Shown: positions 1 to 64,000 of the stretch, in pieces
How the letters are laid out: every line of letters starts with the position of its first letter
Numbering within the stretch: position 1 is the stretch's first letter
DNA from: Eledone cirrhosa
Lineage: Eukaryota
Assembly (NCBI GenBank): GCA_964016885.1
Contig: CAXHJY010000565.1
Location: forward strand, 124,634 to 188,633
Direction: 5' to 3'
Length of the DNA stretch: 64,000 nucleotides
The notes under the pieces: model-generated
The model's database searches: none
Told to the model about the DNA's origin: nothing
What the model saw: only the letters and a program-made list of their open reading frames with translations
Made by a program: the position numbers and the translations under genes

Positions 1-895
1 TACTACTACCACCACTACTGCTACCACTATTACGCACCGACTACTAATATTCACAACGATTACAATTACTACTACAACAACAAATTTACTACTACTACTT
101 CTACTACTACTATTACTACTACTACTACTTCTACTACTACTACTACTACTACAATAACTGTAACAACAACAGAAATAAACAATAAACTACTATGATGTAA
201 ACAAACCATATATGATATGAAAATATTGGAACCGCATTATATAATACTGTATACCATACTATACTACATTACATTACACTATTCTATACTACACTATTCT
301 ATACTACACTATACTAAACTATACTATGCTATATTATACTACACTACACGATACTATATTATTCTATTCTATACTACACTATACTATGCTATGCTATACT
401 TCACTACACGATACTATACTATTCTATTCTATACTACACTACTAAATACTTTACTATGCTGTGCTATACTATACTATACTATACTACAAGATACTATACT
501 ATACTATACTATACTATGCTATACTATACTATTCTATACTACACTACACGATACTACACGATACTATACTATACTATACTATGCCATACTATACTATACC
601 ATACTATACTACACTATATACTACACGATATTCTACTATACTATACTATACTATACTATACTATACTATACTATACTATACTATACTATATTATACTATG
701 CTGTGCTATAATATACTATGCCATACTATACTATACTATTCCATACTATACTATTTTATACTATACTATACCATACTATACTATACTACACTATATTACA
801 CTATTCTATACTGCACTATACTATACTACACTACACTATACATCACTTTATTATGCTATACTATACTATGCTATAGCATACTATGTATGTATCTA
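1..895. repeat. (TAC)n followed by a degenerate (CTATA)n pentamer microsatellite
   Basis: Visible tandem repeats; the Y/I/L/T-rich ORFs here are repeat artefacts. Confidence 0.95.
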
Positions 896-1029
896 CCCGT
901 AACTCATGGGGTATCATATGGACGTCCTAGTGACAAACGGCACTCATCTCTTCTCCAGGTCTGAACACAGTCGATTCCTCCAGAGAAGGATAGAGAGTGG
1001 TAGAGAGGACGCGAGAAAAAGATATAGAG

Positions 1030-1195
1030 GAAGAATCGACCCCAGTACTTGACTAGCTCTTTTTTTATCGACCTTGAAAGGATGAAAAGCAAAGTTGGCT
1101 ATGGCGGGATTTGAACTCAGAGCGCAGAGAGCCAAAACGAATATTCCAAGCATTCTAGTCGACGTTCTAATAACTCAGTCAATTTGCTGCCCGCC
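1030..1195 (-). mobile_element. tRNA-derived SINE copy (octopus-type)
   Basis: Reverse strand has a B-box-like gagttcaaatcccgcc, then aactttgcttttcatcctttcaaggtcgataaaa...agtactggggtcgat; homologous to copies at 6068, 21455, 21686 and 22826. Confidence 0.7.
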
Positions 1196-1442
1196 ATATT
1201 TTTTACTATACTATATTTCACTACGCTATACGACGCAATATGGCACTATGCTACATTATACTACACTACACTGTAACATTAAATTTCAATTCAGCAGACG
1301 TTGTTTTCCCCATTCATTCTGTGAAGTTACAGAACCGCACTGTGATGATTCACAAAAATCCTATGTATTTCTCTAGACATTCTAAGATCTGCAGTAATAG
1401 TGTCAACCCTCTGAAACAATCGTAGAAAAATCCTTAATGCTT

Positions 1443-1683
1443 ATGTTGGTAGTGAATTATGTAATGTATTAAATTGTTCACTAAACAACCGAAGTATACC
1501 GTAAATATATATCTGTAAATATACAGTGCAGTGTTTAATTGAGACAGCGTAAATGTGCATATATATATATATATGTTGGTAGTGAATTATATAATGTATT
1601 AAATTGTTCATTAAACAGCCGAAGTATACGGTAAATATATATCTGTATACAGTACAGTGTTTAACTCAGACAGCGTAAATGTG

Positions 1684-1687
<4 letters not shown>
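1443..1687. repeat. ~130-bp tandem duplication of an interspersed repeat
   Basis: atgttggtagtgaattat...gacagcgtaaatgtgcat at 1443 and 1573; related sequence near 43835-43890. Confidence 0.8.
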
Positions 1688-1716
<29 letters not shown>

Positions 1717-1988
1717 TGAGTATAAAAATATATAAACATGTCAAATATACGTATTTCTCCGTAAATGCTTTTAAATGATTGTTTTTAATCGATGTTTTCC
1801 CTAAATATGTGGGTCCACATCAGAGAATATGAAAATCAAACATACCAAAAGAAATACGTAATCCGTGCCCTCTGAAGCACAACTTTATATATATATATAT
1901 ATATAAATGAGATGAGCGGACACAAGCAAGCATTAAATAGTCTTTTAAATAAATTAAAATACGATTTAAATATTAACCTGTCCAAAAT

Positions 1989-2067
1989 GCTATTACCGAC
2001 GGTTTCGCTTCACAAAAGATTGGAAATTCAGAGAATTTCCAACGGAAAGATCAGCTCTTCAGACAGC
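1989..2067 (-). ncRNA. Type I hammerhead ribozyme with a long helix II
   Basis: Minus strand: gctgt CTGAAGA gct...(ttggaaattc-tct-gaatttccaa hairpin)...agc GAAA ccgtcgg TA atagc; helix I gctgt/atagc. Confidence 0.75.
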
Positions 2068-2232
2068 TATTTCCATTCTATAGGGCATAAAGCCGCACAG
2101 TTTGTAAATATATCGCTACAAAATTTTTTTCTAAGCACAAAATGTAGACACCATCCCGAGGCCGAGGTATTCCGTACTTCTCTGTACTGTTATATATATA
2201 GTAATAATAATAAACTTTAATCTGTTATTTTA

Positions 2233-2311
<79 letters not shown>

Positions 2312-2314
<3 letters not shown>

Positions 2315-4030
2315 TCATCATCATCATCATCACCGTTTTACGTCCGTTCTTCCACGCTAGCATGGGTTAGACGGGTTGTCCTGTTGTGGGCAGTGTCTGG
2401 TCGGCTGACCATGCCTTGCTCATACAGGAACTGATCTGGCTTGATTTCTACAGCTGGATGCCCTTCCTAACACCAACCTCATTTACAGTGAGTGCTGGGT
2501 GCTTTTTCGTGGCGCCTACACGTCCACTTTACAGTGTGGGCTGGGTGCTTTTTTGCCGTGGCACCTCCACGACCACCTTGCGGTGGGGGGAGTGGGGGCA
2601 TATTGTTTATATGCTTCAGCATGTACCCATGGGAGGTCGGGTACCCTGTATTACTGCGTGACGCCAGAAGTCACGGTCGTGTGTCATTGACTTTGAGAGG
2701 TGTAGTTGGGTAAGGTCGGCTTTTATCACCTCATCCCAAGTCATCTTGGGTCTCCCCACTCCGCGGTTTCCATCAACTTCTAGTGCTCTGCACCTTTTTA
2801 TGCAGCTGTCATACCAGCGTAACCGCCTCTCCTGCACGCAGCATTTGATTCCTCTTATGCTCAGTCTCTCTCTCAATTCCTTTATGCTTTGTCGTTCACG
2901 TATATTACTGTTACACATCCATCGGAGCATGCAGGCTTCGTTTCTCTCTAATCTACGTAAGTCTTCCACCTTCAGCGCCCAGGTCTCACTACCATGCAAC
3001 ATCGCTGTTCGGATACACGCATCATACAGTCTGCCTTTCATTCTGAGGGAGAAGCCTTTTGCAGCTAGCAGTGGTAGTAGTTCCCTAAACTTCTTCCATC
3101 CCGTTCTTACCCTAGTTATTGTACTTTCTGAGCACCCACCTCCGTTGCTAATTCGGTCACCTAGGTAGCAGAAGCTGTCTACTGTTTCTACAGGGCCCTC
3201 CCAGAGATTGGTGGTACTTGTTTCCTGTGGCTGTTTGCTTGCTGTTTCAGCACAGCTGCTGCATGTGAATCCTACATTCTTAATTAAGCTTCCTGAGATC
3301 CCGCTACATCTCTTGTGTACCCATTGTTTGCATTTGGGGCAGAGAATGGAGTTCCTACCTACACCTTTCCTACATACTGAGCAAGGCCATTTCCCTGAGG
3401 GGATCTGGGTTCTGTTTTCTCGTCTACTTATAAGGACCTTAGTCTTTGTCATGTTGACTTTGAGGCCCTTTCTCTCTAGTCCCTGCTTCCAGGTTTGGAA
3501 TTTATTCTCTAGTTCTACCATAGATTCAGCTATGAGTGCGAGGTCATCAGCATACAGGAGTTCCCATGGGCATCCGGTCTTAAACTCCTCCGTTATTGCC
3601 TGCAGGACTATGATGAACAGGAGAGGGCTAAGAACAGAGCCCTGGTGGACCCCAACCTGTACGCTAAATTCGTCGCTATACTCATTGCTAATCCTAACTT
3701 TGCTGACTGCTCCCCTATACATGGCTTGTACCGCTTTCACAAGCCATTCATCTACTCCTAGTTTTCTAAGAGCCCACCAGATTACTGCACGTGGAACTCT
3801 GTCAAAGGCTTTCTCAAGGTCGACAAATGCCAAGTAGAGTGGCTTACTTTTAGCTAGGTACTTTTCCTGTAATTGCCTCACAAGAAAGAGGGCATCAGTG
3901 GTGCCTTTCCCTGGTACAAACCCAAATTGCATCTCGTCTATATTCACCCGGTCCCTAATCAGCTGGGCTATAACTCTTTCTGTTACTTTCATGACCTGGT
4001 CCATCAACTTTATACCTCTATAGTTTCCAT
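2312..4030 (-). mobile_element. 5'-truncated RTE-clade non-LTR retrotransposon with a (TGA)n tail, in a (TA)n tract
   Basis: RT ORF, 3' UTR and (TGA)n tail at 2312-2332; TA tracts on both sides. Confidence 0.9.
2616..4030 (-). CDS. RTE reverse transcriptase (5'-truncated) with a PHD-like zinc finger
   Basis: Motifs NYRGIKL, QFGF, FVDLEKAFD, GVHQGSVLSP, YADD, then CSVC..CPKC..H..C..CSSC and MLHGSETW. The first ~25 aa of the ORF-track call are microsatellite. Confidence 0.9.
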
Positions 4031-4059
4031 ATATATATATATTCGTGTACAGTTTCCAT

Positions 4060-5449
4060 ATATATATATATTCGTGTACAGATATTTTTGCACACAATAA
4101 CAAAATATAAGCAAACGTATTTATTTTACGAGCCTCGATAAGGATAAATATATATCATTTTTGCATACACAATAACAAAATATAAACATAAGCATTTCAC
4201 GATAAAGTATTGATTTTCTTCGCTCGGAAAAAACCCTGTTAATCTACGACGAATTTTCTTTATAAGCACTAAATGTAGACACCATCCTGAGGCCGAGGTA
4301 TTCCGTACTTCTCTCTACTGTTATGTGAACCTTGATCCCGAGAATCTACCGCATCCCAGGATTTTACTCAGCATTCCACCACATCTTTTTACGGAATTAC
4401 CTTTAAGACTCACCCCAGACACACACACAAAAAAAAAAATTTTTCCACACGCCACCTACATGCACAACACGCATAAACACCACACACACACACGTGCGTA
4501 CTACCACATATTTACACATTCAGCCTCCGGAATCCTCTCCCCCCACCCCTCTATCCACACACGCACACACACTCCGACCTACACCCCACCCCACACACAC
4601 CCCTTCCTGAACATGCAACCCCGTTCTTCCCCCAACCCTTGCTTTCACATACACACACACACACACCACCTTCAGCCCTCCCCGCTCGGACACCCCGTCT
4701 CCCTCTCCCCACTCCACCCGCCACCCCACCCCCTACACGCCCCAAACCCTTCCACCACCTGTTTTACTTCATGTTTATTTTTATTTTGATCATGCCTTTA
4801 TTTTTAATTTCATTTGCACCGTTTCCTCTCACCCCCTTTTTGCTATATGTCTCTCCACCACTCCCCTACACACCCTTTGAACTCTCTTCCCACACACTTT
4901 TCACCTGAAGAAGAGCTTATGCCCGAAACGTCGTTCCCCACCACCACCCCACTCTCAAGAGCGTGAAATTAATAAACCTTTGTTCGTACTGCCTCTCTGT
5001 TTTGTTCCTGTTCAATTTTTCACTATATATATATATATACAATTTAGAAAGTGAGGTTTTTTTTACAAAATGAAAAATAACCGAGGTGTCCTACACGAAT
5101 GAAAGTATAAAGAAAAAAAGATTTTTTAAAATAAGATTCCAGTTGCATTTTCGATTTCATCTTTTTTTCTTTTCTATATATATATATATATAATTATATA
5201 TTCGCGTACAGATATTTGTGCACACAATAACAAAATATAAACAAACGTATTTATTTCACGAGGCTCGATAAGGATAAATATATATCATTTTTGCATACAC
5301 AATAACAAAATATAAACAAAAGCATTTATTTCGCGATAAAGTGTTGATTTTCTTCGCTCGGAAAAAAAACCCTGTTAATCTACGACGAATTTTTTTCATA
5401 AGCACTAAATGTAGACAGCATCCCGAGGCCGAGATATTCCGTACTTCTT

Positions 5450-5487
<38 letters not shown>

Positions 5488-5633
5488 TATATTCGTGTAC
5501 AGATATTTTTGCATACACAATAACAAAATATATACAAACTTATTTATTTCACGAGGCTCGATAAGGATAAATATATATCAAATATATAAGAACCCTAGAG
5601 CAAATCCCGAGCAACGCTGGGACATTCTGCTAG
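4060..5633 (+). mobile_element. Non-autonomous Helitron 3' region with internal tandem subrepeats and nested insertions
   Basis: Block attcgtgtacagatattttt...gataaggataaatatatatca repeated at 4070, 5200 and 5490; ends in hairpin cccgagcaacgctggg then CTAG (5630-5633) followed by T. Same 3' end at 15322-15465. Confidence 0.7.
4898..4936 (+). ncRNA. Degenerate hammerhead-like motif at the 3' end of a probable PLE fragment (~4330-5022)
   Basis: CTGAAGA agagcttatgccc GAAA cg TC with palindromic ACGT; helix I pairing is weak; AATAAA and (TA)n follow. Confidence 0.35.
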
Positions 5634-5643
5634 TATATATATA

Positions 5644-5806
5644 TATTATTCAAAATATTAATAAATGAAAAATATTCTCATAACCAAAATATATATTTTA
5701 TTATATATATTTCAAAGGTAGAATGCTGTTTCATTTGAAATATGTATAATAAAATATATATTTTGGTTATGAGAATATTTTTCATTTATTAATATTTTGA
5801 ATAATA
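5644..5806. repeat. Foldback (~73-bp inverted repeat) next to (TA)n
   Basis: 5644-5717 is the reverse complement of 5734-5806; the arm contains GAAA tatgta TA, like the 3' half of a PLE hammerhead. Confidence 0.85.
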
Positions 5807-5949
5807 TTAAATACTCCAGATAAAAACTGTGGAGTGCTTCTAATCTATTGGAAAATTGTATTCGTTGAATAATCAACGAACCATATAAACTTTTGGTTTT
5901 ATATATATATACATACATACATACATACATACATACATACATACATACA

Positions 5950-6012
<63 letters not shown>

Positions 6013-6305
6013 TCTCAGGTCTTGAATAATCACTCCTCCTTCTTCTGCTTATTATTTTTTCAGATATTAACTTTGCCTTTCATCCTTACGGGGTCGATAA
6101 AATAAAGTACCAGTAATGTACTAGAATAATTGCTGGCCTTGTGCCAAAAGTAGAAACAATTATTTTTTCAGATATTTGTCCAACCTATCTCGTTTATTAA
6201 TTTTTGCTAATCTATCTCCGGTGAAATTTTATTGTAAGTGATTTATAGATACAGTAGCTGGAGAATCTAATAATTGTTTTATTTTACATTTAAAAATATT
6301 ATATA

Positions 6306-7224
6306 CTAGCAGTGGTACCCGGCGTTGCACGGTATAAGGTATTTTGGAACGCGGGCCGCCAACAGACCTAATCGTGGAAAAACTGCATGCCTGGACAATA
6401 TGTAAAGAAAATAAACCGAATACTCTGATGGCTGGATAATCTTTAACATTTTCGTCGATGAAGCAGGAAAAATGCAGGTTTTCACCTAATGCGGGCCCTA
6501 GAGGATGAAGAAAATGAATTTTTTTATGTGCATAATATGCCTTGAAATTTCGGGAAAATCGGCTAGATGTAACGCCTCCAAAAAGACCTAAAAAGCTGAA
6601 AAAATGAAGTTTTTCACCTAATGCGGGCCCTAGGCCATAAAAAAGTAGGATTTTCTTTGCTCACGGTATGAAGAAGAGACTGACTAATACATAGTTACAA
6701 TTTCAAGGAAATCGGTCTGATGTAACGCCTCAAAAAACCCATAAAAACCTTAAAAACGCAGTTTTTCACCTAATGCGGGACCTAGGAGATTAAAGAGTTG
6801 AATTTTTTATGTGTATAACACTCCCTGAAACATAAGTAATACACATGTAAAGTTTGAAAAGAATCGGTTGGGTACTTCTCGAGTTTTAGGGATACAAACT
6901 CACAGACACACACAGACAGACATCCTCAGGGAAGTGTCGTAATGCAGACAGCCAGACATACAGACAGATATTATAAGGGCGCGACGTTATATGTATGTAT
7001 CTATCTAAAAAGAGAAAGACTAAGAATTATAGAGAGAGATCGCTAAATCGCCTAATGCGGTCCCTAGGGCATTGAAAATTTGACATTTTTTTTTGCTGAG
7101 AACACGCACTGAAAGATAAGTATTACATGTGTAAAGTTTGAAAATAGTCGGTTGGGTGGTTCTCGAGTTTTAGGGATTCAAACTCACGCACACAGAGACA
7201 GACATCCTCAGTTATATATATAGA
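6306..7224 (-). mobile_element. Non-autonomous Helitron (complete)
   Basis: Minus strand starts TC (7224), ends with hairpin ccgtgcaacgccgg and CTAG (6306), inserted at A^T; internal repeats ttttcacctaatgcgggccctag; homologue at 15895-16791. Confidence 0.85.
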
Positions 7225-7451
7225 TTACAAAAAAAAAGAATATTACAAGAAATCCCATATTTACCAATCTACCACCTACCACCACCACCTTCCGTTTAGT
7301 CCACATATCCCACCCACCCCAACACTCACTTATAAGAGTTTAACTAAATGCCCAACCCCCTCCCCCCATTATTTGAGACCCGAGAGTATATATATGTTTG
7401 TCTGTCTGTTTCTGTCTATATATTTACCTGTCCGCCTGTCTTTATCTACCT

Positions 7452-8325
7452 CTGTCAAGCGGCCACAGCAATCAGTGGAGACTCCACTTCGACATTCTAT
7501 AGAGGATTAGTACGTCACAAAAGCGACGACGTGCTCGGAAAGACTCTGGGCGTCGAAGACGACGAGCTCACCAGTCTATTTGGTAGGACTTTCCACCCGG
7601 GACCTATGTACAACTTCCAGAGGTCCCTGGCCTGGCAGTGCTACCGAGGAGCTCTACCAGTTCGAGATAAGATCTACAGGCACGGACGCCTCGGCATGAA
7701 TCCTTCCAAGAAGACGCGTCCAAGATGCGAGCAGGACATTGAAACCGTCTTGCACGCAATTGTACACTGCCCGGGCGTAACTGACGTGTGGAACTACGCA
7801 GAACAACTGCTGTCACGTATGGGACAAATCCAGTTGACTGCCGAGTCCATAGTAAGGATCAAACCGCCAACCTCTTTCAAAAACGAAAGAGAGGCGGTTT
7901 TCCTCTGTATGGTGGCTATGGTGAAAGAGATTATATGGTGGACGAGATTGAGAGGACTGAGGACAGATGCCTTTCTCTCCGGACAACAATTGATTCCCTT
8001 CTTTAATTATCACTTCATAAGAAGAATCAGAGTGGAGAGAGAGACACTGCTCCCAGTAAATTTACTGAAAGGTGGGTGAATGTAGCAAAAATGGCCCGAG
8101 TGATTGGGCCTTCTCTGATTATAAGCCTGTAGGTTGAAGAAGAGAGCAAAAGGAAGAAAAGAGCACTTGCACAACACGCTCCTGAAGTTGAAGGTTCTTC
8201 TATCGACGGGGTATTAAACAACCCATTGTTTGTTTCAATATTTTTACATGACTGTATGTAAAATCCCCGGCATGTGTCTTTGTATTGTTCCCTTTTCTTG
8301 TGCGCCCTTGCGGCAAATAAAGAAA
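7452..8325 (+). mobile_element. 5'-truncated Tx1/L1-clade LINE (ORF2 C-terminus and 3' UTR)
   Basis: Translation AWQCYRGALPVRDK..C..ETVLHAIVHC is homologous to 13200-14040; AATAAA end; TCTG/TCTA repeats on both sides. Confidence 0.85.
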
Positions 8326-8625
8326 TATATCTATATACCCGTCTGTCTGTGTGTCTGTCCGTTTCGCTCTATCTATTTACCTGTCTGTCTGTCTTTCTCT
8401 AACTATATCTATCTATCTATCTATTTGTCTGCCTGTCTGCCTGTCTGTCTTTGATAGTAGACGTCTTACACATCTGTTCTTCGATTTTGAATCATTACTT
8501 GGTTATTTGTGAGTGTATTATTTAAATTGTTTTACTATTGTTGACTCTAACCCCTCGTCTGGGACTGTAGACGTAGGGTAAATATATTTTCGCCCCTTTT
8601 GGGCTGAAAAAATATTTAATTCAAA

Positions 8626-10385
8626 ATGTTTATCGATATCGTTGAAAACGAGGAAGCCATTTTGCAAGCTAACGCCACGCCCACCAAAAAAAGCGAGAAA
8701 GAGGCAACAACAATTCAAACTGTTGAACAACCCCTCCTCTCGAATGGAAAAAAGACTGTTAATACGAGTGAAAACCTAAATTTTGAAAAAAATAACAAGG
8801 AAAATAAAAATACCACAAAAGATGAAACAAACAACATTGCAACAACAAGCAACAATGAACGAAGCGAAAGCAACAAAGACAACAAAGTTTCTTTTGCCCA
8901 AACGGTCAGGAAAGCTATTGAATACAAGCCCATAGACATTACAAACGCTAAGCAGAACTTGCTAAATGCCAGAAAATACGTATCTTTTGGGGAGGATGGT
9001 TCTTTTACGATCAACTCCCCAGAAGAAGTTCGTCAACAGGTATATAGGAATACCATAACCTTCAGGACTATATCCAACACAACAAGAAAGCCAGCTCAAT
9101 TGACAGAAAGTCAAATTGAGCTGGTTCTGAAAGACATAAAAAAGACATACTCTTTATTGAAAGAGGAAAGCTGTATGCCAGCATTATGGTCCGAATGAGG
9201 GACGAAATGCTGGCTCAAAAATGCTCGGTAGCACCTATAGTGTCACCACAATACACCTTCTTCCCCACATATAAAGGAAGAAGAACACAAAGACTAAGAA
9301 TGTGGAGCTCAACGCCAGAAGTAAACATCTGGTCCGTCCTGACAGGATTCACAGACCTAGAAAAGGACATCCTAATATCAGCAGGTGAGTCCACCAGTGG
9401 ACTGTTCGGGGGTAAAAGTCTGGAGGTTCTCTTACAGATGACACCTGAGAGAATCGCCGGAATACCCGACCAAGTCCTACTGGATGGTCGAACCTTTATT
9501 AATATTACGGTGGAAAGCAGGAGGCCCTCATGTTACCACTGCGCTGGCAGAGGTCACCTGGGGACTGCCTGCCCTCTACTAACAACAAAAAAACCACTGC
9601 TACAAACACCACAACAACAAAAACAACAAAATACACTACCATCACCACCACAACGACAACAAAAACCAACAACACCACCTCCACCACCACCACAACAACA
9701 ACAACAACATCAACAACAGCTCAAGAAAACAACCCAAAACACGGTCCCACCCAGCCCCTCCCCACAGAACACAAATACAAAAACACACGCAGTTCATACA
9801 CAACCTGGAAATATACCCCTCCCCTCCAATACGGGAGAGTAGCTCATATCCTCTGAAGACGAGGGGGCTCCCTTCCAAAAAGTGAAAAGGAAAAAACGTA
9901 CACACACCACACAAACAAAAATAACACCACCTGACAACACAACACAGACAACAAAACGCAAGCTCACTCAAGAACAACAAGCAAAAACAAACACAACACA
10001 AAAACTCTACACATACATAAACAAAAATAATAAAAACTTAACAGAAAAAATAGACAACAACCCTTCGGTACAAACCGAAGGGCCGAATTTTGCAATGGCA
10101 ATGGGACACCCTAACCTGAAAATGGTGAAAGTCCCACTTGACATTTTCAAAACATTGAAAAACATTTACCCTGAGGACGTGGGGCCACCCTGCACCAGGC
10201 CACTCAACCGTGTCCTCCTGAAAGGTTTTCCCCTCCCCTCCTCAAACACCCACACAATTCCAAACACCCCAACCCCTCCACACACTAATACCCCCACACC
10301 ACCACAAACCACCACCCCACCCAACAACCCCTCCACCAGCCCCATGGAAACTGAGCAGCCCGGACCCCGGGACGCAGAGAGGTAA
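8626..10385 (+). pseudogene. LINE ORF1 (gag-like, CCHC zinc knuckle), disrupted
   Basis: ORF pieces 8626-9198, 9186-9842 (CYHCAGRGHLGTAC) and 9882-10385 with a P/T/Q-rich tail. Confidence 0.8.
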
Positions 10386-10408
10386 GTGCCTCTTTCTTTA
10401 CCACCAAC

Positions 10409-13400
10409 ATGGCTGTGTTAAGAGTAGGTTGTCTAAATGCGCGTGGCCTGGGCTCACGTTGGAAGCAAGCTAAACTTCTAAATGACCTCAGGTCACAATG
10501 TATAAATGTGATGGTTATTTGCGAGGCCCGGATCAGCAGCGTGCGACAGCTGGCCCCCACCTTTGATGACTTTGAGATGCACGCATCTCTCTGCCAGCCC
10601 GGAGGTGGGGGTGGGGTTGTCGTTCTGCTGCAAAAACATCTGGGTCTCGCTACACAGACAGTACACTTGGACCCGGAGGGTCGACTCGTGGTTCTGGACC
10701 TTGGCAGTAGTGAAGGCAAAGTTTTTAGGCTTGTCGCCGTATACGCCCCTTTTGGGGCAATGCGGTCGGACTTCTTCCATCGTCTGGAGACTTTTCTAGG
10801 GACGTCCCGCTCCTTGCTTTTAGTGGGGAACTGGAATGGTATCCTAGATGCACGTTGGGACTATGTAGGGGCATGTCCCGATAGAGGGGGGTGTAACAGC
10901 CTCAAAGGGTTAATCGGCCGATTTGACCTGGCCGATAAATATCGACTAGATTTTCCGACTGTGCCACCTGGACTTGGTCAAATAACAGTGGTCAATCTAG
11001 ATCGTACCTAGATAGGTTCTTAGTTAGAATTAAAGATAGGGACTTTTTAAGTTGTCCAGAAATGCTCATGGTGGGCTATTCAGACCACAAGTTAGTGACC
11101 TGCGTAGTCCACCTTGATAGAACGCATAGGCAGGGACCCGGTTACTGGAAGCTCAACTTGTCCTTACCGGCAAGTAGAGCTTACAGGGACAGGATTAGAA
11201 CCTTAGTTAAGGAGCGGTTGACGGGCGCCATCGTCAACAGCAGGTGGTGGGGCTCTCTAAAAAGAGAGATTAGAGTAGTTTCAATAGGAGTTAGTAAGGA
11301 GTTAGCCTCAGATAGAAATAGGAAGGAAAGGGAGTTGGTAGTTAATGTTGAAGAAGCAATGAGAAGCGGCAACGTGGCCAGAGTGCAAGCGTCGAGAACG
11401 GCCTTGAGCCAATTCTTCGACGCGAAACGCGAAAGCTGCGTTGTCCGAAGCAAAATACGTGCTCTGGGAAATGAGGGGACCAAAGCTGTTAGCTGGGCCC
11501 GTGTGACAGAAGCGAAAAGTGGGATTAGATCCACTATCCGGTCTTTGCGAGACCAGGATGGACGGGTGATCCTTGAACCTAAGCAAATGTGCGAGGCCTT
11601 TCAAAGGCACTTTGCCCGATTGTTCGGGAGGGGCGGGGGGCCGGTTGGAGATGTGGATTTCGGTCCATACCTCGACGGCCTGCCGCGTCTTTCGGACAAG
11701 GAGGCGAGGTCCTGAGCGGGCCGATCTCAGCTGCTGAAATAGGGGACGTGCTGAGCCTATGCGGCAAACGCAAATCTCCAGGTCTCGATGGTCTGCCCTA
11801 CGAACTATATATTAATATGCCGGACTTGTTCCCCGATCTCCTCGAGGCGGTCTACTGCAACTGGCAACAGAACGGGAGAATTCCCTGTTCTGTGGCCAAG
11901 GGCGTAGTCTCGCTAGTGAGGAAAGACGAGAACAAGGGAGATGACATTAGTAATTTTAGGCCCATAACTCTGCTAAATGCAGAGTTAAAGATTTTGGCCA
12001 AGGTGTTAGCAAAGAGGTTGGCGCTTGTCGTGGGGGGCCTGGTGGGAGATGCGCAGACATGCGCTATCCCGTCCAGGTCCATCCACGACAACCTCCACCT
12101 CATGCGATACATCATAGAGAGGGTTGGGAACGAACCCGGCTTTGGTGGGGCCCTGATAAATTTAGATCAGTCTAAAGCGTTCGATAGGGTGGACCATGGT
12201 TACCTGGATGCGGTGCTAGCGGCGGCTGGGTTCGAACACGTTTTCAGGGGCTGGATCACTGCCATGCACAGCAGCCGCATCTGCTCTAGAGTCAAGGTGA
12301 ACGGCTACCTCTCGGAGCCGTTCGAAATCACCCGCTCCATCCGACAGGGCTGCCCTCTCTCCTCCCTTCTGTATGTATTGGCTCTCGAGCCACTACTGAA
12401 GAAGTTGGAGTTGTTGCAGGGCATCCCTTTGGAACCGGGATTGCGCAAAGCGGTGTAGGCCTACGCCGATGACGTAACAGTAATGGTGTCGACCACCGCG
12501 GAAATCGAGGCAATCGGCACCTTACTGGAGGAGTACGAAAGGTTGACAGGGGTCAAGCTGAACCGGGACAAGCCAGTCGCTTTGCAACTCGGCGAGTGGA
12601 GGGGCAAAACTATGTCGTCCGACGGTATCGTCGGTCGGTGGACGGAGGGCCCGGTAAAGTTGCTTGGGGTCTGGTGGAGAAAAACTGGGGTGAGGTGACG
12701 AATAGGGTTTTTGCACTGACACAGAAGTGGGCCGAGTGCAAACTATCCCTGAAAGGTCGGGCGGAGGTGGCGAACGCTTACATAGCGTCCGTCATCTATT
12801 ACCGCTTGACTGTCGTGCCTTGCTCGGGTGAGATCCTCGCCAAAATGGAGCGCGCTCTCTTTTATTTCCTTTGGAAGAAGAGGTCTCCTCTGGTGAGGAG
12901 ATCCATCTGCTGTCAACACCCTTTGAAAGGAGGGCTGGGGATGCCGTGGCTAAAAATGCGTAAACACGCATTGAGGCTAAGTCACCTCCAGGTATTCCTC
13001 ACCGGTCAACCGGTGTGGGCCCCGTTTGTGAGGCGAGCCTTCCCGAGGCTCGTCTCGCTCACCGAGCTGCAGTCCTGGGTGAAGCAAAGACCGAGAAAAC
13101 TGGGCGACTGGCACACCGAGTGTGCCCAGGCGCTCACGGCTCTCTGGCAGGCGGACCCGGCTATCGGTGGAGACTCCACCTCGTCATTCTATAGAGGGCT
13201 GGTGGTTAGCAGGTGCGACGACGCTCTCGGAGAAACCCTAGGCATGGAGGAGGACGAACTGGCCAGCCTATTCAGTAGGACTTCGGCCCGGGACCTATGG
13301 ACAACTTCCAGACGTCCTTGGCCTGGCAGTGCTACCGAGGGGCTCTTCCCGTTCGGGATAAGTTCTACAGACACGGGCGCCCGGGTAGGGACCCCTCGAA

Positions 13401-13823
13401 AAAGATCTGTCCCAGATGCGTGCCCGACGAGGAAACCGTCGCGCACGCATTGGTGCACTGCCCGGGCGTTACCGATCTGTGGGGCTATTTCGAACAACTG
13501 CTGTCACGGGTGGGACCAATTAGGTTGACCACCGAGTCCATTGTAACGATCAAGCCGCCTCCCCCTTCAAAAATGAAGGAGATGCGGTCTTCCTCTGTGT
13601 AATAGCCATGGTAAAAGAGGTTGTGTGGTGGACGCGTCTAAAAGGGCTGAGATCGGACACCTTTCTTTCCGGCCAACAACTGGTCCTTTTCTTCCGATAC
13701 CTTTTCGGAAGAAGGATCAGGATGGGGAGAGAGGTGCTCCACTCCAGCCAGTTTTATGAAAGGTGGGTGAAAGTTGCGAGAATGGCCCGTGTGAATGGGC
13801 CTTCTCTCTACCTCAGCCTGTAG
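10409..13823 (+). pseudogene. LINE ORF2 (APE endonuclease, RT, zf-RVT) with several frameshifts and stops
   Basis: LNARGL, VYAP, GNWN (usually GDFN), SDH, KSPGLDGLP, FRPITLLN, LDQSKAFDRV, RQGCPLS, TAG stop just before AYADD, GGLG and a C-terminal C..C..H..C. Confidence 0.9.
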
Positions 13824-14560
13824 GTGAAAAAGGAAGAAGGGAGCACCCTCTCTTTGTGCTCCCGTGGAGAAGGGTCGCACATTTTTTTCGGGGGTGTGTG
13901 TGACCCCAAAACGACCCCTCCCTATTGAGGACCTTCTTGTTACAATTTTATTTATTATATTTTTCTTATTCGATTTATATGTAACCCCCTCCCCCATGTA
14001 CATGTCCCTTTCTTTTGTGCCCTCGTGGCAAATAAACAGAAATTTGTCTGTCTGTCTGTCTATCTATCCCTCTATCTAACTACCTATCTAGAAATATATC
14101 TATCTATCTATCTATCTGTCTGTCTATCTATATGTCTGTCTGCCTGTCCGTTTCTCCCTATCTATTTACCTGCCTGTCTCCTATTTAATCCGTCTTCCGG
14201 TTTAACGCCACCTCCACCTCTAAACATTAGCTGTCTTTAACAAAGTCCACTCTTATTTCAAACATTCGGACCGGGTTTACAGCATGAGGAAACTTTTCTC
14301 CTGCTCCTCCTCCTTCTCTTCTACTCTCCAGCCTCGAAGTCCCTGAAAAGGGTCACGGGCACTGCCCCTCTCCCCACGCCCGAATAAACAGTAAAAAAAA
14401 AAAAGAAATGCAATTTGAAACGTATAATTGTAAATATCGAGAGTGTAGTGAGTGGAAACAGAAACAATATAAATTATAATAGGAGTCCTTGATAACAGTA
14501 AATCACGTGGGTTTCATAGACTCCCCTGGGTACCTCCAGATTAACAATGTACAGACTTAT

Positions 14561-14586
14561 TCTATATATCTAAAACAGAGAATGCC

Positions 14587-14627
<41 letters not shown>

Positions 14628-15292
14628 GCATGTCTGTCTGCATATCTGTCTGTCTGTCTTACTCCCTAAAACTCGAGAGCCACCCAACCGACTTTTTTCA
14701 AACTTTACACATGTAATACTTATGGTCCTGTGAGTGTTTTGAGCAAAAAATATTTCAAATTTTCAATGCCCTAGGGACCGCATTAGGCGATTTAGCGATC
14801 TCTTTCTGTAATTCTTAGTCTTTCTTTTTAGATAGATACATAGATATAACGTTCACCCTTATAATATCTGTCTGTATGTCTGACTGTCTGCATTACGACA
14901 TTATGACGTTATATGAATGTGTATATATGTATATATAGTGTGTGTATATATATCATTTTTATTTTCATTTGGATTAAAACATATAACATTTTAACTAAAA
15001 TATTCTACTATATAGTGTGTAACGTTTTTCGAAATATTTACTTCAGCGTTCACAGATTGATTTTTTTAGTTTCAGATCCCGTTAAGGGTGAAAGCATGTT
15101 ATTTTAATATATACATATATATTGTTATACTTGGGGAGGGTCATATTTGTGTAATATTGCCAGAATTAATAACAGAACACACTCACTGTTTGGTTGGTTT
15201 TCGCTTCTGTGTCTTTTATATCGGTAATCTAATTTATTCGGTCCTCAATGTTGCCATTGACTGACACGATTTCATATAAAAAAACCTCGCAA

Positions 15293-15326
<34 letters not shown>

Positions 15327-15465
15327 GTGTACAGATATTTTTGCATAAACAATAACAAAATATAAAGAAATGTAATTATTTCACGAGGCTCAATAAGGAT
15401 AAATATATATCAAATATATAAGAACCCTAGAGCAAATCCCGAGCAACGCCGAGCCATTCTACTAG
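14561..15465 (+). mobile_element. Non-autonomous Helitron, apparently chimeric
   Basis: Starts TC with the 5' block of the 6306-7224 family (ccctaaaactcgaga..., gcgatttagcgatctc); ends with hairpin cccgagcaacgccgag and CTAG^T as at 5633. Confidence 0.65.
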
Positions 15466-15894
15466 TAACTTGCTAAATCCTACATAATGCCGTAACGTAG
15501 TCCAATCCCACGGCTAGCCTCCATTTTAACACTTGATTATCATTGTGCGTTGTTGTTGCTGTTGTTATTGCTGTTATTATTATTATTGTTGTTGTTGCTG
15601 TTGTTGTTTAATTGTGTGTGTTTGATTGTTTGTTTTTTTTTGTTGTTGTTGATGTTGTTTTGTGTGTTCACTTATTTTGTTGTATTTGATCGCTTATGTT
15701 GTATGTTTTATCGCATGTTATATTGTCGTTGTTGTATTTGATCATTTGTGTTTGATCACTTGTTGTTGTGTTAGATTTCAGTCATAACATCACTTTTTCA
15801 TAGTCAACCTATGAATTTTTTAGCTGACTCTCGTATTCTATAATAAATGCTAATTTCTGTGCGTATGTCGACATTGCTTTCTGATTTCTTCAAA

Positions 15895-15922
15895 TATATA
15901 TATATATAAAACTGAGGATGTC

Positions 15923-15996
<74 letters not shown>

Positions 15997-16787
15997 TTTG
16001 AATCCCTAAAACTCGAGAACCACCCAACCGACTATTTTCAAACTTTACACATGTAATACTTATGTTTCAGGGAGTGTTCTGAGCAAAAACAATTTCAAAT
16101 TGTCAATGCCCTAGGGCCCGCATTAGGCGATTTAGCGATCTCTCTCTATAATTCTTAGTCTTTCTCTTTTTACATAGATACATACATATAACGTCGCGCC
16201 TTTATAATATCTGTCTGTATGTCTGGCTGTCTGCATTACGTCACTTCCCTGAGGATATCTGTCTATGTGTGTGTATCTGTGAGTTTGAATCCCTAAAACT
16301 CGAGAAGTACCCAACCGATTTCTTTCAAACTTTACATGTGTATTACTTATGTTTCAGAGTCTTTAAGGTTTTTAGGCGTTACGTCTGACCGATTTCCTTG
16401 AAATTGTGACTACGTATTAGTCAGTCTCTTCTTCATACCGTGAGCAAAAAAAATCATACTTTTTTATGGCCTAGGGCCCGCATTAGGTAAAAAACTTTCA
16501 GCTTTTTAGGTTTTTTTGGAGGCGTTACGTCTAGCCGATTTTCCAGAAATTTCAAAGCATATTATGCACATAAAAAAATTCGTTTTCTTGATCACCTAGG
16601 GCCCGCATTAGGTGAAAACTTGCATTTTTCCTGCTTCATCGACGAAAATCTTAAAGATTATCCAGCCATCAGAGTATTCGGTTTATTTTCTTTACATATT
16701 GTCCAGGCATGCAGTTTTTCCACGATTAGGTCTGTTGGCGGCCCGCGTTCCAAAATACCTTCTCCCGTGCAACGCCGGGTACCACTG

Positions 16788-16791
<4 letters not shown>
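15895..16791 (+). mobile_element. Non-autonomous Helitron (same family as 6306-7224)
   Basis: Colinear reverse complement of 6306-7224 with an expanded (GT)n; 3' hairpin cccgtgcaacgccggg and CTAA. Confidence 0.85.
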
Positions 16792-16848
<57 letters not shown>

Positions 16849-17946
16849 TAGGTAGTACGATGAAATACTGGTGTTGGTACCATAACTCCTAGGGTTCACC
16901 TTGAGCCAATTCTCTGCGAAACGCGCGTAACAGGTCGATACGCAATAAATATTTTTCAAATGTAAACAAAACTTCCGCGTTTTATATAAATATAATATAT
17001 ATATATAAATGAAGAATTAGAAATAGAAGCCAGGAATATCCGTCATCAGTGGTCTAATAGCCATCATAGGTATTTCTTCGCATTACAGACCATATACCTC
17101 AAGCTAGGACGATACAATAACTAAATTGAGTTATTGGGATAAAAAGAGTTGGGTGGGGAAAGACAGATAGGTAAACAAACACAAATGGTGAGGCAACGTA
17201 AAGAGAGGAAAAAATGAGAAAATCAAGTCAATAATTCATTTTGAACATCAGAACGTGCGAATATTGACGAGAAGGCAAATACACATCTTGGCCGTACCAA
17301 TGTGAGCTAGGAAAGAATCTCGTACGGTGTGGGACGATGGAGGAAGTAAGAGAGGGGGTGAGTAGCAGAAAGTGAGTGAGTGAATGTGTGAGGAAGAGGC
17401 TAGCCGCGAGAGGGTGACTAGCAGAGGGGGTGAGTGAAATAGAGAAGGAGAAGGAGAGAGAAGGAGGAGAGAGATAGAGGATAGCAGTAAGGGAAGATAT
17501 ATATATTGTGTTTAATTATCAAAGTAAATAAACCGCCAAATCAAATATGACTCTGACAGTTTTTTTTATCGTATTCTCGTCCCAATAAAAAATCTTGCGT
17601 TCAAATCATTCGCTACAATGTGTGTACCTAGTATAGGGTATCCGATAGTCAACAAAGAATATCTTTTTCTAAAATCGATACAGGTTCGAATATTATCGAA
17701 GCTATTGTGCGGCGCAGCTTAAAGCTGTGTCATACCTGTTTTTATTACTGGTTATAAACTGGTCCTGGCAAGAATTCCAGAGATACGGACTTTGATTCTC
17801 CGTAGTGGCAGCTAGCTACTTTATTCTGTCTCTAAGAGTATTTTACCTAATCAACTGTTGCTACGGTTATTTTCTGTGTTTACTTTCCCACATTTCAAAT
17901 TTTAAATCATCCAAGCGCCTCGATAAATCATATATATATATGATGC

Positions 17947-18013
<67 letters not shown>

Positions 18014-18081
18014 CAAGGTCTAGCAAATAGAGAAAAAGTTTTAAAATAAATTTTTAAAAATTCGCTGTACTTACTATATGT

Positions 18082-18163
18082 GCCTTTACCGCGGTTTCAA
18101 GTTCCAGAATAAACAGATAATCCAAGCGGACTTCTATTGAGAAGGGAACCATCTTCAGAAGGC
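18082..18163 (-). ncRNA. Type I hammerhead ribozyme
   Basis: Minus strand: gcctt CTGAAGA tggttcc...ggaactt GAAA ccgcgg TA aaggc; helix III palindrome ACCGCGGT. Confidence 0.8.
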
Positions 18164-18250
18164 TCTTCTCACTCGGAGAATATAAAATTCCCGAGTTCAA
18201 ATCACAAACTGACGCCATACAAAATCATTCCCAGATGAGGTATGCATACT

Positions 18251-18281
<31 letters not shown>

Positions 18282-18288
18282 ATATATG

Positions 18289-18457
<169 letters not shown>

Positions 18458-18479
18458 GTGTGTCTGTGTGTGCATATAT

Positions 18480-18970
18480 ATATAATTGAATATAAAAGAG
18501 AGATAAATGCAGATATAAACATATGTGTTCAAATCGTAACGTACCAGATTCGCTAGGGTGAAAAAAAAATACTATTAACAATAGGGTTTGCCAGACTCAA
18601 TTTAAAACAATAAATCAAGAAAAGAAATGCAAACCGATATTGGGCAAAACACCCAGACACCTTTGGTAGATTGTTTCGCAATTTTAGCGAAAGGAATTAC
18701 CAATTCTTTGCTCATCAGTGGGTGTAAAATTAGTAAGCCCTTCACTTCTAAGTATCTCAGAAGACTGAATAGTGTTCGAATATAAAATAACGCAATGGCA
18801 TCAGACCCTAGCGTGTGTCATAAACACACTACTATGAATAGCAGCCAAGTTTATAGGCCATTTAAATTAGCATACAAAATTGATAGAGCCGACTATATCA
18901 AAGGTCCCTTACGAATTGAACACATATATATTTATATCTGTGTTAATCTCTCTTTTATATTCAATTATAT
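18480..18970. mobile_element. HHR-carrying element with ~65-bp inverted ends
   Basis: 18480-18545 is an imperfect reverse complement of 18903-18970. Confidence 0.65.
18649..18725 (-). ncRNA. Type I hammerhead ribozyme
   Basis: Minus strand: acaccca CTGATGA gcaa...ttgc GAAA ca...tg TC tgggtgt; perfect 7-bp helix I. Confidence 0.75.
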
Positions 18971-19096
18971 TACACGGTTCAGAAAAACCTCTTTCTTTGT
19001 GCTATTTAATTGTAAGAGACTTTTTTGAGTTTCTAACTCAATATATACCTTTGATATATACATACATATACATTTATATATACATACATATACATT

Positions 19097-19153
<57 letters not shown>

Positions 19154-19158
<5 letters not shown>

Positions 19159-19472
19159 TGTATGTATAGTATATTTGGCAATATACCGTATGTTTAATTT
19201 AAAACATTTTAAAGACCTTGCGCTATCATTTTTAAAGTAGTGCTTTATTCGGCAAAAGAAGAGAGAGAACCTGACAGATTCTGTTTCACGCTGTTGGCGA
19301 TCCTCAGAGAATTGCCGAAAATTATAGAGGTTGGATTCTTATAGAATCCCAGTAATAATCAGAAGCTGATTATACAGAGCGATTGCCGGTCCAGCAAAAG
19401 TTAAAAATTAGGATTGGTGCTCTGAAATAGCGATGTATACATGAATGTATGTATAGTATATTTGGCAATATA
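19154..19472 (-). mobile_element. Retrozyme-like monomer (~287-bp unit plus terminal redundancy), diverged relative of the 310-bp array
   Basis: Direct repeat atgaatgtatgtatagtatatttggcaatata at both ends; shares ttgccggtcc, tgctctgaaatagcgat and aaacatttt.aagacct blocks with the 310-bp unit. Confidence 0.75.
19248..19319 (-). ncRNA. Type I hammerhead ribozyme
   Basis: Minus strand: ttcggcaattct CTGAGGA tcgc caaca gcgt GAAA cagaatctg TC aggtt...ttgccgaa. Confidence 0.75.
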
Positions 19473-19779
19473 TAGTATATTTGTACACAGATTCAACATG
19501 GTTCCTTGTTCCCTCCCCTTCTCTCTCTCCTTCTCTCTCTCTCACCCTTTCTCTCTTTCTCTCTTTCTCTCTCTCTCACTCTCTCTCTCTTCTTTTTCTT
19601 CTTTTTGATACGTTCAGAATCCATTTGGTTAGTCGTGTGTACATTGTTGTCATCTTAGTCATATATGTTCATGAACTGGCTTCTGATCTCCCGGTCACAG
19701 TACTGACTAGTTTGCAATATAGTTGATGTTTGAAATGTTCCGCTGTTATCTTGCATGTTATTCTATTTGTTTGATTAAA

Positions 19780-19810
<31 letters not shown>

Positions 19811-19928
19811 GTGTTGCTGGTGGTGGTGGTGGTGAGTGTACGTATGTGGGCATGTCTGAGTACATGTATATGTGAGTGCTTATCTGTATGTATGTGTGTG
19901 TGTATGTGTGTGTGTGTGTATATATATA

Positions 19929-19959
<31 letters not shown>

Positions 19960-19989
19960 CTGTGTGTGTGTCTGTGTGTGTGGGGGGGG

Positions 19990-20106
<117 letters not shown>

Positions 20107-20824
20107 TTTGTTTGTTTGTTTGTTTTTATACACTTAGTGCATGTTTAATTCGTGATATAATTTCAAAGTGATTAAGTTACGTTTTTTGCATGTTTGACTC
20201 TGTCGCGGGAATTAATAAATGAAACCAGTAATAAAATCTATATTTTCTGTCGTTTTGTTTGTCTTCTTAGATTTATATTTCTTATGACAACCGATTTCTT
20301 CTGGTGCTGGTAAAGCTCTGAAATATTGATTAGTGAACGCGATGCTCCGTTACGGCCTTCTATGTTAAAGTTTAAACATACTAAATATCACATAAAAGAA
20401 ATGAGTTCCTTGAAGCATCACATACTTTGGATTCATTAACAGTTTGTGCTTGTACTACCCTCTACACCCAAATGACCCTTTCTATGTTGGATTTCTGTTA
20501 AATACTTCAGAACTATATTCCTTTGAAACTTATATTACTCTCCATATCATAATCCTTTGAAATAATAAATAGCTTTATATAATTTTCTATTAACGCCTCT
20601 TATTTATTCTTAAGTCTAGGTTTGAAAAGGCTCTGACCAGTACCTCGGCACCTCAGTCTAATGAACAGTAAATTATGTAAGTTGTATGCACCCTATATTT
20701 TTATGCACCCGATATTTGTTGGTTTTTATTTAGGCAGTAATTTAAAAAATTAAAATAAAATACCACAGCTCCGTACATTGCAGGCTTGTAGATTTTTTGT
20801 TGAATAACTGTTGTTGCGTATAAG

Positions 20825-20999
20825 ATAAATCCGGCTATCGGGCGACTCTATTGAGATCACCCCGACGGTTCCTTTTAGTCGGGAAGGCGGGCAGTTATCA
20901 CTTGTCTAGTGGCTATCGTGAGAGCGATTTTGTAGTGGACGAGACTGAAATGATTAAAGACACATACATTCTTCTTCGGTCAAGCACACATCGACGTCT
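20825..20999 (+). CDS. Candidate internal exon of an unknown host gene
   Basis: AG..GTAAGT-bounded open frame KSGYRATLLRSPRRFLLVGKAGSYHLSSGYRESDFVVDETEMIKDTYILLRSSTHRR in non-repeat DNA; phase fits the exon at 22561. No recognised homology. Confidence 0.4.
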
Positions 21000-21454
21000 G
21001 TAAGTTCCACTTGAAGTGTAAGACGTGTGTGAAAAGGAAAGTACTTCACCCCATCCCCTCCTTCAGTATATTGTTTAAAAGGTGAATGAGTGTAGCCAGA
21101 ATAAACCCGAGTGAATGAGCCTACTCCAAGTATGCACCTGTATGCTGAAAAATTGGAAAAACTGAAGAGGAGCCGTTGTAGATCAGGGTGAGTCAAGTTA
21201 CAAGCACTGGATGTTACATGATTGGCCGTAGATAACTGTGCCCCTTACTAAGAACTTTTTATTTGGTTCTATTTTATGCTATTCTTAGTTATTTTTTACC
21301 TGACTACATGTAACCGTCTACCACCCCACTGTGCTTTGTATCTTGTTATTGTTCCGTCTTAATCATTTTATGGGATTGTGGCAGTCTTTGTATTTCCCCA
21401 ATGTATTTAGCCCTTGTGACCAATAAAAGAAATCATTACAATTATAGTCATCAG

Positions 21455-21890
21455 AGTGGTGGATTGGCAGAATAGAATACGGCCCTTTACGGTCTGAGTT
21501 CAAATCTCGCCGAGGTCAACTTTGCCTTTCATCCTTACGAGGTCGATAAAATTAAGTACCAGTCATGCACTGGGATCGATTTAATCGACTTTCTCCTCCC
21601 CAAAATTGTTGGCCTTGCGCCTAAATCAGAATCCATTATCATCATCATCGTCATCATCATCATCATTAGTAGTATTATCATTAGGAAGACGGATTGGCAG
21701 CATGGAACAAAATGCTTTGCGGTATTTAGTTACAACTTTCTACGTTCAAATCCCACCAAGGTTAACTTTGCCTTTCATCACCTCCGGGGTTAATAAAATA
21801 AAGTATTAGTAACGTACTGGGGTCGATTTGATCGACTTTTCCCTCTTCCCTTCAAATTGCTGGCCTTGTGCCAAAAGTAAAAACAATTAT
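21455..21890 (+). mobile_element. Two tandem tRNA-derived SINE copies
   Basis: gagttcaaatctcgccgaggtcaactttgcctttcatcc...gtcgataaaattaagtaccagt at 21496 and a second copy at ~21743; short (ATC/ATT)n tails. Confidence 0.75.
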
Positions 21891-22133
21891 TATTACAACT
21901 ATCATATTATGCCAACAACGGATATCATTTTTCATAACTTTAACTCTAAATCATCTACAACAAGCAAAACAGCTATTATATTGCTGTCGTTTTTCTTCAT
22001 TTTTCTACATAGACGATGACCCCACCACCACCACAACCACCACCACCATCAACCCCGGTCCTATACCCCTTAAGCTGTATTCTACTACTATTACTACTAT
22101 ACCTACTACACCCCATATCATCATAAACACGCA

Positions 22134-22260
<127 letters not shown>

Positions 22261-22560
22261 CCTCACTTCTCCCCTCCACTTGTTTTGACGTGACATTACA
22301 TTTGCTTTCATGGGATATTCTGGGTCTCCTCTGAAGATTGTTTTGATGTCTTCAGGGAATTTTTTTTTTTTTTGTATTCTTTTTGTTTCTTTAATTCATC
22401 TTTAGTACAACTAAACTTTCCTTCGAAAGATGTTTACATCATATGCATGACTGGTATTTTACAAGGTCACATCACACAACCTACTGTTTCATTGTTGTTG
22501 TTTTCTTCTGTTTACATTATTTTACCTACAATTACTTTCTGAATGAGGGTCGTTTGACAG

Positions 22561-22642
22561 AGGAGAACCAATTGACTTCTTTCTACATAACGGGAAAGGA
22601 AGAGATAAAATACTTGTTTATCGCACAAGCACAGACTTGTGA
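22561..22642 (+). CDS. Candidate terminal coding exon of an unknown host gene
   Basis: tttgacag acceptor, then (ct)a GEPIDFFLHNGKGRDKILVYRTSTDL-TGA, in phase with the 20825-20999 exon. Confidence 0.35.
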
Positions 22643-22825
22643 ATGGCCAACCGTGTAAGATGTTGTATCAACACACTTGAACAAGGAGCTTGCCCTTCCT
22701 ATCCAATGACCAATGACCGGCATTGCGTTCTTCGATCCAACCCATCTAAAGAGTTGCAGGTTATGAGGGTAGGGTTATTTATAGAGGCAGCCGGAGCACG
22801 TTTGTAGTTGATCTTCTTCTTAGAT

Positions 22826-22956
22826 TTGAAATCCCGCCAAACTCGACATTGCCTTCCGGGGTCAATACAATATCGAACCAGTCAACTATTGGGGTCAATT
22901 TAACTTAATCTTTCCCTTCCCCACAAATTGCTGTCCTTGTGTCTGAAGTAGAAATC
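22826..22956 (+). mobile_element. Degenerate SINE copy
   Basis: tttgaaatcccgcc...ttgccttccggggtcaata...ttgtgtctgaagtagaaatc matches the other SINE copies. Confidence 0.55.
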
Positions 22957-23093
22957 ATTATTACTATTTTTCGTCTTCTACTCTTCCCCCTGCTCCTGCT
23001 CCTCCTTTAGCCACAGGTCAACTTCGATTGAGAAGACCTGTGACCTAATACAATCAAGCCGTGTCCCTCCGTTCTTATTCTCTTATTCTAGAC

Positions 23094-23385
23094 CAGGCAT
23101 GGGCAGCCTTTTTCGAAAGACTGGCCGCAAGATATATGACTCATCGTCAGGCGGCCCGCAAGCGCTGATTTACATTCGTGCCCACATTTAAAGAAAAGGG
23201 CAATAACTCAGGTTGTTTTGATTTGTTTCTTCAGAATCCGTACACGTTGTTTTCCTAGATCGTAAAAATGCTAGAAAGATAAATTACAACTGAAATGTTG
23301 GGGTAAAAAAATTAGGAAGCTTTCACTTAGGTGACTGAGGCGAGCCATTGAGAAAGCTTCGCGGGCCGCAGGTTGCTCATGTCTG
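23094..23385. mobile_element. hAT (Charlie-like) MITE
   Basis: TIRs caggcatgggcagcct / aggttgctcatgtctg; perfect 8-bp TSD TTCTAGAC at 23086-23093 and 23386-23393. Confidence 0.9.
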
Positions 23386-23469
23386 TTCTAGACCTACATT
23401 AGTGGTCAAACCAGCGGCTAGCATGCCACATGTTGGATTATGTTGGATGAGCTCGTTATATATTTGCAG

Positions 23470-23551
<82 letters not shown>

Positions 23552-23552
<1 letters not shown>

Positions 23553-24072
23553 GGGATAACAAATTATTGTTATAGGTAGTCCACTTAGGTGTAGTCCAGT
23601 TAGGGTACTCCGAGTAGTGGATAGTATTAACGCTTGGCTAAGTTTGACTCAACAAGACATTTCCATAGTGATGTTCCAAGTACGCAGTGATTTCTATGTA
23701 GTTTACACTTGGAGTAATGGTAAATCAAGAAAGAATAGTGACACGGTTTGCTATACAATAAGGGCTTTAATCACATTGCTGACAATTGTTTCTCTGAACT
23801 GGTAGGAATAGAGATCGCTACCCACCTGTTTTTGCGTCAATCGATCACCAATACTTTGTTATAACCTTCTGCTATAACATTCTCGCATGCTCTGAAGAAT
23901 AGTCTGGTTATAACAAAGTATTGGTGATCGATTGACGCAAAAACAGGTGGGTAGCGATCTCTAGACCTACCAGTTCAGAGAAACAATTGTCAGCAATGTG
24001 ATTAAAGCCCTTATTGTATACCATGTCATGTCACAACAAAGCACTTATTGTAAACCATATCACTTTTCTTTC

Positions 24073-24080
<8 letters not shown>
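23552..24080. mobile_element. Foldback insertion in (TA)n with a ~115-bp near-perfect inverted repeat
   Basis: 23753-23866 is the reverse complement of 23906-24020 with a ~39-bp spacer; TA tracts on both sides. Confidence 0.8.
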
Positions 24081-24109
<29 letters not shown>

Positions 24110-24240
24110 GTGAGGTTTTTTTTACAAAATGAAAAATAACCGAGGTGTCCTACACGAGTGAAAGTATAAAGAAAAAGAGATGAAATCGAAAATGCAACTG
24201 GAGTCTTATTTTTTTTTTAAATATATATATTTATTTGGTT

Positions 24241-24278
24241 CCTTTACCGGTTTCGCAGTTCTTCTGCTTTTCAAAAGG
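24241..24278 (-). ncRNA. Minimal type I hammerhead with a U3-A8 variant core
   Basis: Minus strand: cctt TTGAAAA gcag aagaa ctgc GAAA ccgg TA aagg; palindromic helix III ACCGGT. Copies at 27144, 29974 and 30080. Confidence 0.75.
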
Positions 24279-24722
24279 TGAGTTGAGATGGAGGGTCTGT
24301 GGTTTTTCTCACATCTGGTTGGTCTCTAAATGTTACTTGTTTTATATGGAAAAAGTGGCTCGAAATGCCAGGTTTTTCGAGAAGTAATTTGATTGGTTTG
24401 TCAATAATTATAATAAATTTCGAGCCAGTTCGCGTTACAATAGTTCTTCAAATAAGAGGGGGGGGTTGTCACAGGTTGTTTTTTCATATATGAGTGTTTG
24501 AATTTCTTTTTACTTGAAAAAAGGAGGCTCACGAAGGCTTTTTTTTTTGGTTGGTTATAAATGAAATTTGGCTGTCACGTGAACAAGTTTTCATTACATT
24601 TTTGCGCCCTTATTTGGAAAACTATTCTGTAGTCTTTATAGTGAATGTTATGACAATGGAGAGATAGTGGTCAAGAGAAAAGGGATTGGGAGAAATGTTC
24701 TGGTTCAGTGAATATGGTCAGC

Positions 24723-24935
24723 TCGGGGACTGCGATGGGTACAAAAGCCGCTCCAACTTATGCCAACTTAGTCATGGCATACTTAGAAGTCCAGATATAT
24801 GAACAGTCCAAATCAAAATACGGATTGAACTTCCACAAATATTTATCAGAGAATTGGAAACGCTACTTGGATGATTGCCTCATTCTTTGGTCCCACACAC
24901 TCGACCAACTGAAGGATTTCAAAAACAATATATAA
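24723..24935 (+). pseudogene. Penelope-like RT fragment (motifs B-C), a different family from the 57-64 kb PLEs
   Basis: GTAMGTKAAPTYANLVMAYLE...[12 protein letters not shown]. Confidence 0.8.
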
Positions 24936-24965
24936 CAGTTTTAACAACAATTTTAAATAGAACAT

Positions 24966-25847
<882 letters not shown>

Positions 25848-26664
25848 GTGGGAAATGAAATATCGTTTCATTTTTTCCGTTTATCGTTTTCGGTGCACCC
25901 GGCCGATTAACCCACTCGATATGCAAATTGGGCTACTCAGCCGTTAATATGCATAAGGTAAGTATATACGTTCAACAATCTGGCAGGAAGGTATACGTTG
26001 CTGACGATAGCTAACAAGCTTGAAACTAGTACAGCGTTCCTTTGTCAGTGTTGAACAAACGAGCAACGGTGGTTGCTAGACACTACGGCTTAATACGGGA
26101 TGTTTGTTTACAAACACACCGAGCATTATAATAAATGTTCGGTGAATCCATGCGTGCATATATATATGTGTGCATGTATGTATATATGTATATGCATACT
26201 ACTGTACGTCGGTATACATATATGTATGTACGTGTACATACTTATATTTAAGTAACAGCCGTACTAAGAGTGGGAAATGAAATATCGTTTCATTTTTTCC
26301 GTCTATCGTTTTCGGTGCACCCTGCCGATTAACCCACTCGATATGCAAATTGGGTTATTCAGCCGTTAATATGCATAAGGTAAGTATATACGTTCAACAA
26401 TCTGGCAGGAAAGTATACGTTGCTGACGATAGCTAACAAGCTTGAAATTAGTACAGCGTTCCTTTGTCAGTGTTGAACAAACGAGCAACGGTGGTTGCTA
26501 GACACTACGGCTTAATACGGGATGTTTGTTTACAAACACACCGAGCATTATAATAAATGTTCGGTGAATCCATACGTGCATATATATATGTGTGCATGTA
26601 TGTATATATGTATATGCATACTACTGTACGTCGGTATACATATATGTATGTACGTGTACATACT

Positions 26665-26668
<4 letters not shown>
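25848..26668 (+). mobile_element. Retrozyme-like tandem dimer, 422-bp unit, one HHR per unit
   Basis: agtgggaaatgaaatatcg repeats at ~25848 and ~26269; between (TA)n tracts; distantly similar to the 466-bp unit. Confidence 0.85.
25995..26037 (+). ncRNA. Type I hammerhead ribozyme (second copy at 26417-26459)
   Basis: acgttg CTGACGA t agct aaca agct t GAAA cta GTA cagcgt; palindromic ACTAGT. Confidence 0.85.
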
Positions 26669-26744
<76 letters not shown>

Positions 26745-26747
26745 AAT

Positions 26748-28161
<1,414 letters not shown>

Positions 28162-28168
28162 TATATAA

Positions 28169-28233
<65 letters not shown>

Positions 28234-28281
28234 TATATAAATATATATATATATATAAGTATATAAATATATATATATAAG

Positions 28282-28313
<32 letters not shown>

Positions 28314-28355
28314 AGTATATATATATATAAGTATATAAGTATATATATATATAAG

Positions 28356-28401
<46 letters not shown>

Positions 28402-28402
28402 T

Positions 28403-28960
28403 ATGCAAAAGTTTTATTTAAGATTGTTGGGTTACAACGAGTAAATATTTATAACTGATATAAAAGCACTAAACAGTTTCTAGAGTAGGTTTACGATATT
28501 AAACAAATGGAAACTATATTTATAAAACCATATTTATTTCGTTATATATATTTCTGGGATATCATATTAAAAATATGTTATGCCTTCCTCAGACAAAATA
28601 CAATACTTAAGCTGTTTTATAAATAATTAGTGACATACCTTGTGATAATGCAACTTCCTTTTAAAAAGTTGATTTGGTAGTGAAACTGTTATGATAGTTA
28701 TATAGAAAGAAAACGAAGATGAGAAGAAGAAGATGAAGAGATGTATGCAAATAAAAAAAAAGAAGAAGATGAAGAGATGTATGCAAAGAATAACAACGGA
28801 GCGAGATAGAGAGACAAGGAGAGAGAGAAATACATTGATGGTGAAAAAAACATAGTAGGCTGCTTTTTGACAGATGATCATCGTATATGTGAGAGGTTAA
28901 GGGAAGGGATACAGTTAAATTAGTGTATAGGAGAAAAAGAAAGAAAGATGATATGTTTAA
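28403..28960 (-). mobile_element. Solo 3' end (pLTR and tail) of the 57-64 kb PLE family; HHR at 28535-28600
   Basis: Reverse complement aligns with 59870-60338 and extends into the tail also seen at 56990-57077; tattttgt CTGAGGA...GAAA tatata TA acgaaata. Confidence 0.8.
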
Positions 28961-28972
28961 AATATATTAAAA

Positions 28973-29005
<33 letters not shown>

Positions 29006-29182
29006 AGTATATAAATATATATATATAAGTATATATATATAAGTATATAAATATATATATATAAGTATATAAATATATATATATAAGTATATAAATATAT
29101 ATATATAAGTATATAAATATATATATATAAGTATATAAATATATATATATAAGTATATAAATATATATATATAAGTATATAT

Positions 29183-29530
29183 TTTGAGTTTATGTTGGTT
29201 GTATACCAACACCTCAGTATGCAGGCTGGAGCACTCGACGAAGAGCGCAGGTTGGTTTGGTTACTCCGGAGTAGTGTAAAATAAAGTTAAATAAAAGTCA
29301 AATGATTAAAATTTAGCTTCGTTTATTACTGCTATATATATTTCAGTGACAGCCATCTTTGGCTGTGACCTCTTCAGGCAGTTTAAATTAGTATGGTATA
29401 GACAAGTACATATGTTATTTTCCAAACTGCCTGAAGAGGTCACAGCCAAAGATGGCTGTCACTGAAATATATATAGCAGTGATAAACGAAGTTAAATTTT
29501 AATCATTTGACTTTTATTTAACTTTATTTT
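29183..29530. mobile_element. Foldback with an intact HHR in each arm (29328-29382 minus, 29426-29480 plus)
   Basis: Arms 29278-29385 and 29423-29530; actgc CTGAAGA ggtcacagcca aaga tggctgtcact GAAA tatata TA gcagt. Confidence 0.85.
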
Positions 29531-29893
29531 ATATATAAGTATATATATATAAGTATATAAATATATATATATAAGTATATAAATATATATATATAAGTAT
29601 ATATATATAAGTATATAAATATATATATATAAGTATATATATATAAGTATATAAATATATATATATAAGTATATAAATATATATATATATATAAGTATAT
29701 AAATATATATATATAAGTATATATATATATAAGTATATAAATATATATATATAAGTATATATATATATAAGTATATAAATATATATATATAAGTATATAT
29801 ATATAAGTATATAAATATATATATATAAGTATATATATATAAGTATATAAATATATATATATATAAGTACATATATATAAATATATATATATA

Positions 29894-30253
29894 AGTATAA
29901 AGAAAAAGAGATGAAATCGAAAATGCAACGGGAGTCTTATTTTTTTTTTTAAATATATATATTTATTTGGTTCCTTTACCGGTTTCGCAGTTCTTCTGCT
30001 TTTCAAAAGTAGAGTTGAGATGGAGGGTCTGTGGTTTTTCTCACATCTGAGGAACCACAGACCCTCCATCTCAACTCTACTTTTGAAAAGCAGAAGAACT
30101 GCGAAACCGGTAAAGGAACCAAATAAATATATATATTTTTTTTTAAAATAAGACTCCAGTTGCATTTTCGATTTCATCTCTTTTTCTTTATACTTTCACT
30201 CGTGTAGGACACTTCGGTTATTTTTCAATTTGTAAAAGAAATCTCACTTTCTA
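29894..30253. mobile_element. Foldback of the U3-A8 HHR family with an HHR in each arm (29974-30009 minus, 30080-30115 plus)
   Basis: Arms 29894-30048 and 30053-30253; ctt TTGAAAA gcagaagaactgc GAAA ccgg TA aag. Confidence 0.85.
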
Positions 30254-30278
30254 ATATATAAGTATATATATATAAATA

Positions 30279-30376
<98 letters not shown>

Positions 30377-30451
30377 TATATATATATAAATATATATATA
30401 TATAAATATATATATATATAAATATATATATATAGATAAATATATATATAT

Positions 30452-33248
30452 ATTGGAATAAATGCTCTGAAATAGCGATATATATGTGAATATAGACATA
30501 GAATATTCGAAAATATTCTGTATGTTTATAATAAACATTTTGAAGACCTAATCGCTATAGAATAGAATACGTCACGTATTACAATTAGATTCTCGATAAA
30601 AGCAAGGGAAGTAATCTACGCGTTTCATTCTTGTTAGAAATCTTCAGGACTACATATCCAGTGCTTTTATCGAGAATGACACAGCTAGAGACTTATAGAA
30701 TACTTAGCTGTGTACAGGAACTGGTTTGAAAGAGCGGTTGCCGGTCCGGCAGAAATTAGGAATTGGAATAAATGCTCTGAAATAGCGATATATATGTGAA
30801 TATAGACATAGAATATTCGAAAATATTCTGTATGTTTATAATAAACATTTTGAAGACCTAATCGCTATAGAATAGAATACGTCACGTATTACAATTAGAT
30901 TCTCGATAAAGGCAAGGGAAGTAATCTACGCGTTTCATTCTTGTTAGAAATCTTCAGGACTACATATCCAGTGCTTTTATCGAGAATGACACAGCTAGAG
31001 ACTTATAGAATACTTAGCTGTGTACAGGAACTGGTTTGAAAGAGCGGTTGCCGGTCCGGCAGAAATTAGAAATTGGAATAAATGCTCTGAAATAGCGATA
31101 TATATGTGAATATAGACATAGAATATTCGAAAATATTCTGTATGTTTATAATAAACATTTTGAAGACCTAATCGCTATAGAATAGAATACGTCACGTATT
31201 ACAATTAGATTCTCGATAAAAGCAAGGGAAGTAATCTACGCGTTTCATTCTTGTTAGAAATCTTCAGGACTACATATCCAGTGCTTTTATCGAGAATGAC
31301 ACAGCTAGAGACTTATAGAATACTTAGCTGTGTACAGGAACTGGTTTGAAAGAGCGGTTGCCGGTCCGGCAGAAATTAGAAATTGGAATAAATGCTCTGA
31401 AATAGCGATATATATGTGAATATAGACATAGAATATTCGAAAATATTCTGTATGTTTATAATAAACATTTTGAAGACCTAATCGCTATAGAATAGAATAC
31501 GTCACGTATTACAATTAGATTCTCGATAAAAGCAAGGGAAGTAATCTACGCGTTTCATTCTTGTTAGAAATCTTCAGGACTACATATCCAGTGCTTTTAT
31601 CGAGAATGACACAGCTAGAGACTATTCTATAGCGATTAGGTCTTCAAAATGTTTATTATAAACATACAGAATATTTTCGAATATTCTATGTCTATATTCA
31701 CATATATATCGCTATTTCAGAGCATTTATTCCAATTTCTAATTTCTGCCGGACCGGCAACCGCTCTTTCAAACCAGTTCCTGTACACAGCTAAGTATTCT
31801 ATAAGTCTCTAGCTGTGTCATTCTCGATAAAAGCACTGGATATGTAGTCCTGAAGATTTCTAACAAGAATGAAACGCGTAGATTACTTCCCTTGCTTTTA
31901 TCGAGAATCTAATTGTAATACGTGACGTATTCTATTCTATAGCGATTAGGTCTTCAAAATGTTTATTATAAACATACAGAATATTTTCGAATATTCTATG
32001 TCTATATTCACATATATATCGCTATTTCAGAGCATTTATTCCAATTTCTAATTTCTGCCGGACCGGCAACCGCTCTTTCAAACCAGTTCCTGTACACAGC
32101 TAAGTATTCTATAAGTCTCTAGCTGTGTCATTCTCGATAAAAGCACTGGATATGTAGTCCTGAAGATTTCTAACAAGAATGAAACGCGTAGATTACTTCC
32201 CTTGCTTTTATCGAGAATCTAATTGTAATACGTGACGTATTCTATTCTATAGCGATTAGGTCTTCAAAATGTTTATTATAAACATACAGAATATTTTCGA
32301 ATATTCTATGTCTATATTCACATATATATCGCTATTTCAGAGCATTTATTCCAATTTCTAATTTCTGCCGGACCGGCAACCGCTCTTTCAAACCAGTTCC
32401 TGTACACAGCTAAGTATTCTATAAGTCTCTAGCTGTGTCATTCTCGATAAAAGCACTGGATATGTAGTCCTGAAGATTTCTAACAAGAATGAAACGCGTA
32501 GATTACTTCCCTTGCTTTTATCGAGAATCTAATTGTAATACGTGACGTATTCTATTCTGTAGCGATTAGGTCTTCAAAATGTTTATTATAAACATACAGA
32601 ATATTTTCGAATATTCTATGTCTATATTCACATATATATCGCTATTTCAGAGCATTTATTCCAATTTCTAATTTCTGCCGGACCGGCAACCGCTCTTTCA
32701 AACCAGTTCCTGTACACAGCTAAGTATTCTATAAGTCTCTAGCTGTGTCATTCTCGATAAAAGCACTGGATATGTAGTCCTGAAGATTTCTAACAAGAAT
32801 GAAACGCGTAGATTACTTCCCTTGCTTTTATCGAGAATCTAATTGTAATACGTGACGTATTCTATTCTATAGCGATTAGGTCTTCAAAATGTTTATTATA
32901 AACATACAGAATATTTTCGAATATTCTATGTCTATATTCACATATATATCGCTATTTCAGAGCATTTATTCCAATTTCTAATTTCTGCCGGACCGGCAAC
33001 CGCTCTTTCAAACCAGTTCCTGTACACAGCTAAGTATTCTATAAGTCTCTAGCTGTGTCATTCTCGATAAAAGCACTGGATATGTAGTCCTGAAGATTTC
33101 TAACAAGAATGAAACGCGTAGATTACTTCCCTTGCTTTTATCGAGAATCTAATTGTAATACGTGACGTATTCTATTCTATAGCGATTAGGTCTTCAAAAT
33201 GTTTATTATAAACATACAGAATATTTTCGAATATTCTATGTCTATATT

Positions 33249-33259
<11 letters not shown>
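30452..33259. mobile_element. Retrozyme-like array, 310-bp unit: ~3.8 units (HHR on minus) then ~5.3 inverted units (HHR on plus)
   Basis: Period 310 (30453, 30763, 31073, 31383); inversion junction at 31622-31623; nine HHRs; (TA)n flanks. Confidence 0.92.
31844..31886 (+). ncRNA. Type I hammerhead of the 310-bp unit (plus copies also at 32154, 32464, 32774, 33084; minus copies at 30611, 30921, 31231, 31541)
   Basis: gtagtc CTGAAGA t ttct aaca agaa t GAAA cgc GTA gattac; palindromic ACGCGT; helix I extended by a perfect 16-bp stem attctcgataaaagca/tgcttttatcgagaat. Confidence 0.9.
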
Positions 33260-33304
<45 letters not shown>

Positions 33305-33354
33305 TATATAAATATATATATATAAGTATATATATATAAATATATATATATAAG

Positions 33355-33386
<32 letters not shown>

Positions 33387-33452
33387 AATATTTATATATA
33401 TATATATATAAATATATCTATATATATAAGTATATAAATATATATATATAAG

Positions 33453-33484
<32 letters not shown>

Positions 33485-33589
33485 ACAATATAAATATATA
33501 TATATATATATATAACAATATAAATATATATATATATAAGTATATAAATATATATATATATATATATATAAGTATATAAATATATATAT

Positions 33590-36500
33590 ATAAAAACAAA
33601 TAACGAAACGAAATTAAATTTCGTTTCGTTTGTAACTCACTTTTGTATGACTGACGCTTAAACAATTAAATTAAAAATGTACATCCACATATGTATACTG
33701 AAATACTAGTATGCATATGAATACACACACGTGTACATATGTAGATGTACCGAGTTTTTCACTGGACACTTTACTGTGAGTGTCCAGCTATTCTGTATGT
33801 AAACACACAGACAAACCGGTTTTTAGAGTCATACTGGTTTTCGAGGAAACACCTTTCCTCTATTCTCCAGAAAGCCAGACAAGGAATATTGGACTAGTTT
33901 CGATGTTGTTACATCTCATCAGCAATATTTACCTATCTTCCGGCCTTTCTAGAGAATCGTAAAAGCACATATCGTTATATGCTTTTTCTATGAAAATTAG
34001 TAGTGGGCAGACTAATTTGCATAGAGCGTGAGTACGTACCGGTTCAGCGGAGACGATAAAAACAAATAACGAAACGAAATTAAATTTCGTTTCGTTTGTA
34101 ACTCACTTTTGTATGACTGACGCTTAAACAATTAAATTAAAAATGTACATCCACATATGTATACTGAAATACTAGTATGCATATGAATACACACACGTGT
34201 ACATATGTAGATGTACCGAGTTTTTCACTGGACACTTTACTGTGAGTGTCCAGCTATTCTGTATGTAAACACACAGACAAACCGGTTTTTAGAGTCATAC
34301 TGGTTTTCGAGGAAACACCTTTCCTCTATTCTCCAGAAAGCCAGACAAGGAATATTGGACTAGTTTCGATGTTGTTACATCTCATCAGCAATATTTACCT
34401 ATCTTCCGGCCTTTCTAGAGAATCGTAAAAGCACATATCGTTATATGCTTTTTCTATGAAAATTAGTAGTGGGCAGACTAATTTGCATAGAGCGTGAGTA
34501 CGTACCGGTTCAGCGGAGACGATAAAAACAAATAACGAAACGAAATTAAATTTCGTTTCGTTTGTAACTCACTTTTGTATGACTGACGCTTAAACAATTA
34601 AATTAAAAATGTACATCCACATATGTATACTGAAATACTAGTATGCATATGAATACACACACGTGTACATATGTAGATGTACCGAGTTTTTCACTGGACA
34701 CTTTACTGTGAGTGTCCAGCTATTCTGTATGTAAACACACAGACAAACCGGTTTTTAGAGTCATACTGGTTTTCGAGGAAACACCTTTCCTCTATTCTCC
34801 AGAAAGCCAGACAAGGAATATTGGACTAGTTTCGATGTTGTTACATCTCATCAGCAATATTTACCTATCTTCCGGCCTTTCTAGAGAATCGTAAAAGCAC
34901 ATATCGTTATATGCTTTTTCTATGAAAATTAGTAGTGGGCAGACTAATTTGCATAGAGCGTGAGTACGTACCGGTTCAGCGGAGACGATAAAAACAAATA
35001 ACGAAACGAAATTAAATTTCGTTTCGTTTGTAACTCACTTTTGTATGACTGACGCTTAAACAATTAAATTAAAAATGTACATCCACATATGTATACTGAA
35101 ATACTAGTATGCATATGAATACACACACGTGTACATATGTAGATGTACCGAGTTTTTCACTGGACACTTTACTGTGAGTGTCCAGCTATTCTGTATGTAA
35201 ACACACAGACAAACCGGTTTTTAGAGTCATACTGGTTTTCGAGGAAACACCTTTCCTCTATTCTCCAGAAAGCCAGACAAGGAATATTGGACTAGTTTCG
35301 ATGTTGTTACATCTCATCAGCAATATTTACCTATCTTCCGGCCTTTCTAGAGAATCGTAAAAGCACATATCGTTATATGCTTTTTCTATGAAAATTAGTA
35401 GTGGGCAGACTAATTTGCATAGAGCGTGAGTACGTACCGGTTCAGCGGAGACGATAAAAACAAATAACGAAACGAAATTAAATTTCGTTTCGTTTGTAAC
35501 TCACTTTTGTATGACTGACGCTTAAACAATTAAATTAAAAATGTACATCCACATATGTATACTGAAATACTAGTATGCATATGAATACACACACGTGTAC
35601 ATATGTAGATGTACCGAGTTTTTCACTGGACACTTTACTGTGAGTGTCCAGCTATTCTGTATGTAAACACACAGACAAACCGGTTTTTAGAGTCATACTG
35701 GTTTTCGAGGAAACACCTTTCCTCTATTCTCCAGAAAGCCAGACAAGGAATATTGGACTAGTTTCGATGTTGTTACATCTCATCAGCAATATTTACCTAT
35801 CTTCCGGCCTTTCTAGAGAATCGTAAAAGCACATATCGTTATATGCTTTTTCTATGAAAATTAGTAGTGGGCAGACTAATTTGCATAGAGCGTGAGTACG
35901 TACCGGTTCAGCGGAGACGATAAAAACAAATAACGAAACGAAATTAAATTTCGTTTCGTTTGTAACTCACTTTTGTATGACTGACGCTTAAACAATTAAA
36001 TTAAAAATGTACATCCACATATGTATACTGAAATACTAGTATGCATATGAATACACACACGTGTACATATGTAGATGTACCGAGTTTTTCACTGGACACT
36101 TTACTGTGAGTGTCCAGCTATTCTGTATGTAAACACACAGACAAACCGGTTTTTAGAGTCATACTGGTTTTCGAGGAAACACCTTTCCTCTATTCTCCAG
36201 AAAGCCAGACAAGGAATATTGGACTAGTTTCGATGTTGTTACATCTCATCAGCAATATTTACCTATCTTCCGGCCTTTCTAGAGAATCGTAAAAGCACAT
36301 ATCGTTATATGCTTTTTCTATGAAAATTAGTAGTGGGCAGACTAATTTGCATAGAGCGTGAGTACGTACCGGTTCAGCGGAGACGATAAAAACAAATAAC
36401 GAAACGAAATTAAATTTCGTTTCGTTTGTAACTCACTTTTGTATGACTGACGCTTAAACAATTAAATTAAAAATGTACATCCACATATGTATACTGAAAT

Positions 36501-39500
36501 ACTAGTATGCATATGAATACACACACGTGTACATATGTAGATGTACCGAGTTTTTCACTGGACACTTTACTGTGAGTGTCCAGCTATTCTGTATGTAAAC
36601 ACACAGACAAACCGGTTTTTAGAGTCATACTGGTTTTCGAGGAAACACCTTTCCTCTATTCTCCAGAAAGCCAGACAAGGAATATTGGACTAGTTTCGAT
36701 GTTGTTACATCTCATCAGCAATATTTACCTATCTTCCGGCCTTTCTAGAGAATCGTAAAAGCACATATCGTTATATGCTTTTTCTATGAAAATTAGTAGT
36801 GGGCAGACTAATTTGCATAGAGCGTGAGTACGTACCGGTTCAGCGGAGACGATAAAAACAAATAACGAAACGAAATTAAATTTCGTTTCGTTTGTAACTC
36901 ACTTTTGTATGACTGACGCTTAAACAATTAAATTAAAAATGTACATCCACATATGTATACTGAAATACTAGTATGCATATGAATACACACACGTGTACAT
37001 ATGTAGATGTACCGAGTTTTTCACTGGACACTTTACTGTGAGTGTCCAGCTATTCTGTATGTAAACACACAGACAAACCGGTTTTTAGAGTCATACTGGT
37101 TTTCGAGGAAACACCTTTCCTCTATTCTCCAGAAAGCCAGACAAGGAATATTGGACTAGTTTCGATGTTGTTACATCTCATCAGCAATATTTACCTATCT
37201 TCCGGCCTTTCTAGAGAATCGTAAAAGCACATATCGTTATATGCTTTTTCTATGAAAATTAGTAGTGGGCAGACTAATTTGCATAGAGCGTGAGTACGTA
37301 CCGGTTCAGCGGAGACGATAAAAACAAATAACGAAACGAAATTAAATTTCGTTTCGTTTGTAACTCACTTTTGTATGACTGACGCTTAAACAATTAAATT
37401 AAAAATGTACATCCACATATGTATACTGAAATACTAGTATGCATATGAATACACACACGTGTACATATGTAGATGTACCGAGTTTTTCACTGGACACTTT
37501 ACTGTGAGTGTCCAGCTATTCTGTATGTAAACACACAGACAAACCGGTTTTTAGAGTCATACTGGTTTTCGAGGAAACACCTTTCCTCTATTCTCCAGAA
37601 AGCCAGACAAGGAATATTGGACTAGTTTCGATGTTGTTACATCTCATCAGCAATATTTACCTATCTTCCGGCCTTTCTAGAGAATCGTAAAAGCACATAT
37701 CGTTATATGCTTTTTCTATGAAAATTAGTAGTGGGCAGACTAATTTGCATAGAGCGTGAGTACGTACCGGTTCAGCGGAGACGATAAAAACAAATAACGA
37801 AACGAAATTAAATTTCGTTTCGTTTGTAACTCACTTTTGTATGACTGACGCTTAAACAATTAAATTAAAAATGTGTGTTTACATACAGAATAGCTGGACA
37901 CTCACAGTAAAGTGTCCAGTGAAAAACTCGGTACATCTACATATGTACACGTGTGTGTATTCATATGCATACTAGTATTTCAGTATACATATGTGGATGT
38001 ACATTTTTAATTTAATTGTTTAAGCGTCAGTCATACAAAAGTGAGTTACAAACGAAACGAAATTTAATTTCGTTTCGTTATTTGTTTTTATCGTCTCCGC
38101 TGAACCGGTACGTACTCACGCTCTATGCAAATTAGTCTGCCCACTACTAATTTTCATAGAAAAAGCATATAACGATATGTGCTTTTACGATTCTCTAGAA
38201 AGGCCGGAAGATAGGTAAATATTGCTGATGAGATGTAACAACATCGAAACTAGTCCAATATTCCTTGTCTGGCTTTCTGGAGAATAGAGGAAAGGTGTTT
38301 CCTCGAAAACCAGTATGACTCTAAAAACCGGTTTGTCTGTGTGTTTACATACAGAATAGCTGGACACTCACAGTAAAGTGTCCAGTGAAAAACTCGGTAC
38401 ATCTACATATGTACACGTGTGTGTATTCATATGCATACTAGTATTTCAGTATACATATGTGGATGTACATTTTTAATTTAATTGTTTAAGCGTCAGTCAT
38501 ACAAAAGTGAGTTACAAACGAAACGAAATTTAATTTCGTTTCGTTATTTGTTTTTATCGTCTCCGCTGAACCGGTACGTACTCACGCTCTATGCAAATTA
38601 GTCTGCCCACTACTAATTTTCATAGAAAAAGCATATAACGATATGTGCTTTTACGATTCTCTAGAAAGGCCGGAAGATAGGTAAATATTGCTGATGAGAT
38701 GTAACAACATCGAAACTAGTCCAATATTCCTTGTCTGGCTTTCTGGAGAATAGAGGAAAGGTGTTTCCTCGAAAACCAGTATGACTCTAAAAACCGGTTT
38801 GTCTGTGTGTTTACATACAGAATAGCTGGACACTCACAGTAAAGTGTCCAGTGAAAAACTCGGTACATCTACATATGTACACGTGTGTGTATTCATATGC
38901 ATACTAGTATTTCAGTATACATATGTGGATGTACATTTTTAATTTAATTGTTTAAGCGTCAGTCATACAAAAGTGAGTTACAAACGAAACGAAATTTAAT
39001 TTCGTTTCGTTATTTGTTTTTATCGTCTCCGCTGAACCGGTACGTACTCACGCTCTATGCAAATTAGTCTGCCCACTACTAATTTTCATAGAAAAAGCAT
39101 ATAACGATATGTGCTTTTACGATTCTCTAGAAAGGCCGGAAGATAGGTAAATATTGCTGATGAGATGTAACAACATCGAAACTAGTCCAATATTCCTTGT
39201 CTGGCTTTCTGGAGAATAGAGGAAAGGTGTTTCCTCGAAAACCAGTATGACTCTAAAAACCGGTTTGTCTGTGTGTTTACATACAGAATAGCTGGACACT
39301 CACAGTAAAGTGTCCAGTGAAAAACTCGGTACATCTACATATGTACACGTGTGTGTATTCATATGCATACTAGTATTTCAGTATACATATGTGGATGTAC
39401 ATTTTTAATTTAATTGTTTAAGCGTCAGTCATACAAAAGTGAGTTACAAACGAAACGAAATTTAATTTCGTTTCGTTATTTGTTTTTATCGTCTCCGCTG

Positions 39501-41295
39501 AACCGGTACGTACTCACGCTCTATGCAAATTAGTCTGCCCACTACTAATTTTCATAGAAAAAGCATATAACGATATGTGCTTTTACGATTCTCTAGAAAG
39601 GCCGGAAGATAGGTAAATATTGCTGATGAGATGTAACAACATCGAAACTAGTCCAATATTCCTTGTCTGGCTTTCTGGAGAATAGAGGAAAGGTGTTTCC
39701 TCGAAAACCAGTATGACTCTAAAAACCGGTTTGTCTGTGTGTTTACATACAGAATAGCTGGACACTCACAGTAAAGTGTCCAGTGAAAAACTCGGTACAT
39801 CTACATATGTACACGTGTGTGTATTCATATGCATACTAGTATTTCAGTATACATATGTGGATGTACATTTTTAATTTAATTGTTTAAGCGTCAGTCATAC
39901 AAAAGTGAGTTACAAACGAAACGAAATTTAATTTCGTTTCGTTATTTGTTTTTATCGTCTCCGCTGAACCGGTACGTACTCACGCTCTATGCAAATTAGT
40001 CTGCCCACTACTAATTTTCATAGAAAAAGCATATAACGATATGTGCTTTTACGATTCTCTAGAAAGGCCGGAAGATAGGTAAATATTGCTGATGAGATGT
40101 AACAACATCGAAACTAGTCCAATATTCCTTGTCTGGCTTTCTGGAGAATAGAGGAAAGGTGTTTCCTCGAAAACCAGTATGACTCTAAAAACCGGTTTGT
40201 CTGTGTGTTTACATACAGAATAGCTGGACACTCACAGTAAAGTGTCCAGTGAAAAACTCGGTACATCTACATATGTACACGTGTGTGTATTCATATGCAT
40301 ACTAGTATTTCAGTATACATATGTGGATGTACATTTTTAATTTAATTGTTTAAGCGTCAGTCATACAAAAGTGAGTTACAAACGAAACGAAATTTAATTT
40401 CGTTTCGTTATTTGTTTTTATCGTCTCCGCTGAACCGGTACGTACTCACGCTCTATGCAAATTAGTCTGCCCACTACTAATTTTCATAGAAAAAGCATAT
40501 AACGATATGTGCTTTTACGATTCTCTAGAAAGGCCGGAAGATAGGTAAATATTGCTGATGAGATGTAACAACATCGAAACTAGTCCAATATTCCTTGTCT
40601 GGCTTTCTGGAGAATAGAGGAAAGGTGTTTCCTCGAAAACCAGTATGACTCTAAAAACCGGTTTGTCTGTGTGTTTACATACAGAATAGCTGGACACTCA
40701 CAGTAAAGTGTCCAGTGAAAAACTCGGTACATCTACATATGTACACGTGTGTGTATTCATATGCATACTAGTATTTCAGTATACATATGTGGATGTACAT
40801 TTTTAATTTAATTGTTTAAGCGTCAGTCATACAAAAGTGAGTTACAAACGAAACGAAATTTAATTTCGTTTCGTTATTTGTTTTTATCGTCTCCGCTGAA
40901 CCGGTACGTACTCACGCTCTATGCAAATTAGTCTGCCCACTACTAATTTTCATAGAAAAAGCATATAACGATATGTGCTTTTACGATTCTCTAGAAAGGC
41001 CGGAAGATAGGTAAATATTGCTGATGAGATGTAACAACATCGAAACTAGTCCAATATTCCTTGTCTGGCTTTCTGGAGAATAGAGGAAAGGTGTTTCCTC
41101 GAAAACCAGTATGACTCTAAAAACCGGTTTGTCTGTGTGTTTACATACAGAATAGCTGGACACTCACAGTAAAGTGTCCAGTGAAAAACTCGGTACATCT
41201 ACATATGTACACGTGTGTGTATTCATATGCATACTAGTATTTCAGTATACATATGTGGATGTACATTTTTAATTTAATTGTTTTTTAATTTAATT
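33590..41295. mobile_element. Retrozyme-like array, 466-bp unit: ~9.2 units (HHR on minus) then ~7.3 inverted units (HHR on plus)
   Basis: Period 466 (the ORF track repeats 9 times on plus and 7 on minus); junction TGT at 37872-37874; 16 HHRs; (TA)n flanks. Confidence 0.93.
38218..38262 (+). ncRNA. Type I hammerhead of the 466-bp unit (every 466 bp; first minus copy 33885-33929)
   Basis: aatattg CTGATGA gatgt aaca acatc GAAA cta GTC caatatt; canonical core, GUC site at 38255, palindromic ACTAGT. Confidence 0.93.
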
Positions 41296-42168
<873 letters not shown>

Positions 42169-42520
42169 TTAATAAGAGGAATTCGAACTTTGTCTGATTT
42201 ACTCGTTTTATTTACAATCCTTTAAAATATATAATGGTATTATAATGAAATAGTATGATAGAATATTAAATTCTAAGTGTTAATTGAACAAGTACTTTCA
42301 TGCTTTCGCAATCTTCAGGTTCATAATATGTGGTGACAGTCAAGTTTGCAAATGCAAACTTGACTGTCAATTAACACTTAGAATTTAATATTCTATCATA
42401 CTATTTCATTATAATACCATTATATATTTTAAAGGATTGTAAATAAAACGAGTAAATCAGACAAAGTTGGAATTCCTCTTATTAATATAATCTTCTATAC
42501 ACAATCATACACACCCGTGT
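42169..42520. mobile_element. Foldback element with ~118-bp arms and an HHR
   Basis: 42169-42287 is the reverse complement of 42367-42486; extra hairpin gacagtcaagtttgca-aa-tgcaaacttgactgtc. Confidence 0.85.
42285..42323 (-). ncRNA. Minimal type I hammerhead ribozyme
   Basis: Minus strand: tgaac CTGAAGA t tgc gaaa gca t GAAA gtac TT gttca; palindromic AGTACT; CUU cleavage triplet. Confidence 0.8.
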
Positions 42521-42543
42521 ATATTTACCTATCTATCTATATA

Positions 42544-43180
42544 GGAAACCGTTGCACACGCATTGGTACACTGCTCGGGCGTAGCCGATCTGTGGGGCTA
42601 TGTCGAACAACTGCTGTCAAGGGTGGGACCGATCCGGTTGACCACCGAGTCTATTGTAATGATCAAGCCGCCTCCCCCCTTCAAAGATGAAGCAGAGGCG
42701 GTGTTTCTGTGCGTAATAGCCATGGCGAAACAGGTTGTATGGTGGACGCGTCTGAAAGGACTGAGGTCGGGCACCTTTCTCTCTGGCCAACAACTGGTCC
42801 GTTTCTTCCGATATCATTTCGGAAGAAGGATCAGGATGGAGAGAGAGGTGCTGCACCCCAGCCGTTTCTATGAAAGATGGGTGAAAGTGGCGAGAATGGC
42901 CCGTGTGAATGGGCCTTCACTCTACATCAGACTATAGGTGAGGAAGATGAAAGACCAAGGGAGCACCCCTTCTCTGTGCTCCTGAGGAGTAGGGTTGCAC
43001 ACTTTTTTCGGGGGTGTGTGCGACCCCCCAAGGCGCCTCCTCTCTATTGAGGATTTTGTTAAAAATTTTATTTTTTGTTATATCTTATTTTATTTTTATA
43101 TTTTGTTATTGCCTCCTCCTTATTGAGGACGCCTTTTTGTGTAAACTCCCCCCTTTGTACTTGTCCCACTTTTGATGCCC
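42544..43180 (+). mobile_element. 5'-truncated Tx1/L1 LINE (same family as 8451-14043)
   Basis: ETVAHALVHC...RVNGPSLYIRL* is highly similar to 13430-13823; 3' UTR ends gtggcaaataaaagaaat. Confidence 0.9.
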
Positions 43181-43203
43181 TAGTGGCAAATAAAAGAAAT
43201 ATA

Positions 43204-43273
<70 letters not shown>

Positions 43274-43486
43274 TATATATATATATAAGTATATATATAT
43301 ATAAGTATATATATAAGTATATATATATAAGTATATATATATATAAGTATATATATATAAATATATATATATAAGCATTTGAAATTACTATTTTATATTT
43401 TATGGCGGAGGGGGTGTTAAGTCTTTTAAATATATATTATATATATGTATAATTTGCATATTATTAGCGCTGTTGTTAGTAGTTAA

Positions 43487-43605
<119 letters not shown>

Positions 43606-44088
43606 GGATACTATTTATGGTTATGTATATACTAAAACTTTTTATAGTTATGTATATTTTAAACCCTAAACAGTGAAGGTCAGTAATTTATTACTACCTT
43701 ATTACCAGTAAGGTAAATAGCTCAATGTAAGAACATCCGAAGCCTCCAAGCCTAGGTTTGGATGAAACAATTGTAAGTGAATAAATGCTTTGAACATAGC
43801 TTTGATTCTTGTATATATATATATATATATATATTAAGTTGTGCGCTAAGCAGCCGAAGTATATGATAAAGATATATCTGTATATATAAAGAATAGTGGT
43901 CGGCGAGAAAGTGTTACGTATTTCCTTGTGGTTGTTTAAATGCTATACCCACTCTCTGATGAGGAACCCAACTAAGTTTTATTAAACGTATTTGTAGTCT
44001 TTTGTTTTCAATTTATTGCGTAAATTCATATAAACTTATATAAATATTTACATATTTGCTGCAGTTCAATCAGCTGTCAAAAATGAAT

Positions 44089-44278
44089 CAGACCTGCCAA
44101 CTTCTAAAAAGCCCCAAACGGGGAGTACCATGAATAAAGGTGCCTCAAAATGAGGAGAAATGGGGCAAAATTGGGAGATTTTACATAAGGAAAGCTACAT
44201 CATTTTCACAAGAGAAGACATTTCTCAATCACCCTAAAGTGGGTGGGAGATCTCGGACAGGGAGAGTTGACAGGTCTG
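44089..44278. mobile_element. MITE with 14-bp TIRs and a 6-bp TSD
   Basis: TIRs cagacctgccaact / agttgacaggtctg; ATGAAT duplicated at 44083-44088 and 44279-44284. Confidence 0.8.
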
Positions 44279-44511
44279 ATGAATTGTATCTCAATTGATT
44301 TATCAGTAATGTAGCCTTGTTATACATTCCTACAGCTGGACAGGAAAGATTAATTCGTAAGATTTGAACATTTTATCTTTTAACATTATGTGTTTGTAGA
44401 GTGGTTTATGAAGAAGATCGCTCAAGTCTCAATAGTGTCTCTGTACTTTCTATACAAACAGTTGAAACAACGTGTATGTGTTTCTGTGCACACACACACA
44501 CGCGCGCACAT

Positions 44512-44576
<65 letters not shown>

Positions 44577-44682
44577 CTAATGTAATAATTATTGCACTTG
44601 AGTTTTTCAAAACCAAAATGCTTAAATTATTTTTTAAATTATATTATATACAATCAAAAACAAAAAAGAATCAATAGAGAAA

Positions 44683-44771
<89 letters not shown>

Positions 44772-44821
44772 TATATATTTTAATAAATACATATATATAT
44801 ATAAATTATATATATATATAT

Positions 44822-44868
<47 letters not shown>

Positions 44869-45146
44869 GGGGGGTATGACAAGGATGATAACTGACTGGG
44901 TGAAAATTCGAAATAGAGAACATACGATGTCAAACTTCGTCTGAGGACAATTCTTCTGTGTTTGTTTATTCAGCTGAAGATGGTGGCATATTAGACAGTT
45001 TCTTGTGTACATCATATAACTAATATCTCTTATGTAAACAAACAACTGTTCTTTTCACCGGCATGGTCATTATTGGTTCCTAATGAGTAGTGTCAAGAAT
45101 ATATATACATATATATATATATATGTGTGTGTATAATATAGTTATA

Positions 45147-45190
<44 letters not shown>

Positions 45191-45816
45191 TATATATGCA
45201 CATGTATATATGCACATGTATATATGCACATGTATATATGCACATATATAAAAAAACATGCATATTTGTATGCATATATATGTGCATATATATATATTCA
45301 CATTTATATACAAATATATATACATACCCATAGATATTTGTTATTTTAGCTTGTGAAACTGCAGTAAGAGGGAAAAAATTCGTTAATCGCCATGTATTTC
45401 GCTTGACAATGAATTTTGCCTTTGGGATGATACACGTATAAGAGCCCTTTATTTAAAGATACTTTTAAGATACTTCCCTATAGTCAATTCTGAGCGTTAT
45501 TTGATAGTTCAATATTTGTATTTATAAGCTTCTCTAGATTATATTCTAAGCGATATTATTCATAAAGATGTAATGTATATTACTGAATAATTTTCAAATA
45601 TATATATATAAATAAATATGAGTTTTCATACGTATGTATCAGCTGTGCTAAGGCGAGAAATAAAAGTAAACACTTGAGTCTGTTTAATCCGGGGTATACT
45701 TATAATCATGAAGTACATGTCAACGGGTTATAATCGCTGTTATATAATGGTTGTCACCGAAATATATATAACAGCGATTATGAACATATACATATATTTA
45801 TGTGCATTTGTATGTA

Positions 45817-46397
45817 CGAGGTGTGTCAGAATAATTCCAGGACTGATGTCACAAAAGATTTATTTCAAACCCAAACTTCACACTAAGAGTTTTCTCCTTC
45901 AAAGTAATTCTCCTGGAGTATGTAACTGTAATTTTAGCTCTCTGCAGCGATCAAACTTTTTTCTACATAATTTTATATACTTGTCCTCTGTTTCAGGTCG
46001 TCAAGCAATGAGCACAGAGCAACGAACAAACTTGAAAACTCCGTCAGAAACACTGGGATTGCTGCAGCAAGTGTATGGAGATATGACGATGTCACGCTCC
46101 CGTGTTTTTGAGTGGTGCAAGAGGTTTAAAGAAGGACGTGAGGACGTGGAAGATGACCCCAGGAGCGGAAGGCTCTCAACAACCAGGATTGAGGTCAACG
46201 TTGAGCGCATCAGGCAGATGATGCGTAGCGAATGTCGGCTGACTGTTCGACTGATGGCAAATGAACTGGGCATGAATCGGGACAGCGTCTGGAAGATTCT
46301 CACTGAAGATTTGGACATGCGGAAAGTCTGCGCGAAGATGGTGCCAAAACTGTTGAACGGTGACCAGAAGGGTCGACGCATGCAAGTGTGCCAGGAT
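45817..46397 (+). mobile_element. Mariner DNA transposon, 5' half (transposase HTH domains), truncated at a TA tract
   Basis: TA then cgaggtgtgtca TIR-like start; from 46008 MSTEQRTN..VYGD..MSRSRVFEW.KRFKEGREDVEDDPRSGR..MRKVCAKMVPKLL; catalytic domain absent. Confidence 0.88.
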
Positions 46398-46744
46398 ATA
46401 TATATATACACATATACATATACATACATATATAAATATATGTGTACATTTTTGTACTCGATAGTATAAATTAGACTCTGTAGTTTCGCTAAGGCAACCC
46501 GCGTAGGAGATGGAGCCCCCTTATTTCAAAGGCCTACGATTATAGTATCATGTGACATGTGGAATACGGAACACCAGGACTTGATGTACTTCTGTAGAGA
46601 GTGTGCATTGTAAAGTAGAGAGAACTAACTACCTTAATCTAATCATGTTAGCAATTTTGTTCGGTAAATCAACTGTGTACATCGGCATCTTGTGCGCCTC
46701 TCTCCCTCCCTTTTTTCCACAATCCACCTCTCCCTCATCCCCCC

Positions 46745-46829
46745 TCCTCTCTCTCCCTCACTCCATCCCTCCTCTCTCTCTCTCTCTTTCCTCTCTCTCT
46801 CTCTCTTTCTCTCTCTCTCTTTCTCTCTT

Positions 46830-46873
<44 letters not shown>

Positions 46874-46930
46874 TCTTTCTCTCACTCTCTCTTTCTCTCT
46901 TTCTCTCTCTCCCCCCTCTCTCTCTCTCTG
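46745..46930. repeat. (CT)n-rich microsatellite
   Basis: Visible in sequence. Confidence 0.9.
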
Positions 46931-47587
46931 ATGGACACAGGTATGATTAGGCAAGAGCAACGGGTAGTAAAGTGACTTGCTCAAGAAAGCAACGTGTCAA
47001 ATGTTCTATCCACTAAGCCAAGGGTCTTTGCAAATATTAATATATTTAACATAGAATAAACAAAAAAGTGTATTAACTGTAAATAAGAAATCGAGATAAC
47101 TATCCTAAAAAATGTTCATATTTCAGAAACATAAAGTGTATTTTAAGTTTTTATGAAAGGAATGTATGCATGTACGTATGTTAATAAAAACGTAAATAGC
47201 AGCAACCTATACCCCAACGATACAAGCCCGAACAGTGAGGGAAAAGACTTTCTGGCGTACAGAAAGAAACCCAGTCGCAAGCTGCCTCATGGTCACAGCG
47301 AACAACAAACTGGAAAAAACGTCAAGATGAAGTACAGCGATGGAGAGGCATTAAATTCGTACGCAACAGTATTGGCACGGTTCTGACAAACTTTGTGAAA
47401 AATAAAAAAATAAAAATAGGTCATATCTATTAACCGTATTCAGTCAGTCAAATACTTAGACAGATGTTAATAATTTTGAAGGTGGTGTCTGAGCTTCAAG
47501 ACCACCATGTCCACAGCTTAAACAATCTCCCGAAAGATTTTCATCCCATCCCAAGAGTAAAATTAACAACAGCATGGAGACGGCAAC

Positions 47588-47590
<3 letters not shown>

Positions 47591-47659
<69 letters not shown>

Positions 47660-47707
47660 TATATATATATATATATATTTTTTGATATATATATATATAT
47701 ATATTTT

Positions 47708-47787
<80 letters not shown>

Positions 47788-47801
47788 TTATATATATATA
47801 T

Positions 47802-47865
<64 letters not shown>

Positions 47866-47885
47866 GTATATATTGTATATATGTA

Positions 47886-47919
<34 letters not shown>

Positions 47920-47995
47920 CATTTATATACATGCATGTATACATATATATATACGCACGTATACATAAATATATGTATGTATATAAGTATACATA

Positions 47996-48039
<44 letters not shown>

Positions 48040-48109
48040 TATACATATATATGAATATATATATAAGTATACATATATATGTATATATATATATATATAA
48101 GTATACATA

Positions 48110-48149
<40 letters not shown>

Positions 48150-48159
48150 TATACATATA

Positions 48160-48197
<38 letters not shown>

Positions 48198-48205
48198 TAT
48201 ACATA

Positions 48206-48291
<86 letters not shown>

Positions 48292-48391
48292 AATACATAT
48301 ATATATATATATATATTATATATATTGTATATATATATATATTATATATATATATATATATAATATATATAATATATATATATATATATAT

Positions 48392-48422
<31 letters not shown>

Positions 48423-48570
48423 ATACATATATATATATATAATATAATATATATATATATATAATATATATATATATACAATATATATAATATATATATA
48501 TATATAATATATATAATATATATATATAATATATATAATATATATATATATATATATAATATATATATAA
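47591..48570. repeat. Degenerate (TA)n tract
   Basis: Visible in sequence. Confidence 0.95.
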
Positions 48571-48571
48571 T

Positions 48572-50566
48572 CTACATCTAAGGCGGGTAAAATTCCCGAG
48601 ATCCATGGACGAGTTCTCTCCAGCGGTCTCTGTCCCTCATTATCGCTGCCATATCCTGCATCTCCAACAGACCAGTGTCTGTCCTTAGGGTATCAACATA
48701 TGTTAACCTTGGTCTTCCTCTTCTAGTGTATCCATGTAGGGGCTCCCAAAGGAGCACTGAGTGCAATGTCAACTCTGGATGTCGGTGAGCATGTCCAGCC
48801 AACCTCAGTCTCCTCTGTGTCACTTTTGAGCTGACTTCTTGGATGCTCCCATACAGCTCTGAGTTTTTCATCCTCAGTGTATACAGATTAATGTTCAGAG
48901 CCATCCTCAGCATTCTCGTGTAGCACCCATCCACCATCTGAGTGAGTTTCTTGGTCAGTGTCCAAGTCTCAGACCCATACAGCAACACAGACTCCACTAC
49001 AGCAATGAAGGTCCGACTTCCACACCGATCTCAAGCTGTGGCACGCCGCCCAGGCCTTGCTCTTCCTCTCAACCACATCATCTTCCGTATTCCCAATCTT
49101 TGCTCCCAAATACAGGAAGTCCTCAACCAATTCCAGCGGCTTCCCGCCTACATTAGTGATCCCCTCTGGCTTCTCAACATTCTCTACCAGATATTTTGTT
49201 TTAGTCTCATTCATTCTCAGCCGCACACTCATCGACACAGTCTCAACCTCCCGCATCAAATCCTCTGCCTCCTTCACTGTATTTGTCACCAAAACTATGT
49301 CGTCGGCAAATTCAGCATCCGATACCTTTTTCGCCCTAACTCTCCTGCTCTGAGCCGGTGCTACAGTAAAGCCAGAGTCCTGGTGTTTCTCCAGTGCAAG
49401 GCGCATACAATAGTCCACTACGATGATAAAAAGGTAGGGAGCCAATGTATCTCCCTGGAGCACTCCAGCAAGTATCTCAAAGAACTCTGTCATCCCATCA
49501 GGTGTAATGACTTGGGCTTTGGTGTTGGTGTAGAGCAGTGATATCAGGTCCACTATCCTCTTGGGGATTCCATAAGCCTGTAAGATCTTCATCAGGCAGT
49601 AACGGTCCACAGAATCAAAGGCCTTCCTAAAGTCAATGAAAACCATGACCGCAGGAAGGCACTTTGCTCTAGCTCCCTCTAATATCCTCCTCAGCATCAG
49701 GATGTGACTGGTGGTTGATCTACCCTCTCTGAAGCCGTTCTGGTTGTCCCTGAGCTTCTTTTCCATCTCAGGCTGGATCCTGTTAAGAATCATCCTGTTG
49801 AGGGTCTTTGCCACAAGTGACGTCAGTGAGATCCCCCGGTAGTTGTTGGTGTTAGAGAGATCTCCCTTCTTTGGCACTGGGACGATGTTACTGATCCTCC
49901 ACTGATTCGGGGCAACTCCTTTCTCCAGTGCCCCGTTACAGAACCCCAGGATGATATCATCAAAATCACACCTCTTCATCACCTCTGATGACACTCCATC
50001 TTCTCCATGAGCCTTGCCCTCCTTGATCTTCTTCTTGGCTCTCTGAAGCTCCTCACTGGTGAAGGGCTCTGTCTCAACATCCAGTTCCTCAAACAGCCGC
50101 CTGATCTCCCAGTGCTCTGGGCTGTGGAGGGTGGCTCTCCTAGTAGGGTCCTAAAATGGTCTAGCCATTTCCTCTTCCTATCCTCGGGCCCCGTTCCCTG
50201 GATCTGACTCGAACACCTTCTCTTCCTCCCTGTGATCTCGTTGATTATCATCCAGCTCTCCTTACATCCAGATCTGTCAACCGCTCTCTCCACACTTCTG
50301 ATCTTCTCTATCAGTGCCTCCTCTCTGACCTCAGTGTAAGCGGTACAGAGCTCTTCCCTCATCACCTCCACAGTCTCCATCCTCACCTCCGTAGGATCAG
50401 AATAGAATTGGTCCCTGGCAGCTTTCAGGTGTTCTCTGGCTGCACACACTTTTGGGTCTGCAGAGCTGACGTGCTTCCCTTTGTTCTTTTTCCTCGGCAC
50501 CAGGGTTTCACTTGCTTCCGCCACTGCATTGGTGAAGTGCCCGTACCTCCTCGTCACACTCTCCTC
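48572..50566 (-). mobile_element. 5'-truncated, frameshifted RTE/RTEX-like LINE in (TA)n
   Basis: PVPKKGDL, NYRGISL, NQNGFR, FIDFRKAFD, GVLQGDTLAPYLF, FADD and LLYGSETW across ORFs 49979-50557, 48969-49994 and 48578-48997; almost no 3' UTR. Confidence 0.88.
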
Positions 50567-51750
<1,184 letters not shown>

Positions 51751-51752
<2 letters not shown>

Positions 51753-52031
51753 TAAACCGACGGTAGTCGGTTTAGTTATAGTAATATTGTTGTCTTAGTG
51801 ATTTCGTTGGCAATCGTCTCTTTACAGCATTATTAGAATGTCTTCCGATTATCAAAATCACATGAAAGTTATATGAGCATGGAGAGTAAATCATTGCACA
51901 TCTCTTAAGCTAAAAATCTCGAAATTTCGTTCAGCACAAAAAAAGTTATGATCAAAGTTTGCTGAAAAAAACTGTGTTCAAGTGAGTAAGTGAGTGAGTA
52001 AGGGTGACGCTCTGTTATATATATTTATATT

Positions 52032-52064
<33 letters not shown>

Positions 52065-52156
52065 ATATTTATATATTTATATTTATATATATATATATTA
52101 TATTTATATATATATATATTTATATATATATATTTATATATATATATCTATATATT

Positions 52157-52194
<38 letters not shown>

Positions 52195-52228
52195 TATATA
52201 TATTTATATATATATTTATATATATATT

Positions 52229-52259
<31 letters not shown>

Positions 52260-52260
52260 T

Positions 52261-52355
<95 letters not shown>

Positions 52356-52960
52356 ATTTATATATATATATATTTATATATATATATATGTTTATTATAT
52401 ATATTTATATATATATATATGTTTATATATATTTATATATATATATATGTTTATATATATTTATATATCCTAAACCGACGGTAGTCGGTTTAGTCCTAAA
52501 CCGACGGTAGTCGGTTTAGTAATATTGTTGTCTTAGTGATTTCGTTGGCAATCGTCTCTTTTACAGCATTATTAGAATGTCTTCCGATTATCAAAATCAC
52601 ATGAAAGTTATATGAGCATGGAGAGTAAATCATTGCACATCTCTTAAGCTAAAAATCTCGAAATTTCGTTCAGCACAAAAAAAGTTATGATCAAAGTTTG
52701 CTGAATATAGTAATATTGTTGTCTTAGTGATTTCGTTGGCAATCGTCTCTTTACAGCATTATTAGAATGTCTTCCGATTATCAAAATCACATGAAAGTTA
52801 TATGAGCATGGAGAGTAAATCATTGCACATCTCTTAAGCTAAAAATCTCGAAATTTCGTTCAGCACAAAAAAAGTTATGATCAAAGTTTGCTGAAAAAAA
52901 CTGTGTTCAAGTGAGTAAGTGAGTGAGTAAGGGTGACGCTCTGTTATATATATTTATATT

Positions 52961-52993
<33 letters not shown>

Positions 52994-53086
52994 ATATTTA
53001 TATATTTATATTTATATATATATATATTTATATTTATATATATATATATTTATATATATATATTTATATATATATATCTATATATT

Positions 53087-53124
<38 letters not shown>

Positions 53125-53158
53125 TATATATATTTATATATATATTTATATATATATT

Positions 53159-53189
<31 letters not shown>

Positions 53190-53190
53190 T

Positions 53191-53259
<69 letters not shown>

Positions 53260-53730
53260 ATATATTTATAATATATTATATTTATATATATATATATTTA
53301 TATATATATATATGTTTATTATATATATTTATATATATATATATGTTTATATATATTTATATATATATATATGTTTATATATATTTATATATCCTAAACC
53401 GACGGTAGTCGGTTTAGTCCTAAACCGACGGTAGTCGGTTTATCCTAAACCGACGGTAGTCGGTTTAGTCCTAAACCGACGGTAGTCGGTTTAGTAATAT
53501 TGTTGTCTTAGTGATTTCGTTGGCAATCGTCTCTTTTACAGCATTATTAGAATGTCTTCCGATTATCAAAATCACATGAAAGTTATATGAGCATGGAGAG
53601 TAAATCATTGCACATCTCTTAAGCTAAAAATCTCGAAATTTCGTTCAGCACAAAAAAAGTTATGATCAAAGTTTGCTGAAAAAAACTGTGTTCAAGTGAG
53701 TAAGTGAGTGAGTAAGGGTGACGCTCTGTG
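51751..53730 (-). mobile_element. Tandemly amplified terminus of a probable rolling-circle (Helentron/HINE-like) element
   Basis: A ~235-bp block repeats four times (51780, 52520, 52709, 53494) with a (GTGA)n core; terminal hairpin ctaaaccgac-ggta-gtcggtttag present in 1, 2 and 4 tandem copies. Family assignment is inference. Confidence 0.5.
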
Positions 53731-53771
53731 CATTTGATGCATCTCTTGGGACCGGTCAGAGGAGGATAAGG

Positions 53772-54340
53772 GGTTATTCGGGGTGCGGCGCTTATTCGAA
53801 CCCTCCCCCAGTGACTGCGATTATTCGGGGTGAGACGCTTATTCGAACCCCCCCCCCCCCCGCTTATTCGAACCCTCCCCCCAGTGACTGCAATTATTCG
53901 GGGTGCGGCGCTTATTCGAACCCTTCCCCCAGTGACTGCGGTTATTCGGGGTGCGGCGCTTATTCGAACCCTCCCCCCAGTGACTGCGATTATTCGGGGT
54001 GCGGCGCTTATTCGAACCCTCCCCCCAGTGACTGCGGTTATTCGGGGTGCGGCGCTTATTCGAACCCTCCCCCCAGTGACTGCGATTATTCGGGGTGAGG
54101 CGCTTATTCGAACCCCCCCCCCCCCCCACAGTGACTGCGGTTATTCGGGGTGCGGCGCTTATTCGACCCCCCCCCCCCCACAGTGACTGCGATTAATCGG
54201 GGTGAGGCGCTTATTCGAACCCTCCCCCAGTGACTGCTGTTTATTTGGGGTGAGGGTCTTATTCGAACCCCCCCTAGTGACTGCGGTTATTCGGGGTGCG
54301 GTGGTTATTTGAACCCCCCCCCCCCAGTGACTGCGGTTAT
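53772..54340. repeat. GC-rich 48-bp minisatellite (~12 copies)
   Basis: Unit ttattcggggtgcggcgcttattcgaaccctccccccagtgactgcgg. Confidence 0.9.
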
Positions 54341-54919
54341 TTTTTTGAATTTGAATTTTAAATGTTGATACAATGTGGCAGTAAACATTAATCATTGAGC
54401 TAATTAGGAGCTATTATGTTCTCCTATCTCGCGATAAGTGGTCACACGTTGCAAACTAGTTGAGGTTGTCTTCTATTTATATTCAAATGAGTAAATCACT
54501 CACTGCATTGTTCTCTTTCAAAGCAGTCGCTGATTGATATACTAGAAATTCAGAAAATCATTTGGATTTGTACTAATAGTTGTGAATAGTTGTGCTATTT
54601 TTTGTACCGATAGGTGCGAGTAGTGAACTCATTTGCGATAGGTGCGAATAGTGTGCTCATTTGACATATGAAAATGACGTCTCTCGGCTTTTTTATCGGC
54701 TTATTTATTTTGACTATTACAAATGAAAAATTTGTTTCCCTGCAAAAGTCTCGCCAAAATGGTCGCAAAAAAAATCGCAAAAGGTCACTTCATACGTTTC
54801 GCGGCTTTCGAAAAAAGTCACCATATACGTTTCGCGGCTTTTTTGATCGGCTTATTACTTTTTTGCCTGGCGCGAAAATGCAATACAGTTGTTTTTTGGA
54901 CTATGAACACTCAAATGAT

Positions 54920-55257
54920 GAAATCGACAAAAATGGCGTGTGAGAAGAAAATCAAAAAATTTGCATATGAAAAATCGACAAAAAATGGCGCGCGTGAAGA
55001 AAATACAAAAATCCAAAAAAAAATTATCATGTGAAAAATTGACAAAAAATCGACAAAAATGGCGTGCGTGAAGAAAATCCCAAAAATCCAAAAAAAAAAT
55101 TATCATGTGAAAAATTGACAAAAAATCGACAAAAATGGCGCGCGTGAAAAAAAATCAAAAAAACCCAAAAAAATTTGCATGTGAAAAATTGACAAAAAAT
55201 CGACCAAAAATGGCGCGCGTGAAAAAAATCCCAAAAAAATTTGCATGTGAAAATTGA
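54920..55257. repeat. ~55-75-bp degenerate minisatellite
   Basis: Recurring aaatcgacaaaaatggcgcgcgtgaa...catgtgaaaaattgac. Confidence 0.85.
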
Positions 55258-55722
55258 TATTTACCTTCTATTGCATTAGAATTTGTCATGTTTAATTAAA
55301 ATGTTATTTTCAACTAAATGCAAATGGTGCAAATTTGCTCCATTTAGATTCAGTTGTTAATGCTCACCTACTAATTTAAAAAAATTGTATTTTCTTAAAT
55401 GACTCTTATTTATCATAAGTTAATATTTTTAAGATAGGTGAGTGCTCCACGATCTGACCTATGTCCCCGCCATGTGGAGTGGATGCTTGTACCAATTAGA
55501 TAAATATCTCAACTTATTTCTGTGACTCCAATGCACAGGCTGACACTGTAGCTTGAATTAAATTCAAAATTGGTACAAGTAACTAAGAGGTCACAAAAGA
55601 ATAGCTTCACTTTCACCTATAGTTTTCATTAACATCATTTTGGGGATTTTTTGATAGAAGTAACTAAAGTAATAACTATTTAATTAAGTAGTTGTTGTTT
55701 GCATTGCCTTGAAAAATAGGAA

Positions 55723-56842
55723 ACTAGCTAGAAAAATGCGTACAGCAAAAAAAAAGTAATATTGTTGGAACAAACCTTTAAAAATACAGGACAAGGAAGT
55801 AAGATAAACCTTTAAAAATACAGGACAAAGAACTAAGATAAAACTTTAAAAGAATAGGACAAGGAATATAAATTTTTACAATAATATTAGTGGCAAAAAT
55901 TTTATTGGAAAAATAGATAATTGATCAAATAAAAGTGATTTATTTGAGTAACATGAAATTACTTAATGAGAAATATCAATACAATGAAATTGATCCCTGT
56001 CTTGTGTTCCTCCTCCAAGTCCGAGTTGTACCAACTGGTTCATTGGTTCATGAGGAAGTGGGCCAGGAAAAATGTAGGAAAAGTCATCATGGTTCATTTC
56101 TGTTCTTCCCTTCTACTCGAGCCCCCTCAGCGCCTGCATCCCCCAGCTACAATGACTCCCAAATCAGCAGTCTGTTGCTCCTGCACCAACGCCTCCACCT
56201 CCTCCCCCCTCGTCGCCTGCTTCAACTTTCATCATTGCTGCGCCAACATGCCCAGTGCTGTCTGGAAGTGGTTCAACGAGTCCGGCGCCGGCTTCACCTG
56301 CTTTCAAGTGCTCTCCCAGGAAGAAGCACTCTGCCCTATCCACCTGCCCCTTCTACCACTGCCCATGAAGCCAGTCCGGAACCGTCAACCGTGCCTCAAA
56401 GTGTCATCGAGGACCAGCAGGATTCCGAGTCGAACACGGGCCCATTCACCTTGGTCACTCGCCGTCATCGTCCCAGAGTCAAGACCCGTACCCCTCCCTC
56501 TCCCCCTCCAGTTCCTGCTCCGACCCAGTCCGAGTTGCGCCGGGTCATCCGCGAGGAGTTGGACCGGGAAAGATGACAGACAAGTGATCATGGTTGGAGT
56601 GGATGCATGCGGAACATCATAGTTGTAATTGGTGTAATGATGGAAACTCAATTTTTTACCAATTGAATTTTGCCACTAATATTATTGTAAAAATTTATAA
56701 TCCTTGTCCTATTCTTTTAAAGTTTTATCTTAGTTCTTTGTCCTGTATTTTTAAAGGTTTATCTTACTTCCTTGTCCTGTATTTTTAAAGGTTTGTTCCA
56801 ACAATATTACTTTTTTTTGCTGTACGCATTTTTCTAGCTAGT
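55723..56842. mobile_element. ~175-bp inverted repeats enclosing a GC-rich PHD-like coding fragment
   Basis: 55723-55898 is the reverse complement of 56668-56842; internal frame MTPKSAVCCSC..AC..FHHCC..FTCFQ resembles a LINE ORF1 PHD finger. Confidence 0.6.
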
Positions 56843-56895
56843 ATATATATAATATATATATATATATATAATATATATATATATATATAATATAT

Positions 56896-56991
<96 letters not shown>

Positions 56992-57077
56992 GCAAAAGTT
57001 TTATTTAAAATTGTTGGGTTACAACGAGTAAATATTTTATAACTGATATAAAAGCACTCAACAAGTTTTGGAGTAGA

Positions 57078-58715
57078 TTGATTGCATCATCAAAATCTGA
57101 CCTGGGTAAACTTAGCAAAAACATTCTAGACAGGGTGATACAGCAAATTAAAAACTTGAATTGTTTACCTAACTTGAGCTTGTGGAAGGGAACTGGAGAG
57201 GTCGTTGAGTGGTTTAAAGAAATTAAATATAACAATAATAATAAATTTATTCAACTAGATATTGCTAACTACTATTCGTCTATTACCCCTAATCTACTAA
57301 ATAAGGCACTAAATTACGCATTCAAACATACAGACCTAACTAGCAATGAAATGCACATTATATTATCGGCAAGGGAAAACATTGATAGAATTTAATAACC
57401 AACTATGGACTAGGGCAGATAGAGATAATAATTTCGACATTACTATGGGATCATCAGACTCAGCTCAGGTAACGGACCTTGTGGGCCTATTTATATAATT
57501 AATTCGCTGCATAGGAAAATACCCGGTGTTACCGGAGGATTATATCGAGATGACATGCTTTTACTTATTGAAAATAATAACTCTGAACTAAATAGAAAAA
57601 GAAAACAAATTATACAATTTTTTAATTACCTTAATCTAAAAATAGAAATTGAGAATAACCAGTAGAATAGTCAATTTCCTAGATGTAACATTAAATCTCA
57701 ACACATGTCTTCACTATCCATTTCACAAGTTAAATGAAAACTTGAATTATGTCAGTTTTAGCTCTAATCACCCCAGATCTGTCAAAAATACTATAGTGAA
57801 CTCTGTTCAAAAACGTATCTCTAGAATCTCATCTAATAAAAATATTTTCGACGAAAAAGCCCAGTATTACAATGAAGCGTTAGCTAGAGCAGGATATAGT
57901 GATAAAATTATGTACATCGATAATAGACAAACTACCCAAAAATAACAACAATTTTAATTACGGTAACAACTTTAACAACTATAATAGAAAGCATTACAAT
58001 AATTCCAAAAACCAGAAAAGGAATAGAACTAGAAATATAATATGGTTTGCCCCCCCCCCCCTTCTCACTAAACATTAAAACCCACATCGCTAAACTATTT
58101 TTTAATGCTCTTGACAAACGCTTCCCTAGAACACATAAGTATCACTCAATTTTCAATAGACATACTATAAAATTAACATACTCGTCCACCAAAAATTTAG
58201 CACAAAATATTAATAGAATAAATAATAGGAATCTAAAACCTAGCCAAAATACCGAAAATAGCCTAAACAATATTCAAGTAAACAACTGTAACTGTAGAGA
58301 TAGATCTAAATGTCCGCTAAATAACAATTGCTTAGTTAAAAATATAATATACAACTGTAATGTTAAAACTGACTTAAATTCTTTTAATTATGTTGGTTCC
58401 ACCTCGACAGAATTTAAACTTCGCTATAATAATCACAAGAATTCTTTCACGGATCCAAATAAAAAATCTTCAACATCGCTGTCAGGGTTACTCTGGCAAC
58501 TTAAGCATGATAAAATTGGATATTCGATGGTTTGGAATATAGTCTCAAAAGGGATTCCTTTTAATTCCTCTTCTGAGACATGTGACCTCTGCGCGGAGGA
58601 GATATTCTTTATACTAAAATCTAAAAATTCCATTAATTTACGGACCAATTTATTCAGCTGCTGCAGACATAGATTGAACTCAACTTTTAAATATAAATAT
58701 AAATTTAAAATGTAG
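57078..58715 (+). pseudogene. PLE RT and GIY-YIG endonuclease, frameshifted
   Basis: Pieces 57078-57395, 57649-57945 and 58047-58715 are colinear and highly similar to the 62323-63990 ORF. Confidence 0.9.
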
Positions 58716-60230
58716 TATATTTACTTAAGATATTTAACTATTTATGAAGCTTGGCGATAAATCTTTCGATTCCTTCAATTTTTTAAAACCTTCTTCATGA
58801 GTATATAATTAATGAGATTAATTAAACTACCCTAAAATGGTGATGCTCCCAATCTATTGAATAAATTTTTAAGCTAGATAAACTTCTATAATAAATATAA
58901 GAGCATTTGTAGAACAACTGGGTATCCATAAATTTTTTTTTGAATGATTTCTGCTAAATAAGTTTTGTTGAATAATTTTGGTTTTGTTTGCTTTTGATTC
59001 TGATTGCTTCTAATGAACTTGACAATATATTGTCAAATAAATTGGAAGGGTGGTTTTCTGTGGTTGATATGCGTGGCATACTATGTTTTCTTACGTCCCT
59101 AGATACTCTGGGGAGTGATGAAAATATTCTTGGCGTTTTTAATATATTGATATCTGTTGTCTATTCTATGCTTGAACGATAATCATGTAAGTGAGGGCAA
59201 GAATATTATTATTAATATTAATGTATATTTTATGTCTATATATATATGTATGTACATATATGTATGGTGGAATCTTTTGTAACGCAATGAAGATTTTCAT
59301 GAAAAATAAGAAATTACAGAGCCGATCACGTAAATTCACATGTGTGTCTATAATTGTCAACTTGAATTTGAGATAACCTTCTCTTTTCTCTTTTTCTTTT
59401 TTCATGAAAATACATATATACTTATGTATTTCAGTATTTTTGAAGTTTTATCTCAGATTTTGATTATAAACCTAAGAATTTTTAAACTAAACATAGGGTC
59501 ATTATTTTTTCATTTTTTCACACATTATTGATATGTGTCTCATTCATGAATATTGATATTTACATTATAATACCTAATTCATTTGAATTGATAATTCAAA
59601 TGGATGAAACATAATATTTTAAATCTATCATCTTTCTGAATATATCTATTTCTTCTCCTCTTCCCTCTCCACTTGACGAGATTTATGTATCGGCTGATTT
59701 AACTGTATCTCTCCCACCTCGTATGATAGATATTACTCGATCTACCTCTTTTCTCCCACCACCTATATCTCTCTCTACCTCTCTTTATTTATTTTTACTT
59801 TTATTTTTATTTCTCTCCGTATCCTTAAGACTATAACTAAATAAATAAATAAATAAATAAATAATTACAGTACCCCCTTCCCTCCTTAATCTCTCATTTG
59901 TACGTTGATCATCTGTGCCCAAGCTGCCTATCATTTTTCACTTCCTCAATATATTTCTCTCTCCCATATCTCTTTCTCTCTCTATCTCGCTCTGTTGTTT
60001 TTCTTTACATACATCTCTTCATCTTCTTCGTCTTCCTCTCTAACTGTCCTTAGCACTATACACTTTCTTTCTTCTTCTCTTCGTCCTTAGCACTATACAC
60101 TTTCCTTCTTTTTTCTCTTCGTCTTTCTTTCTAACTGTCCTTAACATTTTCACTACCAAATCAACTTTTTAAATGGAAGTTGTAATGTTTAAGGTATGTC
60201 AAATTTATTTATAAAACGGTTTATATATTG

Positions 60231-60296
60231 TATTTTGTCTGAGGAAGGCATACCATATTTTTAATATGTTATCCCTGAAATATATATAATGAAATA
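60231..60296 (+). ncRNA. PLE pLTR type I hammerhead ribozyme
   Basis: tattttgt CTGAGGA aggcataccatatt ttt aatatgttatccct GAAA tatata TA atgaaata; palindromic ATATATAT. Confidence 0.7.
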
Positions 60297-60378
60297 AATA
60301 TGGTTTTATAAATATAGTTTCCATTTGTTTAATATCGTATATATATAATATATATATATATAATATATATAATATATA

Positions 60379-60434
<56 letters not shown>

Positions 60435-60467
60435 TATATATATAATATATATATATATATAATATAT

Positions 60468-60499
<32 letters not shown>

Positions 60500-60505
60500 A
60501 TATAT

Positions 60506-60537
<32 letters not shown>

Positions 60538-60552
60538 ATATATATATATAAT

Positions 60553-60721
<169 letters not shown>

Positions 60722-60725
60722 TATA

Positions 60726-60773
<48 letters not shown>

Positions 60774-60799
60774 TATATAATATATATATATATATTATA

Positions 60800-61233
60800 A
60801 TATTAAAATAAATGGAAAACTATATTTATAAAACCATATTTATTTCATATATATATTTCGGGATATCATATAACCAATATGCTATGCCTTCCTCAGACAA
60901 AATACAATATAAACAGTTTTATAGATAAATAGATTCGACATACCGTTATAACACCGACTTCCATTTGAAGAGGTTTAAGCTGGCAGTGAAAAAATTTTAC
61001 ACAGAGAGAAAGAAAGAGAGAAAAAAGAAAGAAAGACAGAAAACGAAGAAAAGGAAGAAAAAGAAGAAATGCATGTAACAAAATAGAGAGATGGAAAGAT
61101 AGATAAAGCGAAGAACTTCATGTAAAGAAACAGAAAGAGATATATATAGAGAGGAGAGAGGAGATAGATACATATATATATAGAAAATTAGGTAGTGGGA
61201 GGGTCATTTTGAGTAAATGTATCAATGATACAT

Positions 61234-61264
<31 letters not shown>

Positions 61265-64000
61265 GCTCAAGTATTAATGTAAGGGAGATATATATAGAGA
61301 GAAAAAATATAGAGAGAGGAAAAAATAGCGAGAGAAAAAATTTTAAAATAGCCAGATATATTCGGAGGCGTAAAAACCCTATGTTTTAATGTATTAGTAT
61401 TTATAAAACTTACACTATATTGTAAATATCAGTATTCCTGAATGAGACAAGTATCCATAGTGTGTGAAAATTAATTATCTTATGTTTAGTTTTAAAAAAA
61501 TTCATATGTTTATGTGACAGCTACAAACATCCATGCGAATCCACATGATTCACTCTGCAAACTCTAGGTTCACGGAAAACATTCTCAATGTGGTATAAAA
61601 ATTTGAGCATACATATATGTGTATTATTATTCCTGTCTTTACTCTACAAGATTATCTATCAAGCAGAAATAGAGAGCAGATTTCAATATACTAATAAAAA
61701 TATATATCAGAAACAAAACTAAAAAAATAAAAAGATAACAATAATAATAATAAGTAAAAATAAGTAATAATAAAATAGAAAGCTAAAAAAATATTACGAA
61801 AGAATATTACATAATAAAAATATTACATATTAAAAATATTACGTATTAAAAAATATTACGTATTAAAAATTTACATATTAAAGATATTAAAAATAAAAAT
61901 AAAAAATAAAAAATAATTATAAAATACTACAATAATAAAAAATAAAAATAAAAATAAACCACAAAGATCAACCCTTCAAAGTTAATTGACAATATATTGC
62001 CAAGTTCATTACAAGACAAAGCCAAAAATTATCTATCAAATTACATCTAGCAAAGATCATTTCAAAAAGTTTATGATGTCCAAATTGGTCTACATATGTT
62101 CTTATATTTAATATAGAAGTTTATCTAGTGTAAGGTTTATTCAAAAAATTTGGAGCATCAGCTTTTAGGGTAGCTTAATTTTTCATGGGGAATGTTTAAA
62201 TAAAAATAAAATAAAAATAAAAATAAACAATAAAAAAAAGAATAAAAAGAAGGAATCAAAAATTTAGGAATCAAAAATTTATCGGCTAGTTTCCCATATA
62301 AATATAAATCAAACTAAATATACTACATTTTAAATTTAAATTTATATTTAAACGTTGAGTTTAATCTATGTTTGCAACAACTGAATAAATTTGTCCGTAG
62401 GTTAACGGAATTTTTAGATTTTAGTATAAAGAATATCTCCTCTGCGCAGAGGTCACATGTCTCAGAGGATGAATTAAAAGGAATCCCTCTTGAGACTATA
62501 TTCCAAGCCGTCGAATATCTAACGTTATCTAGCTTAAGTTGCCAGAGTACGCCTGATAGTGCCGTTGAAGATTTTTTACTTGGATCTGTGAAAGAATTCT
62601 TGTGGTTATTATAGCGAAGTTTAAATTCCGTCGATGTGGAACCGACGTAGTTAAAAGAATTAGAGTCAGTATTAACATTACAATTGTATACTATATTTTT
62701 AACTAAGCAGTTGTTATTTAACGGACATTTAGATCTATCTCTACAGTTACATTTGTTAACTTGTATATTATTTATGCTATTATCACTAGGTTTTAAGTTC
62801 CTATTATTTATTCTATTAATATTTTGTGCTAAATTTTTGGTGGATGAGTAGGTTAATTTAATTGTATGCCTATTGAAAATTGAGTGATACCTATGTGTTC
62901 TAGGGAAGCGATTATCAAGAGCTTTGAAAAATAATTTAGCGATGTGGGTTTTAATGTTTAGTGAGAAAGGGGGGGCAAACCAAATTATGTTCCTAGTTCT
63001 ATTTCTTTTTTGGCCTTTGGAATTATTGTAATGCTTTCTATTATAGTTGTTAATGTTGTTGCCGTAATTAAAAAAGTTGTTACTTTGTTTAGTTTGTCTA
63101 TCATTATCTATGTACACAATCTTATCAGCATATCCTGCCCTAGCTAATGCTTCATTATAGTATTGGGCCTTTTCGTCGAAAATCTTTCTATTCGACGAGA
63201 TCCTAGAGATACGTTTTTGAACTGAGTTTACTATAGTGTTTTTGACAGATCTGGGGTGGTTAGAGTTAAAGTTGACATAGTTTAAGTTTTCATTCAACTT
63301 GTGAAAAGGATAGTGGAGACATGTGTTGAGATTTAATGTTATATCTAGGAAATTGACTATTCTATGGTTGTTCTCAATTTCTATTTTAAGGTTAAAGTAA
63401 TTAAAAAATTTTGTAATTTGTTTACATTTTCTATTTAGTTCAGGGTTATTATTATTAATAAGTAAAAGCATGTCATCCCTATATAAACCTCCGGTAGTAC
63501 CAGGTATTTTCCTATGTAGCGAATTGATTAAAAATAAGCCCACAAGGTCAGTTACCTGAGCTGAGTCGGAAGATCCCATAGTTATGTCAAAATTGCTATC
63601 TCTATCTGCTCTGGTCCATAATTTGTCATTAAATTCTATCAAAGTTTTCCTAGCCGATAATATAATATGCATTTCTTTGCTAGTTAGGTCAGTATGTTTG
63701 AATGCGTAATTTAGTGCCTTATTTAGTAGACTAGGGGTAATAGAAGAATAATAGTTAGCTATATCAAGTTGAATAAACCTATTATTATTGTTATATTTAA
63801 TTTGCCTAAACCACTCAACAACCTCTCCAGTTCCCTTCCACAAGCTCAGGTTAGATACACAATCCAAGTTCTTAATTTGCTGTATCACCCTGTCAAGAAT
63901 GTTTTTGCTTAATTTGCCCAGGTCCGATTTTGAAGGTGCGATCAATCTAACTGGCAGGTCATTTTCAAAATTCCTCTTGTGGTCCTTCATATTGATCTTC
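60800..64000 (-). mobile_element. Penelope-like element running off the window; pLTR with a degenerate HHR at ~60840-60905
   Basis: Intact ORF; 3' UTR homologous to the plus-strand copy; 3' end abuts (TA)n. Confidence 0.9.
62323..64000 (-). CDS. PLE polyprotein: reverse transcriptase and C-terminal GIY-YIG endonuclease (possibly Hydra clade); N-terminus outside the window
   Basis: FIQLDIANYYSSI, FDITMGSSDSAQ, GLYRDDML, NFLDITL, SNHP, CNCRDRSKCPLNNNC, IVYNC..YVGST..FKLRYNNH, CDLCAEE; no stops over at least 555 aa. Confidence 0.92.
   Translation of the reverse strand, partial: KINMKDHKRNFENDLPVRLIAPSKSDLGKLSKNILDRVIQQIKNLDCVSNLSLWKGTGEVVEWFRQIKYNNNNRFIQLDIANYYSSITPSLLNKALNYAFKHTDLTSKEMHIILSARKTLIEFNDKLWTRADRDSNFDITMGSSDSAQVTDLVGLFLINSLHRKIPGTTGGLYRDDMLLLINNNNPELNRKCKQITKFFNYFNLKIEIENNHRIVNFLDITLNLNTCLHYPFHKLNENLNYVNFNSNHPRSVKNTIVNSVQKRISRISSNRKIFDEKAQYYNEALARAGYADKIVYIDNDRQTKQSNNFFNYGNNINNYNRKHYNNSKGQKRNRTRNIIWFAPPFSLNIKTHIAKLFFKALDNRFPRTHRYHSIFNRHTIKLTYSSTKNLAQNINRINNRNLKPSDNSINNIQVNKCNCRDRSKCPLNNNCLVKNIVYNCNVNTDSNSFNYVGSTSTEFKLRYNNHKNSFTDPSKKSSTALSGVLWQLKLDNVRYSTAWNIVSRGIPFNSSSETCDLCAEEIFFILKSKNSVNLRTNLFSCCKHRLNSTFKYKFKFKM

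What the first reader, a model, noticed from the sequence alone, without database searches (positions are those of the whole stretch)
30452..33259. Second inverted retrozyme-like array (310-bp unit) beside the first
Seen: ~9 units with only about three substitutions noticed (30760, 30911, 32559). Each has an HHR (gtagtc CUGAAGA u uucu-AACA-agaa u GAAA cgc GUA gauuac) on a perfect 16-bp extension of helix I. The unit shows no evident similarity to the 466-bp unit outside the HHR, yet it has the same AACA loop II, bulged helix I, central inversion and (TA)n target. Inference: a separate family using the same mobilisation pathway.
Basis: partly seen in the sequence, partly recalled or inferred. 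Interest (0 to 1): 0.88.

Follow-up and report, generated by a model that had tools for sequence, protein, structure and literature searches.

The report
Two-armed ribozyme retroelement with Penelope footprint
This is one of more than a thousand young, back-to-back arrays of a 310-base non-coding repeat carrying a hammerhead (self-cutting RNA) motif, and their fixed ends and shared mutations suggest that a Penelope-type transposon enzyme likely copied one small RNA circle round and round from both sides of a DNA break, a route proposed before but not shown.

Summary
In detail: two arms (3.8 and 5.3 units of 310 bp) with three substitutions and nine type I hammerheads, inside (TA)n. It is one insertion of a young non-coding family with at least 13,096 hammerhead copies in a 3.0-Gb animal genome.

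Across 172 loci, the arms meet 5'-to-5' at random unit positions, but the outer ends are fixed. One arm ends about 130-139 nt after the predicted cut, the other about 165-172 nt (144 of 145 resolved loci; never two alike). That is the Penelope-like element (PLE) 'tail'. Both arms carry the same haplotype in 85 of 89 loci (11.5 expected), 16 loci have a private change in every unit, and no fixed change breaks the ribozyme (0 of 37, against 41 of 183 one-off changes).

Best reading: a non-LTR retrozyme, copied by a PLE enzyme from both nicked strands around a monomeric RNA circle. Cleavage, transcript, circle and helper element are not shown. The class and the PLE link are in print; I did not find this footprint in eight searches. 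The scan has reported this family and reading before at other loci of this genome.

The parts
30452..31623 (-). Left arm, 3.78 units, 4 hammerheads (predicted cuts after 31547, 31237, 30927, 30617). Outer end at unit position 165 (long end); inner end at unit position 234 (position 1 = 31881).
31622..33259 (+). Right arm, 5.28 units, 5 hammerheads (predicted cuts after 31880, 32190, 32500, 32810, 33120). Inner end at unit position 52; outer end at position 131-139 (short end; last certain base C33251).
31622..31623 (.). Head-to-head junction with a 2-nt microhomology (CT); the arms stop at different unit positions, so it is not a fold-back palindrome.
31820..31908 (+). One complete type I hammerhead: 16-bp extension, GGA/UCC stack and bulge, 6-bp helix I, core CUGAAGA...GAAA, 4-bp helix II closed by U.U with AACA loop, palindromic 2-bp helix III, GUA triplet ending at A31880.
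30452..30486 (-). 35-nt 'tail' (unit positions 131-165) present at the end of this arm and absent (beyond 131-139) from the end of the other; inferred to lie between two reverse-transcription start sites.
   Evidence: PMC11167929
30254..30451 (.). (TA)n-type target, left flank
33260..33589 (.). (TA)n-type target, right flank, shared with the neighbouring 466-bp array; no target-site duplication can be read in it

Best explanation
This is one insertion of a young, non-coding, hammerhead-bearing repeat family (an animal non-LTR retrozyme) with Penelope-type fixed ends, likely written into (TA)n by a Penelope-like reverse transcriptase/endonuclease copying one 310-nt RNA circle from both cut strands. 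Shown here: two head-to-head arms, outer ends at two fixed sites about 35 nt apart with one arm ending at each, inner ends at random positions joined with short microhomology, a (TA)n target, the same haplotype in both arms, and purifying selection on the ribozyme. Inferred: arrays are transcribed; the hammerhead cuts after GUA; monomers are ligated into circles; a PLE protein dimer nicks both strands of (TA)n; each 3'-OH primes at one of the two sites; each copy runs several turns; the two cDNA ends anneal and are filled in. The helper is most likely a Neptune-type PLE but was not identified.
For: Dispersed and young: 237 matches, most 99-100% identical, at 39 scored of 169 candidate places; 12,262 + 834 hammerhead copies. 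End rule: 144 of 145 two-armed loci with both ends resolved pair a short with a long end, none short+short or long+long. 314 of 316 outer ends lie in TA runs. An active Neptune PLE in this genome (777-aa open frame, copies 98-99% alike) shows the same short/long ends 37 nt apart, paired in 6 of 6 loci where both ends were in view. In vitro a PLE starts reverse transcription at two internal sites that bound the tail, nicks and extends both strands of AT-rich DNA and is predicted to be a dimer (PMC11167929). One source for both arms: same haplotype in 85 of 89 loci among 31 haplotypes; shuffled mean 11.5, maximum 24 of 5000. Monomer bottleneck: 16 of 89 loci carry a change seen at no other sampled locus in every unit of both arms, close to the 0.126 one-off changes per unit; one-off changes are mostly arm-specific (104 unshared, 6 shared at the same turn). 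No run-off at the cut: 5 of 304 inner ends within 6 nt of it (11.8 expected), while 196 of 253 arms are 2 units or longer. Ribozyme needed: 0 of 37 fixed changes against 41 of 183 one-off changes break core or pairing (Fisher p 3e-4; mutation-spectrum-matched P 9e-4). Junctions: 52 of 95 blunt or overlapping junctions have 2 nt or more of microhomology against 18% expected.
Against: In L091, L192 and L109 a variant or haplotype switch sits at the same turn in both arms, so the template there was longer than one unit or one arm was copied from the other; L082 has arms that differ over four turns, so two templates were used. 11 of 169 loci carry variants repeated in some but not all units, mostly in long arms, which points to oligomeric templates or later DNA-level duplication. 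Same haplotype in both arms would also follow if each cell expresses one source locus. 'Private' means seen once in 172 of an estimated 1,500 loci. In vitro the green anole PLE used uncleaved RNA and did not need its hammerhead. No helper with matching end sequence was found; the end regions of the two Neptune families tested score no better than shuffles. The U.U-closed helix II may cut weakly: the axolotl motif with this trait gave 22% cleavage in 1 h as a monomer (PMC7229834), and 8 of 9 Xenopus elements tested did not cleave.
Confidence: 0.72

Rival explanations
1. Same PLE machinery and two start sites, but the usual template is a long linear (uncut) multi-unit transcript, or an oligomeric circle, read twice.
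For: Same-turn variants in both arms of L091, L109, L192; a period-2 variant in L039; unprocessed RNA was the main substrate for the anole PLE in vitro.
Against: A linear multimer hands on its units' differences to both arms, yet 104 one-off changes are unshared against 6 shared; it cannot fix a new change in every unit (16 of 89 loci); it gives no reason for selection on the ribozyme core (0 of 37).
Confidence: 0.16
2. A short PLE-type insertion was later expanded as a minisatellite by unequal crossing-over or slippage, as proposed in bioRxiv 10.64898/2026.07.22.740005.
For: Repeated blocks of variants in long arms (L022, L038, L042, L071, L072, L095, L180, L207).
Against: Only 11 of 169 loci show repeated partial variants while 183 changes are single; multi-unit arms are the rule although units differ by only about 0.04%; both arms would have to expand at almost every locus; a seed longer than one unit still needs a circular or multimeric template.
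Confidence: 0.07
3. The unit is only the terminal repeat (pLTR) of a coding PLE.
For: It carries PLE-type ends and a type I hammerhead; retrozymes are related to pLTRs in Xenopus. In L069 an arm is separated from a Neptune-like frame only by an unresolved stretch.
Against: No Neptune-like coding sequence is joined to an arm's inner end in the single-armed and gapped junctions inspected; 152 of 172 loci consist of two unit arms; 30 of 187 hits to the conserved tail motif with an unusual next base were all this family or its non-coding sisters.
Confidence: 0.03
4. The inversions are assembly or fold-back artefacts.
For: Inverted and tandem repeats in TA are hard to assemble; the window lies on a small contig (C592).
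Against: The arms end at different fixed sites and stop at different unit positions, flanks are not mirrored, the pattern recurs on chromosome-sized contigs, and contigs of a public run hold inversion joints of the same family (this run may be the genome's own source).
Confidence: 0.01

Closest known systems
Animal non-LTR retrozymes (Cervera and de la Pena 2020, PMC7229834, seen: passages and Discussion; review PMC7761336, passages; Li, Clavereau and Pollet 2026, bioRxiv 10.64898/2026.07.22.740005, seen: abstract to end of Discussion, supplements closed)
   Same: Tandem 150-450 bp non-coding units, low GC, one canonical-type type I hammerhead each, thousands of copies, co-occurring with PLEs. 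U.U at the base of helix II as in axolotl HHR_Amex2. Tandem cDNA synthesis on the circle by a PLE or LINE enzyme is proposed there.
   Different: The text I read describes head-to-tail arrays only: no two-armed inverted insertions, paired fixed ends or haplotype evidence for a monomer bottleneck. Here expression and circles are untested, and no related pLTR was found.
Insertions of endonuclease-bearing Penelope-like elements: inverted pLTR plus 30-40 bp tail (PMC3846280 and PMC8557442, passages; PMC11167929, main text)
   Same: Head-to-head inverted 5'-truncated arm, tail at one end only, (TA)n or AT-rich target, two internal start sites.
   Different: No ORF; both arms are multi-unit. The tail is called optional in those papers and no strand difference in start site was seen in vitro, whereas here the two ends are paired one-to-one in 144 of 145 loci.
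Non-autonomous Chlamys elements such as MRC1 of Chlamydomonas (PMC8557442, passage)
   Same: Non-coding PLE dependants with multicopy head-to-tail insertions.
   Different: Those generally resemble their autonomous family at the 3' end; none was found here, and a canonical hammerhead sits in every unit.
L1 twin priming (recalled, no call)
   Same: Both target strands prime on one RNA; inversion joined by microhomology.
   Different: There the two primers copy non-overlapping parts and one starts at poly(A); here both start 35 nt apart and copy the same sequence repeatedly.

Membership tests
Animal non-LTR retrozyme | Tandem units of about 150-450 bp, each with a type I hammerhead | tested here: met
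   310-bp units, 9 of 9 with the motif; not recognised by Rfam at E<=10
Animal non-LTR retrozyme | Non-coding, no LTR, GC under 50% | tested here: met
   Longest ATG frame 30 aa; GC about 0.34
Animal non-LTR retrozyme | Many dispersed loci (mobile) | tested here: met
   1046 exact long-end/TA junctions; at least 13,096 hammerheads
Animal non-LTR retrozyme | Self-cleavage | not testable with these tools
   Indirect only: core intact, 0 of 37 fixed changes disruptive
Animal non-LTR retrozyme | Expressed as linear and circular monomers | not testable with these tools
   No RNA holder listed, which says nothing either way
PLE-type insertion | Inverted 5'-truncated arm, head to head | tested here: met
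   152 of 172 loci
PLE-type insertion | 30-40 bp tail at one end | tested here: met
   Ends at 130-139 and 165-172; commonest pair 130/165
PLE-type insertion | Microsatellite or AT-rich target | tested here: met
   314 of 316 outer ends
PLE-type insertion | Target-site duplication | tested here: inconclusive
   Cannot be read in (TA)n
Autonomous PLE (Neptune) | RT plus GIY-YIG open reading frame within the element | tested here: not met
   None in the unit or joined to inspected arm junctions
Non-autonomous derivative of a specific PLE | Sequence shared with the pLTR of a coding family | tested here: inconclusive
   No similarity to the two Neptune end regions tested; most of 36,964 first-look candidates unseen

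The most novel reading that the evidence does not exclude
A PLE protein works as an asymmetric dimer whose two active sites start at two different fixed points on one circular RNA, each from one strand of a double-strand cut, and both roll round the circle. Every insertion is then an obligate short-end/long-end pair, which would explain the PLE tail and inverted repeat and the tandem form of animal retrozymes in one mechanism, with ribozyme cleavage selected because it makes the circle.
Probability: 0.5. Interest if true: 0.75.

Novelty: new member of a known kind. Interest (0 to 1): 0.56.

Why it matters
How PLEs form their tandem/inverted structures and tails is named as an open task (PMC8557442), and the integration step of animal retrozymes is proposed but not shown (PMC7229834 Discussion; 2026 preprint). 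This family gives more than a thousand young, near-identical events with a strict end-pairing rule and base-level start sites, so a 310-nt circle plus a PLE protein and a (TA)n target make the model directly testable. A PLE enzyme that rolls on small circles and writes at a double-strand cut would also interest people who build RNA-templated insertion tools.

Tried and rejected
RNA evidence: no RNA holder listed among 6 runs of 4 studies; no conclusion. The three runs labelled as other organisms each hold one 340-nt contig at depth 10-26 with haplotypes common in this genome; I did not read this as horizontal transfer, since trace host DNA would look the same.

Polymorphism of this locus: no listed contig bridged the window's junction in three runs of one sample, but 284 pieces were not shown; no conclusion.

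Helper search: a Pfam accession I recalled is not in the library. Pfam gave only a weak RVT_1 hit on the Neptune fragment and nothing on the GIY-YIG pieces. The active Neptune family and a second one have tails of about 37 nt but no sequence similarity. A minimal hammerhead directly before the conserved block in L170 looks like a chance junction with another element. Junctions of 11 single-armed loci and L041 and of 4 more single-armed and 2 gapped loci showed no Neptune-like frame; the region after the unresolved stretch in L069 could not be tied to the arm. Tail-motif search: 30 of 187 hits viewed, all non-coding relatives.

A conserved small ORF from the ATG at unit position 79 (30 aa) was considered and dropped: by eye the sister family is out of frame there.

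The first 38 loci were the best matches to the window's haplotype, so they were left out of the haplotype-concordance test. L041 and L044 were left out of the variant counts (gap, poor alignment); L111 was also left out.

Literature: searches returned no paper describing two-armed retrozyme insertions; most subscription papers and the preprint's supplements were not visible.

Full report
Observation. The window holds two arms of a 310-bp unit between (TA)n tracts: 30452-31623 (ribozyme on the minus strand, 3.78 units) and 31622-33259 (plus strand, 5.28 units). They differ from the unit at three bases only, 30760, 30911 and 32559. Each of nine units has a type I hammerhead with a 6-bp helix I on a GGA/UCC stack and a 16-bp extension, core CUGAAGA...GAAA, a 4-bp helix II closed by U.U with an AACA loop, a palindromic 2-bp helix III and a GUA triplet ending at A31880. 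The fold has z -6.85; the circular monomer z -4.5. Rfam does not recognise this hammerhead at E<=10, though it scores the 466-bp neighbour's at 38.9 bits. The unit has no ATG frame over 30 aa and shares only the core and a 12-nt match with the 466 unit, which is instead related to the 422-bp dimer at 25847-26669.

Family. The genome is 3.0 Gb. The window's haplotype matched at 100% on contigs C1-C5. Exact patterns count 834 hammerheads of the window's form and 12,262 of the CUGAUGA forms, and 1046 junctions of one fixed end with TA. About 1,500 insertions is my estimate from the share of ends that fit this pattern. I examined 172 loci: the window and 38 best matches, 97 picked in order along C1 by a long end and 36 by a short end.

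Architecture (unit position 1 = 31881). 152 of 172 loci have two arms, always minus then plus, so 5' ends meet inside and 3' ends face out; 20 show one arm, some because the fetched stretch or an N run cut them. Inner ends fall throughout the unit, only 5 of 304 within 6 nt of the cut site. Outer ends fall at 130-139 (short) or 165-172 (long), 314 of 316 in TA runs. Of 145 two-armed loci with both ends resolved, 144 pair short with long: 30 of 31 in the set not chosen by its ends, 85 of 85 long-anchored, 29 of 29 short-anchored. The script scored L044 as such a pair, but its end is at position 74, and I count L033, whose long end lies two bases from the edge; 7 loci were unresolved. Of 142 junctions, 95 are blunt or overlapping and 52 of these have 2 nt or more of microhomology (18% expected); 47 have inserted bases. 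The window's own junction joins positions 234 and 52 over CT. An older sister family (64-83% alike in local alignments) ends at the same two sites; the 466 family at two sites about 70-74 nt apart; a coding Neptune family at two sites 37 nt apart.

This is the PLE signature. An inverted 5'-truncated copy and a 30-40 bp tail at one end are described for PLEs (PMC3846280, PMC8557442; passages). Purified anole PLE protein nicks and extends both strands of AT-rich DNA and starts at two internal RNA sites that bound the tail (PMC11167929, main text). With the ribozyme strand as template, priming from both cut strands gives exactly the minus-then-plus order seen (inference).

Template. Among 89 loci whose arms both cover the unit, 31 haplotypes occur, and the arms agree in 85 (shuffled mean 11.5, maximum 24 in 5000). 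Two of the four exceptions are single changes in short arms, one (L109) switches haplotype at the same turn in both arms, and one (L082) is a real mismatch. Sixteen of 89 loci carry a substitution seen nowhere else in my sample in every unit of both arms (for example 22 of 22 units in L115); L072 has a 2-bp deletion throughout. One-off changes occur at 0.126 per unit, so circles cut from single units would fix a new change in about 12% of insertions per round; 18% is seen. A linear multimer would instead pass its internal differences to both arms, and only 6 such shared cells were found against 104 unshared. The shared cases and the 11 of 169 loci with repeated partial variants show that longer templates or later duplications also occur. 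Shared haplotype alone does not prove one molecule.

Ribozyme. None of 37 distinct fixed changes breaks the core or a pair; the six in paired regions keep pairing, and the others in the ribozyme hit position 7, the U.U (restoring A-U) or loop II. 41 of 183 one-off changes do break it (Fisher p 3e-4; spectrum-matched P 9e-4). So copies that spread keep the ribozyme fold. The test pools core and helix positions, so it does not separate catalysis from structure. Cleavage may need dimers, as for axolotl motifs.

Comparison and novelty. It meets every testable feature of animal non-LTR retrozymes (PMC7229834, passages and Discussion). Their link to PLEs is argued from co-occurrence and pLTR similarity in a 2026 preprint (abstract to Discussion; supplements not visible), which favours later expansion by unequal crossover. 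Tandem cDNA synthesis on the circle is proposed in PMC7229834 but not shown. Eight searches found no account of two-armed retrozyme insertions or obligate end pairing; subscription papers are mostly not covered. The element is a new member of a known kind; the value lies in the footprint. Earlier AI notes of this scan reached the same reading at other loci; I had formed mine before seeing them, and they are not independent support.

Not shown: transcript, cleavage, circle, helper, target duplication, polymorphism.

Noticed in passing
window 19146-19485 (-); L149-L178: Relic of an older sister retrozyme family (2720 first-look candidates, copies about 85% alike) with the same two ends and a conserved block ATCGCTATTTCAGAGC inside the tail, a candidate protein-recognition element.
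   Followed up: partly
window 33590-41283: 466-bp array, 9.2 + 7.3 units; ends at unit positions 302 and about 228-232, so a longer tail; related to the 422-bp hammerhead dimer at 25847-26669.
   Followed up: partly
L119-L148 (e.g. L142): Very young Neptune-type PLE, 777-aa stop-to-stop frame, 3' region over 1.3 kb, whose end repeat has a degenerate hammerhead core (TTGAAAA for CTGANGA) yet shows short/long ends 37 nt apart.
   Followed up: partly
window 24699-24932 (+): Fragment of another Neptune-type RT, 59% identical to the family above.
   Followed up: partly
window 29185-29530, 26950-27270, 29900-30260: Short inverted PLE end-repeat stubs in (TA)n; many such families in fetched loci have two ends 70-100 nt apart.
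   Followed up: partly
window 57009-58715 (+) and about 62600-63800 (-): PLE-like RT and GIY-YIG frames that look Naiad- or Hydra-like (label recalled, not tested).
   Followed up: no
L180:1545-1818 and L199:4029-4084: Foreign sequence (about 270 and 54 nt) captured between the two arms, a possible template jump to another RNA or DNA.
   Followed up: no
L109: Both arms switch from one haplotype to another after the second turn, suggesting a mixed multi-unit template or a coupled jump of both enzymes.
   Followed up: partly
L207: 21-unit arm with variants repeating about every 9 units, a sign of later duplication inside a long array or of assembly error.
   Followed up: no

Follow-up and report, generated by a model that had tools for sequence, protein, structure and literature searches.

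The window analysed here, a 64,000-nt stretch of Eledone cirrhosa DNA (contig CAXHJY010000565.1, positions 124,634 to 188,633, assembly GCA_964016885.1), sits on an unplaced contig and harbors an inverted array of a 466-bp hammerhead retrozyme. The two arms are divergent (<-- | -->), and both outer ends of the array abut (TA)n tracts (Table 1). Tandem-repeat analysis (TRF) returned a period of 466 and 100% matches for each arm, and a script comparison found 0 mismatches between any units of the two arms. The first-pass annotation had described about 16.5 identical units in an inverted array ending at 41295; the units were recovered, and the last 12 bases before this end repeat a segment of the unit, possibly recording a restart during priming. 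In the sense of the RNA, the left arm has its 3' end at a position termed site B (unit position 302, counted from the ribozyme cut), flush with (TA)n, and the right arm has its 3' end at site A (unit positions 228-232). The segment from A to B is referred to as the 'tail', and its two boundaries are a putative pair of reverse-transcription start sites.

The unit has a GC content of 36% and, in agreement with the annotation, no credible coding capacity: the longest stop-to-stop frames in a four-unit concatemer measure 57 aa on the sense strand and 60 aa on the antisense, and the longest ATG frames in the unit measure 19 aa and 50 aa, respectively. Because a frame search of the array yielded no RT plus GIY-YIG ORF, the 466-bp array is non-autonomous. 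No LTR pair around a unique core was found at this array or at the loci examined. Judged by its sequence, the array is a real, young retrozyme insertion.

Further elements of related kinds lie in the window. A 310-bp retrozyme array adjoins the 466-bp array at the same TA tract, and a dimer of a 422-bp sister unit lies further to the left; the ribozymes of both units were detected by a relaxed hammerhead census. To the right lies a broken Penelope-like element (PLE), which has a short inverted B arm at its left and an A end at its right.

Table 1 Coordinates of the retrozyme array and companion elements in the window
Feature	Position	Strand	Basis or remark
422-bp dimer	25848..26669	+	Collinear homologue of the 466-bp unit; ends at its own site A
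310-bp hammerhead retrozyme array, 3.8 + 5.3 units	30452..33259	unstranded	Same divergent A/B anatomy
Left (TA)n target tract	33252..33589	unstranded	Sequence, TRF
Left arm, 466-bp retrozyme, 9.2 units	33590..37874	-	TRF and script analysis
Central junction of the arms	37872..37874	unstranded	3-nt microhomology (tgt); joins unit positions 212 and 83
Right arm, 466-bp retrozyme, 7.3 units	37872..41283	+	TRF and script analysis
'Tail' in the first + unit	38017..38091	+	End mapping; site A 38017-38021, 13-bp hairpin, site B 38091
Type I hammerhead, first of 7 on +; 9 more on -	38207..38278	+	Cut predicted after C38255
12-nt repeat of unit positions 217-228 at the A end	41284..41295	+	Sequence comparison
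Right (TA)n target tract	41296..42166	unstranded	Sequence, TRF
Broken, 5'-truncated Hydra-clade (by motif match) PLE	56985..60339	+	RT and GIY-YIG pieces 57009-58715; hammerhead cut near 60288

Hammerhead ribozymes and the predicted RNA fold

The first-pass annotation had assigned a type I hammerhead to every unit, and a script search located 16 cores, each with a helix I of 7 bp and a helix II of 5 bp. Seven cuts are predicted on the plus strand, beginning with the named C38255 and recurring each 466 nt up to 41051, and nine on the minus strand, from 37620 down to 33892. The Rfam check that had been suggested gave a divided outcome: Hammerhead_HH9 aligned with an E value of 3.5e-8 and 38.9 bits (its cut-off is 52), with 5 nt missing in helix III, and the search of the window produced no match at gathering score. 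Helix III is a 6-nt palindrome, ACUAGU, of the dimer type. Ribozymes with a palindromic helix III act as dimers (PMC4209133), and the ribozyme modelled here should cut as a dimer and not as a monomer.

The monomer has a predicted fold of -158.3 kcal/mol (z -9.1), a stability equalled by 0 of 100 shuffles; this fold contains the helix I extension and the hairpins named in the annotation, upholding its claim of high self-complementarity. A double hammerhead between adjacent units is predicted at -173.5 kcal/mol against a minimum of -173.9 (gap 0.4), and makes up ~6% of the predicted ensemble. Across 12 haplotypes and the 422-bp sister, 17 of 150 base pairs covary, compared with 3.0 ± 1.5 in shuffles, a signal that derives mostly from a single divergent sequence, the 422-bp sister. 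The ribozyme helices and the dimer-ready helix III are conserved across the retrozyme families. We also considered an octamer shared with the 422 unit, ATGCAAAT at 38125, as an snRNA-type promoter, for which newt satellite 2 provides a precedent (cited in PMC2220036), and set it aside as a weak lead: it lies within a conserved RNA stem and is altered in loci L154 and L165.

Paired end sites in retrozymes and Penelope-like elements

A copy search of the 3.0-Gb assembly returned 1,582 exact 38-nt ribozyme matches with GUC and 2,562 exact 31-nt ribozyme-core matches with any base at the cut, the latter count being indifferent to the GUC site; a GUU-site subfamily includes one arm of 31 units. As the first-pass annotation had supposed, the retrozyme is a dispersed, young non-LTR family, a known kind of element. 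The annotation's label of 'candidate active' is retained as a candidacy, sequence identity being the one basis for the word 'active'. A look-up of sequencing runs that contain the unit listed no RNA run.

We mapped ends, counted from the ribozyme cut, at 32 top-match loci and the window, a sample drawn from 150 of 308 matches listed, with 39 of 351 candidates scored, and biased to young copies. RNA-sense 3' ends fell at A (228-233) or B (296-303), two internal sites ~70 nt apart and distant from the ribozyme cut, and were nearly always flush with TA. Two long arms were present at 19 of the 33 loci, and all 19 combined one A with one B, an outcome with a chance of 2e-6 if each end chose freely; among resolved two-armed loci the count is 19 of 20, the exception being L031. 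The remaining loci comprised three with a B arm and a 9-14 nt A stub, eight with a single arm (all ending at A or B), one running off its contig, the exception just named and one of odd structure (L036). A second sample, 20 loci taken in chromosome order among the 38-nt GUC matches listed, gave A+B at 15 and A/A or B/B at none; one was nearly A+B, two had one non-standard end, one was single-armed and one ran off its contig.

Exact joins of B to TA numbered 1,952 genome-wide (control, 0), and the join is also present in short-read contigs; the central junction of the window was spanned by no short-read contig piece listed from four runs. Target duplications of 13 bp (L044) and 16 bp (L084) flank insertions at two non-TA sites, and none was found at several single-armed loci. 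Most arm junctions join unrelated unit positions through 0-3 nt of microhomology or a short filler, with short repeated fillers at L034, L041 and L054. The inversion, which the first-pass annotation had left unexplained, is the main clue: with two fixed starts, one per arm, a TA target and 13-16 bp duplications at non-TA sites, it suggests a Penelope-like insertion.

The same rule was observed in the companion elements. In the 310-bp family, all 19 two-armed loci (21 sampled) were A+B; the 422-bp sister, at 21 loci, showed seven A+B, one B/B (L096) and 13 single or unresolved. The group to which the window PLE belongs is very large (62,089 candidates). Across 38 PLE loci and the window, many of them too short for both ends, the copies with two ends were all A+B (11 plus one with a stub), with sites A and B 51 and ~140 nt after the PLE ribozyme cut. 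The A/B rule is thus general to the 310-bp retrozyme, mostly to the 422-bp sister and to the co-resident PLE, where it corresponds to the PLE 'tail' signature.

One PLE copy, L142, has a repeat-ORF-repeat structure and an open frame of 741 aa that carries RWR, DKT, CNCRDRSKC, CDLC and CRH. The Hydra clade is defined by RWK-like and DKT motifs, a CxCX5C linker, CxxC and CxH, a C-terminal GIY-YIG, a hammerhead and a (TA)n target (PMC8557442), and the motif match to this definition places L142 and the window PLE in that clade. The Atlas neighbours of the L142 frame (0.95-0.98) bear GIY-YIG/RVT_1 on part of their members, Pfam and PDB sequence searches gave no match, and two named homologues from Argonauta hians share 35-42% identity with the protein. 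The window PLE represents a candidate type of mobiliser. Two more PLE families have open frames, of 758 aa and 713 aa. A comparison of the 466, 422 and 310 units against loci from these three PLE families gave, among the best matches listed, only TA-rich low-complexity sequence or separate inserted copies, and no pLTR similarity of the 466-bp unit to the three sampled families was found. By eye, helix II of the 758-aa family's ribozyme resembles that of the 310 unit.

Priming, template and alternative explanations

PLE machinery most likely made the 466-, 310- and 422-bp arrays, because PLEs are known for inverted arms, for a tail on one side only and for insertion into TA (PMC8557442, PMC3846280) and because the tail lies between two putative RT starts; in vitro, two internal RT starts define the PLE tail, and both strands are cut and extended (PMC11167929). 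We consider it probable that a Penelope-like RT/GIY-YIG protein, probably of the Hydra clade, produced the array in the window as one insertion of a non-autonomous hammerhead retrozyme, with circle-based copying. As to the parts of this reading, we hold Penelope-type two-site priming to be very likely and a circle as the usual template to be somewhat favoured.

In the proposed mechanism, a genomic array would be transcribed, and adjacent ribozymes would pair through the palindromic helix III to release 466-nt monomers, which a host ligase would close into circles; a circle with a single ribozyme would be a poor self-cleaver and so persist. The PLE protein would make staggered nicks, ~13-16 nt apart, in the two strands of a TA-rich target, and cDNA would be primed from both 3' ends, one at A and one at B of the same RNA, in the geometry observed at the loci and by the presumed enzyme. 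Each RT would then continue for several rounds, crossing the ligated cut site each time, and stop at a random place. To judge from the junctions, the two cDNA ends would join via 0-3 nt of microhomology or a short filler, and the arms would template each other's second strand to give <--B | A--> or <--A | B-->. Some insertions may come from uncleaved multimers, and old long arrays would expand further by block duplication at the DNA level.

The first-pass annotation had proposed rolling reverse transcription of a 466-nt circle, and the unit sequences favour one circle as the usual template. Among 46 full units from 12 loci, differences averaged 5.1 within an arm, 5.4 across arms and 17.7 between loci, and both arms share locus-private haplotypes. 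The variant 334C>T has 21 exact matches in the genome, 19 of which fill both arms of one 19-unit array (on a short contig with indel errors), the other two being single and elsewhere; no other array filled with it exists in the assembly. Such a private variant could also have come from a homogeneous source array, either on the other haplotype or in a parent. The variant 392G>T has 39 matches, at four loci of at least two units and three singles, and at L154 ~45 changes are common to both arms. New mutations fixed across whole arrays argue for passage through one monomer that was then multiplied. Around the 466 unit, the 5' junctions are evenly spread (52 arms, KS p 0.44; 52 of 58 segments, six secondary or blurred ones omitted), as they are in the 310 family (40 arms, KS p 0.13), and 240 + 143 crossings of the cut site showed no indel; the position-ordered sample contained one unit lacking 1 nt at position 2 and one arm that begins at position 4. 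The lack of a junction cluster or scar at the cut therefore points to a template with no reachable 5' end, such as a circle or a very long RNA. The circle proposal does not extend to L034, where, in our reading, a heterogeneous order of units is common to both arms with a 3-unit offset. This locus looks copied from an ordered linear multimer, and it counts against a monomer circle, since a circle of one monomer cannot give an ordered mosaic. Periodic variants were rejected as proof of multimer circles, as the periods differ between arms (L040) or cover part of an arm only (L061, L160). Duplications of two and six units at L160 indicate that arrays also grow at the DNA level.

The same two-site priming could act on a long uncleaved linear multimer transcribed from an existing array, with circles, if any, as a by-product. 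The mosaic of L034 and the 31-unit arm of the GUU-site subfamily fit such a template, as do the reports that unprocessed RNA is the main substrate for PLE insertion in vitro, with the ribozyme not needed, that no RNA-seq reads end at the ribozyme cut (PMC11167929) and that 8 of 9 Xenopus retrozyme dimers showed no cleavage (bioRxiv 10.64898/2026.07.22.740005). By this route a copy could be shorter than its source array but never longer. Against that stand whole arrays in which every unit carries a new mutation (334C>T, 19 units; 392G>T, four arrays; the changes of L154), a state that requires passage through one monomer, and the ribozyme helices and dimer-ready helix III have been kept across families; we regard the uncleaved multimer as an unlikely usual source. 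Cleaved linear monomers would homogenise arrays too if the RT jumped in register from the 5' end of one to the 3' end of the next, and the fillers at L034, L041 and L054 and the repeat at 41284-41295 show that the polymerase can re-prime. Such jumping should leave a trace at the cut, whereas 0 of 52 and 0 of 40 arms have 5' ends within 5 nt of it and all 383 crossings are free of scars, which makes this route very improbable.

The inversion itself might stem from fold-back self-priming of one cDNA or antisense template, as proposed for rotifer head-to-head PLE copies with palindromic junctions (PMC3846280), or from a later inversion of DNA, and three 310-bp loci (L075, L081, L090) do have near-mirror junctions. 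Fold-back predicts mirror junctions and a second arm that is never longer, but most junctions join unrelated positions and either arm may be the longer (A in 6 and B in 13 of 19); moreover, each arm has its own fixed end site, which is impossible for a copy of the other arm. We give this origin even less credence than jumping between monomers. Least probable of all is an assembly or library artefact, an eventuality that the first-pass annotation had allowed for, or an ordinary satellite expanded through unequal crossing-over. The 100% identity of units, the unplaced contig and the want of a listed independent contig across the exact junction would suit it, but four families show the same anatomy at dozens of loci on the large chromosomes, where junction and haplotype differ from locus to locus, and arm ends that differ are not those of a fold-back read.

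For Penelope-type priming on circles, a more specific and tentative reading is possible, in which a Penelope-type RT dimer holds one ribozyme-made circle, its two active sites start at two fixed places, one per nicked strand, and both roll round the same circle. If true, this would account for retrozyme arrays as well as for the partial tandems, inverted repeats and one-sided tail of PLEs. A cut PLE monomer would be copyable only if closed, because its A and B sites lie downstream of the cut by the distances given above. The genome would then preserve rolling-circle reverse transcription in thousands of direct records, and the 310- and 466-nt RNAs would be minimal test substrates.

Relation to known elements

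The arrays share with metazoan non-LTR retrozymes of coral, mussel and axolotl and with newt satellite 2 (PMC7229834) their tandem non-coding repeats with one type I hammerhead per unit, a GC content below 50%, a strongly self-paired monomer, coexistence with PLEs and long target duplications, and with axolotl HHR_Amex1 a palindromic helix III. The 466-bp unit is slightly above their range of 150-450 bp, and circles, predicted here, were demonstrated there. Neither a divergent pair of arms nor fixed, complementary A/B ends nor insertion into (TA)n was found in the main-text parts of PMC7229834. Vertebrate retrozymes have been proposed in 2026 as non-autonomous PLE derivatives moved by PLE machinery (bioRxiv 10.64898/2026.07.22.740005), and our unit falls within their 51-972 bp; that proposal is based on co-occurrence and pLTR similarity, whereas ours is based on insertion geometry, and those arrays are attributed to local amplification, whereas those described here appear to have been made in one event.

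Hydra-clade PLEs (PMC8557442; PMC3846280; PMC11167929) likewise have an inverted 5'-truncated arm, a tail at one end, a (TA)n target, target duplications, two internal RT start sites and a hammerhead near the ends. By contrast, the retrozymes have no ORF, arms of up to ~16 (466 bp) and 19 (310 bp) units, and a tail of ~70 nt as opposed to 30-40. The strict pairing of one A with one B also differs from PLE insertion in vitro, where the strands showed no difference in start site (PMC11167929).

Non-LTR retrozymes and their circles have been published (PMC7229834), and circles were proposed in 2014 as templates for PLE copies of more than one unit (PMC4209133). The class of element and the circle hypothesis are thus already in print, whereas the two-armed anatomy with fixed ends appears new and is mechanistically useful: within the parts of the literature searched, we found no description of this geometry in retrozymes or of strict A/B pairing in PLEs. 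The literature names as open both how PLEs insert in tandem and inverted form and whether circles serve as the templates of retrozymes (PMC8557442, PMC7229834, PMC4209133). The 466- and 310-bp families offer base-exact start sites, a strict rule of one site per strand and small templates that encode no protein, alongside open PLE frames in the same genome, and they therefore open the circle model to direct testing in vitro. A further possible use is as a tool, in the form of an RT able to write a small RNA into TA repeats as multi-kilobase tandem copies.

In L1 twin priming, two target ends prime on one RNA and divergent arms are joined by microhomology; the second start varies, and each arm copies a different part. 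In the retrozyme arrays, by contrast, both starts are fixed and both arms repeat the same sequence many times.

Further hammerhead-bearing and repeated elements in the window

Several additional families share the window with the 466-bp retrozyme. The 310-bp family, which forms a second inverted array here, is very young across the genome, reaching up to 19 units per arm, and its tail, the stretch between the fixed RNA-sense 3' ends A and B, measures only ~30 nt. The 422-bp family is an older sister to the 466-bp unit, and helix II of its hammerhead has a basal U-U mismatch. The short inverted elements are probably the ends of other retrozymes or of Penelope-like elements (PLEs). The reverse transcriptase (RT) frames are RTE- and L1/Tx1-like.

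Features in the window and, for the GUU subfamily, in the genome
Feature	Position	Remarks
Hammerhead cores, isolated	1994; 18656	(-) both; long helices II or III
Ordinary retrotransposon RT frames and mariner-like fragment	2616-4154; 7348-13528; 42545-42937; 46001-46400; 48578-50560	
Hammerhead dimer, 422-bp unit	25848-26669	
Hydra-clade PLE copies or ends	28397-28978; 56985-60339; about 60800-60900	within (TA)n
Short inverted elements, hammerhead cores with palindromic helix III	29180-29530; 29900-30250; 42168-42485	adjoin TA tracts; cuts near 29335/29473, 30112 and 42290, respectively
Inverted hammerhead array, 310-bp unit	30452-33259	
190-bp unit with 26-bp palindrome repeat	51750-53730	three near-identical blocks, TA tracts between
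GUU-cut-site subfamily	G000:C1:5738319-5752451; C1:81847167-81861835	very long arms (~31 units)

Pfam did not recognise the Hydra-clade PLE protein of the window. Three loci fetched from the genome (L173-L175) represent a PLE family that is young; its open frames are 758 aa long, and a hammerhead lies ~40 nt upstream of the frame. By eye, helix II of this hammerhead is similar to that of the 310-bp retrozyme.

Cut-site variants and a closed-loop contig

GUU at the cut site accounted for ~76% of depth among the contigs of sequencing run X1, whereas in the assembly only a minority of the exact matches carried it, a hint that arrays there are collapsed or older. In run X4 (organism B), a single 495-nt contig contains a variant of the unit, 465 nt long, in the form of a closed loop that opens at unit position 303, adjoining site B; this contig provides no evidence for an RNA circle.

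Unusual copies and junctions

One copy (L036:4514-5338), flanked by TA on either side, starts just past site A instead of ending there. Short repeated fillers were observed at junctions or ends, namely at the L034 junction, in the fetched loci L041, L054 and L164, and at window positions 41284-41295, and they resemble the products of telomerase-style re-priming or end-joining.
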